This document shows, one piece after another, positions 1-64,000 of a stretch of DNA of 64,000 nt; the stretch's first letter is position 1; every line of letters starts with the position of its first letter. The notes below the pieces were generated by a model. It did not search any database. It was not told where the DNA came from and worked only from the letters and a program-made list of their open reading frames with translations. The position numbers and the translations under genes are program-made. The stretch covers positions 4,411,145 through 4,475,144 of the forward strand of contig OZ001190.1 of the NCBI GenBank assembly GCA_963921355.3. The letters are read 5' to 3'. The DNA is from Thalassobaculaceae bacterium (lineage in GTDB: Bacteria > Pseudomonadota > Alphaproteobacteria > Thalassobaculales > Thalassobaculaceae).

Positions 1-1471
1 CGCCGATCCCGCCCATCAGGATGTACTTGATCTCGGTGAACTCGTCGGCGCCGAACTTGGAGCCTTCGCGCCCGAGGCCGCTCTCCTTCATGCCGCCGAA
101 GGGGGCGACCTCGGTCGAGATCACCCCTTCGTTCACGCCGACCATGCCGTATTCCAGCGCCTCGGCGACCCGCCAGACCCGGCCGAGATCGCGGGCGTAG
201 AAATACGAGGCGAGGCCGAACTCGGTGTCGTTGGCGAGCTGGATCGCCTCCTCCTCGGTCTTGAAGCGGAACAGCGGGGCGACCGGGCCGAAGGTCTCCT
301 CGCGGAAGATCTTCATGTCCGGCGTCGCCCCGGTCAGGATCGTCGGCGCGAAGAAGTTGGCGCCGAGCTCCGAGACCCGGGCGCCACCGGCCGCCACTTT
401 CGCGCCCTTGTCGACGGCGTCCACCACGTGTTCCTCGACCTTGTCGACAGCGGACCCTTCGATCAGCGGGCCGAGCACAACGCCGTCGTCGAAGCCGTTG
501 CCCTGCTTCATCTTCTTCACCGCCTCGGTCAGCGCCTCGCTGAACCGGTCGTAGATACCGTCCTGAACCAGCACCCGGTTGGCGCACACGCAGGTCTGGC
601 CGGTGTTGCGGTACTTCGAGAGGATGGTGCCGGCGACCGCCGGTTCGATGTCGGCATCGTCGAAGATGATCATCGGCGCGTTGCCGCCGAGTTCCAGGCT
701 GACCTTCTTCACCGTCCCGGCCGCCTGGGCCATCAGCTGCTTGCCAATCGGGGTCGAGCCGGTGAAGCCGATCTTGCGCACGACCGGGTTGGTCGCCAGC
801 TCGCCGCCGATCGCCGACGCGCTGTTGCCGACGACGATGTTGAAGACGCCGGGCGGCATGCCGGCGCGCTCCGCCAGCACGGCCAGCGCCAGGGCGGAAT
901 AGGGTGTCATCTTCGCCGGCTTGATCACGACCGGGCAGCCGACCGCCAGGGCGGGGGCGCATTTGCGGGTGATCATCGAGTTCGGGAAGTTCCAGGGCGT
1001 GATCGCGCCGACCACGCCGACCGGCTGTTTGATGACGACGATCCGCTTGCCGGGCTGGTGGTTCGGGATGATGTCGCCGTAGTTGCGCTTGGCTTCCTCG
1101 GCGAACCATTCCACGAACGAGGCGCCGTAGGCGATTTCGCCGGTGGCCTCGGCGAGCGGCTTGCCCTGTTCGGCCGTCATGATGGCACCCAGGTCGGCCT
1201 GGGCCGCCATCATCAGCTCGAACCACTTGCGCATGATCTGACCGCGCTCTTTGCCGGTCTTCTCGCGCCAGCCCTTCCAGGCCGCGTTCGCCGCGTCGAT
1301 CGCGCGGCGGGTGTCGGCCGCCCCCATGTCCGGGATGGTGCCGAGCGTCTGGCCGGTGGCCGGATCCTCGACCGCCACGGTGCCGCCGTTGTCGGCGTCG
1401 ACCCATTGGCCGTCGATATAGCCCTGCTGGCGGAGCAGGTCGGGATCTTTGAGGCGGCTGGCGAGGTCCAT
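1..1471 (-). CDS. gabD: NAD(P)-dependent succinate-semialdehyde dehydrogenase (aldehyde dehydrogenase family); 3' end cut by window edge
   Basis: Absent from the ORF track because it runs off the window. Reverse-strand translation from the ATG (complement of 1469-1471) reads MDLASRLKDPDLLRQQGYIDGQWVDADNGG. At the window edge it reads EVAPFGGMKESGLGREGSKFGADEFTEIKYILMGGIG. These are typical GabD/ALDH N- and C-termini. Confidence 0.9.
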   Translation of the reverse strand, partial: MDLASRLKDPDLLRQQGYIDGQWVDADNGGTVAVEDPATGQTLGTIPDMGAADTRRAIDAANAAWKGWREKTGKERGQIMRKWFELMMAAQADLGAIMTAEQGKPLAEATGEIAYGASFVEWFAEEAKRNYGDIIPNHQPGKRIVVIKQPVGVVGAITPWNFPNSMITRKCAPALAVGCPVVIKPAKMTPYSALALAVLAERAGMPPGVFNIVVGNSASAIGGELATNPVVRKIGFTGSTPIGKQLMAQAAGTVKKVSLELGGNAPMIIFDDADIEPAVAGTILSKYRNTGQTCVCANRVLVQDGIYDRFSEALTEAVKKMKQGNGFDDGVVLGPLIEGSAVDKVEEHVVDAVDKGAKVAAGGARVSELGANFFAPTILTGATPDMKIFREETFGPVAPLFRFKTEEEAIQLANDTEFGLASYFYARDLGRVWRVAEALEYGMVGVNEGVISTEVAPFGGMKESGLGREGSKFGADEFTEIKYILMGGIG

Positions 1472-1550
1472 GGCGGGGCTCCCTGGTGCGGTCTTGCTAG
1501 GTTTCCCGCTACTATAGATCCGCCTCCGGCGAATTGAAGGGAGCCATGTC

Positions 1551-2066
1551 GTGACGGTCGTTTTCCGCCGCCTGGATGCCGATGACTGGGCCGATTTCCG
1601 TCAGATCCGCCTGCGCGCACTGACCGAGGCGCCGCAGGTCTACGGTACGACGTTGGAGCAGGAAGACGACAAGCAGGACGGGTTCTGGCGGGACCGCCTG
1701 GAACACCCGGTCAACGCCGTATTCGCCGGCTACCATGGTTCCGATGCTGTTGCGCTCGCGGGTCTGCGGCTCGGCGCCGGCGGCAATGTTGTCCACCGCG
1801 GCTTCATCTGGGGGGTATTCGTCGCCGAGGAGCATCGCGGCCGTGGCGTCGGCCGCGATCTGATGTCGGTGCTGCTCGACCACGCCGACCAACAGCCGGG
1901 GCTCGAGTTCTGCGAGCTCAACGTGATCATCGACAACGCCGCCGCCCAGAGGCTCTACGCGTCACTGGGCTTCACGGTCGTCGGCACGATCCCCAAGGCG
2001 ATCAAACACGCGGGGCGCTACAGCGACGAGCACGTCATGGTGCGCCCGTCGCCGCAGAAAATCTGA
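1551..2066 (+). CDS. GNAT family N-acetyltransferase
   Basis: 171-aa ORF with a GTG start. Acetyl-CoA motif A-like segment VAEEHRGRGVGRDLM and a C-terminal LYASLGF motif. Confidence 0.85.
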   Translation: MTVVFRRLDADDWADFRQIRLRALTEAPQVYGTTLEQEDDKQDGFWRDRLEHPVNAVFAGYHGSDAVALAGLRLGAGGNVVHRGFIWGVFVAEEHRGRGVGRDLMSVLLDHADQQPGLEFCELNVIIDNAAAQRLYASLGFTVVGTIPKAIKHAGRYSDEHVMVRPSPQKI

Positions 2067-2069
2067 AGA

Positions 2070-2393
2070 TCAGGACATGTCCGGGACGGTACAGGACCCG
2101 GTCGTGTAATTGGACCGGATATGGGTGGTCGAGGTCATGTCGATCACCAGGGCACCCTGGCAGTCATTGAACCGGACCCAGCCGGTATAGCTCTGGGCGC
2201 CGGTCGACCGGCCGCCGGTCAGCTGCGGCGCCAGGTAGACCGAGGAAACCCGGGATTGGTCGACGCCGAGATCGGACAGCACCATGGTGACTTTGCTGCG
2301 CGCTTCATCGAGGCGCGTCGCGTTGGCCGGTGTGGCGGCGAGCGCCGAGGCGGCGATGACGGCGGCGGCGGCGACGGGAAGGATGCGGGTCAT
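2070..2393 (-). CDS. small secreted hypothetical protein
   Basis: The ORF 2070..2459 contains an internal Met giving MTRILPVAAAAVIAASALAATPANA, a Sec-type signal peptide. No recognisable family. Confidence 0.55.
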   Translation of the reverse strand: MTRILPVAAAAVIAASALAATPANATRLDEARSKVTMVLSDLGVDQSRVSSVYLAPQLTGGRSTGAQSYTGWVRFNDCQGALVIDMTSTTHIRSNYTTGSCTVPDMS

Positions 2394-2455
2394 GGGTGTG
2401 ACTCCTGTCCGATGACGATGACCCGCAGATAGGCCGTCCTGCGGATCACTGAAAG

Positions 2456-3302
2456 TCACGATACGGCGAGATCGGGCCTGACGAACGCGGTCACCGCTTC
2501 GGCCACCGGCCGTGCCAGCAGGATACGGCCGTGACCGTAGCGCTCGGTGCGCAGCGCCGCCGCGTCGGGCCGCACGGCCTGCAGGGCGTCGGCATCGCCG
2601 ACTGGCACGTCTTCGTCAGCGATGTCGTGGACGATCAGCAGCCGCGCGGGCAGGGTCGCCGCCTGGGCAACCAGATCGTAGCGCGGGGCGTCGTAGCCGA
2701 GCTGGATCAGCCGTTCCATGAGTTCGTCGACCCGTGCCTCGGGCTCGCCCGCCATCCGCAGCCACTGGCGCGTCGCCGAGCGCAGGGTGGTCGGTGACGC
2801 GATCAGCACGATACCCGGGACGGCCAACCGGCCGGTTCCGACCAGATCGGGGATGCAGGCCACTCCGGCGGACAGCCCGCCCAGCGAATAGCCGATGGCG
2901 GCGACCGGCGGCGTCCCTTCCGCCGCCAGTTCCCCGGCAAGGCCGCGCAGGGCCGCGACGAACAGCGGCATGGTCGCCATGGTGCCCGGGCTCTCGCCAT
3001 GGGCCGGGGCGTCGAACCCGACACAGCGGTTGCCGGCCGCGGTCAGGCTGCGGATCAGGGCGACGAAGTGGGTGGCGCGCGAGCCCCAGCCATGGCTTAG
3101 CAGGACGCTGGGCGCGCCCGGGGGCGGCGGTCTCCGGGTCCCAGCGGTAGGTCACGACCTCGACCGCCTCGGCGTCCGGCGTCTCACGCACCCACAGCCG
3201 GCGGCGTTCCGCCCGGTCGCCGAGTGCCGTGTCGCCGGCCCGGGTCTCGGGTGGCGGCGGCGTGCAGTAGCGGTCGAACAGCGCGGTTGTCGGGTCGGTC
3301 AC
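2456..3302 (-). pseudogene. alpha/beta hydrolase interrupted by an apparent 1-nt frameshift near 3110-3150
   Basis: The N-terminal 60 aa (MTDPTTALFDRY...VVTYRWDPET) are in the 2616..3302 frame. The rest is in the +1 frame ending at 2456: PPPGAPSVLLSHGWGSRATHF...GYSLGG nucleophile elbow...IVHD...GHG. The junction lies in the G/C run gcgcgcccgggggcggcgg. Confidence 0.7.
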
Positions 3303-3320
3303 GCGGCAATTACCCGGGGG

Positions 3321-5144
<1,824 letters not shown>

Positions 5145-5147
5145 GGC

Positions 5148-6536
5148 TCAGCCCTTTCCGCCAGATTTGGGGTCCGATTTGGAACCGGACTTGTGACCGG
5201 ATTTGCGGCGCCGCAGCCGGGCGGCCCCGTCGGCGATCGTGCGGGTCTCGCCGCGCACCACCACCAGGGCATCGTCGCCGACGTCCCGGGTGACGGTCGA
5301 TCCGGCCCCGACCATGGCCCCCGCCCCGACGCGGACCGGGGCGACCAGGGCGGCGTTCGAGCCGATGAAGGCGCCGGCGCCGATCTCGGTGCGGTGCTTG
5401 TCGAAACCGTCGTAGTTGCAGGTGATGGTGCCGGCCCCGATGTTGGCGCCGGCCCCGACCGCGGCGTCGCCGATATAGCTGAGGTGATTGGCTTTGGCGC
5501 CGTCGGCGATCCGGGCGTTCTTCACCTCGACGAAATTGCCGATATGGGCGGCGGCGCCGATCTCAGCCCCGGGGCGCAGCCGCGCATAGGGCCCGACCAG
5601 GGCGCCGGCGCCGACGGCGGCACCTTCGAGATGGCTGAAGCTGCGGATCTCCGCCCCCTCCGCCACCGCCACACCGGGGCCGAAGACCACATGCGGGTGC
5701 ACGGTGACGTCGCGCGCGAGCTGCGTGTCATGGGACAGGAACACGGTCTCCGGCGCCACCAGGGTGGCGCCCCCCGTCATCGCCGCCCGGCGCAGCCGCT
5801 CCTGCATGCCGGCCTCGGCGCGGGCCAGGCCGGCGCGGGAGTCGACGCCCAGGGTCTCGATCGGGTCGCACACGACGTGGGCGGCGCTGCGGCCGTGGCG
5901 GGCCGCGATCGCCACCAGGTCGGTCAGGTAGTATTCGCCCTTGGCGTTGTCGTTCTCGACCTCGGCCAGGTAGTCGAACAGCAGGTCGGCTTCGACCGCC
6001 ATGACCCCGCCGTTGCAGAGACCGATCCGCAGCTGATCGGGCGTGGCGTCGCGGGCCTCGACGATGGTTTCCAGCGCACCGCCGGCGTTGAACACCAGGC
6101 GGCCGTAGAGGCCGGGATCATCCGGCTCGAAGCCGAGAACCACGACCGCCGGGTCAGACGGGCCGGATCGGGCGGCCACCAGCCTGCCCAGGGTCTGTGG
6201 TGTGATCAGCGGCGTGTCGCCGAACAGCACCAGGACCGTGCCGCCGTCGCGGCACCAGTCCGCCAGCGCCGGCGCCGCCGCGGCGGTGGCGTGGGCGGTG
6301 CCCTCCGGCGTGGCCTGTTCGGCCGATTCCGCCCGCTCGGCGATCGCGGCGCGCACCCGGTCGTGCCGCGGGGCGGTGACCACCACCGCCGGCGCGGCCC
6401 CGGCGGCGGCGACCGCATCCAGCACCCAGGCGATCATCGGTTTGCCGGCGACCGGATGCAGGACCTTCGGCAGCGCTGATTGCATCCGTGTACCCTGGCC
6501 GGCGGACAGGATTACGGCGGCGACACGATCGCTCAT
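5148..6536 (-). CDS. glmU: bifunctional UDP-N-acetylglucosamine diphosphorylase / glucosamine-1-phosphate N-acetyltransferase
   Basis: Start chosen at MSDRVAAVILSAGQGTRMQSALPKVLHPVAGKPM (complement of 6534-6536). Left-handed beta-helix hexapeptide repeats in the C-terminal half. Lies immediately upstream of glmS. The 746-aa track ORF is an artefactual 5' extension. Confidence 0.93.
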   Translation of the reverse strand: MSDRVAAVILSAGQGTRMQSALPKVLHPVAGKPMIAWVLDAVAAAGAAPAVVVTAPRHDRVRAAIAERAESAEQATPEGTAHATAAAAPALADWCRDGGTVLVLFGDTPLITPQTLGRLVAARSGPSDPAVVVLGFEPDDPGLYGRLVFNAGGALETIVEARDATPDQLRIGLCNGGVMAVEADLLFDYLAEVENDNAKGEYYLTDLVAIAARHGRSAAHVVCDPIETLGVDSRAGLARAEAGMQERLRRAAMTGGATLVAPETVFLSHDTQLARDVTVHPHVVFGPGVAVAEGAEIRSFSHLEGAAVGAGALVGPYARLRPGAEIGAAAHIGNFVEVKNARIADGAKANHLSYIGDAAVGAGANIGAGTITCNYDGFDKHRTEIGAGAFIGSNAALVAPVRVGAGAMVGAGSTVTRDVGDDALVVVRGETRTIADGAARLRRRKSGHKSGSKSDPKSGGKG

Positions 6537-6686
6537 CGGCGGGCGGGTCCTCTGACGGTGGTGCGGGTCTGTGGGGCGTCGGACGATGCCATGTCGGGCG
6601 CGGATTGACGAATACACGTTTTGCGACGGAGTGTAACAGCCCGCCCCGGCCCCGGGGCCGGAACAACCCGCAGAGAGCCTCGCGAT

Positions 6687-7376
6687 ATGCCGCCTGCCCC
6701 GCCGGTGTTTCAGCCGCCCCGCGCCGTCGTCTTCGACCTCGACGGCACCCTGATCGACAGCGCCGACGACCTGGGTGCGGCCGGGAACCGACTGCTGGCC
6801 GAGCTGGAGCGCCGGTCCCTGACCGATGGCGAGGTCCGCCGGTTCATCGGGGACGGGGCGCGGCGGTTCGTGGAACGCGCGCTGACGGCCACCGGCCCCG
6901 GGATCGGCGGGGCGGAACTCGACGCGCTGACCGCCCGGTTCATCGCCCACTACGAATCGGACCTCGAGGGGCGCACCGCGGTCTATCCGGGGGCGGCCGA
7001 GGTGCTGACGGCGCTGCACGGCCAGGGTGTGCGGATCGGCATCTGCACCAACAAGCCCCAGCGCGCCACCGAGCGGGTGCTCGCCGCTCTCGGCCTCGAC
7101 GGCCCGGTCCAGGCGATCGCCGGCGGCGACCGGTTCGCCGTGCGCAAGCCCGATCCCGGCCACCTCGCCGGGGTGCTCGACGATCTCGGCGTGGACCCGG
7201 GCGAGGCCGTGATGGTCGGCGACAACGAGCACGACATGGCGGTGGCGCGCGGCGTCGGCACCGGCGCGGTGCTGGTGACCTACGGCTACGCCCGCACACC
7301 GGTCGCCGAGATCGATGCCGACGCCCGCATCGACCGGCTGGCCGACCTGCCAGGGCTGCTCGGCCTGGGCGGCTGA
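6687..7376 (+). CDS. gph: HAD-family phosphoglycolate phosphatase
   Basis: MPPAPPVFQPPRAVVFDLDGTLIDSADDL contains the DxDGT motif. Later motifs are ICTNKP and VGDNEHD. Confidence 0.8.
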   Translation: MPPAPPVFQPPRAVVFDLDGTLIDSADDLGAAGNRLLAELERRSLTDGEVRRFIGDGARRFVERALTATGPGIGGAELDALTARFIAHYESDLEGRTAVYPGAAEVLTALHGQGVRIGICTNKPQRATERVLAALGLDGPVQAIAGGDRFAVRKPDPGHLAGVLDDLGVDPGEAVMVGDNEHDMAVARGVGTGAVLVTYGYARTPVAEIDADARIDRLADLPGLLGLGG

Positions 7377-7447
7377 TCGAGCCGCCAAGTCGGGGCCGTT
7401 GACACCGACCGCCGGGACCCTTAGATACCGCGTTCCCGACTGGTTCA

Positions 7448-7522
7448 GGGCGCGTAGCTCAGCGGGAGAGCACTACGTTCACACCGTAGGGGTCGCTGGT
7501 TCAATCCCAGCCGCGCCCACCA
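7448..7522 (+). tRNA. tRNA-Val (anticodon CAC), CCA encoded
   Basis: Hand-folded cloverleaf. Acceptor GGGCGCG/CGCGCCC; D arm GCTC-AGCGGGA-GAGC; anticodon stem CTACG/CGTAG with loop TTCACAC; T arm GCTGG-TTCAATC-CCAGC; discriminator A plus CCA. Confidence 0.92.
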
Positions 7523-7523
7523 T
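7479..7523. repeat. left copy of 45-bp perfect direct repeat (tRNA-Val 3' half; attL-like)
   Basis: tcacaccgtaggggtcgctggttcaatcccagccgcgcccaccat is identical to 15355-15399. The flanking bases differ on both sides. Confidence 0.92.
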
Positions 7524-7575
7524 CTTTTCAATAAGTTTGACAATCGGTTAGAGACCGAGTGCGGAAACGCGCGGT

Positions 7576-7719
7576 TCATCTCTCAGCCGAAACTGCGATG
7601 GGTTTGCAGCGGATGTTCCCGGCCGTATCCGCCCAGTAGACGTAGTAGTTCGTGGAGCCCGGAAGGTTGTTGTCGATCCAGTGCCCCCGATACTCCCACT
7701 GTCCGCGCTTCATGGGCAT
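7576..7719 (-). CDS. small hypothetical protein (start uncertain)
   Basis: ORF 7576..7788. The internal start MPMKRGQWEYRGHWIDNNLPGSTNYYVYWADTAGN would overlap the stop of the upstream HTH gene by about 10 nt. No family recognised. Confidence 0.3.
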   Translation of the reverse strand: MPMKRGQWEYRGHWIDNNLPGSTNYYVYWADTAGNIRCKPIAVSAER

Positions 7720-7988
7720 GGCGGGCCCTCCGTCTTGCGGTCGACGAAATCGTCGATCCAGCCGGGCCGGTACCAATAGGTCCGGCAACCGGACGCAAAC
7801 CGAATCCTGCCCTCCTTCCGGGCGCGGCGCAATTCACTGAGGCCGATCGGCCAGCGAGCGCTTGTGGCGACGTCGGTCTCTCTGATGAAGGGGAGTGTGG
7901 CGGGACCGGCCGCTGCGTTCAGCAGCTGGTCTTCCTGTGCCATCGAAACCTCCGTGCCAATGGAGCTGTTGTTTGCTTCTGAAGGCAT
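7710..7988 (-). CDS. excisionase/AlpA-like helix-turn-helix DNA-binding protein (tentative)
   Basis: LPFIRETDVATSARWPIGLSELRRARKEGRIRF...YWYRPGWIDDFV resembles the HTH_17/excisionase layout (HTH followed by 'R/W..dl..f'). Lies directly next to the tRNA attachment site. The start could be M1 or M16. Confidence 0.5.
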   Translation of the reverse strand: MPSEANNSSIGTEVSMAQEDQLLNAAAGPATLPFIRETDVATSARWPIGLSELRRARKEGRIRFASGCRTYWYRPGWIDDFVDRKTEGPPCP

Positions 7989-8134
7989 TGTACGGGTCGT
8001 CTTAGGGGCACGTGGCCAACTGGAGAAAGTCCCATGATCGATCGGCTGATCGATGTTGGGGCGCAGTGGCTTCCCCGGACGGCCGAACGGACTAAAATCG
8101 CCCTTTCGTTGCAGAACCAGGGACGGGGGAGAAC

Positions 8135-9598
8135 ATGGCGAGCGAGCGGACCAGTTTGAGCGTTAAGGACGCTGTTGCGCTCTGGGATCAGGGCAAGAAA
8201 GCCTGGAACGCCTGGGTCGAAAAACACCCCGAAGCTGATATCAGCTTTGAGGGATGGAATTTCTCGGAGCATGAACTCGTCCGCTTCGGCGGGTTTCGCT
8301 TTCCCGACGGCAACATATCCTTCCGCGGCGCCAGGTTCGGAGACGGCTGGGTCGACTTCGAAAACGCCACGTTCGGCGACGGCATCGTCGACTTCAGAGC
8401 CGCAACGTTCGTGGACGGCTGGGCCTCCTTCAAGTACGCGGACTTCGGGGACGGCGACGTCTTCTTCGGCGATGCCAGGTTCGGGGACGGCGGCTTCGCC
8501 GACTTTACTCGCGCGACGTTCGGGGAAGGCAACGTTGACTTCGGCAAACACGCCGGCAGACGCCGCCGCACATCCGGGGACGACGAGACCGAAGAAGACG
8601 TTGGCGCCAAGAAAGGCGCCAAATTCGGGAAGGGCGGGATCCGTTTCTTCAGCACCAAGTTCGGGAAGGGCAACGTCCTCTTCAGAGGCGTCACGTTCGG
8701 GGGCGGCGACGTCGACTTTTTTGAAGCGGAATTCGGGGACGGCAAGGTCGACTTCAGCGGCACCAAGTTCGGGAGCAGTAACGTTTCCTTCAGGGACACC
8801 GAATTCGGGGACGGCGCCGTCGACTTAAGCAGTGTTGCGTTCGGGGACGTCAAGGTTTCCTTCGCTAACGCCACCTTCGGGGGTCCGTTCTCCTTCACTC
8901 CTCCACCGGATAAGAGGGACCAACCGATACGATCCCTCTCATTTCAGAACTGTCGATTTGACGATCGGCTTGTCCTGGCTGGCAGCTACTCCTGCATCCC
9001 GGACCTGCGCAACACGATTACAACCGGTCATGTCGACCTGCAGAAACTGATCGTCAAGCCTTGGAAGGTCAGTGTCTTGACATCGCCCGTCGAGGCGTTC
9101 TCGAAGGATCCCGACGAAGACGTGCCGGCGCTCCGGCGCCTCAAAGAACTGGCCGAGAGCAACCGGCACCACGACGCAGCCTTACGCTTTTTCGCCGACG
9201 AAAGACGGGCCCTGAGGTGGCACAAAGACCATCACATGGGGGCAGGCGCCTCGCTACTGGACTGGGCCTACGATACCGCCTGTGACTACGGTCAGTCCCT
9301 CGTTCGGCCGACCTTCGTCCTGCTGGTGATCATCCTGTTGTTCGTGCCGATCTATGCGGAGATGCCAGATACGGAACTGACGAAGGAGGAACGATACGAG
9401 GAGGCCCTCTCCGCGTCGGTCAGCAACACGGTCCCGTTTCTGCCATCGGCGGTCAACGTGCGCACGGAGTCCTTCAAGACCCTGTTCGGCGTTGCCCCCC
9501 CATTCCTTGCCGATGCCCTGCGACTGCTCCAAGGTGCTGCCGGCTTTGTATTCCTGTTTCTTATCGGCCTTGGACTGCGGAACCGGTTCCGAATGTAG
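8135..9598 (+). CDS. pentapeptide-repeat protein with C-terminal two-helix membrane domain
   Basis: The N-terminal segment AWNAWVEKHP is followed by about 40 pentapeptide units in two blocks (F-G/D-D-G-x-V-D-F type, e.g. ARFGDGWVDFENATFGDGIVDFRAATFVDG). These are split by a charged linker (HAGRRRRTSGDDETEED). The C-terminus has a helical region and two hydrophobic helices: RPTFVLLVIILLFVPIYA and GAAGFVFLFLIGLGL. Confidence 0.85.
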   Translation: MASERTSLSVKDAVALWDQGKKAWNAWVEKHPEADISFEGWNFSEHELVRFGGFRFPDGNISFRGARFGDGWVDFENATFGDGIVDFRAATFVDGWASFKYADFGDGDVFFGDARFGDGGFADFTRATFGEGNVDFGKHAGRRRRTSGDDETEEDVGAKKGAKFGKGGIRFFSTKFGKGNVLFRGVTFGGGDVDFFEAEFGDGKVDFSGTKFGSSNVSFRDTEFGDGAVDLSSVAFGDVKVSFANATFGGPFSFTPPPDKRDQPIRSLSFQNCRFDDRLVLAGSYSCIPDLRNTITTGHVDLQKLIVKPWKVSVLTSPVEAFSKDPDEDVPALRRLKELAESNRHHDAALRFFADERRALRWHKDHHMGAGASLLDWAYDTACDYGQSLVRPTFVLLVIILLFVPIYAEMPDTELTKEERYEEALSASVSNTVPFLPSAVNVRTESFKTLFGVAPPFLADALRLLQGAAGFVFLFLIGLGLRNRFRM

Positions 9599-9704
9599 TT
9601 CGGGTGTCATTGCCAGTAACAACAGTATCTGGTCAAAGGACCACCTGGATGCGCTACCCTTACGTGCACTGACGGGCTAGCGATCGGCAGCATTGCGGGG
9701 GGCT

Positions 9705-12107
9705 ATGGGAGACGGCGCTGCGAGCGACCTGCCGACGGGTCTCTCCGAGGGAGACCTGGTCGAGGCGAAGCGCTCCATTCCAGGGAGCTTTCTGGTCCAG
9801 ACGGCCGCGATGGTGGTTCTTCTGACCGCGTGGGCTATCGGGGTGGTGCAGCTTCAAGACACGCTCGAACCCATGATGTCGCGGTTCGGCCTCAATGCTC
9901 AGCAGCAGGATCTCCTGGTCATCGGCATACCGGCGACGTTGACGGTTGTCTGGGTGATTGAACGTGCGATCCGGTGGCAGCGACGCCGGCGCCTCGAGGC
10001 CACCGAGTTCGCGCTGCCGGAGCCGGGCTACTTCCGGATCGAGCCGTTCGGACCAGGCGATCATGGAACACGCTACAAGACGCGTCAGGATCACTCCGAG
10101 GCCGACACCCTGAACTGGATCCTCGGGTCGACCGAGCGCCTTCTCTATCTGACCGGCCGATCGGGGTGCGGAAAGTCCTCCCTCCTGGGCGCTCACCTCG
10201 TTCCCGAACTCGAGGAACGGGGTTGGCTTGTGTGTTCGGTTCGCGCCGGGACCGATCCGCTCGCAGCGGCCGCAGCCGCGGCCTCAAAGCTTGGCGTTCT
10301 AGGACAACCGGCCCCCGAAGCCGAAGATCCGGCGAGGCGCCTGAGTGCGGCGGGTGAGCGCGCAAAGGGTGATGGCAAAAGACTGCTGATCGTCATCGAC
10401 CAGTTCGAGGAGTTCCTGATCCTGAACGATGAGGATCCGGACGCCTTGGCCCGGTTCAAAGAGCAGATATCTTCCCTTTTGGGAGCCGATACCGCGGGTC
10501 TCACGGTCCTGCTGGTTTTCCGGAGTGACTACAGCGATCTGGTGGAGGTCTGCGGCTTGCCGCTCATGCGCCAAGGCGAGAACTGGCGTGAGTTGGGTCC
10601 GTTCATGCGAAAGGAGGCCGTCGACTTCCTGAGCGGCGGGCTCGGCACTATCGGGACCCCTCTCATGGAGAGGTTGCTTGGCGGCCTCGACGAGTTGGAA
10701 GAGACCCCGGGCCGATACCGGCCGGTCACGCTGAATATGGCAGGGATGGTGTTCGCCAGTGGGACCGGGCGGTTGGACACGCCGCCCGAACAGCTGATCC
10801 ACCGCTACGTCGACGACGCGATAAAGGATCCGGAAACCTTGGATCTGGCGCCAGGGATTCTGCAGACGATGGTGACCGACGCCGGAACGAAGCGTCCGGT
10901 TTCGCTGGCGCACCTGGTGGCCGAGAAGAAGGAGCGGCCAGAGACCATTCGCGGCGTTCTTCGACGCCTTGCGGTAAGCCGTTTGGTGCGGTCGCTCGAT
11001 CCCGATCAGAACAGCTGGGAGATTTCGCACGACTTCGTTGCACGGCTGATCGGCCAGCGACTTGGCCGATTGCGCCCATCTCCTTTGCGTTTCCTGCGAG
11101 GCTGGGTCGTTCCAGGGCTCCAGGCACTCGCTGTGGCAGGTCTGATGGCGAGTGCGTGGGTGTGGCACCAGGGCGAGCGTGACCGCCTTATCGCGACGCT
11201 GTCGGACAACGGGATCGTCGTCAGAGAGATAGGGGGCCTCCGGGTCGCTGAGCCGACCAATCCTTCAGCGTTCTCGAACGCCAGTCTCGATAGTCTCGGC
11301 CCGGATTTGGACCGCTGGGTTGAGATCGAGACCAAGCCCACAGGCCTGAACTTCAGTGGTACCACCATCAAAGATCTAGGACCACTTGCCGGCTTCGTCC
11401 GTCTGCAGTCGCTGCACCTGTATCACGCCGATGTTGATGATTTGGAGCCGTTAAGGAACCTCAAAGGGCTGAAGTTCTTAAGGGTTGGCAGGACGGGTGT
11501 CACTGATTTAGACCCGCTAAAGGAGCTCAAAGCGCTACAACTTCTCGACTTGGGAAATAATCATGATCTCAAGGACTTGGCTCCCCTTAAAGGCCTCACT
11601 GCGCTGCAAAATCTGAATTTGTCTTGGACCAATGTCACCGACCTAGAGCCACTTAAGGATCTCAGTGCACTGGACACCCTGAATTTGACAGACACTAAAG
11701 GTATCGAGAACCTAACTCAGCTTAAGGGTCTCCTGCGGCTCGAGAAGTTGTTTCTTTCAAGGACCGCTGTCGCTAACTTGAAGCCGCTCAAGAAACTCAA
11801 AGCATTGGTCGTTCTAAGTTTGAGCGAAACACGTGTCACCGATCTATCGCCGCTAAAGGGTCTCACCTCGCTGGAATTTCTAGACTTGTCAGGTAACAAA
11901 GGTATCAAGGACCTGGATCCGCTTAGGGGCCTTAGATCGTTGGAGAAGCTGATCCTGAATGGAACCTCTGTCGACGATATTGGTCCAGTAGAGCACCTCA
12001 AGGCCTTGCGGATTCTGGAAACCAAAGCCACTCCCTATTCCAAGCGTACGACTAAGGATCCGGAGGCGGTTACGCCAGCGCCTAGCGGTGTTTCCACACG
12101 GAGATAG
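9705..12107 (+). CDS. membrane-anchored STAND-class P-loop NTPase with C-terminal leucine-rich repeats (NLR-like architecture)
   Basis: ATG at 9705 (the track uses TTG at 9693). Two N-terminal hydrophobic helices: FLVQTAAMVVLLTAWAIGVV and LLVIGIPATLTVVWVI. Walker A is LTGRSGCGKSSLL (about 10155-10181) and Walker B is RLLIVIDQFEEF. A helical/winged-helix-like region ends in WEISHDFVARLIG. A third hydrophobic helix is VVPGLQALAVAGLMASAWVW. About 10 LRRs of 22-23 aa follow (LxxLxxLxxLxLxxTxVxDLxPL, 11346-12020). Confidence 0.85.
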   Translation: MGDGAASDLPTGLSEGDLVEAKRSIPGSFLVQTAAMVVLLTAWAIGVVQLQDTLEPMMSRFGLNAQQQDLLVIGIPATLTVVWVIERAIRWQRRRRLEATEFALPEPGYFRIEPFGPGDHGTRYKTRQDHSEADTLNWILGSTERLLYLTGRSGCGKSSLLGAHLVPELEERGWLVCSVRAGTDPLAAAAAAASKLGVLGQPAPEAEDPARRLSAAGERAKGDGKRLLIVIDQFEEFLILNDEDPDALARFKEQISSLLGADTAGLTVLLVFRSDYSDLVEVCGLPLMRQGENWRELGPFMRKEAVDFLSGGLGTIGTPLMERLLGGLDELEETPGRYRPVTLNMAGMVFASGTGRLDTPPEQLIHRYVDDAIKDPETLDLAPGILQTMVTDAGTKRPVSLAHLVAEKKERPETIRGVLRRLAVSRLVRSLDPDQNSWEISHDFVARLIGQRLGRLRPSPLRFLRGWVVPGLQALAVAGLMASAWVWHQGERDRLIATLSDNGIVVREIGGLRVAEPTNPSAFSNASLDSLGPDLDRWVEIETKPTGLNFSGTTIKDLGPLAGFVRLQSLHLYHADVDDLEPLRNLKGLKFLRVGRTGVTDLDPLKELKALQLLDLGNNHDLKDLAPLKGLTALQNLNLSWTNVTDLEPLKDLSALDTLNLTDTKGIENLTQLKGLLRLEKLFLSRTAVANLKPLKKLKALVVLSLSETRVTDLSPLKGLTSLEFLDLSGNKGIKDLDPLRGLRSLEKLILNGTSVDDIGPVEHLKALRILETKATPYSKRTTKDPEAVTPAPSGVSTRR

Positions 12108-12195
12108 AGTAGACAGCTTCGTTCCCTGCCGCGCAGGCTTTCTGATCGCCCTTGCCGCCGCGCGCAACGCCTGGCGGGAGTGACCGCCGGGTCCG

Positions 12196-12855
12196 TCAGT
12201 CGACGGTGATGCGGATGCCGCGGACCTGTTCGATTGCCCAATCCGGTCGAGGTGATACCGCCGTGGGGATTGGCCGGAGGTCCCTTTGTTCGATGAAGAA
12301 ATTGAAGGCCTTCTCCGGCAGAATCCACTGGGTTTTGAAGTTGTGGACCGCGTGGGCACACGCGAGTCCCTCGTTTAGAACTGCTATCATATGATTCTGT
12401 TTCTGATCCTTGGAAAGCGTCCCGCCGTCCTCGATGATCGCCTGATGCTCGGCTTCTATTTCCTCGACCCGAGCCTCTTTGGCTACGCACTCGGCGGTCT
12501 TCTCCTTGGGCTGGATGGAAATGGAAAACGACGTAACGACTACGTCGGTTGATGTGTTTCGCACATGCCCCGAATAGTCGATCTTGGAGTTGTCCAGAAC
12601 AGAGCGACGGTACCCTGCTGTCCCCGTTAGAATCCTGCCGGTGATGGCGGTTTCGTTTTGCTCCGCGCAGCGCGCGCGGATCACTTCGCTTGGAACCAGA
12701 TCCGACGCGTTCTCTTCGACACAAGCCTCGATCGCCGCGAGCGTCCCGGGTTCGGGTGGCGGCTCGCAGGCGACCAGCCCCGCCGCCAGCAGGAGCATTG
12801 CCACGCTTCGAGTGGGGATTCCAAGCAGGCGCTGAAGGGCGATCGCGTCGACCAT
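12196..12855 (-). CDS. putative lipoprotein, unknown function
   Basis: ORF 12196..12927. Lipobox LAAGLVAC after MVDAIALQRLLGIPTRSVAMLL. The start (12927, 12855 or 12798) is unresolved. Confidence 0.5.
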   Translation of the reverse strand: MVDAIALQRLLGIPTRSVAMLLLAAGLVACEPPPEPGTLAAIEACVEENASDLVPSEVIRARCAEQNETAITGRILTGTAGYRRSVLDNSKIDYSGHVRNTSTDVVVTSFSISIQPKEKTAECVAKEARVEEIEAEHQAIIEDGGTLSKDQKQNHMIAVLNEGLACAHAVHNFKTQWILPEKAFNFFIEQRDLRPIPTAVSPRPDWAIEQVRGIRITVD

Positions 12856-12996
12856 GATGGGTAGCCTATCAGGGCTTCGCTCACGGGGGAGATCGGCGAT
12901 CGAAAGAGCACTCTGACGCGGTGTCACCGGCGTCTCACGTCAGTCGTGATTCGAAGTAGAGGAAATCCCTTCTCTTGAGGCCAGCTCAGCTGTTCC

Positions 12997-13290
12997 TCAA
13001 TCGCCGCTCGGCAGCCTCTCATCCGCGACGAAGTTCGAGAACTTCGTCGTCGCTCCGTCGAAGTGCAGCTGCACAGTCCCCGTCGGGCCTTGGCGCTGTT
13101 TTGATATGATCACCTCGGCCTTGCCCGCAGCCTTCTCGTAGCGTTCCTGCCAGGCATCGTAGCGGTCGCGGAACTTCTCAGAGTACTCGTCGATCCGCTG
13201 GATCGGCTCCGCATCATGCTTTGTCGACGCTGACTTGTGGAGGTCGACCAACGCTGCGTGTGGCGAACGAAAGACGGCTCCGGACAGCAC
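12997..13290 (-). pseudogene. dnaB: C-terminal remnant of a DnaB-type replicative helicase
   Basis: The last 65 aa or so (EKFRDRYDAWQERYEKAAGKAEVIISKQRQGPTGTVQLHFDGATTKFSNFVADERLP) match the conserved DnaB C-terminus (AEVIIAKQRHGPTG..L.F.....F.N). No Walker/RecA-like core lies upstream. Confidence 0.7.
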
Positions 13291-13313
13291 CGACGGAGCG
13301 TTCGGTGGAGCCT

Positions 13314-13406
13314 ATGCGGATTATCCGCATGGTCCTGAATGGTTCTCCGCCGCTTATGTGGCTGCGGAGAACCCCAAACCGGCGCGCGGAGAGGTTGCGG
13401 AGAACC
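13314..13406. repeat. iteron-like repeat cluster plus DnaA-box-like palindrome in non-coding DNA
   Basis: ATGCGGAT-t-ATCCGCAT is a perfect 8-bp inverted repeat (13314-13330) and contains TTATCCGCA. GCGGAGAACC occurs at 13364-13373 and 13397-13406, and inverted (GGTTCTCCGC) at 13341-13350. A degenerate GCGGAGAgg lies at 13386-13394. Confidence 0.6.
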
Positions 13407-13557
13407 GGTGGTTGGGTCTGGATACCCAGGGTCTCCAAGCCGAACTCGCGTGCCCGGCATGTGTCGGGGAGCGATCTTCTTCAGCCGGACACTCCGGGAG
13501 AGTGTCTGGTGGATTGAGTGAGGACACGCACAACGTGGGATCTGGTCGACGACGCCT

Positions 13558-14220
13558 CTACCGTGTGGCCACCAGAGCGACCCCACCTTCGGAGACGCTC
13601 AGATGCCGGGCCGAAATGGCGAACGCCAAACCCTCCGTTCCTCGATACGTAAAGGTTGCTATGCCCACCACTTCGCCTCTGCGGTTGAGTACTGGGCCTC
13701 CACTGTTCCCAGGATTGATAGCAGCGTCTACCTGAACCAACGACACAGGGCCATCGAACCGTATAGAGCTGACGATCCCTGCCGTCAGGGTACCCTTGAG
13801 TCCCTTTGGCGATCCTACGACCACGATAGGGGTTCCAGGTTCAGGGAGGTCACTGGCAACTGGCAAAGGCGCTTCGGAGTAAGGTTCGTCCACCCAGACG
13901 ATTGCAAAATCGAGGTCTTCATCACTGCGTCTCACAACAGTCCCCCCTAAACGTCGCCCGTCATTCAGCTCGACGACGACATCATTCGAGTCGCCGACGA
14001 CGTGCCGATTTGTGACGAGGTGGCGAGCATCGAGAAAGAAGCCGCTGCCCAACGACGTCTCGGTGAGCACGGTAACCACTGCCGGAGCGGCTCGCTTGTA
14101 GAGAGCGACCAGACTGCCTGGATTCCCTGGCTCCGCTGGAGCCACAGGCGTAGGCGTTTTCGACGCCGGAGAAGGCGGTGGTTGGACGCTCCGAAAACGA
14201 AGAGGAAGATCAAAGACCAT
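13558..14220 (-). CDS. trypsin-like (S1/S1C) serine protease, no PDZ domain
   Basis: 220 aa. Catalytic-triad contexts are VTNRHVV (His), DLDFAIV (Asp) and AAINPGNSGGPVL (Ser). There is no obvious signal peptide. It starts 7 nt after the upstream lipoprotein gene. Confidence 0.85.
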   Translation of the reverse strand: MVFDLPLRFRSVQPPPSPASKTPTPVAPAEPGNPGSLVALYKRAAPAVVTVLTETSLGSGFFLDARHLVTNRHVVGDSNDVVVELNDGRRLGGTVVRRSDEDLDFAIVWVDEPYSEAPLPVASDLPEPGTPIVVVGSPKGLKGTLTAGIVSSIRFDGPVSLVQVDAAINPGNSGGPVLNRRGEVVGIATFTYRGTEGLAFAISARHLSVSEGGVALVATR

Positions 14221-14226
14221 CCGCGC

Positions 14227-15105
14227 TCACTGCCGGACAGATTGGCCGTTCTCTGTGATCGTTGATCGACTCTCGACCAGGTAGGTTTGGCCGCTGAAAG
14301 GATCGATCAGCCTACGTCCAGTTACGCTGATCTGGAGGCCCGCCGTCGAAACGTCCGAGCGGAACCTAGTGCTAAGGAACTCATACCCTTCCACATACGC
14401 GACGCCTGTCACCCGCTCACTATTTTCGAACCTAGTCAACGCCGCGACGTCGCTAGAAGGAATGCGCCGGGTCAAGAAGTGGCCTAGCCGAACATCCGAG
14501 ACAAAATCCCGGGTCGCCGCATCAGCGACCAGAAAGCGCCTAAAGAAACTCTCACGCGTCGTCGCAGCGAGATCCGAACCGATCGTCAAGTCCGAGCTCA
14601 GCTTTGGCTGAAGCGTCATCTTGATCGGATCAACTGTACCGAACTCGCCAGTAAAGTTGCTGAGGATCGCCTTCTCAGCTTCCTCGTTGAAATCACCCAG
14701 ACCTGTCAGCTCGAAATCCAGCTTTACGGGATGGATGCGCCTCACGTGCCCAACCGCATCAAGCTCATAGTCCGAAGCGAGGCCGTTGGCCACCTGGGCC
14801 CGAATGTTTCGACCCGATCCCTGAAAGGAAATGCGCTCCAGATAGGTCCGAATTCGAACAGTGGCGCGATCCGTCGCAGTGATCGTTGCATAGCCATCGA
14901 GCCGGGTGGTTGTGCTTTGCTCAAGATCTTTAAGCTCACCACTGAATGGGACCCTGCCAATCGGCCGATAACGAATGTCGCTCAGTGTTGGAAGGCCGCT
15001 CGAATAAACCGCGATCGGCGCATTCACCGGTTCAGGCGGGGGAGCTGACGGAAGCGTTTTGCAACCGACTAAAACTAAGGCGAGAAGCGGGAGTATGGTG
15101 CGCAT
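14227..15105 (-). CDS. putative lipoprotein, unknown function
   Basis: The internal start gives MRTILPLLALVLVGCKT (lipobox LVGC). No family recognised. Forms an apparent operon with the S1 protease. Confidence 0.6.
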   Translation of the reverse strand: MRTILPLLALVLVGCKTLPSAPPPEPVNAPIAVYSSGLPTLSDIRYRPIGRVPFSGELKDLEQSTTTRLDGYATITATDRATVRIRTYLERISFQGSGRNIRAQVANGLASDYELDAVGHVRRIHPVKLDFELTGLGDFNEEAEKAILSNFTGEFGTVDPIKMTLQPKLSSDLTIGSDLAATTRESFFRRFLVADAATRDFVSDVRLGHFLTRRIPSSDVAALTRFENSERVTGVAYVEGYEFLSTRFRSDVSTAGLQISVTGRRLIDPFSGQTYLVESRSTITENGQSVRQ

Positions 15106-15354
15106 ACCGCTACGGTAGCAGCCCTGCGCTTCGGCACAACCGGATCCATTCATCGCGGCGGCGATCTCGACGGCCATTTCCTCTTCCGCGCGCAGTTGGC
15201 TGTAAAGGCCTAAGCTGAGTCCATCGACCCGATAGAAACTTGCAACGAACTTGCAACGGATCTCGCGAAACTTCGCTCAAACACAGGCGATGCCGTTGAC
15301 CGCTGGACTCGAAAACACGCAATAAATCAACAACATAGATTAAGTCGATTACAC

Positions 15355-15399
15355 TCACACCGTAGGGGTCGCTGGTTCAATCCCAGCCGCGCCCACCAT
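15355..15399. repeat. right copy of 45-bp direct repeat (partial tRNA-Val, attR-like)
   Basis: Identical to 7479-7523. It covers the anticodon loop through CCA only, so it is not a functional tRNA. Confidence 0.92.
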
Positions 15400-15553
15400 T
15401 TTCGCCCTGTCCCTACCTGACAGCATCACCCTCAGCGCTTTGCCGCCTAGGAGGCGACGAGACGCTTCTTCGCCCGGCCGAACGCCCCACCCATTTTGGA
15501 GCAGCGCTTCAATTCGGGACACGCCTCGGTCCCGAAAGGGCGAATTACGGCAA

Positions 15554-16039
15554 CTAGCCCTTGGCTTCCCCGGATGTCTGCAGACTCGCGGCAAGCTGCT
15601 TCGCGGCATCCTTGGTGAAGCTCATATCGATCGACACCCCGCCAACCGTCAGTCTGAGAACCTCGCCGGTCGGGTTGTACTGGATACCGAACGGGATTTT
15701 GGCTCCCTCCGGAAGATTGGCAGCGTTCACGATGGCAGGGCTCGTGGGCTTGCCCTCCGCGTCCGGCTTGGAAACGGCATAGGACGCGCTGGAAACCGCG
15801 AGGAACAGGTCGACCAGCGCCTGCCGGGTGAATGCCAGCGGGAAGCTCTGGCCCTTGTTGTCGCTCAGCGACAGCAGGGCTCCCTCCTTGTTGTCGCTGA
15901 TCGCGAGGCCAATCCCCTGGACCGGGATCAGACCGTTGGGATCCAAGTCAATGCAGCTTGGGATCTTGGTTTCAGACACGCGCTTCCTCTCTGCCCGTTG
16001 AACCGGTCCGCCTTCCTTGAGGCGCATGCCCCCGCGCAA
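15554..16039 (-). CDS. hypothetical protein
   Basis: 161-aa ORF with ordinary amino-acid composition. No recognisable motifs. Confidence 0.4.
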   Translation of the reverse strand: MRGGMRLKEGGPVQRAERKRVSETKIPSCIDLDPNGLIPVQGIGLAISDNKEGALLSLSDNKGQSFPLAFTRQALVDLFLAVSSASYAVSKPDAEGKPTSPAIVNAANLPEGAKIPFGIQYNPTGEVLRLTVGGVSIDMSFTKDAAKQLAASLQTSGEAKG

Positions 16040-16169
16040 CCGGTCTGGTTCAAGTCATCGTGGATGGCCGGCACCCCGGCCACAGCAGGCATAGCATAGA
16101 TCCAGAGGCCGACGCGTCCCTGTGTTCGGCTATCCGGCAAGCCACGCCGGATCCCCCCGCGGCGGCGGA

Positions 16170-16670
16170 TCAGGCCGCGAACTGCATGATGGCGAGGATA
16201 TAGCGGCAGCGTCCATCCGAATCACTGATCGGCAGGATCAGCCGGACATAGCGCTGCACGTCGTCGAGCCCGCTTTCGGAGTGCATTCTGTCGACCAGGA
16301 GGCCGTTTGCGCCCGGCGCGCACTGGCGGTGTTCGTCGAGCGTGTAGCGGAGGGCGCGCCCGGTCATCAGCTCGCCCAGCCGGCGGCCCTTGAGCCGGTG
16401 CCCGTAGCGCGCACTGACGGTCTCGCCGACCAGCAGAAACCGGAAGTCCGCGCCATCGGCCTCGAGCAGAGCCAGGGCGCTCAACAGATCAGGGATGTCC
16501 AGGGGTTCGATGTCGCTGCGCCGTGGCATCGCCCGGTCGCCGCACCACCGCCGCCAGGCCGCCAGCAGCCGGGCCGGGCCGTCATAGCCGGCCAGCTCCG
16601 CCGGCGGTGCGTCGGGCGCGAACCGGATCGGCTGATCTAGACCCGTTGCCGGAAAAAGTGCCAGTCCCAA
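16170..16670 (-). CDS. PAS_5-like (PF07310-type) domain protein; start unresolved
   Basis: LLAAWRRWCGDRAMPRRSDIEPLDIPDLLSALALLE...FRFLLVGETVSARYG...RYVRLILPISDSDG follows the layout I recall for alphaproteobacterial PAS_5 proteins. There is no in-frame ATG. Candidate starts are TTG 16670 and GTG 16739. The rest of the 457-aa track ORF is antisense to the racemase gene. Confidence 0.55.
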   Translation of the reverse strand: MGLALFPATGLDQPIRFAPDAPPAELAGYDGPARLLAAWRRWCGDRAMPRRSDIEPLDIPDLLSALALLEADGADFRFLLVGETVSARYGHRLKGRRLGELMTGRALRYTLDEHRQCAPGANGLLVDRMHSESGLDDVQRYVRLILPISDSDGRCRYILAIMQFAA

Positions 16671-16855
16671 GGAAGATCCGCCGATGCCTGTTGACGCCGT
16701 TCGGCCGGTCGCCGACCGATAGCGGCGACGTTCCGACACGGCCCAGGGTAGCAGCCCGCCGCTTAACAATCCGTTGTCCGGCGGGCCTCCCGGCCCATCG
16801 CCCCGGCAGGACAAGGTTGATACGCTCGGCCGGTACGTTGCTGCCGAGTGGCAAG

Positions 16856-16904
16856 GACAAGGCCTGAGAAACGACAAGGCCTGAGAAACGACAAGGGCTG
16901 AGAG
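16856..16904. repeat. 17-bp tandem repeat (2 perfect copies + 1 partial) abutting a start codon
   Basis: gacaaggcctgagaaac occurs at 16856-16872 and 16873-16889. It is followed by gacaagggctgagag (16890-16904) and then the ATG at 16905. Confidence 0.85.
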
Positions 16905-17576
16905 ATGCAGATTGGACTGATCGGTGGGATCGGACCCGCCGCAACGGATTTCTATTACCGCGGGCTGATATCGGCATTCGCCGGCAGCGGTCGGGACCTG
17001 GATCTCACGATTGTCCACGCCGACACCGCCACTCTCCTCCACAACCTGGAGACCGACAACACCGCCGCCCAGGTGGCGATCTACGCCCGTCTGACGGATC
17101 GCCTGGTGGCCGCCGGGGCCGGGTTGGTTGTTGTCACCTCGATCGCCGGGCATTTCTGCATCGAGCCGTTCAAACGGGTCTCCCCCCTGCCGGTGATCGA
17201 CATGCTGTCGGCGGTCAGTGCCTCGGTCCGGGAGCAGCGCCTGGACCGGGTCGGCATCCTCGGAACACGCACGGTCATGGAAACCAGGTTCTATGGCGGC
17301 ATCGAGTCGGCGGAGGTTGTCCCGCCGCCCGGCCCTCTGCTGGACGAGGTCCACTCCGCCTACGTCACCATGGCGGCCGCCGGCCGCGTCACCGACGACC
17401 AGCGCGCCGTGTTCGATCGCGCGTGCCAAGCGTTCCTGGAGACCGAGAATGTCGACGCCGTCCTGCTCGGTGGCACCGATCTGGCGCTCGTCTACGACGC
17501 CGCCACGGCCGGGTTCCCGATCGTCGACTGCGCCGCGATCCATGTCGATGCGGTCACCAGGGCGGCCATGTCCTGA
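16905..17576 (+). CDS. Asp/Glu/hydantoin racemase-family protein (non-canonical active-site residues)
   Basis: MQIGLIGGIGPAATDFYY is the family N-terminus. The two catalytic-Cys motif positions read VVTSIAGH and LLGGTDL. Confidence 0.8.
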   Translation: MQIGLIGGIGPAATDFYYRGLISAFAGSGRDLDLTIVHADTATLLHNLETDNTAAQVAIYARLTDRLVAAGAGLVVVTSIAGHFCIEPFKRVSPLPVIDMLSAVSASVREQRLDRVGILGTRTVMETRFYGGIESAEVVPPPGPLLDEVHSAYVTMAAAGRVTDDQRAVFDRACQAFLETENVDAVLLGGTDLALVYDAATAGFPIVDCAAIHVDAVTRAAMS

Positions 17577-17583
17577 CGCGGCT

Positions 17584-18891
17584 CTAGCCTGAAGCCCGTT
17601 CGTCCAGGCACTCCTGCAACGCCCGGTCCAGGATGTCGCAGCCGTGGTGCAGGTCGTCCTCGCTGATCGTCAGGGGTGGGGCGATGCGCCAGATGGCGCC
17701 GCGTTCCTTGCGCAGCTTGATGTTCATGGACAGCCCGAGCTCATAGCAGCGCCGCGTGGTCAGCGCGCCGAGCTCGTGGTCCGGCTCCCGGCTCTCGCGG
17801 TCCTTGACCAGTTCCAGACCGAGCAGCATCCCCTCGCCCCGGATGTCACCGATGCAGGCGTACTTCTGCTGCATGTCGGCGAGCCGGCCTTTCAGGATCG
17901 CCCCCATCTCCAGGGCCCGGTCCAGCAGGTGCTCGCGTTCCAGGGTCTCGAGCACCGCCAGCCCCACCCGGGCGGGCAGCGGGTCGGCGACATGGCTGGT
18001 GTAGAAGTTGAAGCCCTTCGCGAAGATGTCCTCTTCCAGGTCTTCCGACGTCACCGTCGCGGCCAGCGGAAGCCCGGCGCCCAGGGTCTTCGACATCGAC
18101 AGGATGTCCGGCACGCAGTCGAACCGCTCCGCCGCCGTTTTCGTGCCGAGGCGCCCGAATGCGGTCTGGGCCTCGTCGAACACCAGGACCATGCCGCGCC
18201 GGTGCGCCTCGTCCCTCAGGGCCGCATGGTAGCCGTCGGGCGGAACGATCACGCCGCCCGCACTCAGGATCGGCTCCGCAAGGATCGCCGCGCCCTCGCC
18301 CCGGGACTGCATGTCGAACAGCTCCATCCCCACCTTCATGCAGCTCTTGTCGCAGGCATCGCGGCAATGGCGGATCGGACAGCGGTAGGCATTGAGCTCC
18401 GGTATGGCGTAGGAGCCCGGCATGGCCGGGCCATAGCGCCGGCGGTCGCTGGCATAGCTGGCGGAACTGGACCCGCCGGTCACCCCGTGCCAGGAACCGC
18501 CCATGGCCACGACTTCATGGCCGCCGGTGTGCATCTTCGCCATGCGCAACGCGGCTTCGTTGCTCTCGGAGCCGGTATTGACGAACAGCGAGCGTTTCAA
18601 CGGGGCCGGCATCCAGCCGGCCAGGGCCCGCCCCAGCTCCGCCACCACGTCCGGGATCATGCCGGAGAACAGGTGGTAGGCCGTGCGGCCCGCCTCCTCC
18701 ACCGCCGCGACGATGGCCGGGTGGTTGTGGCCGAGCGTCGCGCACATCTGCCCGGAGGTGAAATCCAGGACCTTGCGCCCCTGGTCGTCGGTCACCCAGC
18801 TGCCCTCGGCCCTGACGAACAGGGCCTCGAACCGGTCGCCGCCGAAGCGGACCAGGAATTCGTCGCGGGCGTGTCTCAGCTCTGGGTTCAT
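17584..18891 (-). CDS. class-III (PLP-dependent) aminotransferase
   Basis: 435 aa. Motifs: GQMCATLGHNHP, DEAQTAFGRLG and MSKTLGAGLPL (PLP-Lys context). Confidence 0.9.
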   Translation of the reverse strand: MNPELRHARDEFLVRFGGDRFEALFVRAEGSWVTDDQGRKVLDFTSGQMCATLGHNHPAIVAAVEEAGRTAYHLFSGMIPDVVAELGRALAGWMPAPLKRSLFVNTGSESNEAALRMAKMHTGGHEVVAMGGSWHGVTGGSSSASYASDRRRYGPAMPGSYAIPELNAYRCPIRHCRDACDKSCMKVGMELFDMQSRGEGAAILAEPILSAGGVIVPPDGYHAALRDEAHRRGMVLVFDEAQTAFGRLGTKTAAERFDCVPDILSMSKTLGAGLPLAATVTSEDLEEDIFAKGFNFYTSHVADPLPARVGLAVLETLEREHLLDRALEMGAILKGRLADMQQKYACIGDIRGEGMLLGLELVKDRESREPDHELGALTTRRCYELGLSMNIKLRKERGAIWRIAPPLTISEDDLHHGCDILDRALQECLDERASG

Positions 18892-19095
18892 GGCTCTATA
18901 CGATCACCGATCCTGGGGCAGGGTGTCGCCGAAGGGTCGCGGACGCAACCAGGGACCCGCCCTTCGACACCCTCGGATTTCATCCGGGGTGCTCAGGGCG
19001 AGGCCAGCAGAAAAGACCTTGCCCTGAGCAGGCGCGTCAGCGCCATGTCGAAGGGCAAAACGAAGAGCCGCTCAGGGCGCCGATCCTGTCCCTGA

Positions 19096-19986
19096 TCACC
19101 CGCCCGCCGTCGACACGTACCGCGCCACCTCGGCATGGGTGGCGAACCAGGCGTCCCCGCAGGCCTGAATATGATCGATCAGCGCCTCCAGGATCCAGAT
19201 CCGCGAACGGTAGCCGATCACGTGCGGGTGCATGGTCAGTAGAAACAGCCCGCCCTCCTCGCGCGCCCGGTCGAACTCCCGGCGGAAGATGTCGAACACC
19301 GCCTCGGGGGGCGTATAGGGGCGCAGGTCGGAGGAGCGGTGCATGTAGAAGTACACCGCGTCGTCGCGGATCCACTCGACCGGCAGCTCGATGATCCCGG
19401 TCGGCTCCCCGTCTTCCAGCAGCTCATAGCAATCGTCATCCGCCATCAGCGAGCTGTCGTAGAGCAGACCGAGTTCGCGCTCGATCCGCAGGGTGTTGGG
19501 ACTGAAGTCCCAACTGGGCGTGCGCAAGCCGACCGGCCGCACCCCGGTGATCGTTTCCAGGGTGTCCGCGGACCGGAACATCAGGTCGCGCTCGGCCTCG
19601 TAGGGTAGGACCGAGTTCAGCTCGTGGATCCAGCCATGAATTCCGATCTCGTGGCCCTCGGCGACAAGCGCGCGCTGCTCGTCCGGGTACAGCAGGGCGG
19701 CGACCGCGGGGACGAAAAACGTCGCCCGGATGTCCGCGCGCGCCAGGGCGGCGCGGATGCGCGGCACGCCCTTGCGGTTGCCGTACTGGCCCCAGGACAG
19801 GCGGCCGAGCGACTGACCACCGTCGCGCAGCTCGTTGGTTTCGTGATCGGCATCGAAGGACAGCGCCACGGCGACCCGCTTGCCGCCCGGCCAGATCTCG
19901 GGCCGCAGGGTCCGGCCTGCCCGCACCCGGTCGACCAGGGCTCGCCAGTGCGCTTCCGGCCACTCCCAAGGCTCCTGACCCGTCAT
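19096..19986 (-). CDS. polysaccharide deacetylase-family hydrolase (PuuE-like)
   Basis: Start at MTGQEPWEWPEAHW (complement of 19984-19986), overlapping the stop of the upstream ATPase gene by 4 nt. Motifs: VALSFDADHE...ATFFVP...GHEIGIHGWIHE. Confidence 0.85.
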   Translation of the reverse strand: MTGQEPWEWPEAHWRALVDRVRAGRTLRPEIWPGGKRVAVALSFDADHETNELRDGGQSLGRLSWGQYGNRKGVPRIRAALARADIRATFFVPAVAALLYPDEQRALVAEGHEIGIHGWIHELNSVLPYEAERDLMFRSADTLETITGVRPVGLRTPSWDFSPNTLRIERELGLLYDSSLMADDDCYELLEDGEPTGIIELPVEWIRDDAVYFYMHRSSDLRPYTPPEAVFDIFRREFDRAREEGGLFLLTMHPHVIGYRSRIWILEALIDHIQACGDAWFATHAEVARYVSTAGG

Positions 19987-21019
19987 GTCGCGATACTCTC
20001 CCCTGGGTTCTCCCCGCTTTGGGCGGCGCGCTCGGCCGCGCGGACATGGCAGGCCACGCGCCGGTCGGCGCCATCGTCCAGCAGCTCGGGTACGGCGCGC
20101 CGGCATCCGTCCACGGCCAGAGGGCAGCGCGGATGAAACCCGCAGCCGGGCGGCGGCGCCAGCGGCGACGGGATCTCGCCGGTGATCGCCGCGAACTCCA
20201 CCAGGGCGTCGTCGTCCAGCACCAGGCGGGGGACGCTGTCCAGCAGGGCCCGGGTGTAGGGGTGGCGGGGCTCGCGGTAGATCCGTTCGGTCTCGCCGAT
20301 CTCGACGATGCGACCGAGATACATGATCGCCACCCGGTCCGGGACATGGCGGACAACGCCCAGATCGTGGCTGATGAACAGGCAGGTGATGTCGAGCCCG
20401 CGCCGCAGCTCCAGGAACAGGTTGATGATCTGCGCCTGGATCGACACGTCGAGTGAGGCGACCGGTTCGTCGCAGACCAGCAGGTCGGGCTGCATGGCAA
20501 GCGCCCGGGCGATCGCGACGCGCTGACGCTGACCGCCGGAGAACTGGTGCGGGTAGCGGTCGGCGAAGTCCGGGTCGAGCCCGACCCGGGCCAGCCAGTC
20601 GCCGACATAACCCGGCGCGTCCCGCTTGGACACCAGGCCGTGGGCGACCGGCCCCTCGGCGACGATATCGCCGATGCGCATGCGCGGGTCGAGCGACGCG
20701 AACGGGTCCTGGAACACCGTCTGGACGCGGGTGGTCACCTTGCGGCCCTCGCGCAGGACCGGCACGCCGTCGAGCGCCACGCTGCCGGAGGTCGGCCCCA
20801 GGATGCCGGCCGCCATCCGGCCCAGGGTCGACTTGCCGCAGCCGGACTCGCCGACCAGCCCCAGGGTCTCGCCCCGCTCGATCGCCAGGTCGACCTCGGT
20901 CACGGCGCGCACCGGCCGGTCCTCGACCCGGGCGCCGAAGCGGGCGGCGATCCGGTCACCGAGGCTGAGCTGCGGATCGAAGCGCTTGCTGATGCGCTCC
21001 ATGCTGAGGAACGGCGCGC

Positions 21020-21023
<4 letters not shown>
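19983..21023 (-). CDS. oligopeptide/dipeptide ABC transporter ATP-binding protein (DppF/OppF-like)
   Basis: Start at MSAPFLSMERISKRF. Walker A is GESGCGKST, signature is FSGGQRQRVAIARAL, Walker B is LLVCDEP. It has the C-terminal oligopeptide-type extension with CGFHPRCP. Confidence 0.9.
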
Positions 21024-22008
<985 letters not shown>

Positions 22009-22012
<4 letters not shown>

Positions 22013-22890
22013 CGCCGGAGCCTCGGGTTGAACTGATCGCGGATCTGGTCCCCCACCAGGTTGATCGCGACGATCAGGATGATCAGCGCGATCCCGGGAT
22101 AGACCGAGATCCAGTACCGGCCGCTCTTCATGTAGACGAAGCCGTTGGAGATCAGCATGCCGAGTGACGGTTCCGTCACCGGCAGGCCGAGGCCGAGGAA
22201 GGACAGGGTCGCTTCCAGGGCGATCGAGTTGGCGATCTGTACCGTGGCAACGACGATCAGCGGCGGCATGCAGTTCGGCAACAGATGGCGGAACACCACC
22301 CGGCCGCGCGACAACGGGGTGGCGGTCGCCGCCTCGATGTAATCCTTGCGGCGTTCCGCGGTCGCGGCACCGTAGGCGGTGCGCGCGAAGTAGGCGTACT
22401 GCGCTGCCACCAGGGCGGTCACCAGCTGCCCCTTGCCCTGGCCGAGCAGGGCGACCAGCACCAGGGCCAGCAGGATCGCCGGGAACGAGAGCTGTAGGTC
22501 GACGATCCGCATGATCAGGGTCTCGACCACGCCGCCGGCATAGGCCGCCATGACCCCCAGGGTCGCGCCGACCGTCAGCGCCAGGCCGCCCGCCATCAGG
22601 CCGATCTGAATCGAGATCTGCACGCCGTAGAGGATCGCCGACAGCAGGTCGCGGCCCTGGGCATCGGTGCCGAGCCAGTGGACGTAGCCGCCGGTGCCCA
22701 CATGCCCCGGCGGGCGGCGCGCGTCGAGCAGCGACAGGCCGGCCAGGTCGTAGGGATCCTGCGGCGCGATCAATGGCGCCAGGATCGCGAGCAGCACCAG
22801 GGCCACCACCACAGAAAGCGCGACCACCGCCACCTTGCTCTCGCGGAAATCGGCCCAGAACCGGGCAAGTGGCGCGCGCGCGCCGCTCAC
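22009..22890 (-). CDS. ABC transporter permease (DppC/OppC-like)
   Basis: 293 aa and polytopic. The EAA-type loop is EAATATPLSRGRVVFRHLLPN. It overlaps neighbouring genes by 4 nt. Confidence 0.9.
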
Positions 22891-23861
22891 TTGGTCCCCC
22901 GGCGGGCGATGCGGGGATCGAGGGCGGCGTAGGTCAGATCGATCACCAGGTTGATGGTGACGAACAACAGGGCGACCAGGATCAGGTAGGCGACCATCAC
23001 CGACCGATCGAGGGTTGTGATGGAGTCGATGATCAGCTTGCCGACCCCCGGCCAGGAGAAGATGGTCTCGGTCACCACCGCGAAGGCGAGGGTGGAGCCG
23101 AGTTCCAGCCCGAACACGGTGACGATCGGCACCGCGATCAGCTTGAGCACGTGGTGGCGGACGATCTCGCGCTCAGAGAGGCCGGCGGCACGGGCGAATT
23201 TGATGGTGTCGGTCAGCATCACCTCGCGGGTTCCGGCGCGGGCCAGGCGGATCATCATCGCCAACTTGAACAGCGCCAGGTTCACCGCCGGCAGCAGCAG
23301 GTGCGACAGGCCCTCTATCGAGAAGATGCTCCACTGAATACCGAACACCTCGACCGTCGGACCGCGCCCCTGCGCCGGCAGCCAGCCGAGCGAGACCGCG
23401 AAGGTCAGGATCAGGATCAGACCGACCCAGAAGGTCGGCACCGAGAACCCGAGAATGGAGAGGCCCATGATGGTCTGGGACGACACGGCGTCCGGCTTGT
23501 ATCCGGCCCAGATGCCGAGCGGCACGCCGATCAGCGTCGCGCCGAGCACGGCGGCGAGCGTCAGTTCAAGGGTCGCCGGCAGGCGGCTCAGGATCAGGTC
23601 GAGCACCGGCGTCGAGTACACGAAGGACCGCCCGAAATCGCCTTGGGCGACGTTGCCGAGGAACACCAGGTACTGCTCCCACAGCGGGCGATCGAGGCCG
23701 AAGCGCGCGATGATGAACTCGCGCACGTCCTGCGTCGCATCCAACGGAATCAGCACTTCCATCGGGTTGCCGATGGCATAGACGCCGACGAAGACGATCA
23801 CCGACATCACGAACATGACGACGATCGCCTGCAGGCAGCGCTGGATCACGTAGCCGGACAT
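22887..23861 (-). CDS. ABC transporter permease (DppB/OppB-like)
   Basis: 324 aa. N-terminal MSGYVIQRCLQAIVVMFVMS, the BPD-transport core and ARAAGLSEREIVRHHVLK. Confidence 0.9.
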   Translation of the reverse strand: MSGYVIQRCLQAIVVMFVMSVIVFVGVYAIGNPMEVLIPLDATQDVREFIIARFGLDRPLWEQYLVFLGNVAQGDFGRSFVYSTPVLDLILSRLPATLELTLAAVLGATLIGVPLGIWAGYKPDAVSSQTIMGLSILGFSVPTFWVGLILILTFAVSLGWLPAQGRGPTVEVFGIQWSIFSIEGLSHLLLPAVNLALFKLAMMIRLARAGTREVMLTDTIKFARAAGLSEREIVRHHVLKLIAVPIVTVFGLELGSTLAFAVVTETIFSWPGVGKLIIDSITTLDRSVMVAYLILVALLFVTINLVIDLTYAALDPRIARRGTK

Positions 23862-24021
23862 CGGTCCGTGGCACCCCCCATAAGAATCACGGCGGTGAGG
23901 ATCACTGCAATGAAACGGGCCGGGCGCATGACGCCCGGCCCGTGGAACGTATCACGCCGGGATCAGCCGGCCGGCCGGATGAAGTAGGCCAGCGTGTCCT
24001 CATCGTTGCGCGGGGACATCT

Positions 24022-25566
24022 TCAGCATGCCCTTCTTGGCCGCCCAGACCGTCTGCAGGGTGACGATCGAGATGTAGCGCGGTCGGCCATGATCAGGTCC
24101 ATCGCCTGCTCGAACAGGGCCTTGCGCTTGGGATCGTCCAGTTCCTTGATCGCTTCCTGCAGCAGGGCGTCGACCTTCGGATTGGAGTATTCCGTGCGGT
24201 TGAAGGCGCCAAGCTTCAGGTCGGGTGCGGGCGAATGCGCCAGCGATCCGAGGGTGTAGGACGCCTCGCCGGTCAGGGTGCCCCAGCCGTTCATGAACGC
24301 CGAGTACTCCTTCTTCGCCTGGGCCGGGAAGTAGACCGAGCGCGAGATCGCGTTGACGTTGGTCTTGATCCCGATCTGGGCGAACATCTGACCGAGGCCC
24401 TGGCAGATCGCGCCATCACCCGGCAGCCGGTCGCTGGTGCAGTACAGGTCCATCTGGAAGCCATCCGGGAACCCGGCATCAGCGAGCAGGCTCTTGGCCT
24501 TGGCGATGTCCGGCACGCGCACCGGAACGTTCGAGCTCCAGCCGAAGAAGCCCTCGGCCATGAGCTGGTTGTTCGGCGTGCCGAGACCTTCCAGCACCAC
24601 GTCGACCATGGTCTGCCGGTCGATCGCCAGGTCCAGCGCCTCGCGCACCCGGGCGTCGAGGAACGGGTTCTTCTCCAGCACATTGCCGTCGTTGTCATAC
24701 GCCTTCGGGGTCTGGGCCCGCTGGTCGAGCTGCAGGTTCATCACGTAGACGCTGTCGGCGAGGAAGGTGTCGACCTTCGGATCCCGCTTCAGTGCAAGCC
24801 AGTCGGCCGACGAGACGTAGTTGACCAGATCAACCTGACCGGCCTTCAGGGCCGCGAGCCGGGAGGAGTCGTTCGGCATCTCCTTGCGGACAACCTTCTC
24901 CCAGGCGCCCTTGCCGCGCCAGTAGTCGTCGAAGCGCTCCAGCACCAGATCGCCCTTCGGCTCCCAGGAGACGTACTTGTACGGGCCGGTGCCGATGGCC
25001 GCCTTGCCCGAGTTGAAGCCGTCCGGGGCCGTCTCCTTGGTCGAGTAGTCGGCCGCCGCCTTGTGGGAGACGATGAACAGCCGCACGAAGTTGTTCGGCA
25101 GCGTGGCCGCCGGACCGTCGGTCTTCATGTGCACGGTGTGCGGGTCGATGATCACGACCTCCTTCACCCGGCGCACGTAGATCAACAGGGTCGTCGGCCC
25201 GGTGACCTCAGGAATGCGCTCGATCGAGAACTTCACGTCCTCGGCGGTGAAGTCGGACCCGTCATGGAATTTCACGCCCTTGCGCAGCTTGAATTCCCAG
25301 GTTGTGTCGTCGAGCGGCCGCCAGGACTCCGCCAGGCCCGGCTCGATCTGCAGGTTGTCTCCCGACCACACCAGGGTGTCGAAGATGTGCTTCATGGCAT
25401 CCGCGTGCACCCCGAGGGCCGAGTAGTGCGGGTCCATGGATTCCGGACCACCGTGCACGCCCACCGTCAGTGTCTCGGCGGTCGCATCCGTCGTCTGCAC
25501 GGCCATCGTCGACAGGCCCAACGCCACCGCGAGGGCGCCTGTATGAAGCCATTTCCCGAGTTTCAT
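24022..25566 (-). CDS. ABC transporter substrate-binding protein, family 5 (DppA-like); 3' end apparently frameshifted
   Basis: Start at MKLGKWLHTGALAVALGLSTMAVQTTDATA (signal peptide). After ...FEQAMDLIMADRA the annotated frame ends in an Arg/Ser-rich tail. The +1 frame continues as YISIVTLQTVWAAKKGMLKMSPRNDEDTLAYFIRPAG* (stop at 23963-23965). Confidence 0.85.
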   Translation of the reverse strand: MKLGKWLHTGALAVALGLSTMAVQTTDATAETLTVGVHGGPESMDPHYSALGVHADAMKHIFDTLVWSGDNLQIEPGLAESWRPLDDTTWEFKLRKGVKFHDGSDFTAEDVKFSIERIPEVTGPTTLLIYVRRVKEVVIIDPHTVHMKTDGPAATLPNNFVRLFIVSHKAAADYSTKETAPDGFNSGKAAIGTGPYKYVSWEPKGDLVLERFDDYWRGKGAWEKVVRKEMPNDSSRLAALKAGQVDLVNYVSSADWLALKRDPKVDTFLADSVYVMNLQLDQRAQTPKAYDNDGNVLEKNPFLDARVREALDLAIDRQTMVDVVLEGLGTPNNQLMAEGFFGWSSNVPVRVPDIAKAKSLLADAGFPDGFQMDLYCTSDRLPGDGAICQGLGQMFAQIGIKTNVNAISRSVYFPAQAKKEYSAFMNGWGTLTGEASYTLGSLAHSPAPDLKLGAFNRTEYSNPKVDALLQEAIKELDDPKRKALFEQAMDLIMADRATSRSSPCRRSGRPRRAC

Positions 25567-25737
25567 CGTCCGCCTCCTGTCCATGATCCCCGTGCCGCCA
25601 TCGCGCGACGGCCGCACTCTGCCTCAACCTCGGCTCTTCCGGCCTTACGGTTAATAAATCCATTTGGAACTTGTTTTCCAGAGAGTGAAAGGGGAGAATC
25701 CGACCGTCAAGTTCGAAATGGAACCATAAAGGTCGTG

Positions 25738-26355
25738 ATGGCGAACCAGACAAAGCGCCTTGGGGAGGGCACGAACGTCGTTCCGTTGGAGATCCGGCAG
25801 GGAACAACCGGGCTGGAGGCGCTGACCGAAGCGAAGCTGTGGCATAACCCGTGCTGGTTCGCGTTTCGCTTCAACCACATCGCCCTGCGCTACAACACGC
25901 CGCTCTACGGCTGGATCAAACGCACCACGGGGCTGAGCCGTCCGGAGTTCGTGGTGATCTACTCGCTCGGTCTGCTCGACGGCACCCAGGCGCGCGACAT
26001 CAGCATCTCGTCAGGGTTTCCGAAGAACACGCTCAGCCGGGCGATCGACAAGCTCTGCGGCCTCGGCCTGATCGAGCGCCGGTCCGATGCGGCCGACCGG
26101 CGAAACCAGACCCTGCATTTGCTGCCGGCGGGCCGGTGCATGTTCGACGAGACGCTGCAGCAGTTCATCGCCTTCGAGGAGCGCATGCTGCGCTCGCTGA
26201 CCCCGTCCGAGCGTCACACGCTGTCCAATCTGCTGGCCAAGATCGTGCTCGACACGCCCAACTGGGCCCAGGAGATCGAGGAACCGGAGGTCGAGGAACC
26301 GGAGGTCGAGGAACCGGAGGTCGAAGTTGGCGATGCACCCGAGGAGACCGCGTGA
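25738..26355 (+). CDS. MarR-family transcriptional regulator with acidic repeat tail
   Basis: Start at MANQTKRLGE. The winged-HTH segment is PEFVVIYSLGLLDGTQARDISISSGFPKNTLSRAIDKLCGLGLIERRSDAADRR. The C-terminal tail is EEPEVEEPEVEEPEVEV. It is divergent from the ABC operon. Confidence 0.85.
   Translation: MANQTKRLGEGTNVVPLEIRQGTTGLEALTEAKLWHNPCWFAFRFNHIALRYNTPLYGWIKRTTGLSRPEFVVIYSLGLLDGTQARDISISSGFPKNTLSRAIDKLCGLGLIERRSDAADRRNQTLHLLPAGRCMFDETLQQFIAFEERMLRSLTPSERHTLSNLLAKIVLDTPNWAQEIEEPEVEEPEVEEPEVEVGDAPEETA
26278..26322 (+). repeat. 15-bp perfect in-frame tandem repeat x3 (EEPEV)3
   Basis: gaggaaccggaggtc is repeated three times without mismatch inside the MarR 3' end. Confidence 0.95.
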
Positions 26356-27065
26356 TGCGAATCGCCGAGATGAACTGGATGCAGGTCGAGCAGTATCTGG
26401 CGACCGATGACCGCTGCGTGCTGCCCATCGGCTCGACCGAACAGCATGCCCAGCTGTCGCTTTGCGTCGATATGATCCTGGCCGAACGGGTGGCGGTCGA
26501 GGCGGCAGCCCCCCTCGGGGTGCCGGTCTATCCCGTCATCCCCTATGGCACCGCCCCCTACTTCACCGCCTATCCGGGCTCGGTCACCCTGCGGGTCGAG
26601 ACCCTGCTGGCCCTCGTGCGGGATCTGATCGCCTCGTTCCGCCGCAGCGGGTTCCGGCGGGTTCTGCTGGTCAACGGCCATGGCGGCAACCAGCCGGTGG
26701 CGGCCCTCGCCCAGGAACTGATGGCGGACTGGCCGGAGATGTCGATCCGCTGGCATCAGTGGTGGAACGCGCCCCGAACCTGGGAAGCGGTTCAGCGCAT
26801 CGATCCGCTCGGCAGTCACGCAAGCTGGCTCGAGAATTTCCCCTGGACCCGGCTGGAACACGCGCCGGCACCCGACGGCGTGAAGCCGATGGTCGATGTC
26901 GACCTGCTCAAGGCCTGCGCCCCCGAAGCCGCGCGCGACCTGCTCGGCGACGGCAATTTCGGCGGCGCCTGGCAGAAGCCGGATGACGACATGCTCGCCC
27001 TGTGGCGTGCCGGCGTAGAGGAAACCCGCGAGGCCCTGGAGGGACCGTGGCCGACCCGATCCTGA
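26355..27065 (+). CDS. creatininase-family amidohydrolase (copy 1)
   Basis: MRIAEMNWMQVEQYL...LPIGSTEQHAQL...LLVNGHGGNQP. The ATG shares one base with the MarR TGA stop. Confidence 0.85.
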   Translation: MRIAEMNWMQVEQYLATDDRCVLPIGSTEQHAQLSLCVDMILAERVAVEAAAPLGVPVYPVIPYGTAPYFTAYPGSVTLRVETLLALVRDLIASFRRSGFRRVLLVNGHGGNQPVAALAQELMADWPEMSIRWHQWWNAPRTWEAVQRIDPLGSHASWLENFPWTRLEHAPAPDGVKPMVDVDLLKACAPEAARDLLGDGNFGGAWQKPDDDMLALWRAGVEETREALEGPWPTRS

Positions 27066-28072
27066 TCTGGGGTGCGGGCGCCATCGGCGGCACGCTCGGC
27101 GCCTACTGGGCCCGTGCCGGCGAGGATGTCCTGCTGGTCGATATCGTGGCCGAGCATGTCGAGACCTGCCGCAGCACGGGCCTTTCGATCCAGGGTCCGA
27201 TCGACACGTTCACCCAGGTGGTGCCCGCGGTCACGCCCGAGGACCTGGAGGGCACCTACTCGCGGATCGTGCTGGCGGTGAAGGCCCACCACACCGCCGA
27301 CGCCGTCGACCGACTGGCCCCGCATCTCGCCGAAGACGGGGTCGTCCTGTCGGCTCAGAACGGCCTGAACGAGATCATCATCGCGCGCCGCATCGGCGAC
27401 GCACGGACCATGGGGTGCTTCGTCAATTTCGGCGCCGACTGGCACGGGCCGGGCCAGATCCTCTACGGCAATCGGGGCGCGTTCGTGATCGGCGAGGTCG
27501 ACGGGATTGTCCGCGACCGCACCCGCGACATGCACCGCCTCGCCCAGATCTTCGAACCGGATGCCGAGCTGACCGAGGACATCTGGGCCTATCTCTGGGG
27601 CAAGCTCGGCTACGGCGCGATGCTGTTCGCGACCGCGCTGACCGACGATTCCATGTCTGCCAACTTCGCCGACCCGGAGCGCACCGACGCCTGGCTGCGG
27701 CTCGGCCGCGAGGTGATGGCCGTGGCGACCGCCAAAGGGGTCAAACCGAAAGGCTTCGCCGGGTTCACCCCCGAGGCCTTCTTGCCGGGGGCGCCGGACG
27801 CCGACGCCCGGGCCTGCATCGCCTCGCTGGCGGACTACACCTCCAAGACCGCCAAGACCCATTCCGGCGTCTGGCGCGATCTGGCGGTACGCAAGCGCCG
27901 CACCAAGGTTGATGTGCAGATCGCCATCATCGCCGAGGTCGGCGTCGACGTCCCGGCGCTCCGCACCCTGGTCGACCTTGTGCACGACGTCGAGGAGGGG
28001 CGCCGCCCACTCAGCCACGACACGCTTCAGATCCTGATCGACACATGCAGATCCGCTTCGACGACCGGGTAG
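27047..28072 (+). CDS. ketopantoate reductase (ApbA/PanE)-family oxidoreductase
   Basis: A GTG start gives VADPILIWGAGAIGGTLGAYWARAGEDVLLVD (Rossmann GxGxxG). The family C-terminal helical domain is present. Confidence 0.8.
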   Translation: MADPILIWGAGAIGGTLGAYWARAGEDVLLVDIVAEHVETCRSTGLSIQGPIDTFTQVVPAVTPEDLEGTYSRIVLAVKAHHTADAVDRLAPHLAEDGVVLSAQNGLNEIIIARRIGDARTMGCFVNFGADWHGPGQILYGNRGAFVIGEVDGIVRDRTRDMHRLAQIFEPDAELTEDIWAYLWGKLGYGAMLFATALTDDSMSANFADPERTDAWLRLGREVMAVATAKGVKPKGFAGFTPEAFLPGAPDADARACIASLADYTSKTAKTHSGVWRDLAVRKRRTKVDVQIAIIAEVGVDVPALRTLVDLVHDVEEGRRPLSHDTLQILIDTCRSASTTG

Positions 28073-28800
28073 TCCTGGTCACCGGCGCCGCCCAGGGCAT
28101 CGGTCGCGCCATCGCCCGCCAGTTCCGGGACTCCGGCGCAACGGTTCATCTCGCCGATATGGACGCCGATGGCCTCGCCGCCGCGGCTGTGGAGCTCGGC
28201 TGCGCCCACCATGTCGCCGACCTGGGCGACCGGGAGGTGGCCCACCGGGTCGTCGCCGACGTGCTGGAGCAGGCCGGGCGGCTCGACGTGCTGGCGCTGG
28301 CCGCCGGCGGGGTCCGGGGCCAGGCCGGTCAGGCGCTCGAGGAGATCGCGGAGGCGGATTGGCACCGGCTTTTCCAGTCCAATGTCGACGGCGCATTCTG
28401 GCTGGCACAGGCGGCGGCCCCGGCCATGAAGGCCGCCAGCCAAGGACGGATCGTCACGGTCTCGTCCGGTGCCGGCCTGCGCCCCAGCCTGACCGGCATT
28501 CAGGCTTACGCGGCGGCCAAGCACGCCCTGGTCGGCCTCACCAAGCAGCTGTGCTGGGAACTCGGGCCGTTCGGCATCACGGTCAACTCGGTCGCCCCCG
28601 GTTTTGTGCGCTCCAACCCGGCCACCGAACGGCAGTGGGAGAGCTACGGCCCGGAGCGTCAGGCCCAGCTGGTCGAGAGCATCCACACCAAGCGGCTCGG
28701 GACGGCCGACGACATCGCCAGCGCCGTCCTGTTCCTGGCCTCCGACGCCGCTTCCTGGATCAGCGGCCAGATCCTCTCGGTCGACGGGGGCCGGTCGTGA
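28045..28800 (+). CDS. SDR-family oxidoreductase (FabG-like)
   Basis: VLVTGAAQGIGRAIA (TGxxxGxG), with YAAAKHAL giving the YxxxK catalytic motif. 251 aa. Confidence 0.9.
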   Translation: MQIRFDDRVVLVTGAAQGIGRAIARQFRDSGATVHLADMDADGLAAAAVELGCAHHVADLGDREVAHRVVADVLEQAGRLDVLALAAGGVRGQAGQALEEIAEADWHRLFQSNVDGAFWLAQAAAPAMKAASQGRIVTVSSGAGLRPSLTGIQAYAAAKHALVGLTKQLCWELGPFGITVNSVAPGFVRSNPATERQWESYGPERQAQLVESIHTKRLGTADDIASAVLFLASDAASWISGQILSVDGGRS

Positions 28801-30209
28801 GCGATCCGGTCCTGAATCACCTCACCGCCAACCGGCCGGCGATCCTGACGCGTCTGACCGAGCTTCTGGCCGCACGCTCCGTCAGCACGGATCCGGGCTA
28901 TGCCGACGGTATGACCGAGGCCAGCGACCTGCTGTTGCGCCGCCTGGCCGGCGCCGGCTTCGCGGGCGTCCGATTGATCGAGGCAGGCGGCCATCCAGCG
29001 GTCTATGGTGAATGGCTCGGCGCACCCGGCAAGCCGACCGTTCTCGTCTACGGCCACTACGACGTGCAGCCGCCGGACCCGGTTGACGCCTGGGCCAGCC
29101 CGCCCTTCGAGGCGAGCGTGCGCGACGACCGGCTCTACGCCCGCGGCGCCTCCGACGACAAGGGCCCGGCCTCGATCGCGCTCGAGACTCTGACGGCGTT
29201 TCTCATCGTCGAGGGACGGCTGCCGGTCAACGTGAAGGTCCTGCTGGAGGGAGAGGAGGAGGTCGGCAGCGCCACCCTCCCCGCGATCCTGGAACGCCAT
29301 CGCGACCAGCTCATGGCCGATGCCGTCCTGTCGGCGGATGGCGGGCGCTGGCGCGCGGACATCGCGACCGTCGCCGTCGGGTCGCGCGGGATCACGGCGC
29401 TGGAATTCACCGTCACCACGGCGGTGAAAGACCTGCACTCGGGCCGGTACGGCGGCACCGTGCCGAATGCGCTGCAGGTGGCCGCCCAGCTGATCGCCAG
29501 CCTGCACGATGCCGAAGGCTGCCCGGCGGTCGACGGGTTTCTCGACGGCGTGGAACCGCCGCCGGCGGCCGAGCGGGACGCCCTTTCGTCCATTCCCTTC
29601 GACGATTCCGGCTACTATCGCGACCTCGGCACCGCACCGGCAGGGGAGCCTGGCTACGGCACCCTAGAACGGCTGTGGTACCGCCCGACCATCGACTGCA
29701 ACGGGCTCTGGGGCTGCTATTCAGGCGCGGGCGGCAAAACCGTGATCCCGAACCAGGCTCACGCCAAGCTCTCCTGCCGTCTGGTCCCGGGGCAGGATCC
29801 GGACGCGGCCACCGCCGCGGTGATCCGCCATCTCGAGCAGCGATGCCCGTCCGGCGCGCGGATCAAGATCCGGGCCGGTCATCCGTCAGCCGCGTACTCG
29901 GTCCCGGTCGACCACCCGCTGCTGCTGGCGGCGGAGGCGGCGCTGGCCGAGACCACTGGCACGCCGGCGATCCGGGTGCGCAACGGGGCGACCCTGCCGC
30001 TCTCGGACATGATCCGCGCGGCGCTGGGCATCGATACGGTGATGTTCTCGTTCTCGACCGCGGACGAGGACTTCCACGCCCCGAACGAGTTCATCCGCCT
30101 GTCGGCTTTCGACGACGGATTCGCCGCCTGGGTCGCGATCCTGCGCCGTCTGGCGGAGCTGACGCCCGCGTCATTCGACGCATTCAAACGTGGGGCAGAT
30201 CGAGACTGA
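28797..30209 (+). CDS. M20-family metallopeptidase / dipeptidase
   Basis: A GTG start overlaps the SDR stop. Motifs: VLVYGHYDVQPPDPVDAWASPPFE, LYARGASDDKGP and LLEGEEEVGS. Confidence 0.85.
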   Translation: MSDPVLNHLTANRPAILTRLTELLAARSVSTDPGYADGMTEASDLLLRRLAGAGFAGVRLIEAGGHPAVYGEWLGAPGKPTVLVYGHYDVQPPDPVDAWASPPFEASVRDDRLYARGASDDKGPASIALETLTAFLIVEGRLPVNVKVLLEGEEEVGSATLPAILERHRDQLMADAVLSADGGRWRADIATVAVGSRGITALEFTVTTAVKDLHSGRYGGTVPNALQVAAQLIASLHDAEGCPAVDGFLDGVEPPPAAERDALSSIPFDDSGYYRDLGTAPAGEPGYGTLERLWYRPTIDCNGLWGCYSGAGGKTVIPNQAHAKLSCRLVPGQDPDAATAAVIRHLEQRCPSGARIKIRAGHPSAAYSVPVDHPLLLAAEAALAETTGTPAIRVRNGATLPLSDMIRAALGIDTVMFSFSTADEDFHAPNEFIRLSAFDDGFAAWVAILRRLAELTPASFDAFKRGADRD

Positions 30210-30418
30210 CGGGACGCGATGCTGTCGCTACGCCGCGCGCGACCCGGATAGACCCAACGGGCCGGTCAACCTCTTCACGCTCCGGGCCGAGGCGCGGTCC
30301 GAGTCCAGATCCGGCCTGACCGACACCCGGCGCGCATGCCGACCGGGATTGACGCCTCCACGAACTTGCGCTCAGTAACCCTCTGTCCGGCAGGCCCAAT
30401 CGCACTGGAAACATCGGC

Positions 30419-31342
30419 ATGGACAGCCCCATTGCGACGCTCAATATCGCGCCTTCATCGAAGCACGTTCTCAAGGAAGCCGAGCGATACCGCGAGGCTT
30501 TTCTCGAAGATCAAGTGACCCTGGTCGAAGAGTCCGGGATTGAGTTCGACGCCGAGTTTCTGTCGAAGATGGTCTTCTCCGAGTCCATGAAGAAGATCGG
30601 CGTGAGCAATGGGGTCACCAAATCTCCCTTCTGGATGAAAGACGGAAAACTAAAGCGAAACCCGGATAACCCCCTCACGGAGTCCATCAGCAACGATTTC
30701 CTTCTGTTCAATATATGTTTCGAATTCAAACAGATAGAACACCAGATCAAGGAATTCGCCGCGTCCTTTTTCTCAGGATACGGAATCGTTGGCGGTGGGG
30801 AGCTCACCTACCGGTTCTGCCCGACGACAGATGAAGGGCTGCATTTCGACACCTTCAGTCAGGGCGAGCGCGGTTTATTCAAGCCTGCGTTCCGAGCCTT
30901 CAAGCTGTTCCTCAACGTCGACTCCAAACCCCGGGTCTGGCGGATTGGTCCCACGCTCAGCGACTTCATCACGGTGAAGAAGCACGCTCTGCCCGCCCCC
31001 TGTCCGGATGATGCCAACACGTTCTGCTTCGTGGTCGACAAGCTCGGACTGCTCGACACGTGCGAGACGCGACAAATCGAGATCCCTCCCGGCGGCATGG
31101 TGATCGCCAACGGAACCAACATCGCCCACCAGGTCGTGTCCGGCGACCGCATGGTCTGTCTCGAGACTCTGGTGACGGCGCTGAAGGATCGGCCGGTCAT
31201 TCGCTCCGAGCAGGAGGACTATCTGGCCATCATGGCGGCGTTCGAAATCCCGACGACGCCGGACTTGCCGGAAATCGACGCGTTGGCAACGCGGGACGGC
31301 TCCTTCGAGCGGGCCAAGAAGCGGTTGGCGCAAGCGGACTAG
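30419..31342 (+). CDS. KdoO-like (Kdo hydroxylase family, Fe(II)/2-oxoglutarate dioxygenase-like) protein, paralog 1 (family assignment tentative)
   Basis: 307 aa. GLHFDTF...RAFKLFLNVDSKPRVWRIGP and NIAHQVVSGDRMV resemble the KdoO motifs I recall: LH(V)DAF...R(V)F.N.NP...RVWRVGEPF and VMHAVMSGQ. Confidence 0.6.
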   Translation: MDSPIATLNIAPSSKHVLKEAERYREAFLEDQVTLVEESGIEFDAEFLSKMVFSESMKKIGVSNGVTKSPFWMKDGKLKRNPDNPLTESISNDFLLFNICFEFKQIEHQIKEFAASFFSGYGIVGGGELTYRFCPTTDEGLHFDTFSQGERGLFKPAFRAFKLFLNVDSKPRVWRIGPTLSDFITVKKHALPAPCPDDANTFCFVVDKLGLLDTCETRQIEIPPGGMVIANGTNIAHQVVSGDRMVCLETLVTALKDRPVIRSEQEDYLAIMAAFEIPTTPDLPEIDALATRDGSFERAKKRLAQAD

Positions 31343-31669
31343 CCGGGCCGCGCTTGGCGGCGAGAACGGGGCAGCGGCTTATGGCCGACCTGACGGGTCA
31401 GATGCAGCTCCGCATGGTCCTTCCGCAGGATCATGAACGCGACCAGGTCTCCGTTTTCGAAGGTCTGCGCAAACCCGCACATACCGCAACGTCACCAACA
31501 GCGAAGGTCACGGCGACGCGCCCCAACATGAGCGCGCAACTGTTGGGATGCCTCTGGCGATGCGGTCTTAACGCATTCCGGCATCAGCCCTACACTGCGA
31601 TTGACCCGCGGGTGACGCTGGGCAATAGCGCTTGGTATTCAAGAGAATTGATTTTGGGAGAATTCACGC

Positions 31670-32592
31670 ATGACCAACTCAATTGCCAAGCTAAATGTGG
31701 TTTCCTCTTCCAAAGACGCACTCAAGAAATCCAAATTCTACAGAAATAAATATCTCGATAATGAAGCTATTATTGTGGAGAATTCTGGAATCGATTTTGA
31801 TTCAGAGTTTCTTTATCGAGTAAAATTCATCGATTCCATGAAAAAGATTGGAACCCAAAATGGAATAACAAACGTCCTTTTTTGCTAATTGACGGCAAAC
31901 TCCAAAAAAATCCTAAAAACTATCTATCAAAAATCATCGAAGATGAACAATTTCGCAACAAAACTTGCTTTGAATTCAAGAATATAGAATTCAAAATTAC
32001 TGATTTCGCAAAATCCTTGTTTATGGGCGTGGGCGCCATCGGTGGTGGGCAAACCACATTGCGATTTTGCCCAACAACCGAAGAAGGACTGCACTTCGAC
32101 ACTTTCAAAGTTGGGGAATCCGGAGCCTTCAAGCGAGGGGTGCGTGCGTTCAAACTTTTCCTGAATGTCGACAAGAAGCCCCGGGTCTGGCGAATAGGTC
32201 CAGCGCTCGCCGACTTCATCACGATCAACCAGCACCATCTGCCCAACCCCTGTCCAGATGACGTCAACACGTTTTGCTATGTGGTCGACAAATTGGGGTT
32301 GCTCGACAATTGCGAGACCCGGCAGGTCGAGATACCCCCAGGCGGCATGGTGATCGCCAACGGTACCAGCATCGCCCACGAGGTTGTGTCCGGTGACCGA
32401 ATGGTGTGTCTGGAGACGTTTGTAACAGCTCTCCCAGGAAGACCGCCGATCAGATCAACACAAGAGGAGTTCCTGGCGATAACGGAGGAACTCGGGATCC
32501 CAATGGTCAAGGACTTCCCCGGCCTGGAGGCGCTGGCGAACCAGGACGGCTCATTCGAGCGCACCAAAAAGCGGCTCGCCGAGATGGCATAG
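31670..32592 (+). pseudogene. KdoO-like paralog 2, split by a 1-nt frameshift (track ORFs 31670..31888 and 31882..32592)
   Basis: Collinear with paralog 1 over its full length. Frame 1 reads ...GTQNGITN then hits TAA at 31886-31888. The -1 frame reads KRPFLLIDGKLQKNP, matching paralog 1 (KSPFWMKDGKLKRNP). The lesion is at about 31867-31873 (acaaac). Confidence 0.7.
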
Positions 32593-32695
32593 CAAGACGT
32601 ATCGGAAACTCGGCGCTTACCGATCCTTCGACAGGCCCCGGGTACGGCGCGCATGAAAGATGAAACTGAGAAAGCAACCTGAGGCGATCAGGGCT

Positions 32696-33727
32696 TCAGG
32701 CGGGGGGCGCCCGAGAAACCTGGGCTGCCAGGGTTTCGACCCATTTGCGGCCGATGCGTTCCGCATTGAAGTCGCGGACGACCCGCTCCTGGCCGGCGTG
32801 AATTGCTGCTTCCAAGTCGATCGACGATCGTGACAGCGCCGTCGCGATCCCATCCGCGAGGCCCTCACATAGAATGGCGTTGTCCGAGAACGCTTCGTAG
32901 GACGGGATCGGAGACGCGACAGCCAGCCGACCGGCGGCCAGTGTGTTGACGAGCCGGTTGGCGCTCTTGATCGCCGCGCCACGCTCATTGTCGCCCGGAA
33001 GAAGCACGATGTCCGATCGGGCAAGGGCCTCGGTCTGGCGCCCCCGCGACCACTCGGCGAACCGGATCCTGAAAGGCGCGCCGTCAATATCCGGTGCGCC
33101 GGCACAGTGCTCCCGGACCTGCGCGGTATCGGCCGACAACAACGTGATCCGCAGCGATCGATCGACCGCCAGATCGGCGATCTCCGAGAGATGCGGGGCC
33201 AGGTACAGGACATTGCCGCCCATACCGAACCAGAGGAGTTCCAGCGGGCCCGGATGATCGAACCGCGCCTTCGGCGGCGCGACCGGCTCCTCAAACGGCT
33301 CGTCGATCTGGATGACGGGGGTGCTGGGGTGCAGCCAGGCGCGGGCGCGCTCCGCCATCCGGGCGCTCGGCACCGTGGCGGCATCGGAGATCGCGGCGAT
33401 CTTCCGCATCCACCCGAACTGATGAGTCGCCTCCAGGTCGTCGGCGATATCGACGATCACCTTCTTGCCCATCGCCTTTGCGGCCTGCGCGATGTCGTAC
33501 GGGTCGACCCAGGTCTTGCCGAACAGGACGAGGTCAGCCTCTTTGAAAACCGCATGGTCGATTGTCTTGTCCACCGACCACCTGGCCATGATCCAGCTCG
33601 GATGTCCGGCCGCGCTGAAGCCGTTGTGGGCGGCGAGCAACCGCAGGCGGGTGGTGGCGAACTGCGCGGTCAAACCCCCGTCTGGATGTTGCTCGACGTG
33701 GTCACCGGAAATGATGAGGAGTTTCAT
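32696..33727 (-). CDS. putative glycosyltransferase (GT-B fold, GT1/GT4-like)
   Basis: 343 aa. The C-terminal half reads DIVLLPGDNERGAAIKSANRLVNTLAAGRLAVASPIPSYEAF, resembling the nucleotide-sugar-binding half of GT-B enzymes. The call is by eye only. Confidence 0.5.
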   Translation of the reverse strand: MKLLIISGDHVEQHPDGGLTAQFATTRLRLLAAHNGFSAAGHPSWIMARWSVDKTIDHAVFKEADLVLFGKTWVDPYDIAQAAKAMGKKVIVDIADDLEATHQFGWMRKIAAISDAATVPSARMAERARAWLHPSTPVIQIDEPFEEPVAPPKARFDHPGPLELLWFGMGGNVLYLAPHLSEIADLAVDRSLRITLLSADTAQVREHCAGAPDIDGAPFRIRFAEWSRGRQTEALARSDIVLLPGDNERGAAIKSANRLVNTLAAGRLAVASPIPSYEAFSDNAILCEGLADGIATALSRSSIDLEAAIHAGQERVVRDFNAERIGRKWVETLAAQVSRAPPA

Positions 33728-33851
33728 ATCGATCGCGCGCGCAGAACCTTTGAGAAAGGGACAGTCATTTTGATCATGTTCGAAAACATGAGGCTGCTGC
33801 CGAGACTGGAACCATTGGTCAAGACTGGTGCGGCTAGGTGGATGTCTGCGG

Positions 33852-33866
33852 TTAACCTCCTGTTAA
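33852..33866. promoter_or_regulatory. perfect CtrA-type box TTAA-N7-TTAA
   Basis: TTAAcctcctgTTAA. It lies in the divergent intergenic region, 125 nt from the GT start (33727) and 183 nt from the 34049 start. A GANTC site (GATTC, 33868-33872) is adjacent. Confidence 0.55.
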
Positions 33867-34048
33867 CGATTCGAAAATAGTCTGATTTTTAGCGAAATGA
33901 TGTGGTTGATCCTTTAATCTGCAGCAATCGGCTTTCAGTATTTTCCGCAGATCTGCCGTCCAGAACGGCGAGAATCGGTTTTGCGGGCGACGCGAGAAGC
34001 TGAACGTTGTATGTTTATAGGCAGAGAGAGAAGCTCGAGGACGAGGAC

Positions 34049-34936
34049 ATGACGTTCTCAATGATCGAAGTGAAGACGCGATGGATCGACGAAGCGGGTA
34101 ATGATTCCTCGCCGAACACTCTCTTCGGACGATCTGATGACTCGATCGCGCATTTCCTGTTGCACACCATGGGCTGGGTGCGGATCAGCCATTTCGGCCA
34201 GACGTATGACGTGACGTTCGATCCCCGGTCCGTGCGGCCGGGTGCGGCAGACAGCCTGACGGCCTGGGTTCGCCAGATGGGCGATACCGATCAGCCTTGG
34301 TTGATCAAACTGCACGCCTTCACAGGACGCGGCTGGATCATCGAAGACAACACGATGTCCGAACCGCTTTTGAAGATCCTCGCGCATCTTCTCGAGTTCG
34401 GGATGACGCCCAACATCCCCGAAACGATCTCGGTCACGGAGTCCGACATGGATTCCGTCCCCGCCTTGCAGACCTCGGACATTCAGGCGGTCATGGACGC
34501 TTGGCGGCGTGAGCATGGCACCATGCGTGTCGACAATCCGTTGGTTCGCAGCCTGCTCAGAGGTCAGGTCACGGGTCGATCGGTCAAGATCCTCAGCCGG
34601 GATAATCTCGGACGGATCTGTTTCAACACCTACAACGCATCGTCCTCGACCCTGTGGAACAACGGAACGCTGGTGAACTTCCACGGCGCCCCGGTCGTCG
34701 AGGCGGTTCCCGACCGTGCCCTTGGGTCAACCGTTGACCGTTCGGCGCGAAAGGTGATGGCCCGGGGAGTTCCGACGGTTGAGTATTGCCAGGGGCCCGT
34801 CCTCTCGTCTCAGGGGGTCGTCGCGGACCTCTGCTGGCATCGCCTGACGGTGCCGCTTTCGCAGACCGCCGACAACGATACGGTTCTGGTCATTACCCAG
34901 AGACAATCGCCGGTTACGAAGCAAGTCGCGGTCTGA
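34049..34936 (+). CDS. hypothetical protein (C-terminal half possibly PAS_5-like)
   Basis: ATG at 34049 is preceded by gaggacgaggac. The C-terminal part (AWRREHG...WHRLTVPLSQTADNDTVLVI) loosely parallels the 16170 protein (AWRRWCG...YVRLILPISDSDG). Confidence 0.6.
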   Translation: MTFSMIEVKTRWIDEAGNDSSPNTLFGRSDDSIAHFLLHTMGWVRISHFGQTYDVTFDPRSVRPGAADSLTAWVRQMGDTDQPWLIKLHAFTGRGWIIEDNTMSEPLLKILAHLLEFGMTPNIPETISVTESDMDSVPALQTSDIQAVMDAWRREHGTMRVDNPLVRSLLRGQVTGRSVKILSRDNLGRICFNTYNASSSTLWNNGTLVNFHGAPVVEAVPDRALGSTVDRSARKVMARGVPTVEYCQGPVLSSQGVVADLCWHRLTVPLSQTADNDTVLVITQRQSPVTKQVAV

Positions 34937-34959
34937 AACCTCTCGGTTCAGGAAAGTGG

Positions 34960-34974
34960 TTAACGTTCGGTTAA
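34960..34974. promoter_or_regulatory. perfect CtrA-type box TTAA-N7-TTAA
   Basis: TTAAcgttcggTTAA, 75 nt upstream of the 35049 start. Two GATTC sites (34998-35002 and 35010-35014) lie between the box and the start codon. Confidence 0.55.
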
Positions 34975-35048
34975 TTTCAACCGAGCACCCCTAATAGGAT
35001 TCGGGTATAGATTCCCTCCCTTTTGTCAATCGTGCGGGAGAGCGACAA

Positions 35049-35894
35049 ATGTCCGAATTGACCTTTCCGAGCGCGGCTCGGTCCAGCGAGACGGCCGCGC
35101 AGCCGTTTCTATCAGCCATTGGGGCGATCCATCGTGAACATGAGGAGAACCGGGACCTCATGTCGAGAACGGCGATCGAGCTTCAGCTTGATCTGGATCG
35201 CCACGGCTTCAGCCTCGAGGTCTATACCGACCTTAACGCGTTCACCGAAGTCGTGCGCAGCGTCGGCAAATTCGTTCCGAACGCCTTCGATCCGAAGGTG
35301 AAGCCGTCGCGGCCTGGCGACGTTTTCGGTATCGTCATGCGAGATGCCGAAGGCAACGTTGCCGCGACAAACGGATGCCGGCTGTACCGCTTCGGCGTCA
35401 CCACGCTGGCCGACCACCTGGCGACACTGGCCCTGTTCTACGCCAATCCGGTTGAACAGATGGCCCGGGGCGAGCGCCTGACGATCGATGGCCCGGCGAA
35501 CGATTATGCGATGACGGTCGACGACAAGGCTATCTGGGTCGGCTGTTTTTGGGTGCGCGAGGACCTGCGCGGTGAAGCCTCCAACCTGTCCTACATCATG
35601 CCGCTCGCAGCTCGGTTCCTCGGGGCAGCCTGGTGGGGCAAGCTGATCACGTTCTCTATTCTTGAGAACTGGGTCAGGAAACCGCACTCCCAGCGCCGCC
35701 TTGGCCATCCGGACATCTATGAGCACATTCGCTGGTACCGGCCGCACATTCCGGACCGCACCGACATGGTGCTTATGGTCACCGAACCGGACGTACCGGT
35801 GGTGCGCTGCCAGAGATACCTCGAAGGTGAAGGTCGTCTTCAAGTGAGCCTGCCGGTCCCAGCGACGAAGACCGAGGTTTCCGCCGGGGACTGA
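35049..35894 (+). CDS. hypothetical protein (possibly acyltransferase-like fold; unassigned)
   Basis: 281-aa ORF with normal composition. The segment IWVGCFWVREDLRGEASNLSYIMPLAARFLGAAWW is vaguely reminiscent of a GNAT motif A region. Not assignable by eye. Confidence 0.55.
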   Translation: MSELTFPSAARSSETAAQPFLSAIGAIHREHEENRDLMSRTAIELQLDLDRHGFSLEVYTDLNAFTEVVRSVGKFVPNAFDPKVKPSRPGDVFGIVMRDAEGNVAATNGCRLYRFGVTTLADHLATLALFYANPVEQMARGERLTIDGPANDYAMTVDDKAIWVGCFWVREDLRGEASNLSYIMPLAARFLGAAWWGKLITFSILENWVRKPHSQRRLGHPDIYEHIRWYRPHIPDRTDMVLMVTEPDVPVVRCQRYLEGEGRLQVSLPVPATKTEVSAGD

Positions 35895-35956
35895 TCGTCA
35901 ACAGGCCGCGGCAGCCAGGGTTGCCGCAGCGCCACCGTTGGCTCCCCCGGCATTCA

Positions 35957-35992
35957 GCCATTGCCGCCGCGCCCGCACGCAGCGGCAATGGC
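35957..35992 (+). terminator. strong hairpin downstream of 35049..35894 (no U-tract)
   Basis: GCCATTGCCGC-(14 nt)-GCGGCAATGGC, a perfect 11-bp stem. Confidence 0.35.
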
Positions 35993-36194
35993 ACACGCTG
36001 AGGGTTTCCGACGCCGGGCAGCTGCGGAACGGAGACAAGATCGACCAACCGGTCTGTTCAGGCGCTGAACCGGGAAAGGTTCCATTGATCCCCGCTGTCT
36101 CAGCGGGCGTGATCAGTTGGAATTGCCGAACGCGCCCAAGACTGCGGCCAAGGACGTGCCGGCATTTCGTTCCTCGCCACGTTCGGCATGCCCT

Positions 36195-37106
36195 TCAGGA
36201 GCGTTCGGCGGGATCCAGCGTCTCCGCGGGGGGTGTGGTGACCCGACCCGCCCGTTGCACCCAGATCGCCGCCGCGATGATCAGCAGAGCGCCGACAATG
36301 GTGTGACCTGTCGGGACGTCACCGAACACCAGGAAACCGATCACGGCGGCATAGATCAGCCGGGTGTATTCAATCGGCGACAGGGCGGAGGCCTCGGCGG
36401 CCCTGTGCGCCCGGATGGTGGTCCACTGAACCGCCCCCATCAGGAAACACAGAACGGCAATCCCCAACCATTCCGCGGGGCTCGGCATATGCCACGCGGT
36501 GATGCCCGGTACGGCCACCACCAGCAGAACGATCGCCGATTGCCAGATCATCAGCGTCGACGTTCTGTCGATCGTCGCGAGTCTGCGCAGGACGATGATC
36601 GTGCACGCCGCCAGAAACGCCGCGAGGATCGCCAGCGCCGCCATCGGGTCCACCAGGGTCGTCGCATCCGGGGCCAGCACGACGACCGTACCGCCGAAGC
36701 CGAGCGCCATGGCCCCCCATCGGGCTGACCCAACCTGCTCCTTGAGGACCAGCGCCCCGAGCAGCACCACGAAGAAGACCTTGGTGAAATTCAGGGTCGT
36801 TGATTCCGCCAGCGGAAGATGCACCACGGCCGTGAACCCCGCCAGCATGGCGAAAGCGGAAAGCAGACCGCGAGCAATGTTCAGCCCCGGCGCCTTTGTC
36901 CGAAATACCGTCCCACCCGATGAGACAATCACCGGAATCAGCAGAAGCACCACCCCTGTCTGGCGCAGCAGGATCAGCTGCGTCGTCGGCACGGTCTGAC
37001 CGAGCCACTTGAACAGGGCCAGCATGAGCGCGAACAGGAACGTCGACAGCATGAACCAAACTGCCGGCGAGACGTTCAACCGCCGAGCCTGAGGGGGCGA
37101 CTCCAT
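36195..37106 (-). CDS. DMT-superfamily (EamA-like) transporter
   Basis: Start at MESPPQARRLNVSPAVWFMLSTFLFAL. About 10 hydrophobic helices and duplicated EamA-like halves. Confidence 0.8.
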   Translation of the reverse strand: MESPPQARRLNVSPAVWFMLSTFLFALMLALFKWLGQTVPTTQLILLRQTGVVLLLIPVIVSSGGTVFRTKAPGLNIARGLLSAFAMLAGFTAVVHLPLAESTTLNFTKVFFVVLLGALVLKEQVGSARWGAMALGFGGTVVVLAPDATTLVDPMAALAILAAFLAACTIIVLRRLATIDRTSTLMIWQSAIVLLVVAVPGITAWHMPSPAEWLGIAVLCFLMGAVQWTTIRAHRAAEASALSPIEYTRLIYAAVIGFLVFGDVPTGHTIVGALLIIAAAIWVQRAGRVTTPPAETLDPAERS

Positions 37107-37402
37107 TGGGCTTTCCACCGGCCGCAAAGGCGCCGTTATCGGGCGCCGCGGCGGCTGTGACGAGGTCTCATCCGAGCGTCGCGCTCGCATTCGATCGCAC
37201 TCACCCTGAACCTCGAGGCAACGAGGCTCCGTCTGAAAGGATCACACCCGCACGATCGCCACCGTACGGTATGGGAGGGCGCACAGTGGATCACACCCGA
37301 AGATAAAGCAACGATTGATATCCTCCCCAATTGGTTGTCGCCGTTCACCCCGGCGATCAATCACGTGGCCCGATACAGAGGGCCATCACCTTGTTCCTCT
37401 GG

Positions 37403-39250
37403 CTATGCGGACAAGCTTCTCGGTCCGACATTCTGCCCCAGCACGGCATCGATCTGCTTTCGATCAAGTGTCTCCTGCGCCTCGAGTTGTTCAACCAGCG
37501 CGTCAACACGGACCCGGTGCTCCTCAATCACGCCAACGGCCGTACGCTCGGCCTCGGCAAGCAACTTACCGACTTCGAGATCCACATCATGCGCCGTGCG
37601 ATCGCTGAACTGTCGGGCCTGCGCCATCTCACGGCCGAGAAACGGGTGTTCCTCGCTCTGGCGAAGATCCACCGGCCCGACCGCGTCAGACATGCCCCAC
37701 CGCGCAACCATGGCCCGCGCCAGCTGCGTCGCCTGCCGAATATCGTCATCCGCCCCCGAACTGACATCCCCCAACAAAACCCGCTCCGCCGCCCGGCCAC
37801 CCAGCATAACCGACAATCGATCCATGAGATAAGCGTGCGACAGTGTGTGCCGCTCCTGCTCGGGCAGCATGTGCGTTGCGCCAAGCGAGCGGCCCCGAGG
37901 GATGATCGTCACTTTGTACAGCGGGTCCGCGTTCGGCAGGTAATGGGCGACCGCCGTATGCCCGGATTCATGAACGGCCAGCCGGTGCATTTCCTCTGCC
38001 CGCACCGTCAGATGGCGTTCCATCCCCATCAACACACGGTCGCGCATCTCATCGAAGTGCTGCATCGAAATCCGCTCTTCACCGGACCGAACGCAGGCGA
38101 TGGCAGCTTCATTCACGAGGTTCTTCAGATCCGCTCCGGAGAACCCCGGCGTGCCAGCCGCCAATCGGGCCAGGTCAACATCCTCCGCCAAGGGCTTGCC
38201 CCGGACGTGGACGCCGAGAATCGCCTCCCGCGCCGCCTTGTCCGGCAGATCCAGGGTGACATGGCGATCAAATCGACCAGGGCGCAACAATGCCGGATCC
38301 AGGACATCCGGACGGTTGGTCGCCGCCGACACGATCACCGCCTCGTGCCCTTCGAACCCGTCCATCTCCGACAGGATCTGGTTCAAGGTCTGCTCGCGTT
38401 CGTCGTGGCCTCCACCGAATCCCGCGCCGCGGACCCGGCCGACCGCATCGAGTTCGTCAATGAAGATGATCGAAGGCGCGCGCTTCTTCGCTTCGTCGCA
38501 CATCGAGCGAACCCGACTGGCGCCGACCCCGACGAAGACTTCGATGAACTCCGAGGCCGAGATATTGAAGAACGGAACACCGGCCTCTCCCGCCAGGGCG
38601 CGTGCCAAAAGGGTCTTTCCGGTGCCCGGCGGTCCCATCAGCAGGACACCGCGCGGAGGCTCGGCCCCAAGGTTCAGGAACCGCTTCGGGTCGCGCAGGA
38701 ACTCGACCACTTCCGCGACCTCGCGCTTGGCGTTGTCCTGACCGGCGACATCGTCAAAGGTTACCGACGGCGGGGCCACATTCTCTTTCTTGGCCGGCTG
38801 CTTCAGAAAGTCGCCCACCCCACGACCGCCAAGCCCGCCGGCGACGTTCTGAAACAGCCGTCGCCAGAAGAACAGGTACAGTCCGATGAAGATCAGCCAG
38901 GGCAGCCAGGTCATCCACCAGTTCGGCGGCGGCGGCGGCAGGGCTGAGATCTCGACGTCCTGGGCCTCGAGCAGGCCGATCAGCGCCGGATCGCCGACCG
39001 GCGGAATCCGGATCGTCAGCCGGTCTACCGGAGGCTGGCCGGCGGGCTCGTAGGCGGCATTGAGAACCGCCGTCAGGTCGTTTTCCTGCATGGTGACGGT
39101 CGAGACCTGGCCCTCGGACACCAGCGATTTGAAGGTCGTGTACGAAACCGGGGCTGATGAGGGGGCTGGCGGGGCCAACTGCTGCGACAGCGCCCACATC
39201 AGGACGGCGGTGATCAGCAGCCAGATCAGGATCCACCGACGCTCACCCAT
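37403..39250 (-). CDS. FtsH-like ATP-dependent zinc metalloprotease (AAA+ / M41)
   Basis: 615 aa. Two N-terminal TM helices; Walker A is [13 protein letters not shown]; Walker B is [11 protein letters not shown]; the SRH is present; the zinc motif is [10 protein letters not shown]. Confidence 0.9.
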
Positions 39251-39478
39251 GATTGCCCCGATACTCCCATTGGAGCGGCCCGCAGCCTGTCGCCTGCCGG
39301 GCCTTGCCTGTCAAACCAACACCTAGGTTCGCCGCAACGGCCTTTGTCACCACTATCGGCATTCACCTCGACCGGATGTGATCTTCGTCATCCGAGGTGC
39401 CTTCCACGAAGGCTATAGAAGGTCGTGTGCATCAGCAAAGCCAGCCGGTCTGGCCGCGGCGTTCGCCGGGAGGTGTCA

Positions 39479-39916
39479 ATGGCATCGCAAATGACATGGG
39501 TAGTGATCGCAGACGCCGGTCGATGCCGGATCTTCGAAACCAAGGACCGCGGTCGATCCGTTGCGGCGGTCCTGCAGCACGACCTTGTCGCTGACCACAG
39601 GGCAGCGCGCGATCTCCGTTCCGATCGTCCTGGACGCACGTTTGACAGGTCCGGCGGCGGGCGCCACGCGAAGGAACCCAGAACCGACCCCCATCGCCAT
39701 GTCCAGGCAGAATTCGCTCAGACCGTCTGCAAAGCCCTCAGCGACGAGCGTGGGCGGTTCGGGCAGCTTATGATCGTTGCTCCGCCGTCCTTTCTGGGCG
39801 ACCTGCGCAACAGCCTCTCCGATGACCTGACGGCCATCCTCGTGGCGGAGGTGGACAAGGATCTGACGAAAATCCCGGACAGGGAGATCCCTGGCGTCAT
39901 CACACCGTATCTGTGA
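39479..39916 (+). CDS. host attachment protein family (PF10116-like)
   Basis: ATG at 39479 follows the GGGAGG RBS. MASQMTWVVIADAGRCRIFE...LRSDRPGRTFDRSGGGRHA...MIVAPPSFLGDLR is the typical family layout as I recall it. Confidence 0.7.
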   Translation: MASQMTWVVIADAGRCRIFETKDRGRSVAAVLQHDLVADHRAARDLRSDRPGRTFDRSGGGRHAKEPRTDPHRHVQAEFAQTVCKALSDERGRFGQLMIVAPPSFLGDLRNSLSDDLTAILVAEVDKDLTKIPDREIPGVITPYL

Positions 39917-39953
39917 GGCCCGGCCCGCCCCTACCCCAGCCGAGCCGCTGCGG

Positions 39954-40529
39954 CTAGTCCGGCGCCCGTCCCTTCCCGGGAAAAGGCAGAACCTGGCCGG
40001 ACGATTCATGCGCCTCGTTGTCGTACTGCTCAGGTGGCGTGAGACTGAATCCGATCTCACTCAGGGCGTCTTCCAGATGGGCCGGCAGCGCCAGGCCGGC
40101 GCCGCGCAGGCGGTGGGCCAGCTTCTCGACCCCCTGAACCAGCCCATCATCCAAGGGCATGCCTTCTTCCTTGGCGATGGTCACGAGCTGGGCGATGGTC
40201 TGTACGGTCAACACGAGACGACGGTCGGCGGGGACTTCCACGCCCATCGTGACCCGGCCGGCCTCGGACTCATGTCCATCCTCGCCCTCAAGCCCCTGCG
40301 GACCCGAAGCGGGATTCGTCGGGAAATCAACAACCCGATCGTCGGTCACGTCGCCTCGCCAATCGTCGCCCACCCGTCGCGATCGCGCGCTCGCGAAAGC
40401 ACCCGATTTTAGGGCCCCGCCCGAGCTCTGTCGACCGGGCGCGAAACGGTCCTGGCCGGCACCACACGGATCCGTGATCATCGAGGGGGTAGACAAATCA
40501 TCCCTTGCCGCATCCAAACTGCGCCCCAT
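39954..40529 (-). CDS. hypothetical protein (start uncertain)
   Basis: 191-aa ORF. The C-terminal 100 aa or so have normal helical composition (LVLTVQTIAQLVTIAKEEGMPLDDGLVQGVEKLAHRL). No family recognised. Confidence 0.3.
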   Translation of the reverse strand: MGRSLDAARDDLSTPSMITDPCGAGQDRFAPGRQSSGGALKSGAFASARSRRVGDDWRGDVTDDRVVDFPTNPASGPQGLEGEDGHESEAGRVTMGVEVPADRRLVLTVQTIAQLVTIAKEEGMPLDDGLVQGVEKLAHRLRGAGLALPAHLEDALSEIGFSLTPPEQYDNEAHESSGQVLPFPGKGRAPD

Positions 40530-40577
40530 CGTCTATGAGGCCGGCAAACCGCCCCGGCTCAACCAGGAGGACCTGCA

Positions 40578-41015
40578 GTGCGGACACTGACCCTGTTCAC
40601 AGCAAGCTCGATCATCGCCTTGTCGATGATTGCGGGCACCGTTGCCGCTGACGTCTTGTCGGACCGGAAGGACGGCTTCAAGGCGCATGCGGACAACATC
40701 AAGGCGGTAAAGGCGGCGGTCGAATCCGGTAACGCAGCCGACGCCGTTGCTCCGGCGGAGAAGATGGTGGCCTTTGCCAAGCAGATCGACGGCCTGTTTC
40801 CTGCGGGTTCCGGGTCAGGTGAGACGCGCGCGAAGCCGGAGATCTGGTCGGACTGGGCGAAGTTCCAGGAGGTGTCCGCGGCCCACGTCGCCGAGACCGA
40901 GAAGCTCGTCGCGGTCGCGAAATCGGGCGACGCCTCAGCCCTCGGGGCCCAGTTGAAAGCGACCGGCGCGTCGTGCGGCGCCTGCCACAAGCCGTTCCGA
41001 CTGCCCAAGAAGTAA
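40578..41015 (+). CDS. cytochrome c' (class II c-type cytochrome)
   Basis: GTG start 7 nt after AGGAGG. A signal peptide is present. The four-helix-bundle-length protein has a C-terminal CGACHKPFR heme-binding motif. Confidence 0.85.
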   Translation: MRTLTLFTASSIIALSMIAGTVAADVLSDRKDGFKAHADNIKAVKAAVESGNAADAVAPAEKMVAFAKQIDGLFPAGSGSGETRAKPEIWSDWAKFQEVSAAHVAETEKLVAVAKSGDASALGAQLKATGASCGACHKPFRLPKK

Positions 41016-41039
41016 CGGCGAGGCACGAGCACATCCAAA

Positions 41040-41064
41040 GGCCGGCTCCAGAGCCGGCCTTTTC
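41040..41064. terminator. bidirectional intrinsic terminator between convergent cytochrome genes
   Basis: aaaGGCCGGCTccagAGCCGGCCttttcc. An 8-bp GC stem is flanked by an A-run and a T-run. Confidence 0.75.
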
Positions 41065-41094
41065 CGTTCGGCTGTGCGCTTGCCGACCCTTGCG

Positions 41095-41778
41095 CTAGCT
41101 GACCAGCGTCAGACTGTAGGCAGCCGCTGCGCAGATGACGAAGACTCCGAGTGCAATCCACCAGGCGGTGCGGCGGACAGGTTCCGGCGCGACGGTCGGC
41201 GGCAGGTGCTTCACCCCAGTGATCATCGGGTTGATGAGGTCACTGCCGAGCAGCACCCCATAGGCGATGACCGCGACGATGTGCAGGCCGGCGACCGCCA
41301 GAATCACATTGAACAGGCGGTGGTGCCAGCCGGTCAGCGAAATCGACGTGTCATAGGACACGAGCGAGTACAGCGGGCCTTCGTAGAGAATGTCGTCGGT
41401 CGCAAACAGACCGAAGGTCGCTTGGGTCCCAACCAGAATCAGCAGAGCAAGCACCGCCAGGGCGCCAAGCGGATTGTGCCCGACATGCACCGGATGGCGG
41501 CCAGCGGCGGTCTCGCGAATATAGGCCAGGATGGCGCCGGGGCCCCGCACGAAGCTTGCAAACCGGGCGAACTCGCCGCCGATGAAGCCCCAGATCAGGC
41601 GAAACGCGATCAGGCTCAGCGCCGTCAGCCCGAACCGTTCGTGCCACTCCTGGAGTCCCTGCTCCGCCGTGATCCAGGATCCGGCAAGGCTGGTCACCAG
41701 GCACCAGTGAAACAATCGCGTCGGCCGGTCCCAGACCCGGACCGGCACGACCTGAGGCGCGGAGTCCCGAGCGTCCAT
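41095..41778 (-). CDS. cytochrome b561 / Ni-Fe hydrogenase b-type cytochrome-family protein
   Basis: 227 aa. VRVWDRPTRLFHWCLV...HERFGLTALSLIAFRLIWGF has the family's conserved His ligands. Four TM helices. Confidence 0.85.
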   Translation of the reverse strand: MDARDSAPQVVPVRVWDRPTRLFHWCLVTSLAGSWITAEQGLQEWHERFGLTALSLIAFRLIWGFIGGEFARFASFVRGPGAILAYIRETAAGRHPVHVGHNPLGALAVLALLILVGTQATFGLFATDDILYEGPLYSLVSYDTSISLTGWHHRLFNVILAVAGLHIVAVIAYGVLLGSDLINPMITGVKHLPPTVAPEPVRRTAWWIALGVFVICAAAAYSLTLVS

Positions 41779-41792
41779 GGTGTCTCCCCGTT

Positions 41793-42539
41793 TCAGACTT
41801 CCGCCATGAAGTCCCGATAGTCGTCGACAACCGCAGCCGCTGCCGTTTCCACCAACCGGGCGCCGTGTTCCGGTGTCGCCAGGAAACTGTCGGCGGCGAT
41901 CCGCCCATCGGGATGGATCGTGCGGTAGTCGTCGGCGTCGTAGAACGGCCGGGGCCGGGGTGGTGCCGGCGCCATTTCAGCCCGCTTGATGTGCTCACGA
42001 TAGGCGAACTGCGTGACTGCGATCTCCGACGGCGTGGCGTGGCTGCCTTCGCGGTCGCCGTACAACTCGGCGCTGACGGCCCGCACCGTGTCGAACCCGA
42101 ACCAGTTGGCCAGTTTGCACCGCACATGCGGCTGATGGGTCCCGACGGTCAGGCTCTTGGCGGCGTAGATCTCGCTGAAGGCGGCGGACGCGGTGGCCAT
42201 GTTGCCGCCATGACCGTTCAGAAAATAGAACCGTTCGAACCCATTACGGGCGAGCGACAGAACGACATCCTGGATCACCGCGATCAACGTTGTCGGCCGC
42301 AGCGCCACCGAGCCCGGGAAGGCCAGATGGTGTTGAGCCATGCCGATCGAGAGGGTTGGCCCGACCAGGCAGCCGAGGGTCTCGGCCGCCCGATCGGCGA
42401 TCACCTCCGGACAGATCGCATCGGTCCCGATCAGTCCGATAGGCCCGTGCTGCTCCGTCGACCCGATCGGTAGGATGATGCCGCGATGCTCGTTGAGATA
42501 GGCCTCAACCTCCATCCAGGTCATCAACTGAAGCCGCAT
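41793..42539 (-). CDS. creatininase-family amidohydrolase (copy 2)
   Basis: MRLQLMTWMEVEAYL...LPIGSTEQHGPIG...FLNGHGGNMA is collinear with copy 1 at 26355. Confidence 0.85.
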   Translation of the reverse strand: MRLQLMTWMEVEAYLNEHRGIILPIGSTEQHGPIGLIGTDAICPEVIADRAAETLGCLVGPTLSIGMAQHHLAFPGSVALRPTTLIAVIQDVVLSLARNGFERFYFLNGHGGNMATASAAFSEIYAAKSLTVGTHQPHVRCKLANWFGFDTVRAVSAELYGDREGSHATPSEIAVTQFAYREHIKRAEMAPAPPRPRPFYDADDYRTIHPDGRIAADSFLATPEHGARLVETAAAAVVDDYRDFMAEV

Positions 42540-42607
42540 GCTCTTCCTCCAGATCATTCATGGATGCCAGGCAGCCGACCGTCGGAGCGCCGCCCGAACG
42601 TCGAAGC

Positions 42608-43885
42608 TCAATCCAATCTGGCCAGAGCCTGTTCGAGCCAGGCAGAAACCGCCAGCGCTTTCGCATCCTCACCGTAGCCGGTGACGATCTGGACGCCCAG
42701 GGGCAGGCCTTGATCCCCTGTGCATACGGGAATCGTCGCGCACGGCCAGCGCAGCAGCGTCCAGATCTTGTTGAACAGGGGATCGCCTGTGCTCTCCAGT
42801 CCGCTGGGCGCTTCGCCCGCCGCCGGGACCGTGATGATCGCATCGAACCCGTCGAGACGGGCGGCGGCATCATTGCGAAAACTGTCGGCCTCCGCCTGGG
42901 CCAGCAGCAGCGCGTGGTCGTCGATCTCGCGCCCCTCGGCAATGGCGCCACGGTAGAACTCGGTCAGCTTGTCGGCGTGGTTGTCGTATTCCCAGGCCAG
43001 GGCGCGCGCCGCCTCGGCGGTCATGATGCGCCTGTGCACCGGGTCCATGGCCTCGAACGCCGTCCAATCGACCAGCCCGGCAACCGAAGCCCCCGCCGTC
43101 TGAGCTGCGATCCGCACTCTCTCGAGGGCTTCGGCGGCATCCTCCTCGATCTGGTCGGCGAACGGAACGTGGATCGCGAGCCGTGGCGCCGCCCCCTCGT
43201 AGGCGTCCAAAGCCGGGGCCCGGGTGCCGCGCAGGGCGTAGTCGAAATGCGCGACATCCGCCACCGTCCGCGCGAAACAGCCAACCGTGTCCAGATAGCG
43301 CGACAACTCCTTGACCCCGCCGCGGGGGTGCGTCCCGAAGGTCGGCTTCAACCCGACGACGCCGCAATAGGCGGCCGGTCGGATGACAGAGCCCGCGGTC
43401 TGGGTTCCCAGGCCAAGGGGCATCATGAAATCCGCGACCGCGGCGGCCGAACCGCTCGACGATCCACCGGGCGTGTGGTCAAGCCCCTTCGGGTTCCGGG
43501 TCTTGCCGGGGTTCCGCCAGGCGAACTGCGTCGTCACGGATTTGGCGAATACCAGACCGCCCGCCGCACGGGTCCGGGCAACGATATCGGCATCCGCCTG
43601 CGGACGATGCCCCGCATAGATCGACGACCCGTAGCCGGTCGGCATGTCGGCGGTGTCGAACAGGTCCTTCACAGCCACCGGCAAGCCGGACAGCGCTCCG
43701 GGCGAAGACGGTGCGCGCGCCGCGGCACGCGCGGCATCCGGGTCCAGGTGGATGAACGCGCCAACGGCTTCCTCGCGCTCGGCGATGCGCTCGAGGCAGG
43801 CGTCCACAAGGGCCTCGACGCTGAGGGTTCCGTCTTCGATTGCCCGCAGCGCGTCCAGAGCGCTCAGCCGATTGGCGCCATCCAT
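42608..43885 (-). CDS. amidase (amidase-signature family)
   Basis: 425 aa. GGSSSGSAAAVA signature within TPGGSSSGSAAAVADFM, and a KD...T context. Confidence 0.9.
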   Translation of the reverse strand: MDGANRLSALDALRAIEDGTLSVEALVDACLERIAEREEAVGAFIHLDPDAARAAARAPSSPGALSGLPVAVKDLFDTADMPTGYGSSIYAGHRPQADADIVARTRAAGGLVFAKSVTTQFAWRNPGKTRNPKGLDHTPGGSSSGSAAAVADFMMPLGLGTQTAGSVIRPAAYCGVVGLKPTFGTHPRGGVKELSRYLDTVGCFARTVADVAHFDYALRGTRAPALDAYEGAAPRLAIHVPFADQIEEDAAEALERVRIAAQTAGASVAGLVDWTAFEAMDPVHRRIMTAEAARALAWEYDNHADKLTEFYRGAIAEGREIDDHALLLAQAEADSFRNDAAARLDGFDAIITVPAAGEAPSGLESTGDPLFNKIWTLLRWPCATIPVCTGDQGLPLGVQIVTGYGEDAKALAVSAWLEQALARLD

Positions 43886-43888
43886 CGA

Positions 43889-44335
43889 TCAGCCTCCGAG
43901 CAGTTGGAGAACCACGCGTCGCCGCTGCGGGCGGGCGCGATGCTCGAACACGTAGATGCCCTGCCAGGTTCCCAGCAGCGCCCGCCCGCCGGCGACCAGG
44001 ATCGAGAGACTGGTCTGGGTCAGGGCAGCGCGTATGTGGCCGGGCATGTCGTCGGGGCCCTCGGCACTGTGCTGGTACAGCGTCCCGTCCCATGGGGCGA
44101 GACGCGCGAAGAACCGATTGAGATCCGCCTGTACGTCCGGATCGGCATTCTCCTGAATCAGCAGCGACGCAGAGGTGTGCCGGATGAATACCGTGAGCAG
44201 CCCCGAGACCACCCCGGACTCCGAGATGAACCGGCGCACCACATCGGTGATCTCGAGCAATCCCGGCCCGGCTGTACTGACCTCGATCTCCTTCAGGGAC
44301 GGCTGGCCGGCCTCGGTCGCATCACTGTCTTTCAT
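43889..44335 (-). CDS. YjbQ/UPF0047-family protein (secondary thiamine-phosphate synthase-like)
   Basis: 148 aa. LLTVFIRHTSASLLIQENADPDVQADL...PGHIRAALTQTSLSILV. Confidence 0.8.
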   Translation of the reverse strand: MKDSDATEAGQPSLKEIEVSTAGPGLLEITDVVRRFISESGVVSGLLTVFIRHTSASLLIQENADPDVQADLNRFFARLAPWDGTLYQHSAEGPDDMPGHIRAALTQTSLSILVAGGRALLGTWQGIYVFEHRARPQRRRVVLQLLGG

Positions 44336-44447
44336 TCATGCTTCCTTCCCCGCGACGGGGCGTCGTCATCCAGGTGTTCGTCGGGAACCGCCCTGTATCT
44401 CAGGAGCGGATCCAGGGTAGCGTCGCGGTATTCTGGAGAGAGAAGCC

Positions 44448-45290
44448 ATGCCGCGCCACCTTGTCTGTCTTTCCTATGACTTCGATGCCCTGTCGCTGCC
44501 CTTGGCCCGAGGAACAACGACACCGACACCGCTGTCCCGGGGTGAGTTCGGACTGGTCGGGGTGGAGAGAATCCGGCGCCTGCTGAAAGCCCACGGCATC
44601 CGGGCGACCTTCTTCGTTCCCGGGCATACGATTGAGAGCTTTCCCGACAGCGTCGCCGCCCTCGTCGCGGATGGGCACGAGATCGGCCACCACGGCTGGA
44701 CTCATCGGCGCCCGGCGGACCTGGATCGAGACGAGGAAACCTGGGAGATCGAGCGCGCCAACGCGGCGATCGAACGGATCAGCGGTCAGAAGGCGCGCGG
44801 CTACCGGTCGCCGTCCTGGGATCTGTCGCCCCACACCCTGGACCTGCTGCTACAGAACGGCTTCGCCTATGACTCGAGCCTGATGGGACACGATACCCAG
44901 CCCTATCGGCCGCGGGCTGGCGACGACACGCCTCTGTTGGAGCCGGCGCGCCTCGGCCGCCCCGTCGACCTGATCGAGCTGCCGGTCAGCTGGAGCCTCG
45001 ATGACTATCCGCATTTCGAGTGGAGCGTGACTTCCGCAGGCGCACTGAACCAGGGGCTGATGCCGTGGCACGGCGTGCTTGGAAACTGGACCGCCGACTT
45101 CGACTACATGACCGAGACGGAGGATTGGGGGGTCATCACCTACACCTTCCATCCGTTTGTGTCGGGCCGCGGCCACCGAATGAAAGCGATGGAAGGGCTG
45201 ATCCGTAACGTCGAGACTGGCGGGGCGGTCTTCGCGACCATGGAGAAAGCCGCACGAGAAGCGGCGGCGCGCCTGGGGCCGGTTGCCTGA
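44448..45290 (+). CDS. polysaccharide deacetylase-family hydrolase (copy 2)
   Basis: LSYDFDALS...ATFFVPGHT...GHEIGHHGWTH is collinear with 19096..19986. Confidence 0.85.
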   Translation: MPRHLVCLSYDFDALSLPLARGTTTPTPLSRGEFGLVGVERIRRLLKAHGIRATFFVPGHTIESFPDSVAALVADGHEIGHHGWTHRRPADLDRDEETWEIERANAAIERISGQKARGYRSPSWDLSPHTLDLLLQNGFAYDSSLMGHDTQPYRPRAGDDTPLLEPARLGRPVDLIELPVSWSLDDYPHFEWSVTSAGALNQGLMPWHGVLGNWTADFDYMTETEDWGVITYTFHPFVSGRGHRMKAMEGLIRNVETGGAVFATMEKAAREAAARLGPVA

Positions 45291-45964
45291 TGGCGGCGAA
45301 CGAACCCTCCGGCGAGCCGGCGGCGACCCGGCAAGCGCTCCTGGAGAATGCCCTGGCGCATCTCGCCGAGCGACACCCCGAGATCCGCCAAACCCTGGAA
45401 GAAATCGGCCCGCCCGAGCCGCGCGTCCTGGAACCGGGTTTCGGTGCCCTGATCCGGATCATCATCGGCCAGCAGGTGTCGACCGCTTCGGCGGCCGCCA
45501 TCCTCAAGCGCCTGAGGGCGGCGGGCGGCGATGACCCTCAGCGGTTCGCGGCCATGGGCGACGACGATCTGGCGGCGATCGGGCTGTCGCGCGCCAAGAT
45601 GCGTTATGGACGGGCATTGGCGGAACGGGTTCTGGACGGCCGCCTCGATCTCTCGGCGCTGTCGGCCGCCGAGCCGGAGCTGGCCCACGAAGCGCTGATA
45701 CAGGTTCCGGGCATCGGGCGCTGGACGGCCGAGATCTATCGGATGTTCGCGCTCGGCGACCCGAATGTCTTCCCGTCCGGCGACCTGGCCCTGCGTGAGG
45801 GCCTCAGATGGCTGATGGATCTGGCGGACCGGCCGACCGTCGAGCAGACGGATCAGAGGGCCGTCGAATGGGCGCCCCATCGCAGCAGTGTCGCCCTCCT
45901 GGTCTGGCGCCTATACCGCAACCGCCGGGGCATCGCGGTCCTGGGTGCGGATGCCAAGGGCTGA
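45290..45964 (+). CDS. alkA: DNA-3-methyladenine glycosylase II-family (HhH-GPD) protein
   Basis: The HhH-GPD segment is VPGIGRWTAEIYRMFALGDPNVFPSGDLALREG. Its ATG overlaps the upstream stop. Confidence 0.75.
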   Translation: MAANEPSGEPAATRQALLENALAHLAERHPEIRQTLEEIGPPEPRVLEPGFGALIRIIIGQQVSTASAAAILKRLRAAGGDDPQRFAAMGDDDLAAIGLSRAKMRYGRALAERVLDGRLDLSALSAAEPELAHEALIQVPGIGRWTAEIYRMFALGDPNVFPSGDLALREGLRWLMDLADRPTVEQTDQRAVEWAPHRSSVALLVWRLYRNRRGIAVLGADAKG

Positions 45965-46079
45965 CAGGGGCCGCGCTGGCGGATATTGACACCGTCTGAT
46001 AACCTTGAGTTTCGCAGAAACACTGTTTGAATTGACAGGAATACGGGGACGCGCGCGGAGAATCCGGCGAAGGAGTCCG

Positions 46080-48611
46080 ATGTGTGGGAGTCGGACAGTT
46101 GGTGGTGACGTTTCGGATGGCAACGTGACCGCCACTTCAGAATCTCTACCTGACGGGGATGAACTCGGCCTCCAGCCCGCACTCGACGCGCTGGGCGATG
46201 GGCTGCTGCTGCTGGACAGCGAGGATCGCGTCGTCACGTTCAATGCCGCGTTCCTGGAACTGTTCCCCCATATGGCAGCGGTCCTGAAGACGGGCGCCCC
46301 GTTCGAGAAGATGCTCGAGTTCGATGTCGCCTCCAAAGACTGGGAAAACCAACCCGAATCCGCCGAAGCGTGGACCGCGCGCCGACTTCAGGCCCATGGG
46401 CAGACATCGGCGACTCTGGAGGAATGCCAGGTCAAAGGACGCTGGATCCGTATTGGCGACCACGCGACCAGCGACGGCGGTCGCGTCATCCACTACCGCG
46501 ACATCACGCAGACGCATCGCCAGCAGGAAGACGTCGACCACTTCAATGCCCTCCTGCGCGGTACGCTGGAAGCCAACAACCAGGGCATCTGTGCGTTCGA
46601 CAAGCACGGCCGTCTGGCGACCTGGAACAGCCGGTATTTCGAGATGCTGGACCTGCCGGCAACCTTCGCCCAGGCGGGCACGCCGATGATCGACATCCTG
46701 CGCTATCTGGCACAGCAGGGGGAGTACGGCGACGGGGAGCCGGAGGAACTGGCCACCGACGTGCACCAGATGATCACGACCACGCCCGGTATTGCGTTCG
46801 AGCGCAAAACCCGGCGCGGCCACCGGGTCGAGGTCCGTGTGCGGCCGATGGCGGAAGGTGGCGGTGTAATCGCGTTCACCGATGTCACCGAGCGGGTCAA
46901 GGCCGAGGAAGCCCTGCGAGCAAGCGAAGAGCGCTACGCCCTGGCGGCCGCCGGTGCCAATGATGGCCTGTGGGATTGGGATCTCGCCACCAACCACATC
47001 TTCTTCTCTCCCCGTTGGAAAGAGATGCTGGGCCATCAGGAGTCGGGGATCGGAGACGGCGCGGAGGAATGGTTAAGCCGGATCCACCCGGAAGACGTCC
47101 AGCGGGTCACGGCGCAGATCGACGCCCACCTGAACGGGACCGTCGACAATTTCGAGAGCGAACACAGGATCCGCCACCGGGACGAAACCTATCGCTGGAT
47201 GCTGCTGCGCGGTCTGGCGGTTCGCGACACTGCCGGCAAAGCGTATCGGATCGCCGGTTCGATGACCGATGTCACCGACCGCAAACGCGCCGAAGAGCAA
47301 TCCATCCACGACGCCCTGCACGACAATCTGACCGGGCTTCCGAACCGCACGCTGTTCCTGGAACGCGTCCGCCAGGCCCTGGCCCGGCAGCGTCGGATGC
47401 CGACCGCGGAGTTCGCGGTGATCTACCTCGATCTGGACCGCTTCAAGGTGGTCAACGAAAGCCTGGGCCATGTCCATGGCGACGACCTGATCATCTCGGC
47501 GTCGCGCCGTCTCCACGACAACCTGAAGTTCGGTGACACCGTCGCCCGGCTCGGCGGCGACGAGTTCGCAATACTGCTGGAGGAGGTGACCGACAAGAAC
47601 GAGGCCCTGGTCGTCTGCGACATGGTCCAGAAGGCGCTCTCGTCTCCCTTCACCCTCAGCGGCAAAGAGATCTTCACGACGGCCTCCATGGGCGCCGCGC
47701 AGTCCGGCGAAGGGTACGGCCGACCGGAAGACATCCTGCGCGATGCCGAACTCGCCATGTACCGGGCCAAGGAACTCGGCAAGGCCCAGGCGCAGACTTT
47801 CGACGCCAGCCTTCGCGGCACATCGATCACTCCGCTCGAAATGGAAACCGACCTGCGCCGGGCGATCGAACGCGAAGAGATGCGGCTGCACTTGCAGCCG
47901 ATCATTTCGCTATCCAACGGGCGGATCCGGGGATTCGAGGCCCTGACCCGCTGGCAGCATCCCGAGCACGGGTTCGTGCCGCCGATCGACTTAATCCCGC
48001 TGGCCGAAGAAACCGGCATGATCGTCGAACTCGGGGAGTGGGTGCTGCGTCAGGCCTGCCAGCAGACGGTGGCCTGGACAAAGGCGTTTCCGCAGGCCGG
48101 TCCGCTGGAGGTCAGCGTCAACCTCTCCGGCCGTCAGTTCAGTCAGTTCGACCTGGTCCGGATGGTGACCAACAGCCTGGAGAGAACCGGCCTGCCGCCC
48201 GGTGACCTGAAACTCGAGATCACGGAGAGCGCGCTGATGGAGAACGCGCACCTTTCCGCCCAGATGCTCCACGACCTCAAGGAACTGGACATTCAGATCT
48301 GCGTCGACGATTTCGGGACCGGCTACAGCTCGCTGAGCTACCTTCACACCTTCCCGATCGACACTCTCAAGATCGACAAATCCTTCGTCCACGATATGGG
48401 CCGCAACCGGCACAATCTGCAGATCGTGCGCACCATCGCGCTGCTGGCCCAGAACCTGAGGCTGGACGTGATCGCGGAAGGGGTCGAGACTCCCGAACAG
48501 CTTGCGCAGTTGCGTGCGATCGGCTGCGGCTTTGCCCAGGGCTTCCTATTCTCTCCGCCCCTGGCTGCCGACGGCATCGAGCAGTTGCTGCGCGAAAATC
48601 GGAGCTGGTAG
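46080..48611 (+). CDS. PAS-PAS-GGDEF-EAL signalling protein
   Basis: ATG at 46080 follows AAGGAG. Two PAS-like regions; RLGGDEFAILL (GGDEF); EALTRW...DDFGTGYSSL...KIDKSF (EAL). Both catalytic motifs are intact. Confidence 0.9.
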   Translation: MCGSRTVGGDVSDGNVTATSESLPDGDELGLQPALDALGDGLLLLDSEDRVVTFNAAFLELFPHMAAVLKTGAPFEKMLEFDVASKDWENQPESAEAWTARRLQAHGQTSATLEECQVKGRWIRIGDHATSDGGRVIHYRDITQTHRQQEDVDHFNALLRGTLEANNQGICAFDKHGRLATWNSRYFEMLDLPATFAQAGTPMIDILRYLAQQGEYGDGEPEELATDVHQMITTTPGIAFERKTRRGHRVEVRVRPMAEGGGVIAFTDVTERVKAEEALRASEERYALAAAGANDGLWDWDLATNHIFFSPRWKEMLGHQESGIGDGAEEWLSRIHPEDVQRVTAQIDAHLNGTVDNFESEHRIRHRDETYRWMLLRGLAVRDTAGKAYRIAGSMTDVTDRKRAEEQSIHDALHDNLTGLPNRTLFLERVRQALARQRRMPTAEFAVIYLDLDRFKVVNESLGHVHGDDLIISASRRLHDNLKFGDTVARLGGDEFAILLEEVTDKNEALVVCDMVQKALSSPFTLSGKEIFTTASMGAAQSGEGYGRPEDILRDAELAMYRAKELGKAQAQTFDASLRGTSITPLEMETDLRRAIEREEMRLHLQPIISLSNGRIRGFEALTRWQHPEHGFVPPIDLIPLAEETGMIVELGEWVLRQACQQTVAWTKAFPQAGPLEVSVNLSGRQFSQFDLVRMVTNSLERTGLPPGDLKLEITESALMENAHLSAQMLHDLKELDIQICVDDFGTGYSSLSYLHTFPIDTLKIDKSFVHDMGRNRHNLQIVRTIALLAQNLRLDVIAEGVETPEQLAQLRAIGCGFAQGFLFSPPLAADGIEQLLRENRSW

Positions 48612-48623
48612 GGGCTCGAGAGA

Positions 48624-49775
48624 ATGCGCCGATTCGATGTCTATTTCCTGCAGAAGCGGAGCACAGCTGGCTGGGACACCCTTGAGAGGGCGCAGTCGGC
48701 CTCGGTGCTGATTGCCTCCGTCGTTCGCGAATTCGACGGCCAGGAGGATGCTGAGCTCCGCGTCGTCGCCGGCGACTGGAACGAGGCCATCGGGGAATGG
48801 GAGTTCAGCCAGATCTTCTTCGTCGACCGGGGGTCGATCGATCTCCGCCTGGCGGAGTCAGCGGAGGAGGACGACGAGCCGGCAGCGTCTTGGTCGACGG
48901 GATCCGACCGCGCCGGCGGCACCGACGACAGTCTGGAAGCCGACCTGCCGCCGGAGCGGGCACAGACACCCGGTGCAGACACGGGCGCGACCGGCAGCGG
49001 CTTCGCGGCAGCCATTCGGGCAGCCAGCGAACAGGCGGAGCAGGAGGCCGCGGGCGCAACCGAGGATGACAGCCGGACCGCTCCCGAGGACCCGCTCGAC
49101 ATGCCGGAACCGGCGAACCGATCGGAACGCTCCTCGCGACGCGGCACGCGCGACGACGACACCAATGAGGACCTGCGCTCGCTTGGGTTTGTCCATGGCG
49201 ACCTCGACGCCGAGGACTTGGATGTGCCCCCGCCGGAGTTCCGCCCGGAACCGAGGCGGGGGGGCAGGCTGTTCTTCATGATCGGCACGCTGCTGATCGC
49301 GGTCCTGCTGATCCTCGGCTCGGCAGCCGCCCTGATGGTGGCCTTCAAGGTCGATCCGGCACCCCGCTACATCGAGATGTTCAAGCAATGGCGCGCCGGT
49401 GGGGATTTTATGCTGCAGTCCGAGGAGACCACATCGGGACCGGTGAGCGTCGTCCCACAGACGGTGGGCCAGGTCGCACGGTTTGACGGGGTCGTGCCGG
49501 AGCTGCGCGGCCGCTGGTCCGCGGGGGATTGTGCGGAGGAGTACATCGAGTTCGATGTCGACGGGTTCGTGGTGGCGGCCCCCGGACGACCGCCCTCCGT
49601 CAAAGTGCCGGTGACGGAAACCCTCACCGACGACTACACATGGTACCTGCGCCGCTCAGACACCCTGGTCGAACACTTCCAGCGCCTTGGCGACAGCGAC
49701 ATCCAGATGATCGGCGACACGACGCCGGTCGGGTTCACCCAGCGCACGTCAGAGGTTTTCACACGCTGTCCCTGA
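48624..49775 (+). CDS. hypothetical single-pass membrane protein with acidic low-complexity region
   Basis: 383 aa. It starts 12 nt after the GGDEF-EAL gene. Central D/E-rich stretch, TM helix LFFMIGTLLIAVLLILGSAAALMVAF, and a C-terminal globular region. Confidence 0.6.
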   Translation: MRRFDVYFLQKRSTAGWDTLERAQSASVLIASVVREFDGQEDAELRVVAGDWNEAIGEWEFSQIFFVDRGSIDLRLAESAEEDDEPAASWSTGSDRAGGTDDSLEADLPPERAQTPGADTGATGSGFAAAIRAASEQAEQEAAGATEDDSRTAPEDPLDMPEPANRSERSSRRGTRDDDTNEDLRSLGFVHGDLDAEDLDVPPPEFRPEPRRGGRLFFMIGTLLIAVLLILGSAAALMVAFKVDPAPRYIEMFKQWRAGGDFMLQSEETTSGPVSVVPQTVGQVARFDGVVPELRGRWSAGDCAEEYIEFDVDGFVVAAPGRPPSVKVPVTETLTDDYTWYLRRSDTLVEHFQRLGDSDIQMIGDTTPVGFTQRTSEVFTRCP

Positions 49776-49807
49776 GCGAGAGCGAGAAGACTCGACGCTG
49801 ACCCGCT

Positions 49808-50524
49808 CTAGAACAGGCTTCTCTGGGCCGGCGGCGGTGGCGCCGCCGGGACCGCATCGAGGGCGACAGGCTCTATCAGGCCGGCGGCGTCGTTGCGCAC
49901 GTTCCCGACCCGCCGGTCGACCGGATAGGCTTCGATCACTGCCGGGTCGACGGCCTCGGTCAGGCGGCCCGCCGTCTCGCCGTCCCCCTCCAGCCAGGTT
50001 GCGAAAGCGGCGCGATCGAACAGCATGACCGGCATCCGGTGGTGAATGTGCGCGATGGCCTCGTTGGCGCCGGTGGTCAAGATGGTGAAGGTCTCGAGCG
50101 GACTGCCCTCTCCACGCCCTTCCCAGATTTCCCACAAGCCGGCGAACGCGAACGGCGCCCGGTCCTTGCGGACAACGCGGTACGGCTGCTTGTGTCCGGC
50201 TTCAGTCCGCCATTCGTAGAACCTGTCGGCCGGGATCAGGCAGCGCCGCGATCGAAACGCCGCGCGGAAAGGTGGTTTCTCGGCAACGGTCTCGCGACGG
50301 GCGTTGATCATCCGGGCGCCGATCTCGATCTCCTTGGCCCAGGACGGCACCAGCCCCCAGCGCATCATCGCCAGCTGCCGCTGACCCTCGGATCCGAGCC
50401 GTACGACCGGGGCATCCTGGGTCGGCGCCATGTTCCAGCGCGGCTGGAGATTCAGCATGGAATCAACGTCGAACAGGCTGCGCAGCGCCTCCGTCGGCAG
50501 TGTGATGCTGTAGCGTCCGCACAT
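49808..50524 (-). CDS. SOS-response-associated peptidase (SRAP/YedK family)
   Basis: MCGRYS N-terminus (catalytic Cys2), PRWNMAPTQ and FYEW motifs. Confidence 0.9.
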   Translation of the reverse strand: MCGRYSITLPTEALRSLFDVDSMLNLQPRWNMAPTQDAPVVRLGSEGQRQLAMMRWGLVPSWAKEIEIGARMINARRETVAEKPPFRAAFRSRRCLIPADRFYEWRTEAGHKQPYRVVRKDRAPFAFAGLWEIWEGRGEGSPLETFTILTTGANEAIAHIHHRMPVMLFDRAAFATWLEGDGETAGRLTEAVDPAVIEAYPVDRRVGNVRNDAAGLIEPVALDAVPAAPPPPAQRSLF

Positions 50525-50624
50525 CTTCCGAGCTCCCCGAACCGCGACGCCGTCCCGCTTGGAGAAGGTTCAGTCGACGGCTAACATCCCGATCCAAACC
50601 AACCGCGAACGGGCGAGGCAGGCA

Positions 50625-52961
50625 ATGGCGAAGTTCGGCATCGGACAGGGCATGAAGCGTTTCGAGGACCAGCGCTTCCTGACCGAGACGGGGCAATACA
50701 CCGACGACCTGCAGATCGACGGCACGGTGATCGCCCACGTGCTGCGCAGCCCCCTCGCCCATGCCCGGATCACGTCAATCGATGTGACCTCAGCCCGGTC
50801 GATGGCCGGCGTTCTGGCGGTCTGGACCCATGGCGATATAAAGGCCGACGGCGTCGGTGACATGCCCTGTGGCGCCCTTCTGAAAGGGCGCGACGGCAAA
50901 CGCGCCGTCGGGCCGGTCTACCCGTTGCTGACCGGTGATCGGGTTCGCCATGTCGGCGACGCCGTCGCCCTGATCGTCGCCGAGACCATGGATCAGGCCC
51001 GCGATGCGGCGGAGGCGATCGAGGTCGAGTACGACGCCCTGGCGGCGGTCCCGGGGATCGAAGCGGCGAGTGCCCCGGACGCACCCCCGATCTGGGACGC
51101 GGCCCCCGACAACCTCTGCCTCGACTGGGAGACCGGTGATGCCGCCGCCGTCGAGCAAGCGCTCGCGAATGCCGCCCACGTCGCCGAACTGGCCCTGGTG
51201 AACAACCGGATCATCGTCAATTCGCTCGAGCCGCGCGGGGCCATCGGCGTGGTCGATGCCGCCACCGGCGATCGAACGCTCTACGTCTCGACCCAAGGCC
51301 CCCACGGCGTCCGTGATGTGATGGCCAAGGTCCTGAACCTCGCGGCGGAGAAGATCCGTTGTGTCTCGCCCGATGTCGGCGGCGGGTTCGGGATGAAGAT
51401 TTTCCCTTACCGGGAACACGCGCTCGTGCTGTGGGCCGCCGGAAAGATCGGAAGACCGGTCAAGTGGATCGGCGAGCGCGGCGAGTCCTTCGTCTCGGAC
51501 ACCCAAGGTCGCGATCACCAATCCCACGCCCGACTGGCGCTCGACGGCGATGGCCGCTTCCTTGGGCTTGCCGTCGACACCAAAGCCGACCTCGGGGCCT
51601 ATCTTTCGCTCTATGCGCCCGCGATTCCGACGGTGGCGGGCTCCGGCATGCTGGCGGGGCTCTATGCGACACCGGCGATCCACGTGCGGGTTCGCTGCTA
51701 TTTCACCAACACGTTGCCGGTCGATGCCTATCGGGGCGCCGGTCGGCCGGAGGCGGCCTATCTGGTCGAGCGCCTGGTCGATGTCGCCGCCGGCGTGGTC
51801 GGTCTGCCGCGCGACGAGATCCGCCGCCGGAACTTCATCGCTGCCTCCGCCATGCCGTTCACCACCGCACTCGGCGAAACCTATGACAGTGGTGATTTCG
51901 CCGGCCATCTCGACAAGGCGCTCGACGCCGCCGAGTGGTCGGCAATCGATGCGCGCAAGGCCGACAGCAGCAGGGCTGGGAAACTGCGCGGGATCGGGAT
52001 CTCGACCTATGTCGAAGCGTGTGGCGGCGGCGGCCCGGAATGGTCCGACATGCGGATCGAGCCGGACGGCTCGATCGTGGTTCCGATCGGCACGCGCTCA
52101 ACCGGTCAGGGCCATGAGACCGCCTATACTCAGCTGGTGGCCGAGGCCTTCGGCGTCGACAACGACAAGGTCAAGATCATCCAGGGCGATACCGCCGCCA
52201 TCGAGAACGGTTCGGGCACCGACGACTCGCGCTCGCTGCCGGCCGGCGGCTCGGCGCTGCACATGGCGATCCAGAGCGTGTCGGCGAAGGCCCGGATGCT
52301 GGCCGGCTACGCGCTGGAGGCGGCCGACGCGGATCTGGAGTTGGCCGACGGCAAGTACACGGTCGTCGGCACCGACCGGTCGATCAACCTGGGCGAGCTT
52401 GCCACCCTGGCGAACGACCCCGACCGCCTGCCGGAAGGCATCGACCCCGGCCTGGAAGCGAAGGAGATGTACAAGCCGCAGGCCTCGACCTACCCCAACG
52501 GCACCCATGTCTGCGAAGTCGAGATCGATCCGGATACCGGCATCATCGAGGAGCTTCGCTTCACGGTGGTCGATGATTTCGGCGAGGTCGTGAACCCGCT
52601 GCTGCTGGAGGGGCAGGTCCATGGCGGCGTCGCCCAGGGCATCGGCCAGGCGCTCTACGAGCATTGCGTCTACGACGACAGTGCCCAGCTGGTGACCGGC
52701 TCACTGATGGACTACTGCCTGCCGCGCGCGGACAACGTCCCACCGGTCGCCTTCTCGATGAGTCCGACCCGGTGCATGACGAACCCGCTCGGGGTGAAGG
52801 GCTGCGGAGAAGCCGGCGCCATCGGCGCGCCGCCGGCAGTGATCAACGCGGTCCTCGATGCGCTGTCGGCGGTCGGCGTTACCAATATCGATATGCCGGC
52901 GACCCCGGACGTGGTTTGGGCGGCCATCCAGAACGCCCGTCCAGCCGCCGCAGCGGAGTAG
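50625..52961 (+). CDS. xanthine dehydrogenase/CoxL-family molybdopterin-binding subunit
   Basis: Start at MAKFGIGQGMKRFEDQRFLTETGQYTDDL. The a/b hammerhead and two MoCo-binding domains are present (GGGFGMK, AYRGAGRPEA). Confidence 0.9.
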   Translation: MAKFGIGQGMKRFEDQRFLTETGQYTDDLQIDGTVIAHVLRSPLAHARITSIDVTSARSMAGVLAVWTHGDIKADGVGDMPCGALLKGRDGKRAVGPVYPLLTGDRVRHVGDAVALIVAETMDQARDAAEAIEVEYDALAAVPGIEAASAPDAPPIWDAAPDNLCLDWETGDAAAVEQALANAAHVAELALVNNRIIVNSLEPRGAIGVVDAATGDRTLYVSTQGPHGVRDVMAKVLNLAAEKIRCVSPDVGGGFGMKIFPYREHALVLWAAGKIGRPVKWIGERGESFVSDTQGRDHQSHARLALDGDGRFLGLAVDTKADLGAYLSLYAPAIPTVAGSGMLAGLYATPAIHVRVRCYFTNTLPVDAYRGAGRPEAAYLVERLVDVAAGVVGLPRDEIRRRNFIAASAMPFTTALGETYDSGDFAGHLDKALDAAEWSAIDARKADSSRAGKLRGIGISTYVEACGGGGPEWSDMRIEPDGSIVVPIGTRSTGQGHETAYTQLVAEAFGVDNDKVKIIQGDTAAIENGSGTDDSRSLPAGGSALHMAIQSVSAKARMLAGYALEAADADLELADGKYTVVGTDRSINLGELATLANDPDRLPEGIDPGLEAKEMYKPQASTYPNGTHVCEVEIDPDTGIIEELRFTVVDDFGEVVNPLLLEGQVHGGVAQGIGQALYEHCVYDDSAQLVTGSLMDYCLPRADNVPPVAFSMSPTRCMTNPLGVKGCGEAGAIGAPPAVINAVLDALSAVGVTNIDMPATPDVVWAAIQNARPAAAAE

Positions 52962-52965
52962 CGTG

Positions 52966-53778
52966 ATGTCCTTCGGCGCGACCGCCAACACCCTTCCCGG
53001 AACGCCCATCGACCCGGCGGACCGTACCGCCCTGCTGGACGCCGTCGTGACGATCGCCCGGGCTGCCGGCGACGTTATCCTGCCGTACTACCGTGCCGAC
53101 GTTACCGTCGACGACAAGGCCGATGGAAGCCCGGTGACCGCCGCCGACCAGGCCGCCGACGCCCTGATCGTCCCGGCCCTGCGAACCCTCACACCCGCCG
53201 TTCCGGTGGTCGCCGAGGAAAGCGTCGACGCGGGGCATGTCCCGGATGTTTCCGGCGGTCGGTTCTGGCTCGTCGATCCGCTCGACGGAACCAAGGAGTT
53301 CATCAACAGGCGCCGCGATTTCACGGTCAATATCGGCCTGATCTGGGACGGGACCCCGGTGCTGGGTGTCGTGCACACACCCGTCGACGGGGTGGTCTGG
53401 GCCGGCGCCACCGGCCACGGGGCCTGGGAGGAAGACGCCGACGGTGCCCGAACGGCGATCCGTGTCCGCAGCCCGGGAGCCGACGGCCTGACCATCGTGG
53501 CCAGCCGCAGCCACCGCAATCCCGAACTGGAAGCGTATATCGCCACGCTCACGGTCAAGGAGAGCGTGTCGCGCGGCTCGGCCCTGAAGTTCTGCATCGT
53601 CGCCCGCGGCGATGCCGATCTGTACCCCCGGACCGGCCCGACCATGGAATGGGATACGGCGGCGGGCCAAGCCGTGCTGCTGGCCGCCGGCGGGTCCATG
53701 ACCAAATTCGACGGCAGCCCGTTCGACTATGCCAAGCCCGGCTTCCTGAACGGCCAGTTCATCGCCCGGGGGGCCTAG
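52966..53778 (+). CDS. cysQ: 3'(2'),5'-bisphosphate nucleotidase
   Basis: DGSPVTAADQAAD, WLVDPLDGTKEF and WDTAAGQAVL are inositol-monophosphatase-family motifs. Confidence 0.85.
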   Translation: MSFGATANTLPGTPIDPADRTALLDAVVTIARAAGDVILPYYRADVTVDDKADGSPVTAADQAADALIVPALRTLTPAVPVVAEESVDAGHVPDVSGGRFWLVDPLDGTKEFINRRRDFTVNIGLIWDGTPVLGVVHTPVDGVVWAGATGHGAWEEDADGARTAIRVRSPGADGLTIVASRSHRNPELEAYIATLTVKESVSRGSALKFCIVARGDADLYPRTGPTMEWDTAAGQAVLLAAGGSMTKFDGSPFDYAKPGFLNGQFIARGA

Positions 53779-53781
53779 GCC

Positions 53782-54186
53782 ATGGGCCGGCGACAGAGCG
53801 GTCTCACTGTCCTGGCCGGCGCCGTCCTCTGCGCCATGATGACCCCTTTTGCCGGCCACACTCAGGTGGAGCCGCCGACGGCGCCAACAAGCCCGCGTCA
53901 CCCGTTGTCCGAAGGCAAACCGGTAGGGAGTCTGAAAATCGAGAGGAGGGAACCGGTCGTTCCGGGAACCGAGGCGCCCCGTCGACTGGTCGGTCCGAAC
54001 GAGACGAGATCCCGCACCCCGGCCCGGCGCGAGCGCCTGCAGGCCAACCCGATCCCGCAGCCGCCGGGCCCCAACCCGCCGGTCCGGTTGATCAAGCCCC
54101 GCCCGCGCTCGACGGTGCCGATCGGGATCATCGACCCGCGCCCGGGCACCACCCCAAAGCACCCGGGAACCATCGAGGCGCGGTAG
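53782..54186 (+). CDS. proline-rich secreted hypothetical protein
   Basis: 134 aa. Signal-like N-terminus LTVLAGAVLCAMMTPFAGHT, followed by Pro/Arg-rich low complexity. Confidence 0.4.
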   Translation: MGRRQSGLTVLAGAVLCAMMTPFAGHTQVEPPTAPTSPRHPLSEGKPVGSLKIERREPVVPGTEAPRRLVGPNETRSRTPARRERLQANPIPQPPGPNPPVRLIKPRPRSTVPIGIIDPRPGTTPKHPGTIEAR

Positions 54187-54197
54187 GTCGAGAGCCG

Positions 54198-55247
54198 CTA
54201 GGCCTCCTGCACCACCCTGCGGATGGCGGCGATGGCGGTCTCGATGTCGCGCGCGTCCACATCCAGGTGGGTCACCGCCCGGATCAGCGTCGGACCCAGC
54301 ACGCTGACCCGCACTTCGAACTCGGATGTCAGCCGGCGGCCGAACTCCGCCCCCGACAGGCCCGTCCCGGACACGTCGAAATAGACCATGTTGGTCTCGA
54401 CCCCACCGGTATCGACGTCGACGCCGTCCAGATCCTCGATCCCCTCGGCGAGTCGTCTGGCATTGGTGTGATCGTCCGCCATGCGCTCGACGTGGTGATC
54501 GAGAGCGTAGACGCCGGCCGCCGCGATGATCCCAGCCTGGCGCATCGCCCCGCCGAACTGGTGCTTGAAGCGCCACGCTTCCTCGATGAAGTCGCGTCCG
54601 CCGGCCATGACGCCGCCCACCGGACACCCGAGCCCCTTGGACAGGTCGATCCACACGCTGTCGCAGTCCTGGGCATAGCGCGCGGCCGACACCCCGCTGG
54701 CGGCCACCGCGTTCAGCAGCCGGGCCCCGTCCATGTGCAGTTTCAGGCCGTTGGACCTGGCCGCCGCCGCGACCCCGTCGAGGATGTCCGTCGGCCAGAT
54801 CGCGCCACCGCCGAGATTGGCGGTGTTCTCGACCGACACCAGGGTCTGTCGCGGCGCGTGCCGGGTCTTCGGGCGGATCGCCGCCGCCACCTGCTCGGCG
54901 GTGAAGATCCCCCGCGCACCCGGTATCGTGCGCATCATCGCCCCGGCGAGCGCCCCCGGTCCGCCCGCCTCGAAATGCAGCGCGTGGCCGGTCTCGTCCA
55001 GGATGATCTCGTCGCCCTGACCGCACCAAACCCGATAGGCGATCTCGTTGCACATGGTCCCGCTCGGCAGGAACACCGCAGCCTCCTTGCCGAGCAGCTC
55101 GGCGACCCGGTCCTGCAACGCATTGACGCTCGGGTCCTCGCCGGCCTGTTCGTTGCCGACCTCAGCCGCGGCGATCGCCTGGCGCATGCCGTCGGTCGGC
55201 CGGGTGACGGTATCGCTGTAAAGGTCCACGCGCGGAAGGGCGGCCAT
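54198..55247 (-). CDS. ltaE: low-specificity L-threonine aldolase (PLP-dependent)
   Basis: Start at MAALPRVDLYSDTVTRPTDGMRQAIAAAEVGNEQAGEDPSVNALQ, the characteristic LtaE N-terminus. Confidence 0.8.
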   Translation of the reverse strand: MAALPRVDLYSDTVTRPTDGMRQAIAAAEVGNEQAGEDPSVNALQDRVAELLGKEAAVFLPSGTMCNEIAYRVWCGQGDEIILDETGHALHFEAGGPGALAGAMMRTIPGARGIFTAEQVAAAIRPKTRHAPRQTLVSVENTANLGGGAIWPTDILDGVAAAARSNGLKLHMDGARLLNAVAASGVSAARYAQDCDSVWIDLSKGLGCPVGGVMAGGRDFIEEAWRFKHQFGGAMRQAGIIAAAGVYALDHHVERMADDHTNARRLAEGIEDLDGVDVDTGGVETNMVYFDVSGTGLSGAEFGRRLTSEFEVRVSVLGPTLIRAVTHLDVDARDIETAIAAIRRVVQEA

Positions 55248-55335
55248 GGTCGATGTCTCCGATAGGCTGGGGATGTTGCGGATAGGGCTTGGCATCCACA
55301 CCTTAGACGGTGCACGCAATGACGAGGAAGACCGG

Positions 55336-55719
55336 ATGTCGCAGGACCGCGCCCTGATCCGCCGCCCACTGCCGTTCAAGCTGTCGGCACCCGAGAACGA
55401 CCGTCTGGCGGTGCATATTGTCTACGCGCTCTATGCCGCCAGCCTGATCTTCCAGATCCCCTCGATGTTCGGCGTGATCCTGGCCTACCTCAAGCGCGAC
55501 GACGTCGAAGGCACTTACCTGGAGCCGCATATCCGCTGGCAGATCCGGACCTTCTGGATCTGGCTGCTGTTGAGCGTGATCGGCTGGACGACCACCGTCC
55601 TGCTGGTCGGCTGGCTGATCCTGGGGGTCGCCTATCTCTGGCTGGTCTACCGGATCGTCAAAGGCTGGCTGCGGCTCTCGAACGGAGAACCGGTCCTGCG
55701 GCCCGGGGACTTCTTCTAG
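55336..55719 (+). CDS. small membrane protein (DUF4870/TM2-like, tentative)
   Basis: 127 aa with three hydrophobic helices. Contains VILAYLKRDDVEGTYLEPHIRWQIRTFW. Confidence 0.6.
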   Translation: MSQDRALIRRPLPFKLSAPENDRLAVHIVYALYAASLIFQIPSMFGVILAYLKRDDVEGTYLEPHIRWQIRTFWIWLLLSVIGWTTTVLLVGWLILGVAYLWLVYRIVKGWLRLSNGEPVLRPGDFF

Positions 55720-55946
55720 CAGGGTATCGAAGCCCTCCAGCGGATCTTTGGACCCCGGAAATCTATTTCTGCGGCTGGCCAATATCCTTATTCCCGGCCT
55801 TAAGTCGGGACCCAGACCGGGAGTTGGCCGGAACGCATGAGTGTCCTTGACGAAGCCTCAACGCGCTAGACCCTAGGCCCCGGGACCAACCCCGGATTAA
55901 ATCCGGGGCGGGGATGCGGGTATCTTGACGCGAAAACCGCCTCCGA

Positions 55947-57500
55947 TCAGACGTTGCTGTCCGGGAAAGCCGCCTTACGTTCGGCGATGTAGGCGAGCAA
56001 CGCCTCGTCGATCGCCGGATCGAGGGCCGGTGCCTCATACTCCGCCAGCATCTTCTTCACCAAATCGGACGCGCGCGTATAGGCGTCGCGCTCACCCTCG
56101 GCCGACCACTGCTCATAGGTCGTGTTGTCGGCGATGGACGACCGGTAGAAGGCCGTCTCGAAGTTCGCCTGGGTGTGGCCGCAGCCGAGGAAATGCGCCC
56201 CTGGACCGACCTCGCGGATCGCGTCCAGCGCCTGTCCGTTGTCGGACAGGTCCACACCTTCGAGCATAGTGCGCATCATGGCGCACTGGTCGGCGTCCAT
56301 GACGAACTTCTCGTAGGAACTGACGAGCCCGCCTTCCAGCCAGCCGGCCGCGTGCAGGACGAAGTTCACCCCGCCGAGAACCGTCGGCAGCAGGGTATTG
56401 GTGGACTCGTAGGCCGCCTGGGCGTCAGGGACCTTGGATCCGCACAGAGAGCCGCCGGAGCGGAACGGGACCCCCAGCCGGCGCGCGAGCTGGGCGCAGG
56501 CGTAGAGCACGAGGGCCGGCTCCGGGGTTCCGAAGGTCGGCGCCCCGGACTGCATCGAGATCGAAGACGCGAAACTGCCGAAGATCACCGACGCGCCGGG
56601 GCGGCAGAGCTGGGCGAAGGCGATCCCGGCCATCGCCTCGGCCAGCGTCTGGGCCAGGGTGCCGGCGACGGTCACCGGCGACATGGCCCCGGCCAGGATG
56701 AAGGGCGTGGTGATGACCGCCTGGTTGGCGCGCGCGTAGTTCTTGAGCGCTCCCAGCATGGTGGCATCCCAGGTCATCGGCGAATTCGCGTTGATCAGCG
56801 AGACCAGGACCGTGTTGTTCTCCAGAAAATCGGCGCCGAACACGATCCGGGCCATTTCCAGGGTGTCGAGGGCGCGATCGGGGTGGGTGACCGAGCCCAT
56901 GAACGGTTTATCGGAATACTTGATATGGGCGTAGACCATGTCGAAGTGCCGTTTGTTCACCGGCAGATCGACTGGCTCGCACACCGTGCCGCCGGAATGG
57001 TGCAGCCCCGGATGGCGGCAGGCCAGTTTCACGAAGTTCTCGAAATCCTCGATCGTGGCGTAGCGGCGCCCACCTTCCATATCGCTCACAAAGGGTGGGC
57101 CGTAGACCGGCGCGAACACCGTGTTCGGCCCTCCGATCTCGATGGAATGGGCGGGGTTGCGGGCATGCTGCGTGAAGCTCGACGGGGCCGTCCGGATCAG
57201 CTCCCGCGCGAGTCCGCGGGGAATCCGCACCCGTTCGCCGTCGATGTCGGCACCGGCATCACGCCAGAGTGCCAGCGCCTCGGCATCTTCGCGGAACTCG
57301 ATTCCAACCTCGGCGAGGATCGTCTCGGCATTGGCCTCGATGATCTCCAGCCCCTCGTCGGTCAGCACATCGAAGGTTCCGACCTTTCGCTGGATGAAGG
57401 GCGTATAGACCGACGCCGCACGACCCCGTGCCACACGCCGTGCATCTCGGCCGCCACCCGCGTCCTCCTGAGCAACGACGTCAACCGCCTCTTCGGTCAT
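55947..57500 (-). CDS. MttB-superfamily (trimethylamine methyltransferase-like, non-pyrrolysine) methyltransferase
   Basis: Start at MTEEAVD, 7 nt after GGAGG. VGTFDVLTDEGLEIIEANAETILAEVGIEF is the family N-terminus. There is no in-frame TAG. Confidence 0.8.
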   Translation of the reverse strand: MTEEAVDVVAQEDAGGGRDARRVARGRAASVYTPFIQRKVGTFDVLTDEGLEIIEANAETILAEVGIEFREDAEALALWRDAGADIDGERVRIPRGLARELIRTAPSSFTQHARNPAHSIEIGGPNTVFAPVYGPPFVSDMEGGRRYATIEDFENFVKLACRHPGLHHSGGTVCEPVDLPVNKRHFDMVYAHIKYSDKPFMGSVTHPDRALDTLEMARIVFGADFLENNTVLVSLINANSPMTWDATMLGALKNYARANQAVITTPFILAGAMSPVTVAGTLAQTLAEAMAGIAFAQLCRPGASVIFGSFASSISMQSGAPTFGTPEPALVLYACAQLARRLGVPFRSGGSLCGSKVPDAQAAYESTNTLLPTVLGGVNFVLHAAGWLEGGLVSSYEKFVMDADQCAMMRTMLEGVDLSDNGQALDAIREVGPGAHFLGCGHTQANFETAFYRSSIADNTTYEQWSAEGERDAYTRASDLVKKMLAEYEAPALDPAIDEALLAYIAERKAAFPDSNV

Positions 57501-57757
57501 CGCCGGACCTCCTTCATCAATCATCTTCTTCAATGATGCGCGGCCTGAAGGTCAAAACTTGGCCGGGCGCGACCCCTTTCCGTCGTCTCCAAGCCACCCG
57601 GACGAAATCGCCGCCTGAAATCCCTCGGTTTGGGCGCCTTGATCGGGTCACCGGTTTCGTGACTTGAACGGGGTTCGGGGCGGTGCGAGACTTGTTGCTG
57701 ACAGTAACCGGCGCATCGACCGCCGCCGGGCGATCGGCGCCAAGGGAGGATCCCCTC

Positions 57758-58627
57758 ATGCGTGCGCGCATTCGCCTGCCTCTGCTAGCCGCCGCCGCGG
57801 CTCTTCTGATCACCTCAACCGCTGCCCAAGCCCAGACCGCGCCGAGCAGCCTGACCACGGCGCAAAACGGCATGCCGCCCCAGGTGCTGGGCCTCGTCGC
57901 CCATGCCACACCGATCCCGCTGACCTGCGAGGACGGCTCCTGCACCGCGCTGGTCTCGTCGTTCTGCCTTCAGGAGGACCGTCCGGCACCGGGTGACGGG
58001 CAGCGCTACCAGACGGCCGGCGCGGGTGATGTCACCCTGGTGGTCCGCAAGCGGGACGGCTCGGTGAACGAGTTCTCCGCTGCGGGGCTGATCGACTACG
58101 AGAGCGAGGGCCACTTCACCCGCACCCGTGTTTCGATGGACGCCTCTCGGCTGGCCTCGCTCGACGCTGCCGAGGTTGCGGTCCGGATCGCTCCGATGGT
58201 GTCGCTGATCCCGGTCACCGAAGACCCGGTCGCCCAAGCCGTGGTCGAACGTGACATGGAAACCGCGCTCGGGGCCCCGCGTTTCGTCGCCGAGCGGTTC
58301 TTCGCCGCCGGCACGCCCCGTGCCGACGCGGCCGTCACCATGACCCACATGATCAACTTCCTGCCGGCGGCAGTGTCCGGCGGTGTTGATCCCAATGCCA
58401 TCGACCCGACGAAACGTGAGGCGCTTTGGAACCACGTGACGACGAGCGGCGCGGTCAAGGGTCTCTCTGTGGAAGGGATCGAGCGGGCCCGTGGTGAACT
58501 GGAGCGCTGCGGACAGTTCGCCGACATGGGCATCAAGCTGACCTTGCGCGGCTGCCTCGAAAGCAGTCACGACCACACAATGCGGGAGGTCAACGACGCG
58601 TTCTGGGACGCCGAGGTCGGCTACTGA
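57758..58627 (+). CDS. secreted hypothetical protein
   Basis: ATG follows AGGGAGGA. The signal peptide is MRARIRLPLLAAAAALLITSTAAQA. No family recognised. Confidence 0.6.
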   Translation: MRARIRLPLLAAAAALLITSTAAQAQTAPSSLTTAQNGMPPQVLGLVAHATPIPLTCEDGSCTALVSSFCLQEDRPAPGDGQRYQTAGAGDVTLVVRKRDGSVNEFSAAGLIDYESEGHFTRTRVSMDASRLASLDAAEVAVRIAPMVSLIPVTEDPVAQAVVERDMETALGAPRFVAERFFAAGTPRADAAVTMTHMINFLPAAVSGGVDPNAIDPTKREALWNHVTTSGAVKGLSVEGIERARGELERCGQFADMGIKLTLRGCLESSHDHTMREVNDAFWDAEVGY

Positions 58628-58645
58628 CCGCTGGACGGATCTCTC

Positions 58646-58676
58646 GGCAGGGCCGCTTACCGGCCCTGCCTCTTTT
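58646..58676 (+). terminator. intrinsic terminator
   Basis: GGCAGGGCC-gcttacc-GGCCCTGCC followed by TCTTTT. Confidence 0.75.
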
Positions 58677-58677
58677 C

Positions 58678-59844
58678 TCAGAAACTGCGAGGCAGGCCGA
58701 GGACGTGCTCGGCCACGTAGCTCAGGATCAGGTTCGTCGACACCGGAGCGATCTGATACAGCCTGGCTTCACGGAACTTGCGTTCCACGTCGTATTCCTC
58801 GGCAAACGCGAAGCCGCCATGGGTCTGCATGCAGATCTCGGCGGCTGACCAGGCCGCCTCGGCCGCCAACATCTTCGACATGTTGGCCTCCGGCGCGCAG
58901 GGCTCACCCGCCTCGAACTTGCGCGCACCGCTCTCGGCCATCAGGGCTGCCGCCTCGGTCTCGGCATAGGCCTTGGCGATCGGGAACTGGATGGCCTGGT
59001 TCTGACCGATCGGGCGCCCGAACACCTGCCGCTCCTTGGCATAGTCGGTCGCCTTTTCGATGAACCAGCGGGCGTCGCCCAGGCTCTCGTGGGCGATCAG
59101 CAGACGTTCCGCATTCATGCCGTCGAGGATGTAGCGAAAGCCTTTGCCTTCCTGTCCGATCAGCGCGTCGGCCGGGACCTTCATGTCATCGAAGAACACC
59201 TCGGTGGTGTTGTGGTTGATCATGGTGCGGATCGGCCGGATCTCGAGCCCGTTGCCGAGAACCTCGCGCATATCGACAAGAAACACCGACAGCCCGTCGG
59301 TGCGCTTCTCGACCTGGTCGCGCGGTGTCGTCCGGGCCAACAGCAGCATCAGATCAGACTGCTCGGCGCGCGACGTCCAGATCTTCTGGCCGTTGATGAC
59401 GTAGTGGCTGTTGCCCTCGAGTCTGGCGGTCGTCCGCAGAGACAGGGTATCGGTGCCGCTGGTGGGCTCGGTCACGCCGAAGGCCTGCAGCCGCAACTCG
59501 CCCGATGCGATCCCTGGAAGGTATGCCCGCTTCTGTTCCTCGGAGCCATGCCGCAGCAGCGTGCCCATGATGTACATCTGGGCGTGGCAGGCTGCACCAT
59601 TGCATCCGGTGCGGTGAATCGTCTCCAGGATCGCGGCCGCGGCGCGCAGCCCCAGGCCGCTGCCGCCGTATTCCTCCGGGATCAGGACAGCAAGGTAGCC
59701 CGCCTCGGTCAGCGCCTGAACGAACTCGTTCGGGTAGGCGCGATCACGATTCTTCTCTCGCCAGTACTCGCCCGGGAACCGGGCGCAGAGGTCGGCAACG
59801 GCGGACTTGATATCGGCGATTACATCATCGGGTGTGGCGGTCAT
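58678..59844 (-). CDS. acyl-CoA dehydrogenase
   Basis: 388 aa. The ACAD N, middle and C domains are recognisable (GVTEPTSGTD, QTHGGFAFAEEYDVERKFREARL). Confidence 0.9.
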   Translation of the reverse strand: MTATPDDVIADIKSAVADLCARFPGEYWREKNRDRAYPNEFVQALTEAGYLAVLIPEEYGGSGLGLRAAAAILETIHRTGCNGAACHAQMYIMGTLLRHGSEEQKRAYLPGIASGELRLQAFGVTEPTSGTDTLSLRTTARLEGNSHYVINGQKIWTSRAEQSDLMLLLARTTPRDQVEKRTDGLSVFLVDMREVLGNGLEIRPIRTMINHNTTEVFFDDMKVPADALIGQEGKGFRYILDGMNAERLLIAHESLGDARWFIEKATDYAKERQVFGRPIGQNQAIQFPIAKAYAETEAAALMAESGARKFEAGEPCAPEANMSKMLAAEAAWSAAEICMQTHGGFAFAEEYDVERKFREARLYQIAPVSTNLILSYVAEHVLGLPRSF

Positions 59845-59878
59845 CTTCAGCTATCCAATCGACGGTCGGTGTAGCGGA

Positions 59879-59900
59879 CTTAAGCCGGTTCCGGCTTAAG
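59879..59900. promoter_or_regulatory. perfect 10-bp-arm palindrome upstream of the acyl-CoA dehydrogenase gene
   Basis: CTTAAGCCGG-tt-CCGGCTTAAG, 35-56 nt upstream of the start codon at 59844. Confidence 0.4.
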
Positions 59901-60077
59901 GCCAGTGCTGAATTCAGGAAACGGTGAAAACCCCAGATGTCCGAAATCAACCTGGTTACCCGGAGTTTTCGTGACCATTGATTGAGAGTTGTCCGCAGAG
60001 AAGCGGAGACGTTAGTTAAAAAACATGCTATACGCGTATCGCTTGACAATCCATTCGCTACAAAAATTTTGGTTAAC

Positions 60078-60162
60078 GCGGTACCCAGGTCCTGACGGAC
60101 TTCCTCCGTCCCGTAGCGGACATGGTCTAGAGCCGCGGCTTCCCCTCCGCGGCTTCTTTTTT
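60078..60162 (+). ncRNA. candidate small RNA with two CU-rich (anti-SD-like) hairpin loops; 5' end approximate
   Basis: A TTGACA -35 lies at 60043-60048, with an A/T-rich -10 region 16-18 nt downstream. Hairpin 1 is GACGGA-cttcc-TCCGTC (60094-60110). Hairpin 2 is AGCCGCGG-cttcccct-CCGCGGCT followed by TC-TTTTTT (60131-60162). No plus-strand CDS lies upstream that this terminator could serve. Confidence 0.4.
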
Positions 60163-60168
60163 GGTTCC

Positions 60169-60996
60169 TCAGGGTTTGCGGAAAACGCCGAGCGCCACCG
60201 CGAGGTGGTCACCGGCGAGATTGGCCGCCATGTTCCGCATCTTCTGCGGCGCCGTTTCTCCCATCAGAATATCGCCGGATTGCAGGGGCGGAGGTTCGCC
60301 CGCCGCTTCCCGACGGGCCGCGGCCTCGCGACGCTCCGCCGACCAGCGCCGGGTCTCGGCGGTGAGATCGCGGACCTCTTCGGTCTGGAAGCCCGCCGCC
60401 TCACACAGGTCCTGCATGTCCGCGGCCGGAATCAGGTGGCTGAGCCCAGCATGTTCGGCCCACGGGGCCGGATAGACCGGCGCGCCGCCGGCTCCCAGCA
60501 CCACGTCGTAGAAGCAGAACAGGCCGCCTGGGCGCAGCACCCGGTACGCCTCGCGGTAGACCCCTGCTTTGTCCGGAATGTTCATACAGGCGTGCAGAGT
60601 GACCACCAGGTCGAAATGCGCATCGGGCAATCCGGTCGCCGTCGCGTCCCCTTCGACAACGGTGATCCTATCCGCCAACCCGACCTGCCGGTTGATGGCC
60701 TCGTTGACGGCACAGAACTCCGGCGTCAGGTCCAGCGCCGTGACCTGTGCGCCGACCTCGTCGGCGAAGACACGGGCCGGCCCGCCGAGACCCGCCCCGA
60801 GGTCCAGGACCACCATCCCCTCGGCCATGGCTGTGGCCGCGATAACATCCTCGGTGCCCGCGTGGCCGCGCATATGCATCTGGTCGATCGCCGAAAAGTC
60901 GGCCCGGGTCGGCGTCGAGATCCCGAAAGCACGCAGCCGGTCGACCAGCCGGTCCATCAAATCCGTGCGCCGGTAGTGGGCTGCGACGTCGTTCAT
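60169..60996 (-). CDS. class I SAM-dependent methyltransferase
   Basis: Start at MNDVAAHYRR after GAGGAG. Motif I is VVLDLGAGLGGPARV, with the post-I acidic LD and LRPGGLF. Confidence 0.85.
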   Translation of the reverse strand: MNDVAAHYRRTDLMDRLVDRLRAFGISTPTRADFSAIDQMHMRGHAGTEDVIAATAMAEGMVVLDLGAGLGGPARVFADEVGAQVTALDLTPEFCAVNEAINRQVGLADRITVVEGDATATGLPDAHFDLVVTLHACMNIPDKAGVYREAYRVLRPGGLFCFYDVVLGAGGAPVYPAPWAEHAGLSHLIPAADMQDLCEAAGFQTEEVRDLTAETRRWSAERREAAARREAAGEPPPLQSGDILMGETAPQKMRNMAANLAGDHLAVALGVFRKP

Positions 60997-61009
60997 CTCT
61001 CGATCCTCC

Positions 61010-61999
61010 TCAACCCCAAAGCCCGGGTTCCGGCGGCATGACGCGGCTGCCGTCGAATACCAAGCCGGGTGACCGATCCTTGGCCAGCAACAACGGTCCA
61101 TCCAGATCGCCGATATCGGCGCCTTGCGCGACGATCACCCCGGGCGCCATGGCGAGCGACGTCCCGACCATGCACCCGACCATCACCTTGAACCCGCGTC
61201 GTTCCGCCTCAGCCTTGAGACGCAGGGCCTCGGTGAGGCCGCCAGTCTTGTCCAGCTTGATGTTGATCATGTCGTACTTGCCGGCCAAGGCGTCCAGACT
61301 GGCCGTGTCGTGGCAACTCTCGTCCGCGCATACGGTCGTCGGACGCGCGAGCCCAAGCAGCCCGTCATCCTGCCCGGCCGGCAGCGGCTGCTCGATCATC
61401 ACGACACCCAACTCGGCGAGCCGGGGCGCCATGTCCAAAAAGGCCTCAACGCTCCAGGCCTCGTTGGCATCGACCACCAGTTCGGTCCGCGGGGCACTCT
61501 CGCGGATCCGGGCCACCCGGATCAGATCGTCGCCGTCGCCGGTCATCTTGAGCTTCAACCGCGGTCGATCGGCATTCTCCCGTGCCGCCGCCCCCATCGC
61601 CTCCGGCGTGTCCACGGACAGGGTGTAGACCGTCGTGACCGGCTCCGGCGGGCTGGCAAGACCGGCCAGACGCCAGGCCGGCACCCCCGCCTGCTTCGCC
61701 TCCAGATCCCAGAGTGCACAGTCGACCGCGTTGCGCGCCGCACCAGGCGGCAGCCGGTCGAGCAGGCCTTCGCGATCCAAGCCGCCGGCGACGGCCTCCT
61801 TGGCCGAGTTGATCTGGGCGATCACGCTATCAACGGTCTCCCCATAGCGCGCATAGGGCACACACTCCCCGCGCCCCACCACGCCGCTGTCGGAAACCGT
61901 GGCCATCACGACCTCGGCCTCGGTACGGGCCCCGCGAGAAATCCGGAACACGCCTCGGATCGGCCAGGTCTCACGGACAACGGTCAGGGTTCGGGGCAT
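61010..61999 (-). CDS. dipeptide epimerase (enolase superfamily, L-Ala-D/L-Glu epimerase-like)
   Basis: Start at MPRTLTVVRETWPIRGVFRISRGART. Motifs: LKLKM (KxK), VVDANEAW, MIEQPL, CADES and IKLDKTGG. Confidence 0.85.
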   Translation of the reverse strand: MPRTLTVVRETWPIRGVFRISRGARTEAEVVMATVSDSGVVGRGECVPYARYGETVDSVIAQINSAKEAVAGGLDREGLLDRLPPGAARNAVDCALWDLEAKQAGVPAWRLAGLASPPEPVTTVYTLSVDTPEAMGAAARENADRPRLKLKMTGDGDDLIRVARIRESAPRTELVVDANEAWSVEAFLDMAPRLAELGVVMIEQPLPAGQDDGLLGLARPTTVCADESCHDTASLDALAGKYDMINIKLDKTGGLTEALRLKAEAERRGFKVMVGCMVGTSLAMAPGVIVAQGADIGDLDGPLLLAKDRSPGLVFDGSRVMPPEPGLWG

Positions 62000-62056
62000 G
62001 TGCGTGGCTCCGTCGGGCAAGGGTGATCCGGGCGCAGAGGCGACCGGGTTAGGGCA

Positions 62057-62548
62057 TCATTTGACCGTCAGCTTGGCGACCTGAATGTTGACGAGCAATT
62101 CCGGATCCACCAGTCCACCCAGGATCCGCCACGCGTTGTTGCGCACGCGCTGCACACCGTCATAACCGTTGAGGTCCTGCGGCGTCAGGCTCGACAGGTA
62201 GACGATCATGCCGTCGCGGATCCGCGGTTCCTGTGCAGCGATTTGCGGCACGGCCCCTTCACTGCGCAGTTCCACCGTCAGGCTGAGCAGCAGGAAAATC
62301 GGGTAGCCTCGGTTCGACTGCAGATTGACCACGAACTCGTCGAGCGTGTAGAAGACGGCGCCGAGCGGCGGCTTGAGACTCGCCGACGGCGCGAGGTTCG
62401 CGATCCGCTCCTGATCGGCCATCTCCTCGGCAGTCAACGCCGGCGGTTTCTCTCCGAGACCCGGAATGACACCGGCCAGAAACGCCCCGACGCCGGCACC
62501 GATCAGGAGCAGCAGGGGAAGCAGAACGAACAGCAGGAGCTTTTTCAT
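62057..62548 (-). CDS. fliL: FliL-family flagellar basal-body-associated protein
   Basis: 163 aa. N-terminal TM helix KKLLLFVLLPLLLLIGAGVGAF, then FYTLDEFVVNL...LLLSLTVEL...IRDGMIVYLSS, the typical FliL layout. Confidence 0.75.
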   Translation of the reverse strand: MKKLLLFVLLPLLLLIGAGVGAFLAGVIPGLGEKPPALTAEEMADQERIANLAPSASLKPPLGAVFYTLDEFVVNLQSNRGYPIFLLLSLTVELRSEGAVPQIAAQEPRIRDGMIVYLSSLTPQDLNGYDGVQRVRNNAWRILGGLVDPELLVNIQVAKLTVK

Positions 62549-62660
62549 GGCGACTCGTTGGGTTCCCGCGAGTCGCGGGATCTCGAGGGAAGTCAGATCG
62601 GCTCGATTGATATATAGTTATAGCCGATTCGGATTTCCGCAGCAGGACTGACGACACCTC

Positions 62661-62918
62661 ATGGTCAAAGCCGCACAAAGCGACTGGGCGCGGTTCGTCA
62701 AAGCGCAACCGGATCTGACGGATGCCGAACGCAGCCCTGGCGCTGCCGGATGGGCGGAATCCTTCACGATCGAACTCGCCGAGGACAACCTGCTTCTGAA
62801 GATCCGACGCGACGACGGGCGTGTCGCCCTGATCGAGCTGACACCCGACACCGCACTGTACCTGCGCGAGTACCTGAACAACGCCCTGGCAACGCTCGGC
62901 GTTCCGCGATCCGGCTGA
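62661..62918 (+). CDS. small hypothetical protein
   Basis: 85-aa ORF with normal composition. No family recognised. Confidence 0.4.
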   Translation: MVKAAQSDWARFVKAQPDLTDAERSPGAAGWAESFTIELAEDNLLLKIRRDDGRVALIELTPDTALYLREYLNNALATLGVPRSG

Positions 62919-62957
62919 CGCCGGCGCCCCATCTCCGACTGGACTCATGGGTTCGAA

Positions 62958-62981
62958 GTTCAGCGTCTCTAGACGCTGAAC
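62958..62981. terminator. perfect hairpin between convergent genes (no U-tract)
   Basis: GTTCAGCGTC-tcta-GACGCTGAAC. Confidence 0.4.
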
Positions 62982-62988
62982 GCCGTAG

Positions 62989-64000
62989 CTAGCGGCCGAC
63001 CGCGTAACCCTGCATGCCCCGAGGGTTGGCTCCGGCCTTCAACATGGGGCCGTCCTTGACCGCCGCACTCAGGCGCCCCTCCGACCAGTCCTCGCCGACA
63101 TGAACATCATGGCCCCGGCGCTCCAGCTCGGCGACGGCGGCGGATGAGACACGGCCTTCGACCACGAGGCGGCCGGGTTTACGGCCGCGCGGCCAGAACG
63201 AGCTGGGGAAGTGCTCGCTGTGGAACGCCGGGCAATCGATCGCTTCCTGCAGGTTCATGCCATGTTCGGCATGGTGCATGAACATCAGGGTCTGCCACTG
63301 ATCCTGCTGGTCCCCACCGGGGGTGCCGAACGCCATGTAGGGTTCGCCATCCCTGAGCGCGAAACTCGGTGACAGGGTCGTGCGCGGACGGCGCTTCGGC
63401 CCGAGCGCCGAAGGAGAGCGCTCGTCCAGCCAGAACATCTGCGCCCGGTTCCCCATGCAGAAGCCCAATTCAGGAATGACCGGCGAGGACTGCAGCCAGC
63501 CGCCGCTGGGCGTGGCCGAGAACATGTTACCGTCGCGATCGATGACATCGATATGGACGGTGTCGCCCTGCATCGCGCCGCTTTTTGACACCGTGGGCTC
63601 GCCAACGCCCATCCGCTCCAGCGCCCTTGGATCAATCTCGGCATCGACGCCGAGAGCAGCATCCAGATAGCCGTCATACCCCTCGATCGAGCCGGCCCGC
63701 AGTTCCAGGGACGCAGTGTCGCCGATCAGGCGTCGCCGCTCGGCGTTGTAGGCCGGCGAAAGCAGCGTGTCGGTTGGCACGTCAACGAAATCCGGATCCC
63801 CGTAGAAGGCCTCACGGTCCGCCATGGCGAGCTTTACCGCCTCGGTCACGGCGTGGATGAACTCGGGTCCGGCCGGATCCATGTCGGCGACCCCCATCCC
63901 GTCGAGCAGCGCCAATTGCTGAAGCATCGACGGTCCCTGGCTCCACGCCCCGCACTTGGCCACGGTGAAACGGCCGTAGTCGTAGGTCAGCGGGTCCTCA
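62989..64000 (-). CDS. ggt: gamma-glutamyltransferase-family protein; 5' end beyond window
   Basis: The frame stays open to the window edge (...EDPLTYDYGRFTVAKCGAWSQGPSMLQQLALLDGM...GDTVHIDVIDRDGNMFSATPSGGW...TLSPSFA), matching the GGT small/large subunit junction region. Confidence 0.8.
   Translation of the reverse strand, partial: EDPLTYDYGRFTVAKCGAWSQGPSMLQQLALLDGMGVADMDPAGPEFIHAVTEAVKLAMADREAFYGDPDFVDVPTDTLLSPAYNAERRRLIGDTASLELRAGSIEGYDGYLDAALGVDAEIDPRALERMGVGEPTVSKSGAMQGDTVHIDVIDRDGNMFSATPSGGWLQSSPVIPELGFCMGNRAQMFWLDERSPSALGPKRRPRTTLSPSFALRDGEPYMAFGTPGGDQQDQWQTLMFMHHAEHGMNLQEAIDCPAFHSEHFPSSFWPRGRKPGRLVVEGRVSSAAVAELERRGHDVHVGEDWSEGRLSAAVKDGPMLKAGANPRGMQGYAVGR

What the first reader, a model, noticed from the sequence alone, without database searches (positions are those of the whole stretch)
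9705..12107. NLR-like protein whose LRR domain is predicted to be periplasmic (three TM helices bracket a cytoplasmic NTPase)
Read directly from the translation, the hydrophobic stretches are FLVQTAAMVVLLTAWAIGVV, LLVIGIPATLTVVWVI and VVPGLQALAVAGLMASAWVW.

The loop after TM2 is strongly basic (RAIRWQRRRRLE), and so is the segment before TM3 (RLGRLRPSPLRFLRG). By the positive-inside rule, the ATPase module is therefore cytoplasmic and the 10-repeat LRR domain sits outside the inner membrane.

That would make this an outside-in receptor: extracytoplasmic LRR ligand sensing coupled to a cytoplasmic STAND switch. The layout resembles eukaryotic receptor-like proteins more than known cytosolic bacterial Avs/bNACHT sensors. 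The LRR segment is also the most AT-rich coding DNA of the island (27/60 G+C in line 11521-11580).
Basis: partly seen in the sequence, partly recalled or inferred. Interest (0 to 1): 0.65.

Follow-up and report, generated by a model that had tools for sequence, protein, structure and literature searches.

The report
Membrane-spanning bacterial NLR-like receptor, LRR outside
This gene encodes a bacterial relative of NOD-like immune receptors that is threaded through the inner membrane, so its ATPase switch sits in the cytoplasm and its leucine-rich-repeat sensor faces the periplasm; the layout is conserved in hundreds of uncharacterised homologues and differs from the cytosolic bacterial NLR-like sensors studied so far.

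Summary
Window 9705-12107 (+) is an intact 800-aa ORF. It reads: short N-tail, TM1 (29-48), 21-aa acidic loop, TM2 (70-85), nSTAND1-type STAND NTPase, TM3 (467-487), small cap, then about 10 internalin-type LRRs.

- Of 232 homologues that have a Walker A motif and sequence reaching the TM3 position, 207 carry a hydrophobic 19-mer (KD >= 1.6) about 316 residues after Walker A.
- Lys/Arg counts are high on the NTPase side of TM2 and TM3 and low on the loop and tail side.
- Homologues place cytoplasmic effector domains (TIR, CHAT, trypsin-like, DUF4062, EAD11) before TM1.
- One homologue places a peptidoglycan-binding OmpA domain after TM3.
- AF2 (pLDDT 88) gives one 42-residue helix from the winged-helix exit through TM3, then an internalin-like solenoid.

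The gene stands alone, with no conserved neighbour. It lies on a 7.9-kb island inserted in tRNA-Val.

Best reading: an outside-in STAND receptor of a conflict or immune system. Output is probably through the oligomerised TM bundle, because this copy has no enzymatic effector. Topology, ligand and output are all untested experimentally. No PADLOC model matches it, and no paper I could search describes this architecture. I rate it a new variant of a known kind.

The parts
9705..12107 (+). CDS of the 800-aa 2TM-nSTAND1-TM-LRR protein. An alternative TTG start lies at 9693. The stop codon is 12105-12107.
   Evidence: full-length homologues, E down to 5e-188
9705..9788 (+). Short N-terminal tail, res 1-28, predicted cytoplasmic. 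It carries no effector domain.
   Evidence: Homologues carry TIR, CHAT, Trypsin_2, DUF4062, EAD11 or SMEK_N at this position.
9789..9848 (+). TM1, res 29-48 (FLVQTAAMVVLLTAWAIGVV)
   Evidence: KD 2.09. AF2 helix 25-60. Conserved in homologues.
9849..9911 (+). Short acidic loop, res 49-69, predicted periplasmic
   Evidence: K+R 1, D+E 3. Family median loop length is 16 aa with net charge -0.45.
9912..9959 (+). TM2, res 70-85 (LLVIGIPATLTVVWVI)
   Evidence: KD 1.77. AF2 helix 65-99.
9963..9998 (+). Basic cytoplasmic flank after TM2, res 87-98 (RAIRWQRRRRLE)
10014..11060 (+). nSTAND1-type STAND NTPase module (NBD, helical domain, winged helix), res ~104-452, predicted cytoplasmic
   Evidence: Pfam PF20703, 84.8 bits. 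AF2 pLDDT mostly above 90. Invariant columns in two alignments.
10155..10181 (+). Walker A motif GRSGCGKSS, res 151-159
   Evidence: Invariant G151, S153, G154, G156, K157, S158, S159; position
10383..10412 (+). Walker B region LLIVIDQFEE, res 227-236
   Evidence: Invariant D232, Q233, F234, E235, E236; position
11016..11033 (+). WEISHD motif, res 438-443. This is a beta-strand followed by His-Asp at the start of the last winged-helix helix. It resembles the MHD motif of plant NLRs and lies 24 residues before TM3.
   Evidence: Invariant W438, E439, H442, D443. AF2 strand 437-440 and helix 443-452. Equivalence to MHD is inferred.
11058..11102 (+). Basic flank before TM3, res 452-466 (RLGRLRPSPLRFLRG)
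   Evidence: K+R 5, D+E 0. Family mean K+R is 4.0.
11103..11165 (+). TM3, res 467-487 (WVVPGLQALAVAGLMASAWVW). Predicted to act as an N-in/C-out signal anchor.
   Evidence: KD 1.66. Part of a single AF2 helix spanning 460-501. Conserved at Walker A +316 in 207 of 232 homologues.
11166..11339 (+). Juxtamembrane cap, res 488-545 (beta-hairpin plus helix), predicted periplasmic
   Evidence: AF2 elements E504-509, E512-517, H525-541
11340..12029 (+). Internalin-type LRR solenoid, res 546-775, about 10 repeats of 22-23 aa, no cysteine, predicted periplasmic. Low GC (0.50; GC3 0.578).
   Evidence: Pfam LRR_4. NCBIfam internalin_A partial match. Foldseek hit to InlF 4fmz, E 2.5e-18, TMt 0.69. Repeat units. 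Cys count 0.

Best explanation
The gene encodes a three-pass inner-membrane STAND (nSTAND1-clade) NTPase that works as an outside-in receptor of a biological-conflict or immune system.

Topology (predicted, strongly supported). The N-terminus is in the cytoplasm. TM1 and TM2 form a hairpin with a short periplasmic loop. The NBD, helical and winged-helix module is cytoplasmic. TM3 acts as an uncleaved signal anchor and exports the C-terminal cap and the ~10-repeat internalin-like LRR into the periplasm.

Mechanism (inferred).
- The LRR binds a ligand in the cell envelope. Candidates are a phage tail or ejection protein, or a toxin or effector delivered by a competitor.
- The membrane separates the LRR from the NOD. 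So the LRR cannot autoinhibit the NOD by folding back on it, as it does in cytosolic NLRs.
- The signal must therefore pass through TM3. TM3 continues, after an 8-residue break, from the last winged-helix helix, which carries the invariant His-Asp (SHD, MHD-like).
- The NBD is tied to TM2 and the winged helix to TM3. Movement or clustering of TM3 relative to the TM1-TM2 hairpin would open the NBD/winged-helix interface, allow nucleotide exchange and drive oligomerisation.

Output (inferred, least certain). Homologues carry TIR, caspase-like, trypsin-like or EAD modules before TM1. This copy, like most of the clade, has none. The likeliest effector is the ring of 3-TM bundles itself, which would permeabilise or depolarise the membrane in an abortive-infection-like response. 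The alternative is an effector recruited in trans.
For: Family assignment and an intact ATPase:
- nSTAND1 hit at 84.8 bits.
- Walker A, DQFEE, R273 and WE..HD are invariant in two independent alignments.

Topology:
- TM3 is conserved at Walker A +316, with median KD 2.17, in 207 of 232 homologues.
- It is absent in two distant nSTAND1 relatives.
- Charge bias: 4.7 against 1.6 across TM2 and 4.0 against 2.0 across TM3; the pre-TM3 flank exceeds the post-TM3 flank in 76 of 91 proteins.
- AF2 gives a mean pLDDT of 88.2, a helical hairpin at 25-99 and a single helix at 460-501.
- Domains after TM3 in homologues include OmpA (35.9 bits against cutoff 27.2), FGE-sulfatase and lectin-like folds.
- The family occurs almost only in diderm phyla.

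Conflict or immune role:
- N-terminal TIR_2, CHAT, Trypsin_2, DUF4062, EAD11 and SMEK_N domains in homologues.
- A variable sensor module on a constant core. LRR is found in about 63 of 90 representatives; the rest carry FGE-sulfatase, WD40, Ank or unknown tails.
- The gene stands alone, with no conserved neighbour in 80 loci.
- Homologues sit in a prophage, next to IS elements or in an ICE-like region.
- The window copy lies on a 7.9-kb island bounded by a 53-nt repeat of the tRNA-Val 3' half.
- The LRR has a lower GC3 and different nearest relatives from the NTPase, which suggests the sensor module was swapped.

The 2TM hairpin is core, not a swappable effector: it is kept even in homologues that carry an enzymatic head.
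Against: - No experiment and no dedicated topology predictor was available. The hydropathy and charge analyses are my own simple scripts.
- TM3 (KD 1.66) and TM2 (1.77) of this protein are only marginally hydrophobic, and a crude Hessa sum is about +5 kcal/mol for each.
- Some homologues have ankyrin, WD40 or caspase tails after TM3. These are more usual in the cytoplasm.
- No PADLOC defence model matches, and no phage-defence phenotype is known for any member.
- Several homologues sit among housekeeping genes.
- No effector domain is present in this copy, so the output step is speculative.
- AF2 coordinates could not be inspected, so packing of TM1, TM2 and TM3 is not shown.
Confidence: 0.62

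Rival explanations
1. Same topology, but not an immune receptor. The protein would be an envelope signalling or adhesion-type ATPase. For example, it could sense peptidoglycan or outer-membrane state, cell-cell contact or a host surface protein through an internalin-like LRR, and drive a non-lethal response.
For: The LRR is of the internalin type. Several homologues lie among housekeeping genes. One is next to an HtrA-type Trypsin_2-PDZ protease gene. Most members, including this one, have no recognisable toxic effector. No PADLOC model matches.
Against: Homologues fuse TIR, CHAT, DUF4062, EAD11 and trypsin heads, which are typical of conflict systems. Sensor modules are swapped on a constant core. 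The distribution is patchy and often on mobile elements, and no operon is conserved.
Confidence: 0.18
2. The third hydrophobic segment does not span the membrane in the resting state. It could be a buried or re-entrant helix, or one that inserts only on activation. The LRR would then be cytoplasmic, as in ordinary NLR-like sensors, and the protein would merely be anchored by, or armed with, an N-terminal 2TM effector.
For: TM3 of this protein is only marginally hydrophobic (KD 1.66) and contains Pro, Gly, Gln and Ser. Ankyrin, WD40 and caspase tails in some homologues would be at home in the cytoplasm. All characterised bacterial STAND sensors are cytosolic.
Against: In homologues the segment is clearly TM-like, with median KD 2.17 and values up to 2.87. 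It has a strong and consistent positive-inside asymmetry. AF2 does not bury it; it forms one long exposed helix. OmpA and FGE-sulfatase tails argue for export. The 2TM hairpin is retained even where a separate enzymatic effector is present.
Confidence: 0.1
3. The gene is a decaying passenger of a degraded integrative element and no longer functions, whatever its ancestral role.
For: The island has no integrase ORF and carries a DnaB C-terminal fragment. The gene's TM2 and TM3 are weaker than the family norm. No sigma-70-like promoter was found.
Against: The ORF is full length with every invariant family residue intact. AF2 confidence is high. The promoter scan covers only one promoter type, in an organism with about 70% GC.
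Confidence: 0.05

Closest known systems
nSTAND1 STAND NTPases of bacterial conflict systems (Kaur, Iyer, Burroughs, Aravind 2021, PMC8195603; Pfam PF20703)
   Same: The NTPase module is the same (Pfam hit well above cutoff). The logic of effector or EAD, then NOD, then variable sensor is the same. The set of heads (TIR, caspase/CHAT, trypsin, EAD) and the FGE-sulfatase sensor seen in some homologues also match.
   Different: [quoted passage not shown] Here the NOD is bracketed by a 2TM hairpin and a third TM, and the sensor is predicted to be outside the cytoplasm. LRR is the predominant sensor.
Bacterial NACHT proteins (bNACHT; Kibby et al., bioRxiv 10.1101/2022.07.19.500537) and Avs antiviral STAND proteins
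   Same: They share the STAND switch, a tripartite architecture, single-gene systems, and LRR sensors in some members such as bNACHT16. A conserved winged-helix His gives gain-of-function alleles in bNACHTs. [quoted passage not shown]
   Different: The characterised members sense phage proteins in the cytosol. The window protein has no Pfam NACHT hit and no PADLOC Avs or other model hit. The TM-bracketed NOD with an exported LRR has not been tested or described explicitly in the papers I could search.
Animal Toll-like receptors and plant LRR receptor-like proteins and kinases
   Same: The layout is the same: an LRR ectodomain, a single membrane-crossing helix next to it, and cytoplasmic signalling domains. 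Homologues with TIR heads (P0032, P0146, P0185, P0194, P0230) even combine an outside LRR with an inside TIR.
   Different: There is no homology beyond the generic LRR and TIR folds. Domain order is reversed, with the LRR C-terminal. A STAND ATPase and two extra TM helices lie between effector and sensor. The compartment is the periplasm of a diderm.
Plant CC-NLR resistosomes (ZAR1, Sr35, NRC)
   Same: Both have NOD plus LRR. Foldseek aligns the whole chain to Sr35, NRC and MLA resistosome subunits. Both have an HD motif at the winged-helix exit. The proposed output, an oligomer whose N-terminal helices form a membrane pore, is the same idea.
   Different: In plants the LRR and NOD are cytosolic and the helices insert only after activation. 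Here three helices are predicted to be inserted constitutively, and pore formation is pure inference.
Membrane-embedded P-loop defence NTPases (KAP NTPases; the YobI-family Tmn, PMC13001434)
   Same: These are P-loop NTPases that are integral membrane proteins and are implicated in phage defence.
   Different: They belong to different NTPase clades. In KAP NTPases the TM helices are inserted within the NTPase domain, and these proteins have no exported repeat sensor. Here the TMs flank an intact STAND module.
Listeria internalins (InlA, InlF, InlH)
   Same: The LRR subtype is the same: 22-residue repeats. The best Foldseek hit is InlF 4fmz (E 2.5e-18, TMt 0.69, rmsd 2.3 A). NCBIfam gives partial matches to internalin models. 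Both are extracytoplasmic LRRs.
   Different: The scores are far below the internalin family cutoffs (105 bits against 1600). There is no signal peptide, LPXTG motif, GW domain or inter-repeat Ig domain. Here the LRR is the ectodomain of an ATPase receptor.

Membership tests
STAND NTPase, nSTAND1 clade (Pfam PF20703) | Match to the family profile above the curated cutoff | tested here: met
   84.8 bits against cutoff 27.1, E 1.2e-23. All 57 members of a second homologue set also hit nSTAND1.
STAND NTPase, nSTAND1 clade (Pfam PF20703) | Intact Walker A (GxxxxGK[ST]) and Walker B (hhhhD followed by acidic residues) | tested here: met
   GRSGCGKSS at 151-159 and LLIVIDQFEE at 227-236. Both are invariant in alignments A1 and A2.
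STAND NTPase, nSTAND1 clade (Pfam PF20703) | Winged-helix domain after the NBD and helical domain, with a conserved His that contacts the nucleotide (equivalent to MHD or NLRC4 H443) | tested here: inconclusive
   WEISHD (438-443) is invariant and sits as a beta-strand followed by a helix in the AF2 model. Structural superposition on a solved STAND protein could not be inspected.
STAND NTPase, nSTAND1 clade (Pfam PF20703) | Tripartite architecture: N-terminal effector or adaptor, NOD, C-terminal sensor | tested here: inconclusive
   The sensor (LRR) is present. No effector domain is present in this copy, which has only a 28-aa N-tail. Homologues have TIR, CHAT, Trypsin_2, DUF4062, EAD11 or SMEK_N heads.
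NLR in the strict sense (NACHT or NB-ARC NOD plus LRR) / bNACHT | NACHT (PF05729) or NB-ARC module | tested here: not met
   No NACHT or NB-ARC hit at E <= 0.01 for the window protein. Homologues give only sub-threshold NACHT hits of about 24-30 bits against cutoff 26.7. The protein is NLR-like by architecture only.
NLR in the strict sense (NACHT or NB-ARC NOD plus LRR) / bNACHT | C-terminal LRR sensor | tested here: met
   LRR_4 at E 5e-31. AF2 solenoid with internalin-like Foldseek hits.
Avs (antiviral STAND) and other catalogued defence systems (PADLOC-DB v2) | Match to a system's protein model | tested here: not met
   The only hit is a spurious P-loop match to mad8 (E 0.0074, 13.8 bits).
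Avs (antiviral STAND) and other catalogued defence systems (PADLOC-DB v2) | Demonstrated protection against phage | not testable with these tools
   No experimental data exist for any member. No paper describing the architecture was found.
Extracytoplasmic-sensor membrane receptors (TLR or LRR-RLP-like layout) | Sensor domain on the trans side of the membrane, signalling domain on the cytoplasmic side, joined by a TM helix | tested here: met
   Met at the level of prediction only: hydropathy, family-wide positive-inside bias, the compartment preferences of fused domains, and the AF2 helix. Reporter fusions are needed.
KAP-family P-loop NTPases | TM helices inserted inside the NTPase domain; KAP_NTPase profile match | tested here: not met
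   No KAP_NTPase Pfam hit. The TMs flank the NTPase module and are not inserted in it.
Internalins (NCBIfam class 1 internalin models) | Full-length match above the family cutoff | tested here: not met
   internalin_A gives 105 bits against cutoff 1600, and only over the LRR region.

The most novel reading that the evidence does not exclude
Bacteria possess a widespread class of surface-facing pattern-recognition receptors built on an NLR-type ATPase. An exported LRR (or lectin, or beta-propeller) detects an invader or a competitor's weapon in the periplasm, before anything reaches the cytoplasm. It transmits this across the membrane by moving a TM helix that is directly joined to the winged-helix/MHD element of the STAND switch. 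It then kills or arrests the cell, either through a ring of its own TM helices or through fused TIR, caspase or protease heads. This would be a functional hybrid of TLR or RLP-type sensing and NLR-type switching. It would also be a new way to activate a STAND protein, without fold-back autoinhibition by the sensor.
Probability: 0.4. Interest if true: 0.85.

Novelty: new variant of a known kind. Interest (0 to 1): 0.66.

Why it matters
All bacterial NLR-like sensors characterised so far (Avs, bNACHT and relatives) detect phage proteins inside the cell.

If this clade really exposes its sensor to the periplasm, three things follow:
- The STAND/NLR paradigm extends to surveillance outside the cytoplasm.
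- Bacteria gain a counterpart of TLR and LRR-RLP receptors.
- A mechanistic question opens: how is a STAND switch controlled when the membrane prevents the sensor from touching the NOD?

The clade is large. A search with residues 1-500 found at least 361 clusters at 50% identity with E <= 1e-30. It spans several diderm phyla and is a single gene, so it can be cloned and tested directly.

The cysteine-free ectodomain and the invariant His give ready handles for topology mapping and for gain-of-function alleles.

Tried and rejected
- Conserved partner genes. ORFs of 80 homologous loci plus the window were clustered by all-against-all BLASTP. Nothing recurred except antisense ORFs of the gene itself, plus a Trypsin_2 gene in 3 loci and the window. 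A fourth locus with an adjacent Trypsin_2 gene turned up.
- Upstream pentapeptide/TM gene. It is not a family neighbour.
- PADLOC. No model matches.
- PDB sequence search with residues 1-500. Nothing meaningful was found.
- DNA-level tandem repeats in the LRR region, which could allow slippage or cassette variation. None were found.
- Promoter scan. No sigma-70-type site was found. A weak terminator-like hairpin follows the stop at 12125-12137, but the number of such sites found is only about twice the number expected from shuffled sequence.
- Identifying the organism. The exact-protein look-up found nothing. The genome-contig scan returned no relative closer than 39% identity.
- AF2 coordinates. 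They are not exposed, so TM-bundle packing and the relative sides of the NOD and LRR could not be measured.
- My first LRR regex and the repeat HMM built from the window undercounted other LRR subtypes. I corrected this with a Pfam scan.
- KAP-NTPase-like inserted TMs. I considered and rejected this reading.


Full report
**What is there**

Window 9705-12107 (+) is an intact ORF of 800 codons from the ATG; a TTG lies four codons upstream at 9693. Pfam places an nSTAND1 STAND-NTPase domain at residues 143-282 (84.8 bits, cutoff 27.1) and LRR_4 and related LRR families over the C-terminal third. NCBIfam gives only partial matches to internalin models, so the LRR is of the internalin subtype. No PADLOC defence model matches.

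These are the only three stretches whose 19-residue Kyte-Doolittle mean exceeds 1.6 (2.09, 1.77 and 1.66).

K+R/D+E is 1/3 in the TM1-TM2 loop, 6/2 after TM2, 5/0 before TM3 and 2/3 after TM3.

The G+C remark is also correct. Line 11521-11580 has 27/60 G+C, and 11501-12000 is the lowest 500-nt window in the first 24 kb (0.484).

**Is the third hydrophobic segment a real transmembrane helix?**

The strongest evidence comes from relatives. A full-length search returned 156 proteins with E <= 1e-5, almost all metagenomic and 29-46% identical. A search of the 50%-identity representative library with residues 1-500 alone gave 361 clusters at E <= 1e-30 and 711 at E <= 1e-10.

- In the first set, 106 of 112 proteins with a Walker A motif have a hydrophobic 19-mer (KD >= 1.6; median 2.17, maximum 2.87). 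It starts 316 residues after Walker A (interquartile range 315-317). Ninety-one have all three hydrophobic segments.
- In the second, LRR-unbiased set, 101 of 120 have it. Most of the exceptions are truncated or score 1.3-1.58.
- Two distant nSTAND1 relatives, from Anaerolineae and Streptosporangium, have nothing hydrophobic at that position (best KD 0.71 and 0.44). The segment is therefore a clade-specific insertion and not a core helix of the fold. This control has only two members.

**Topology**

Across the 91 three-TM homologues, mean K+R in 15-residue flanks is as follows:

| Flank | Mean K+R | Net charge |
|---|---|---|
| Before TM1 | 2.2 | |
| TM1-TM2 loop | 1.6 | -0.45 |
| After TM2 | 4.7 | |
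| Before TM3 | 4.0 | +3.7 |
| After TM3 | 2.0 | ~0 |

The flank before TM3 is richer in K+R than the flank after it in 76 proteins, equal in 8 and poorer in 7. The flank after TM2 beats the loop in 90 of 91.

Independent constraints agree:
- An ATPase needs cytoplasmic ATP.
- Homologues with extensions before TM1 carry TIR_2, CHAT, Trypsin_2, DUF4062, EAD11 or SMEK_N. TIR at least requires the cytoplasm, which fixes the N-terminus inside.
- After TM3, one homologue carries an OmpA peptidoglycan-binding domain (P0211, 35.9 bits against cutoff 27.2). Others carry FGE-sulfatase/C-type-lectin domains. There are weaker GH19-like and ConA-like lectin matches.
- The family occurs in Alphaproteobacteria, Acidobacteriota, Planctomycetota, Verrucomicrobiota, Bacteroidota and Gammaproteobacteria, which are diderm lineages with a periplasm.

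Not helpful either way: a few homologues have ankyrin, WD40 or caspase tails.

**Structure**

AF2 with a 51-sequence alignment gives mean pLDDT 88.2. The elements in order are:
- a long helical hairpin (25-60 and 65-99);
- a well-predicted NBD, helical and winged-helix module;
- a single 42-residue helix (460-501) running from the winged-helix exit through TM3;
- a small beta-hairpin-plus-helix cap (504-541);
- a regular solenoid with strands every ~22 residues from 546 to 772.

Foldseek against the PDB puts internalins first (InlF 4fmz, E 2.5e-18, TMt 0.69, rmsd 2.3 A). Next come the Roco LRR and whole-chain alignments to plant NLR resistosome subunits.

**Switch elements**

Two independent alignments show the same invariant columns: GxSGxGKSS (151-159), DQFEE (232-236), R273, R339/N344/G347, and W438-E439-x-x-H442-D443.

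In the model, WEIS is a beta-strand and HD opens the last winged-helix helix. This is the arrangement of the MHD motif of plant NLRs and of the His mutated to autoactivate NLRC4 and bNACHT proteins. That equivalence rests on established knowledge plus and is inferred, not shown.

TM3 begins 24 residues after H442, and no HD2-like domain lies between them.

**Family architecture**

The constant core is 2TM, nSTAND1, then TM. The tail varies. Among 90 representatives with TM3 and a tail of at least 100 residues:
- 33 have window-type LRRs;
- 30 more have Pfam LRR_4;
- the rest have FGE-sulfatase, ankyrin, WD40, Peptidase_C14, OmpA or lectin-like tails, or no recognisable domain.

The head also varies and is usually absent. 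Walker A sits near residue 150 in most members.

The 2TM hairpin is kept even when an enzymatic head is present. It therefore belongs to the constant transducer core and is not one of several interchangeable effectors.

**Genomic context**

The gene is a singleton. Clustering all ORFs of 80 homologous loci plus the window found no recurrent neighbour except a Trypsin_2 gene in three loci and the window. A fourth case appears.

Homologues sit inside a prophage next to a SIR2 gene, beside IS110 or IS21 elements and an ICE-like T4SS region, or among housekeeping genes.

In the window the gene lies on a 7.9-kb island. The 3' 53 nt of tRNA-Val (7474-7526) are repeated at 15350-15402 with 94% identity. 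The stretch between them has 59.5% G+C against 65.5% for the window and 72-74% for the flanking core genes.

The LRR segment has GC3 of 0.578 against 0.74-0.78 in the rest of the gene. Its nearest relatives (P0019, P0044, P0191) differ from those of the NTPase (P0006, P0004, P0007). Together these suggest the sensor module was exchanged by recombination. LRR alignments are promiscuous, so this stays a suggestion.

**How it most likely works**

Shown or strongly supported: a three-pass membrane protein with a cytoplasmic, apparently competent STAND ATPase and an exported LRR.

Inferred:
- The LRR binds something in the envelope.
- The membrane prevents the fold-back autoinhibition used by cytosolic NLRs. 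The signal must therefore travel through TM3 into the adjoining winged-helix/HD element, relative to the NBD tethered to TM2. Ligand-induced clustering is the alternative route.
- Nucleotide exchange and oligomerisation follow.

Output is the weakest step. With no enzymatic head in this copy, the oligomerised TM bundle is the simplest candidate effector, by analogy with plant resistosomes and bacterial TM effectors. A trans-acting partner, such as the nearby trypsin-like protease, is possible.

**Comparison with the literature**

- nSTAND1 was named by Kaur et al. 2021, who discuss nSTAND1-FGS proteins as intracellular sensors.
- Dore et al. 2024 predict a periplasmic location for some DGR-diversified C-type-lectin targets.
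- A 2026 survey of bacterial STAND receptors mentions transmembrane segments only in a figure legend.
- Phrase searches for periplasmic or extracytoplasmic LRR, and for transmembrane or membrane-bound NLR or STAND, found nothing bacterial.

The idea of extracytoplasmic sensing by STAND proteins is therefore foreshadowed. This specific, large, LRR-dominated clade and its TM-bracketed NOD appear undescribed and untested, within the open-access library I could search.

**Verdict**

I file the protein as a member of the nSTAND1 STAND NTPases and as a new architectural variant: NLR-like, but not an NLR, Avs or bNACHT member by profile tests. Interest is 0.66. It is limited by the absence of any experimental support and by the partial anticipation in the literature.

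Noticed in passing
window 7448-7526 and 15350-15402: The 3' 53 nt of tRNA-Val (7474-7526) are repeated at 15350-15402 with 94% identity. The two copies bracket a ~7.9-kb low-GC island (59.5% G+C) that carries the nSTAND1-LRR gene. I saw no integrase ORF inside it, so it looks like a decayed integrative element.
   Followed up: partly
window 8135-9598 (+): The gene directly upstream, on the same strand with a 106-nt gap, encodes a 487-aa protein with pentapeptide repeats and two C-terminal hydrophobic helices. It matches phage family phrog_25690 (unknown function) at E 3.9e-64. It is not a conserved neighbour of the nSTAND1-LRR family.
   Followed up: partly
window 13558-14220 (-), with 14227-15177 (-) and 12196-12927 (-): A 220-aa trypsin-like serine protease with no PDZ domain and no obvious signal peptide. 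It hits PADLOC protease models (RT-Protease_XI at 1.3e-19, LmuA, Avs1b). It is flanked by two ORFs with lipobox-like N-termini (LVGC and LVAC). Trypsin_2 genes also sit next to homologues in L006, L019, L055 and L081, and Trypsin_2 is fused N-terminally in P0155, P0200 and P0233. It is a possible trans effector, or a coincidence.
   Followed up: partly
window 12997-13290 (-): A 97-aa ORF that matches only the C-terminal end of DnaB-like replicative helicases (phrog_19 and phrog_19347). It is probably a gene fragment left by the mobile element.
   Followed up: no
window 11340-12029 (+): The LRR-coding segment has GC3 of 0.578 against 0.74-0.78 for the rest of the same gene. Its best BLAST relatives differ from those of the NTPase part. 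This is consistent with a sensor cassette acquired by recombination from a lower-GC donor.
   Followed up: partly
window ~30000-36000 (minimum near 31700-32000): A second low-GC stretch. GC falls to 0.52 per kb and to 0.31 in a 300-nt window at 31701-32000, far below the window mean of 0.655. It may be another horizontally acquired segment. I did not examine it.
   Followed up: no
locus L007 3889-6285 and 6302-8716: A Thermoanaerobaculia MAG carries two tandem paralogues of the nSTAND1-LRR gene, which suggests local duplication and diversification of the receptor.
   Followed up: no
loci L076, L078, L080 (Deltaproteobacteria MAG CSMAG_234) and L075: More distant nSTAND1 proteins lack the N-terminal TM hairpin but have a single strong hydrophobic segment further downstream of the NOD (for example Walker A +384 in L080). 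Membrane-crossing after the NOD may therefore have arisen more than once in nSTAND1.
   Followed up: no
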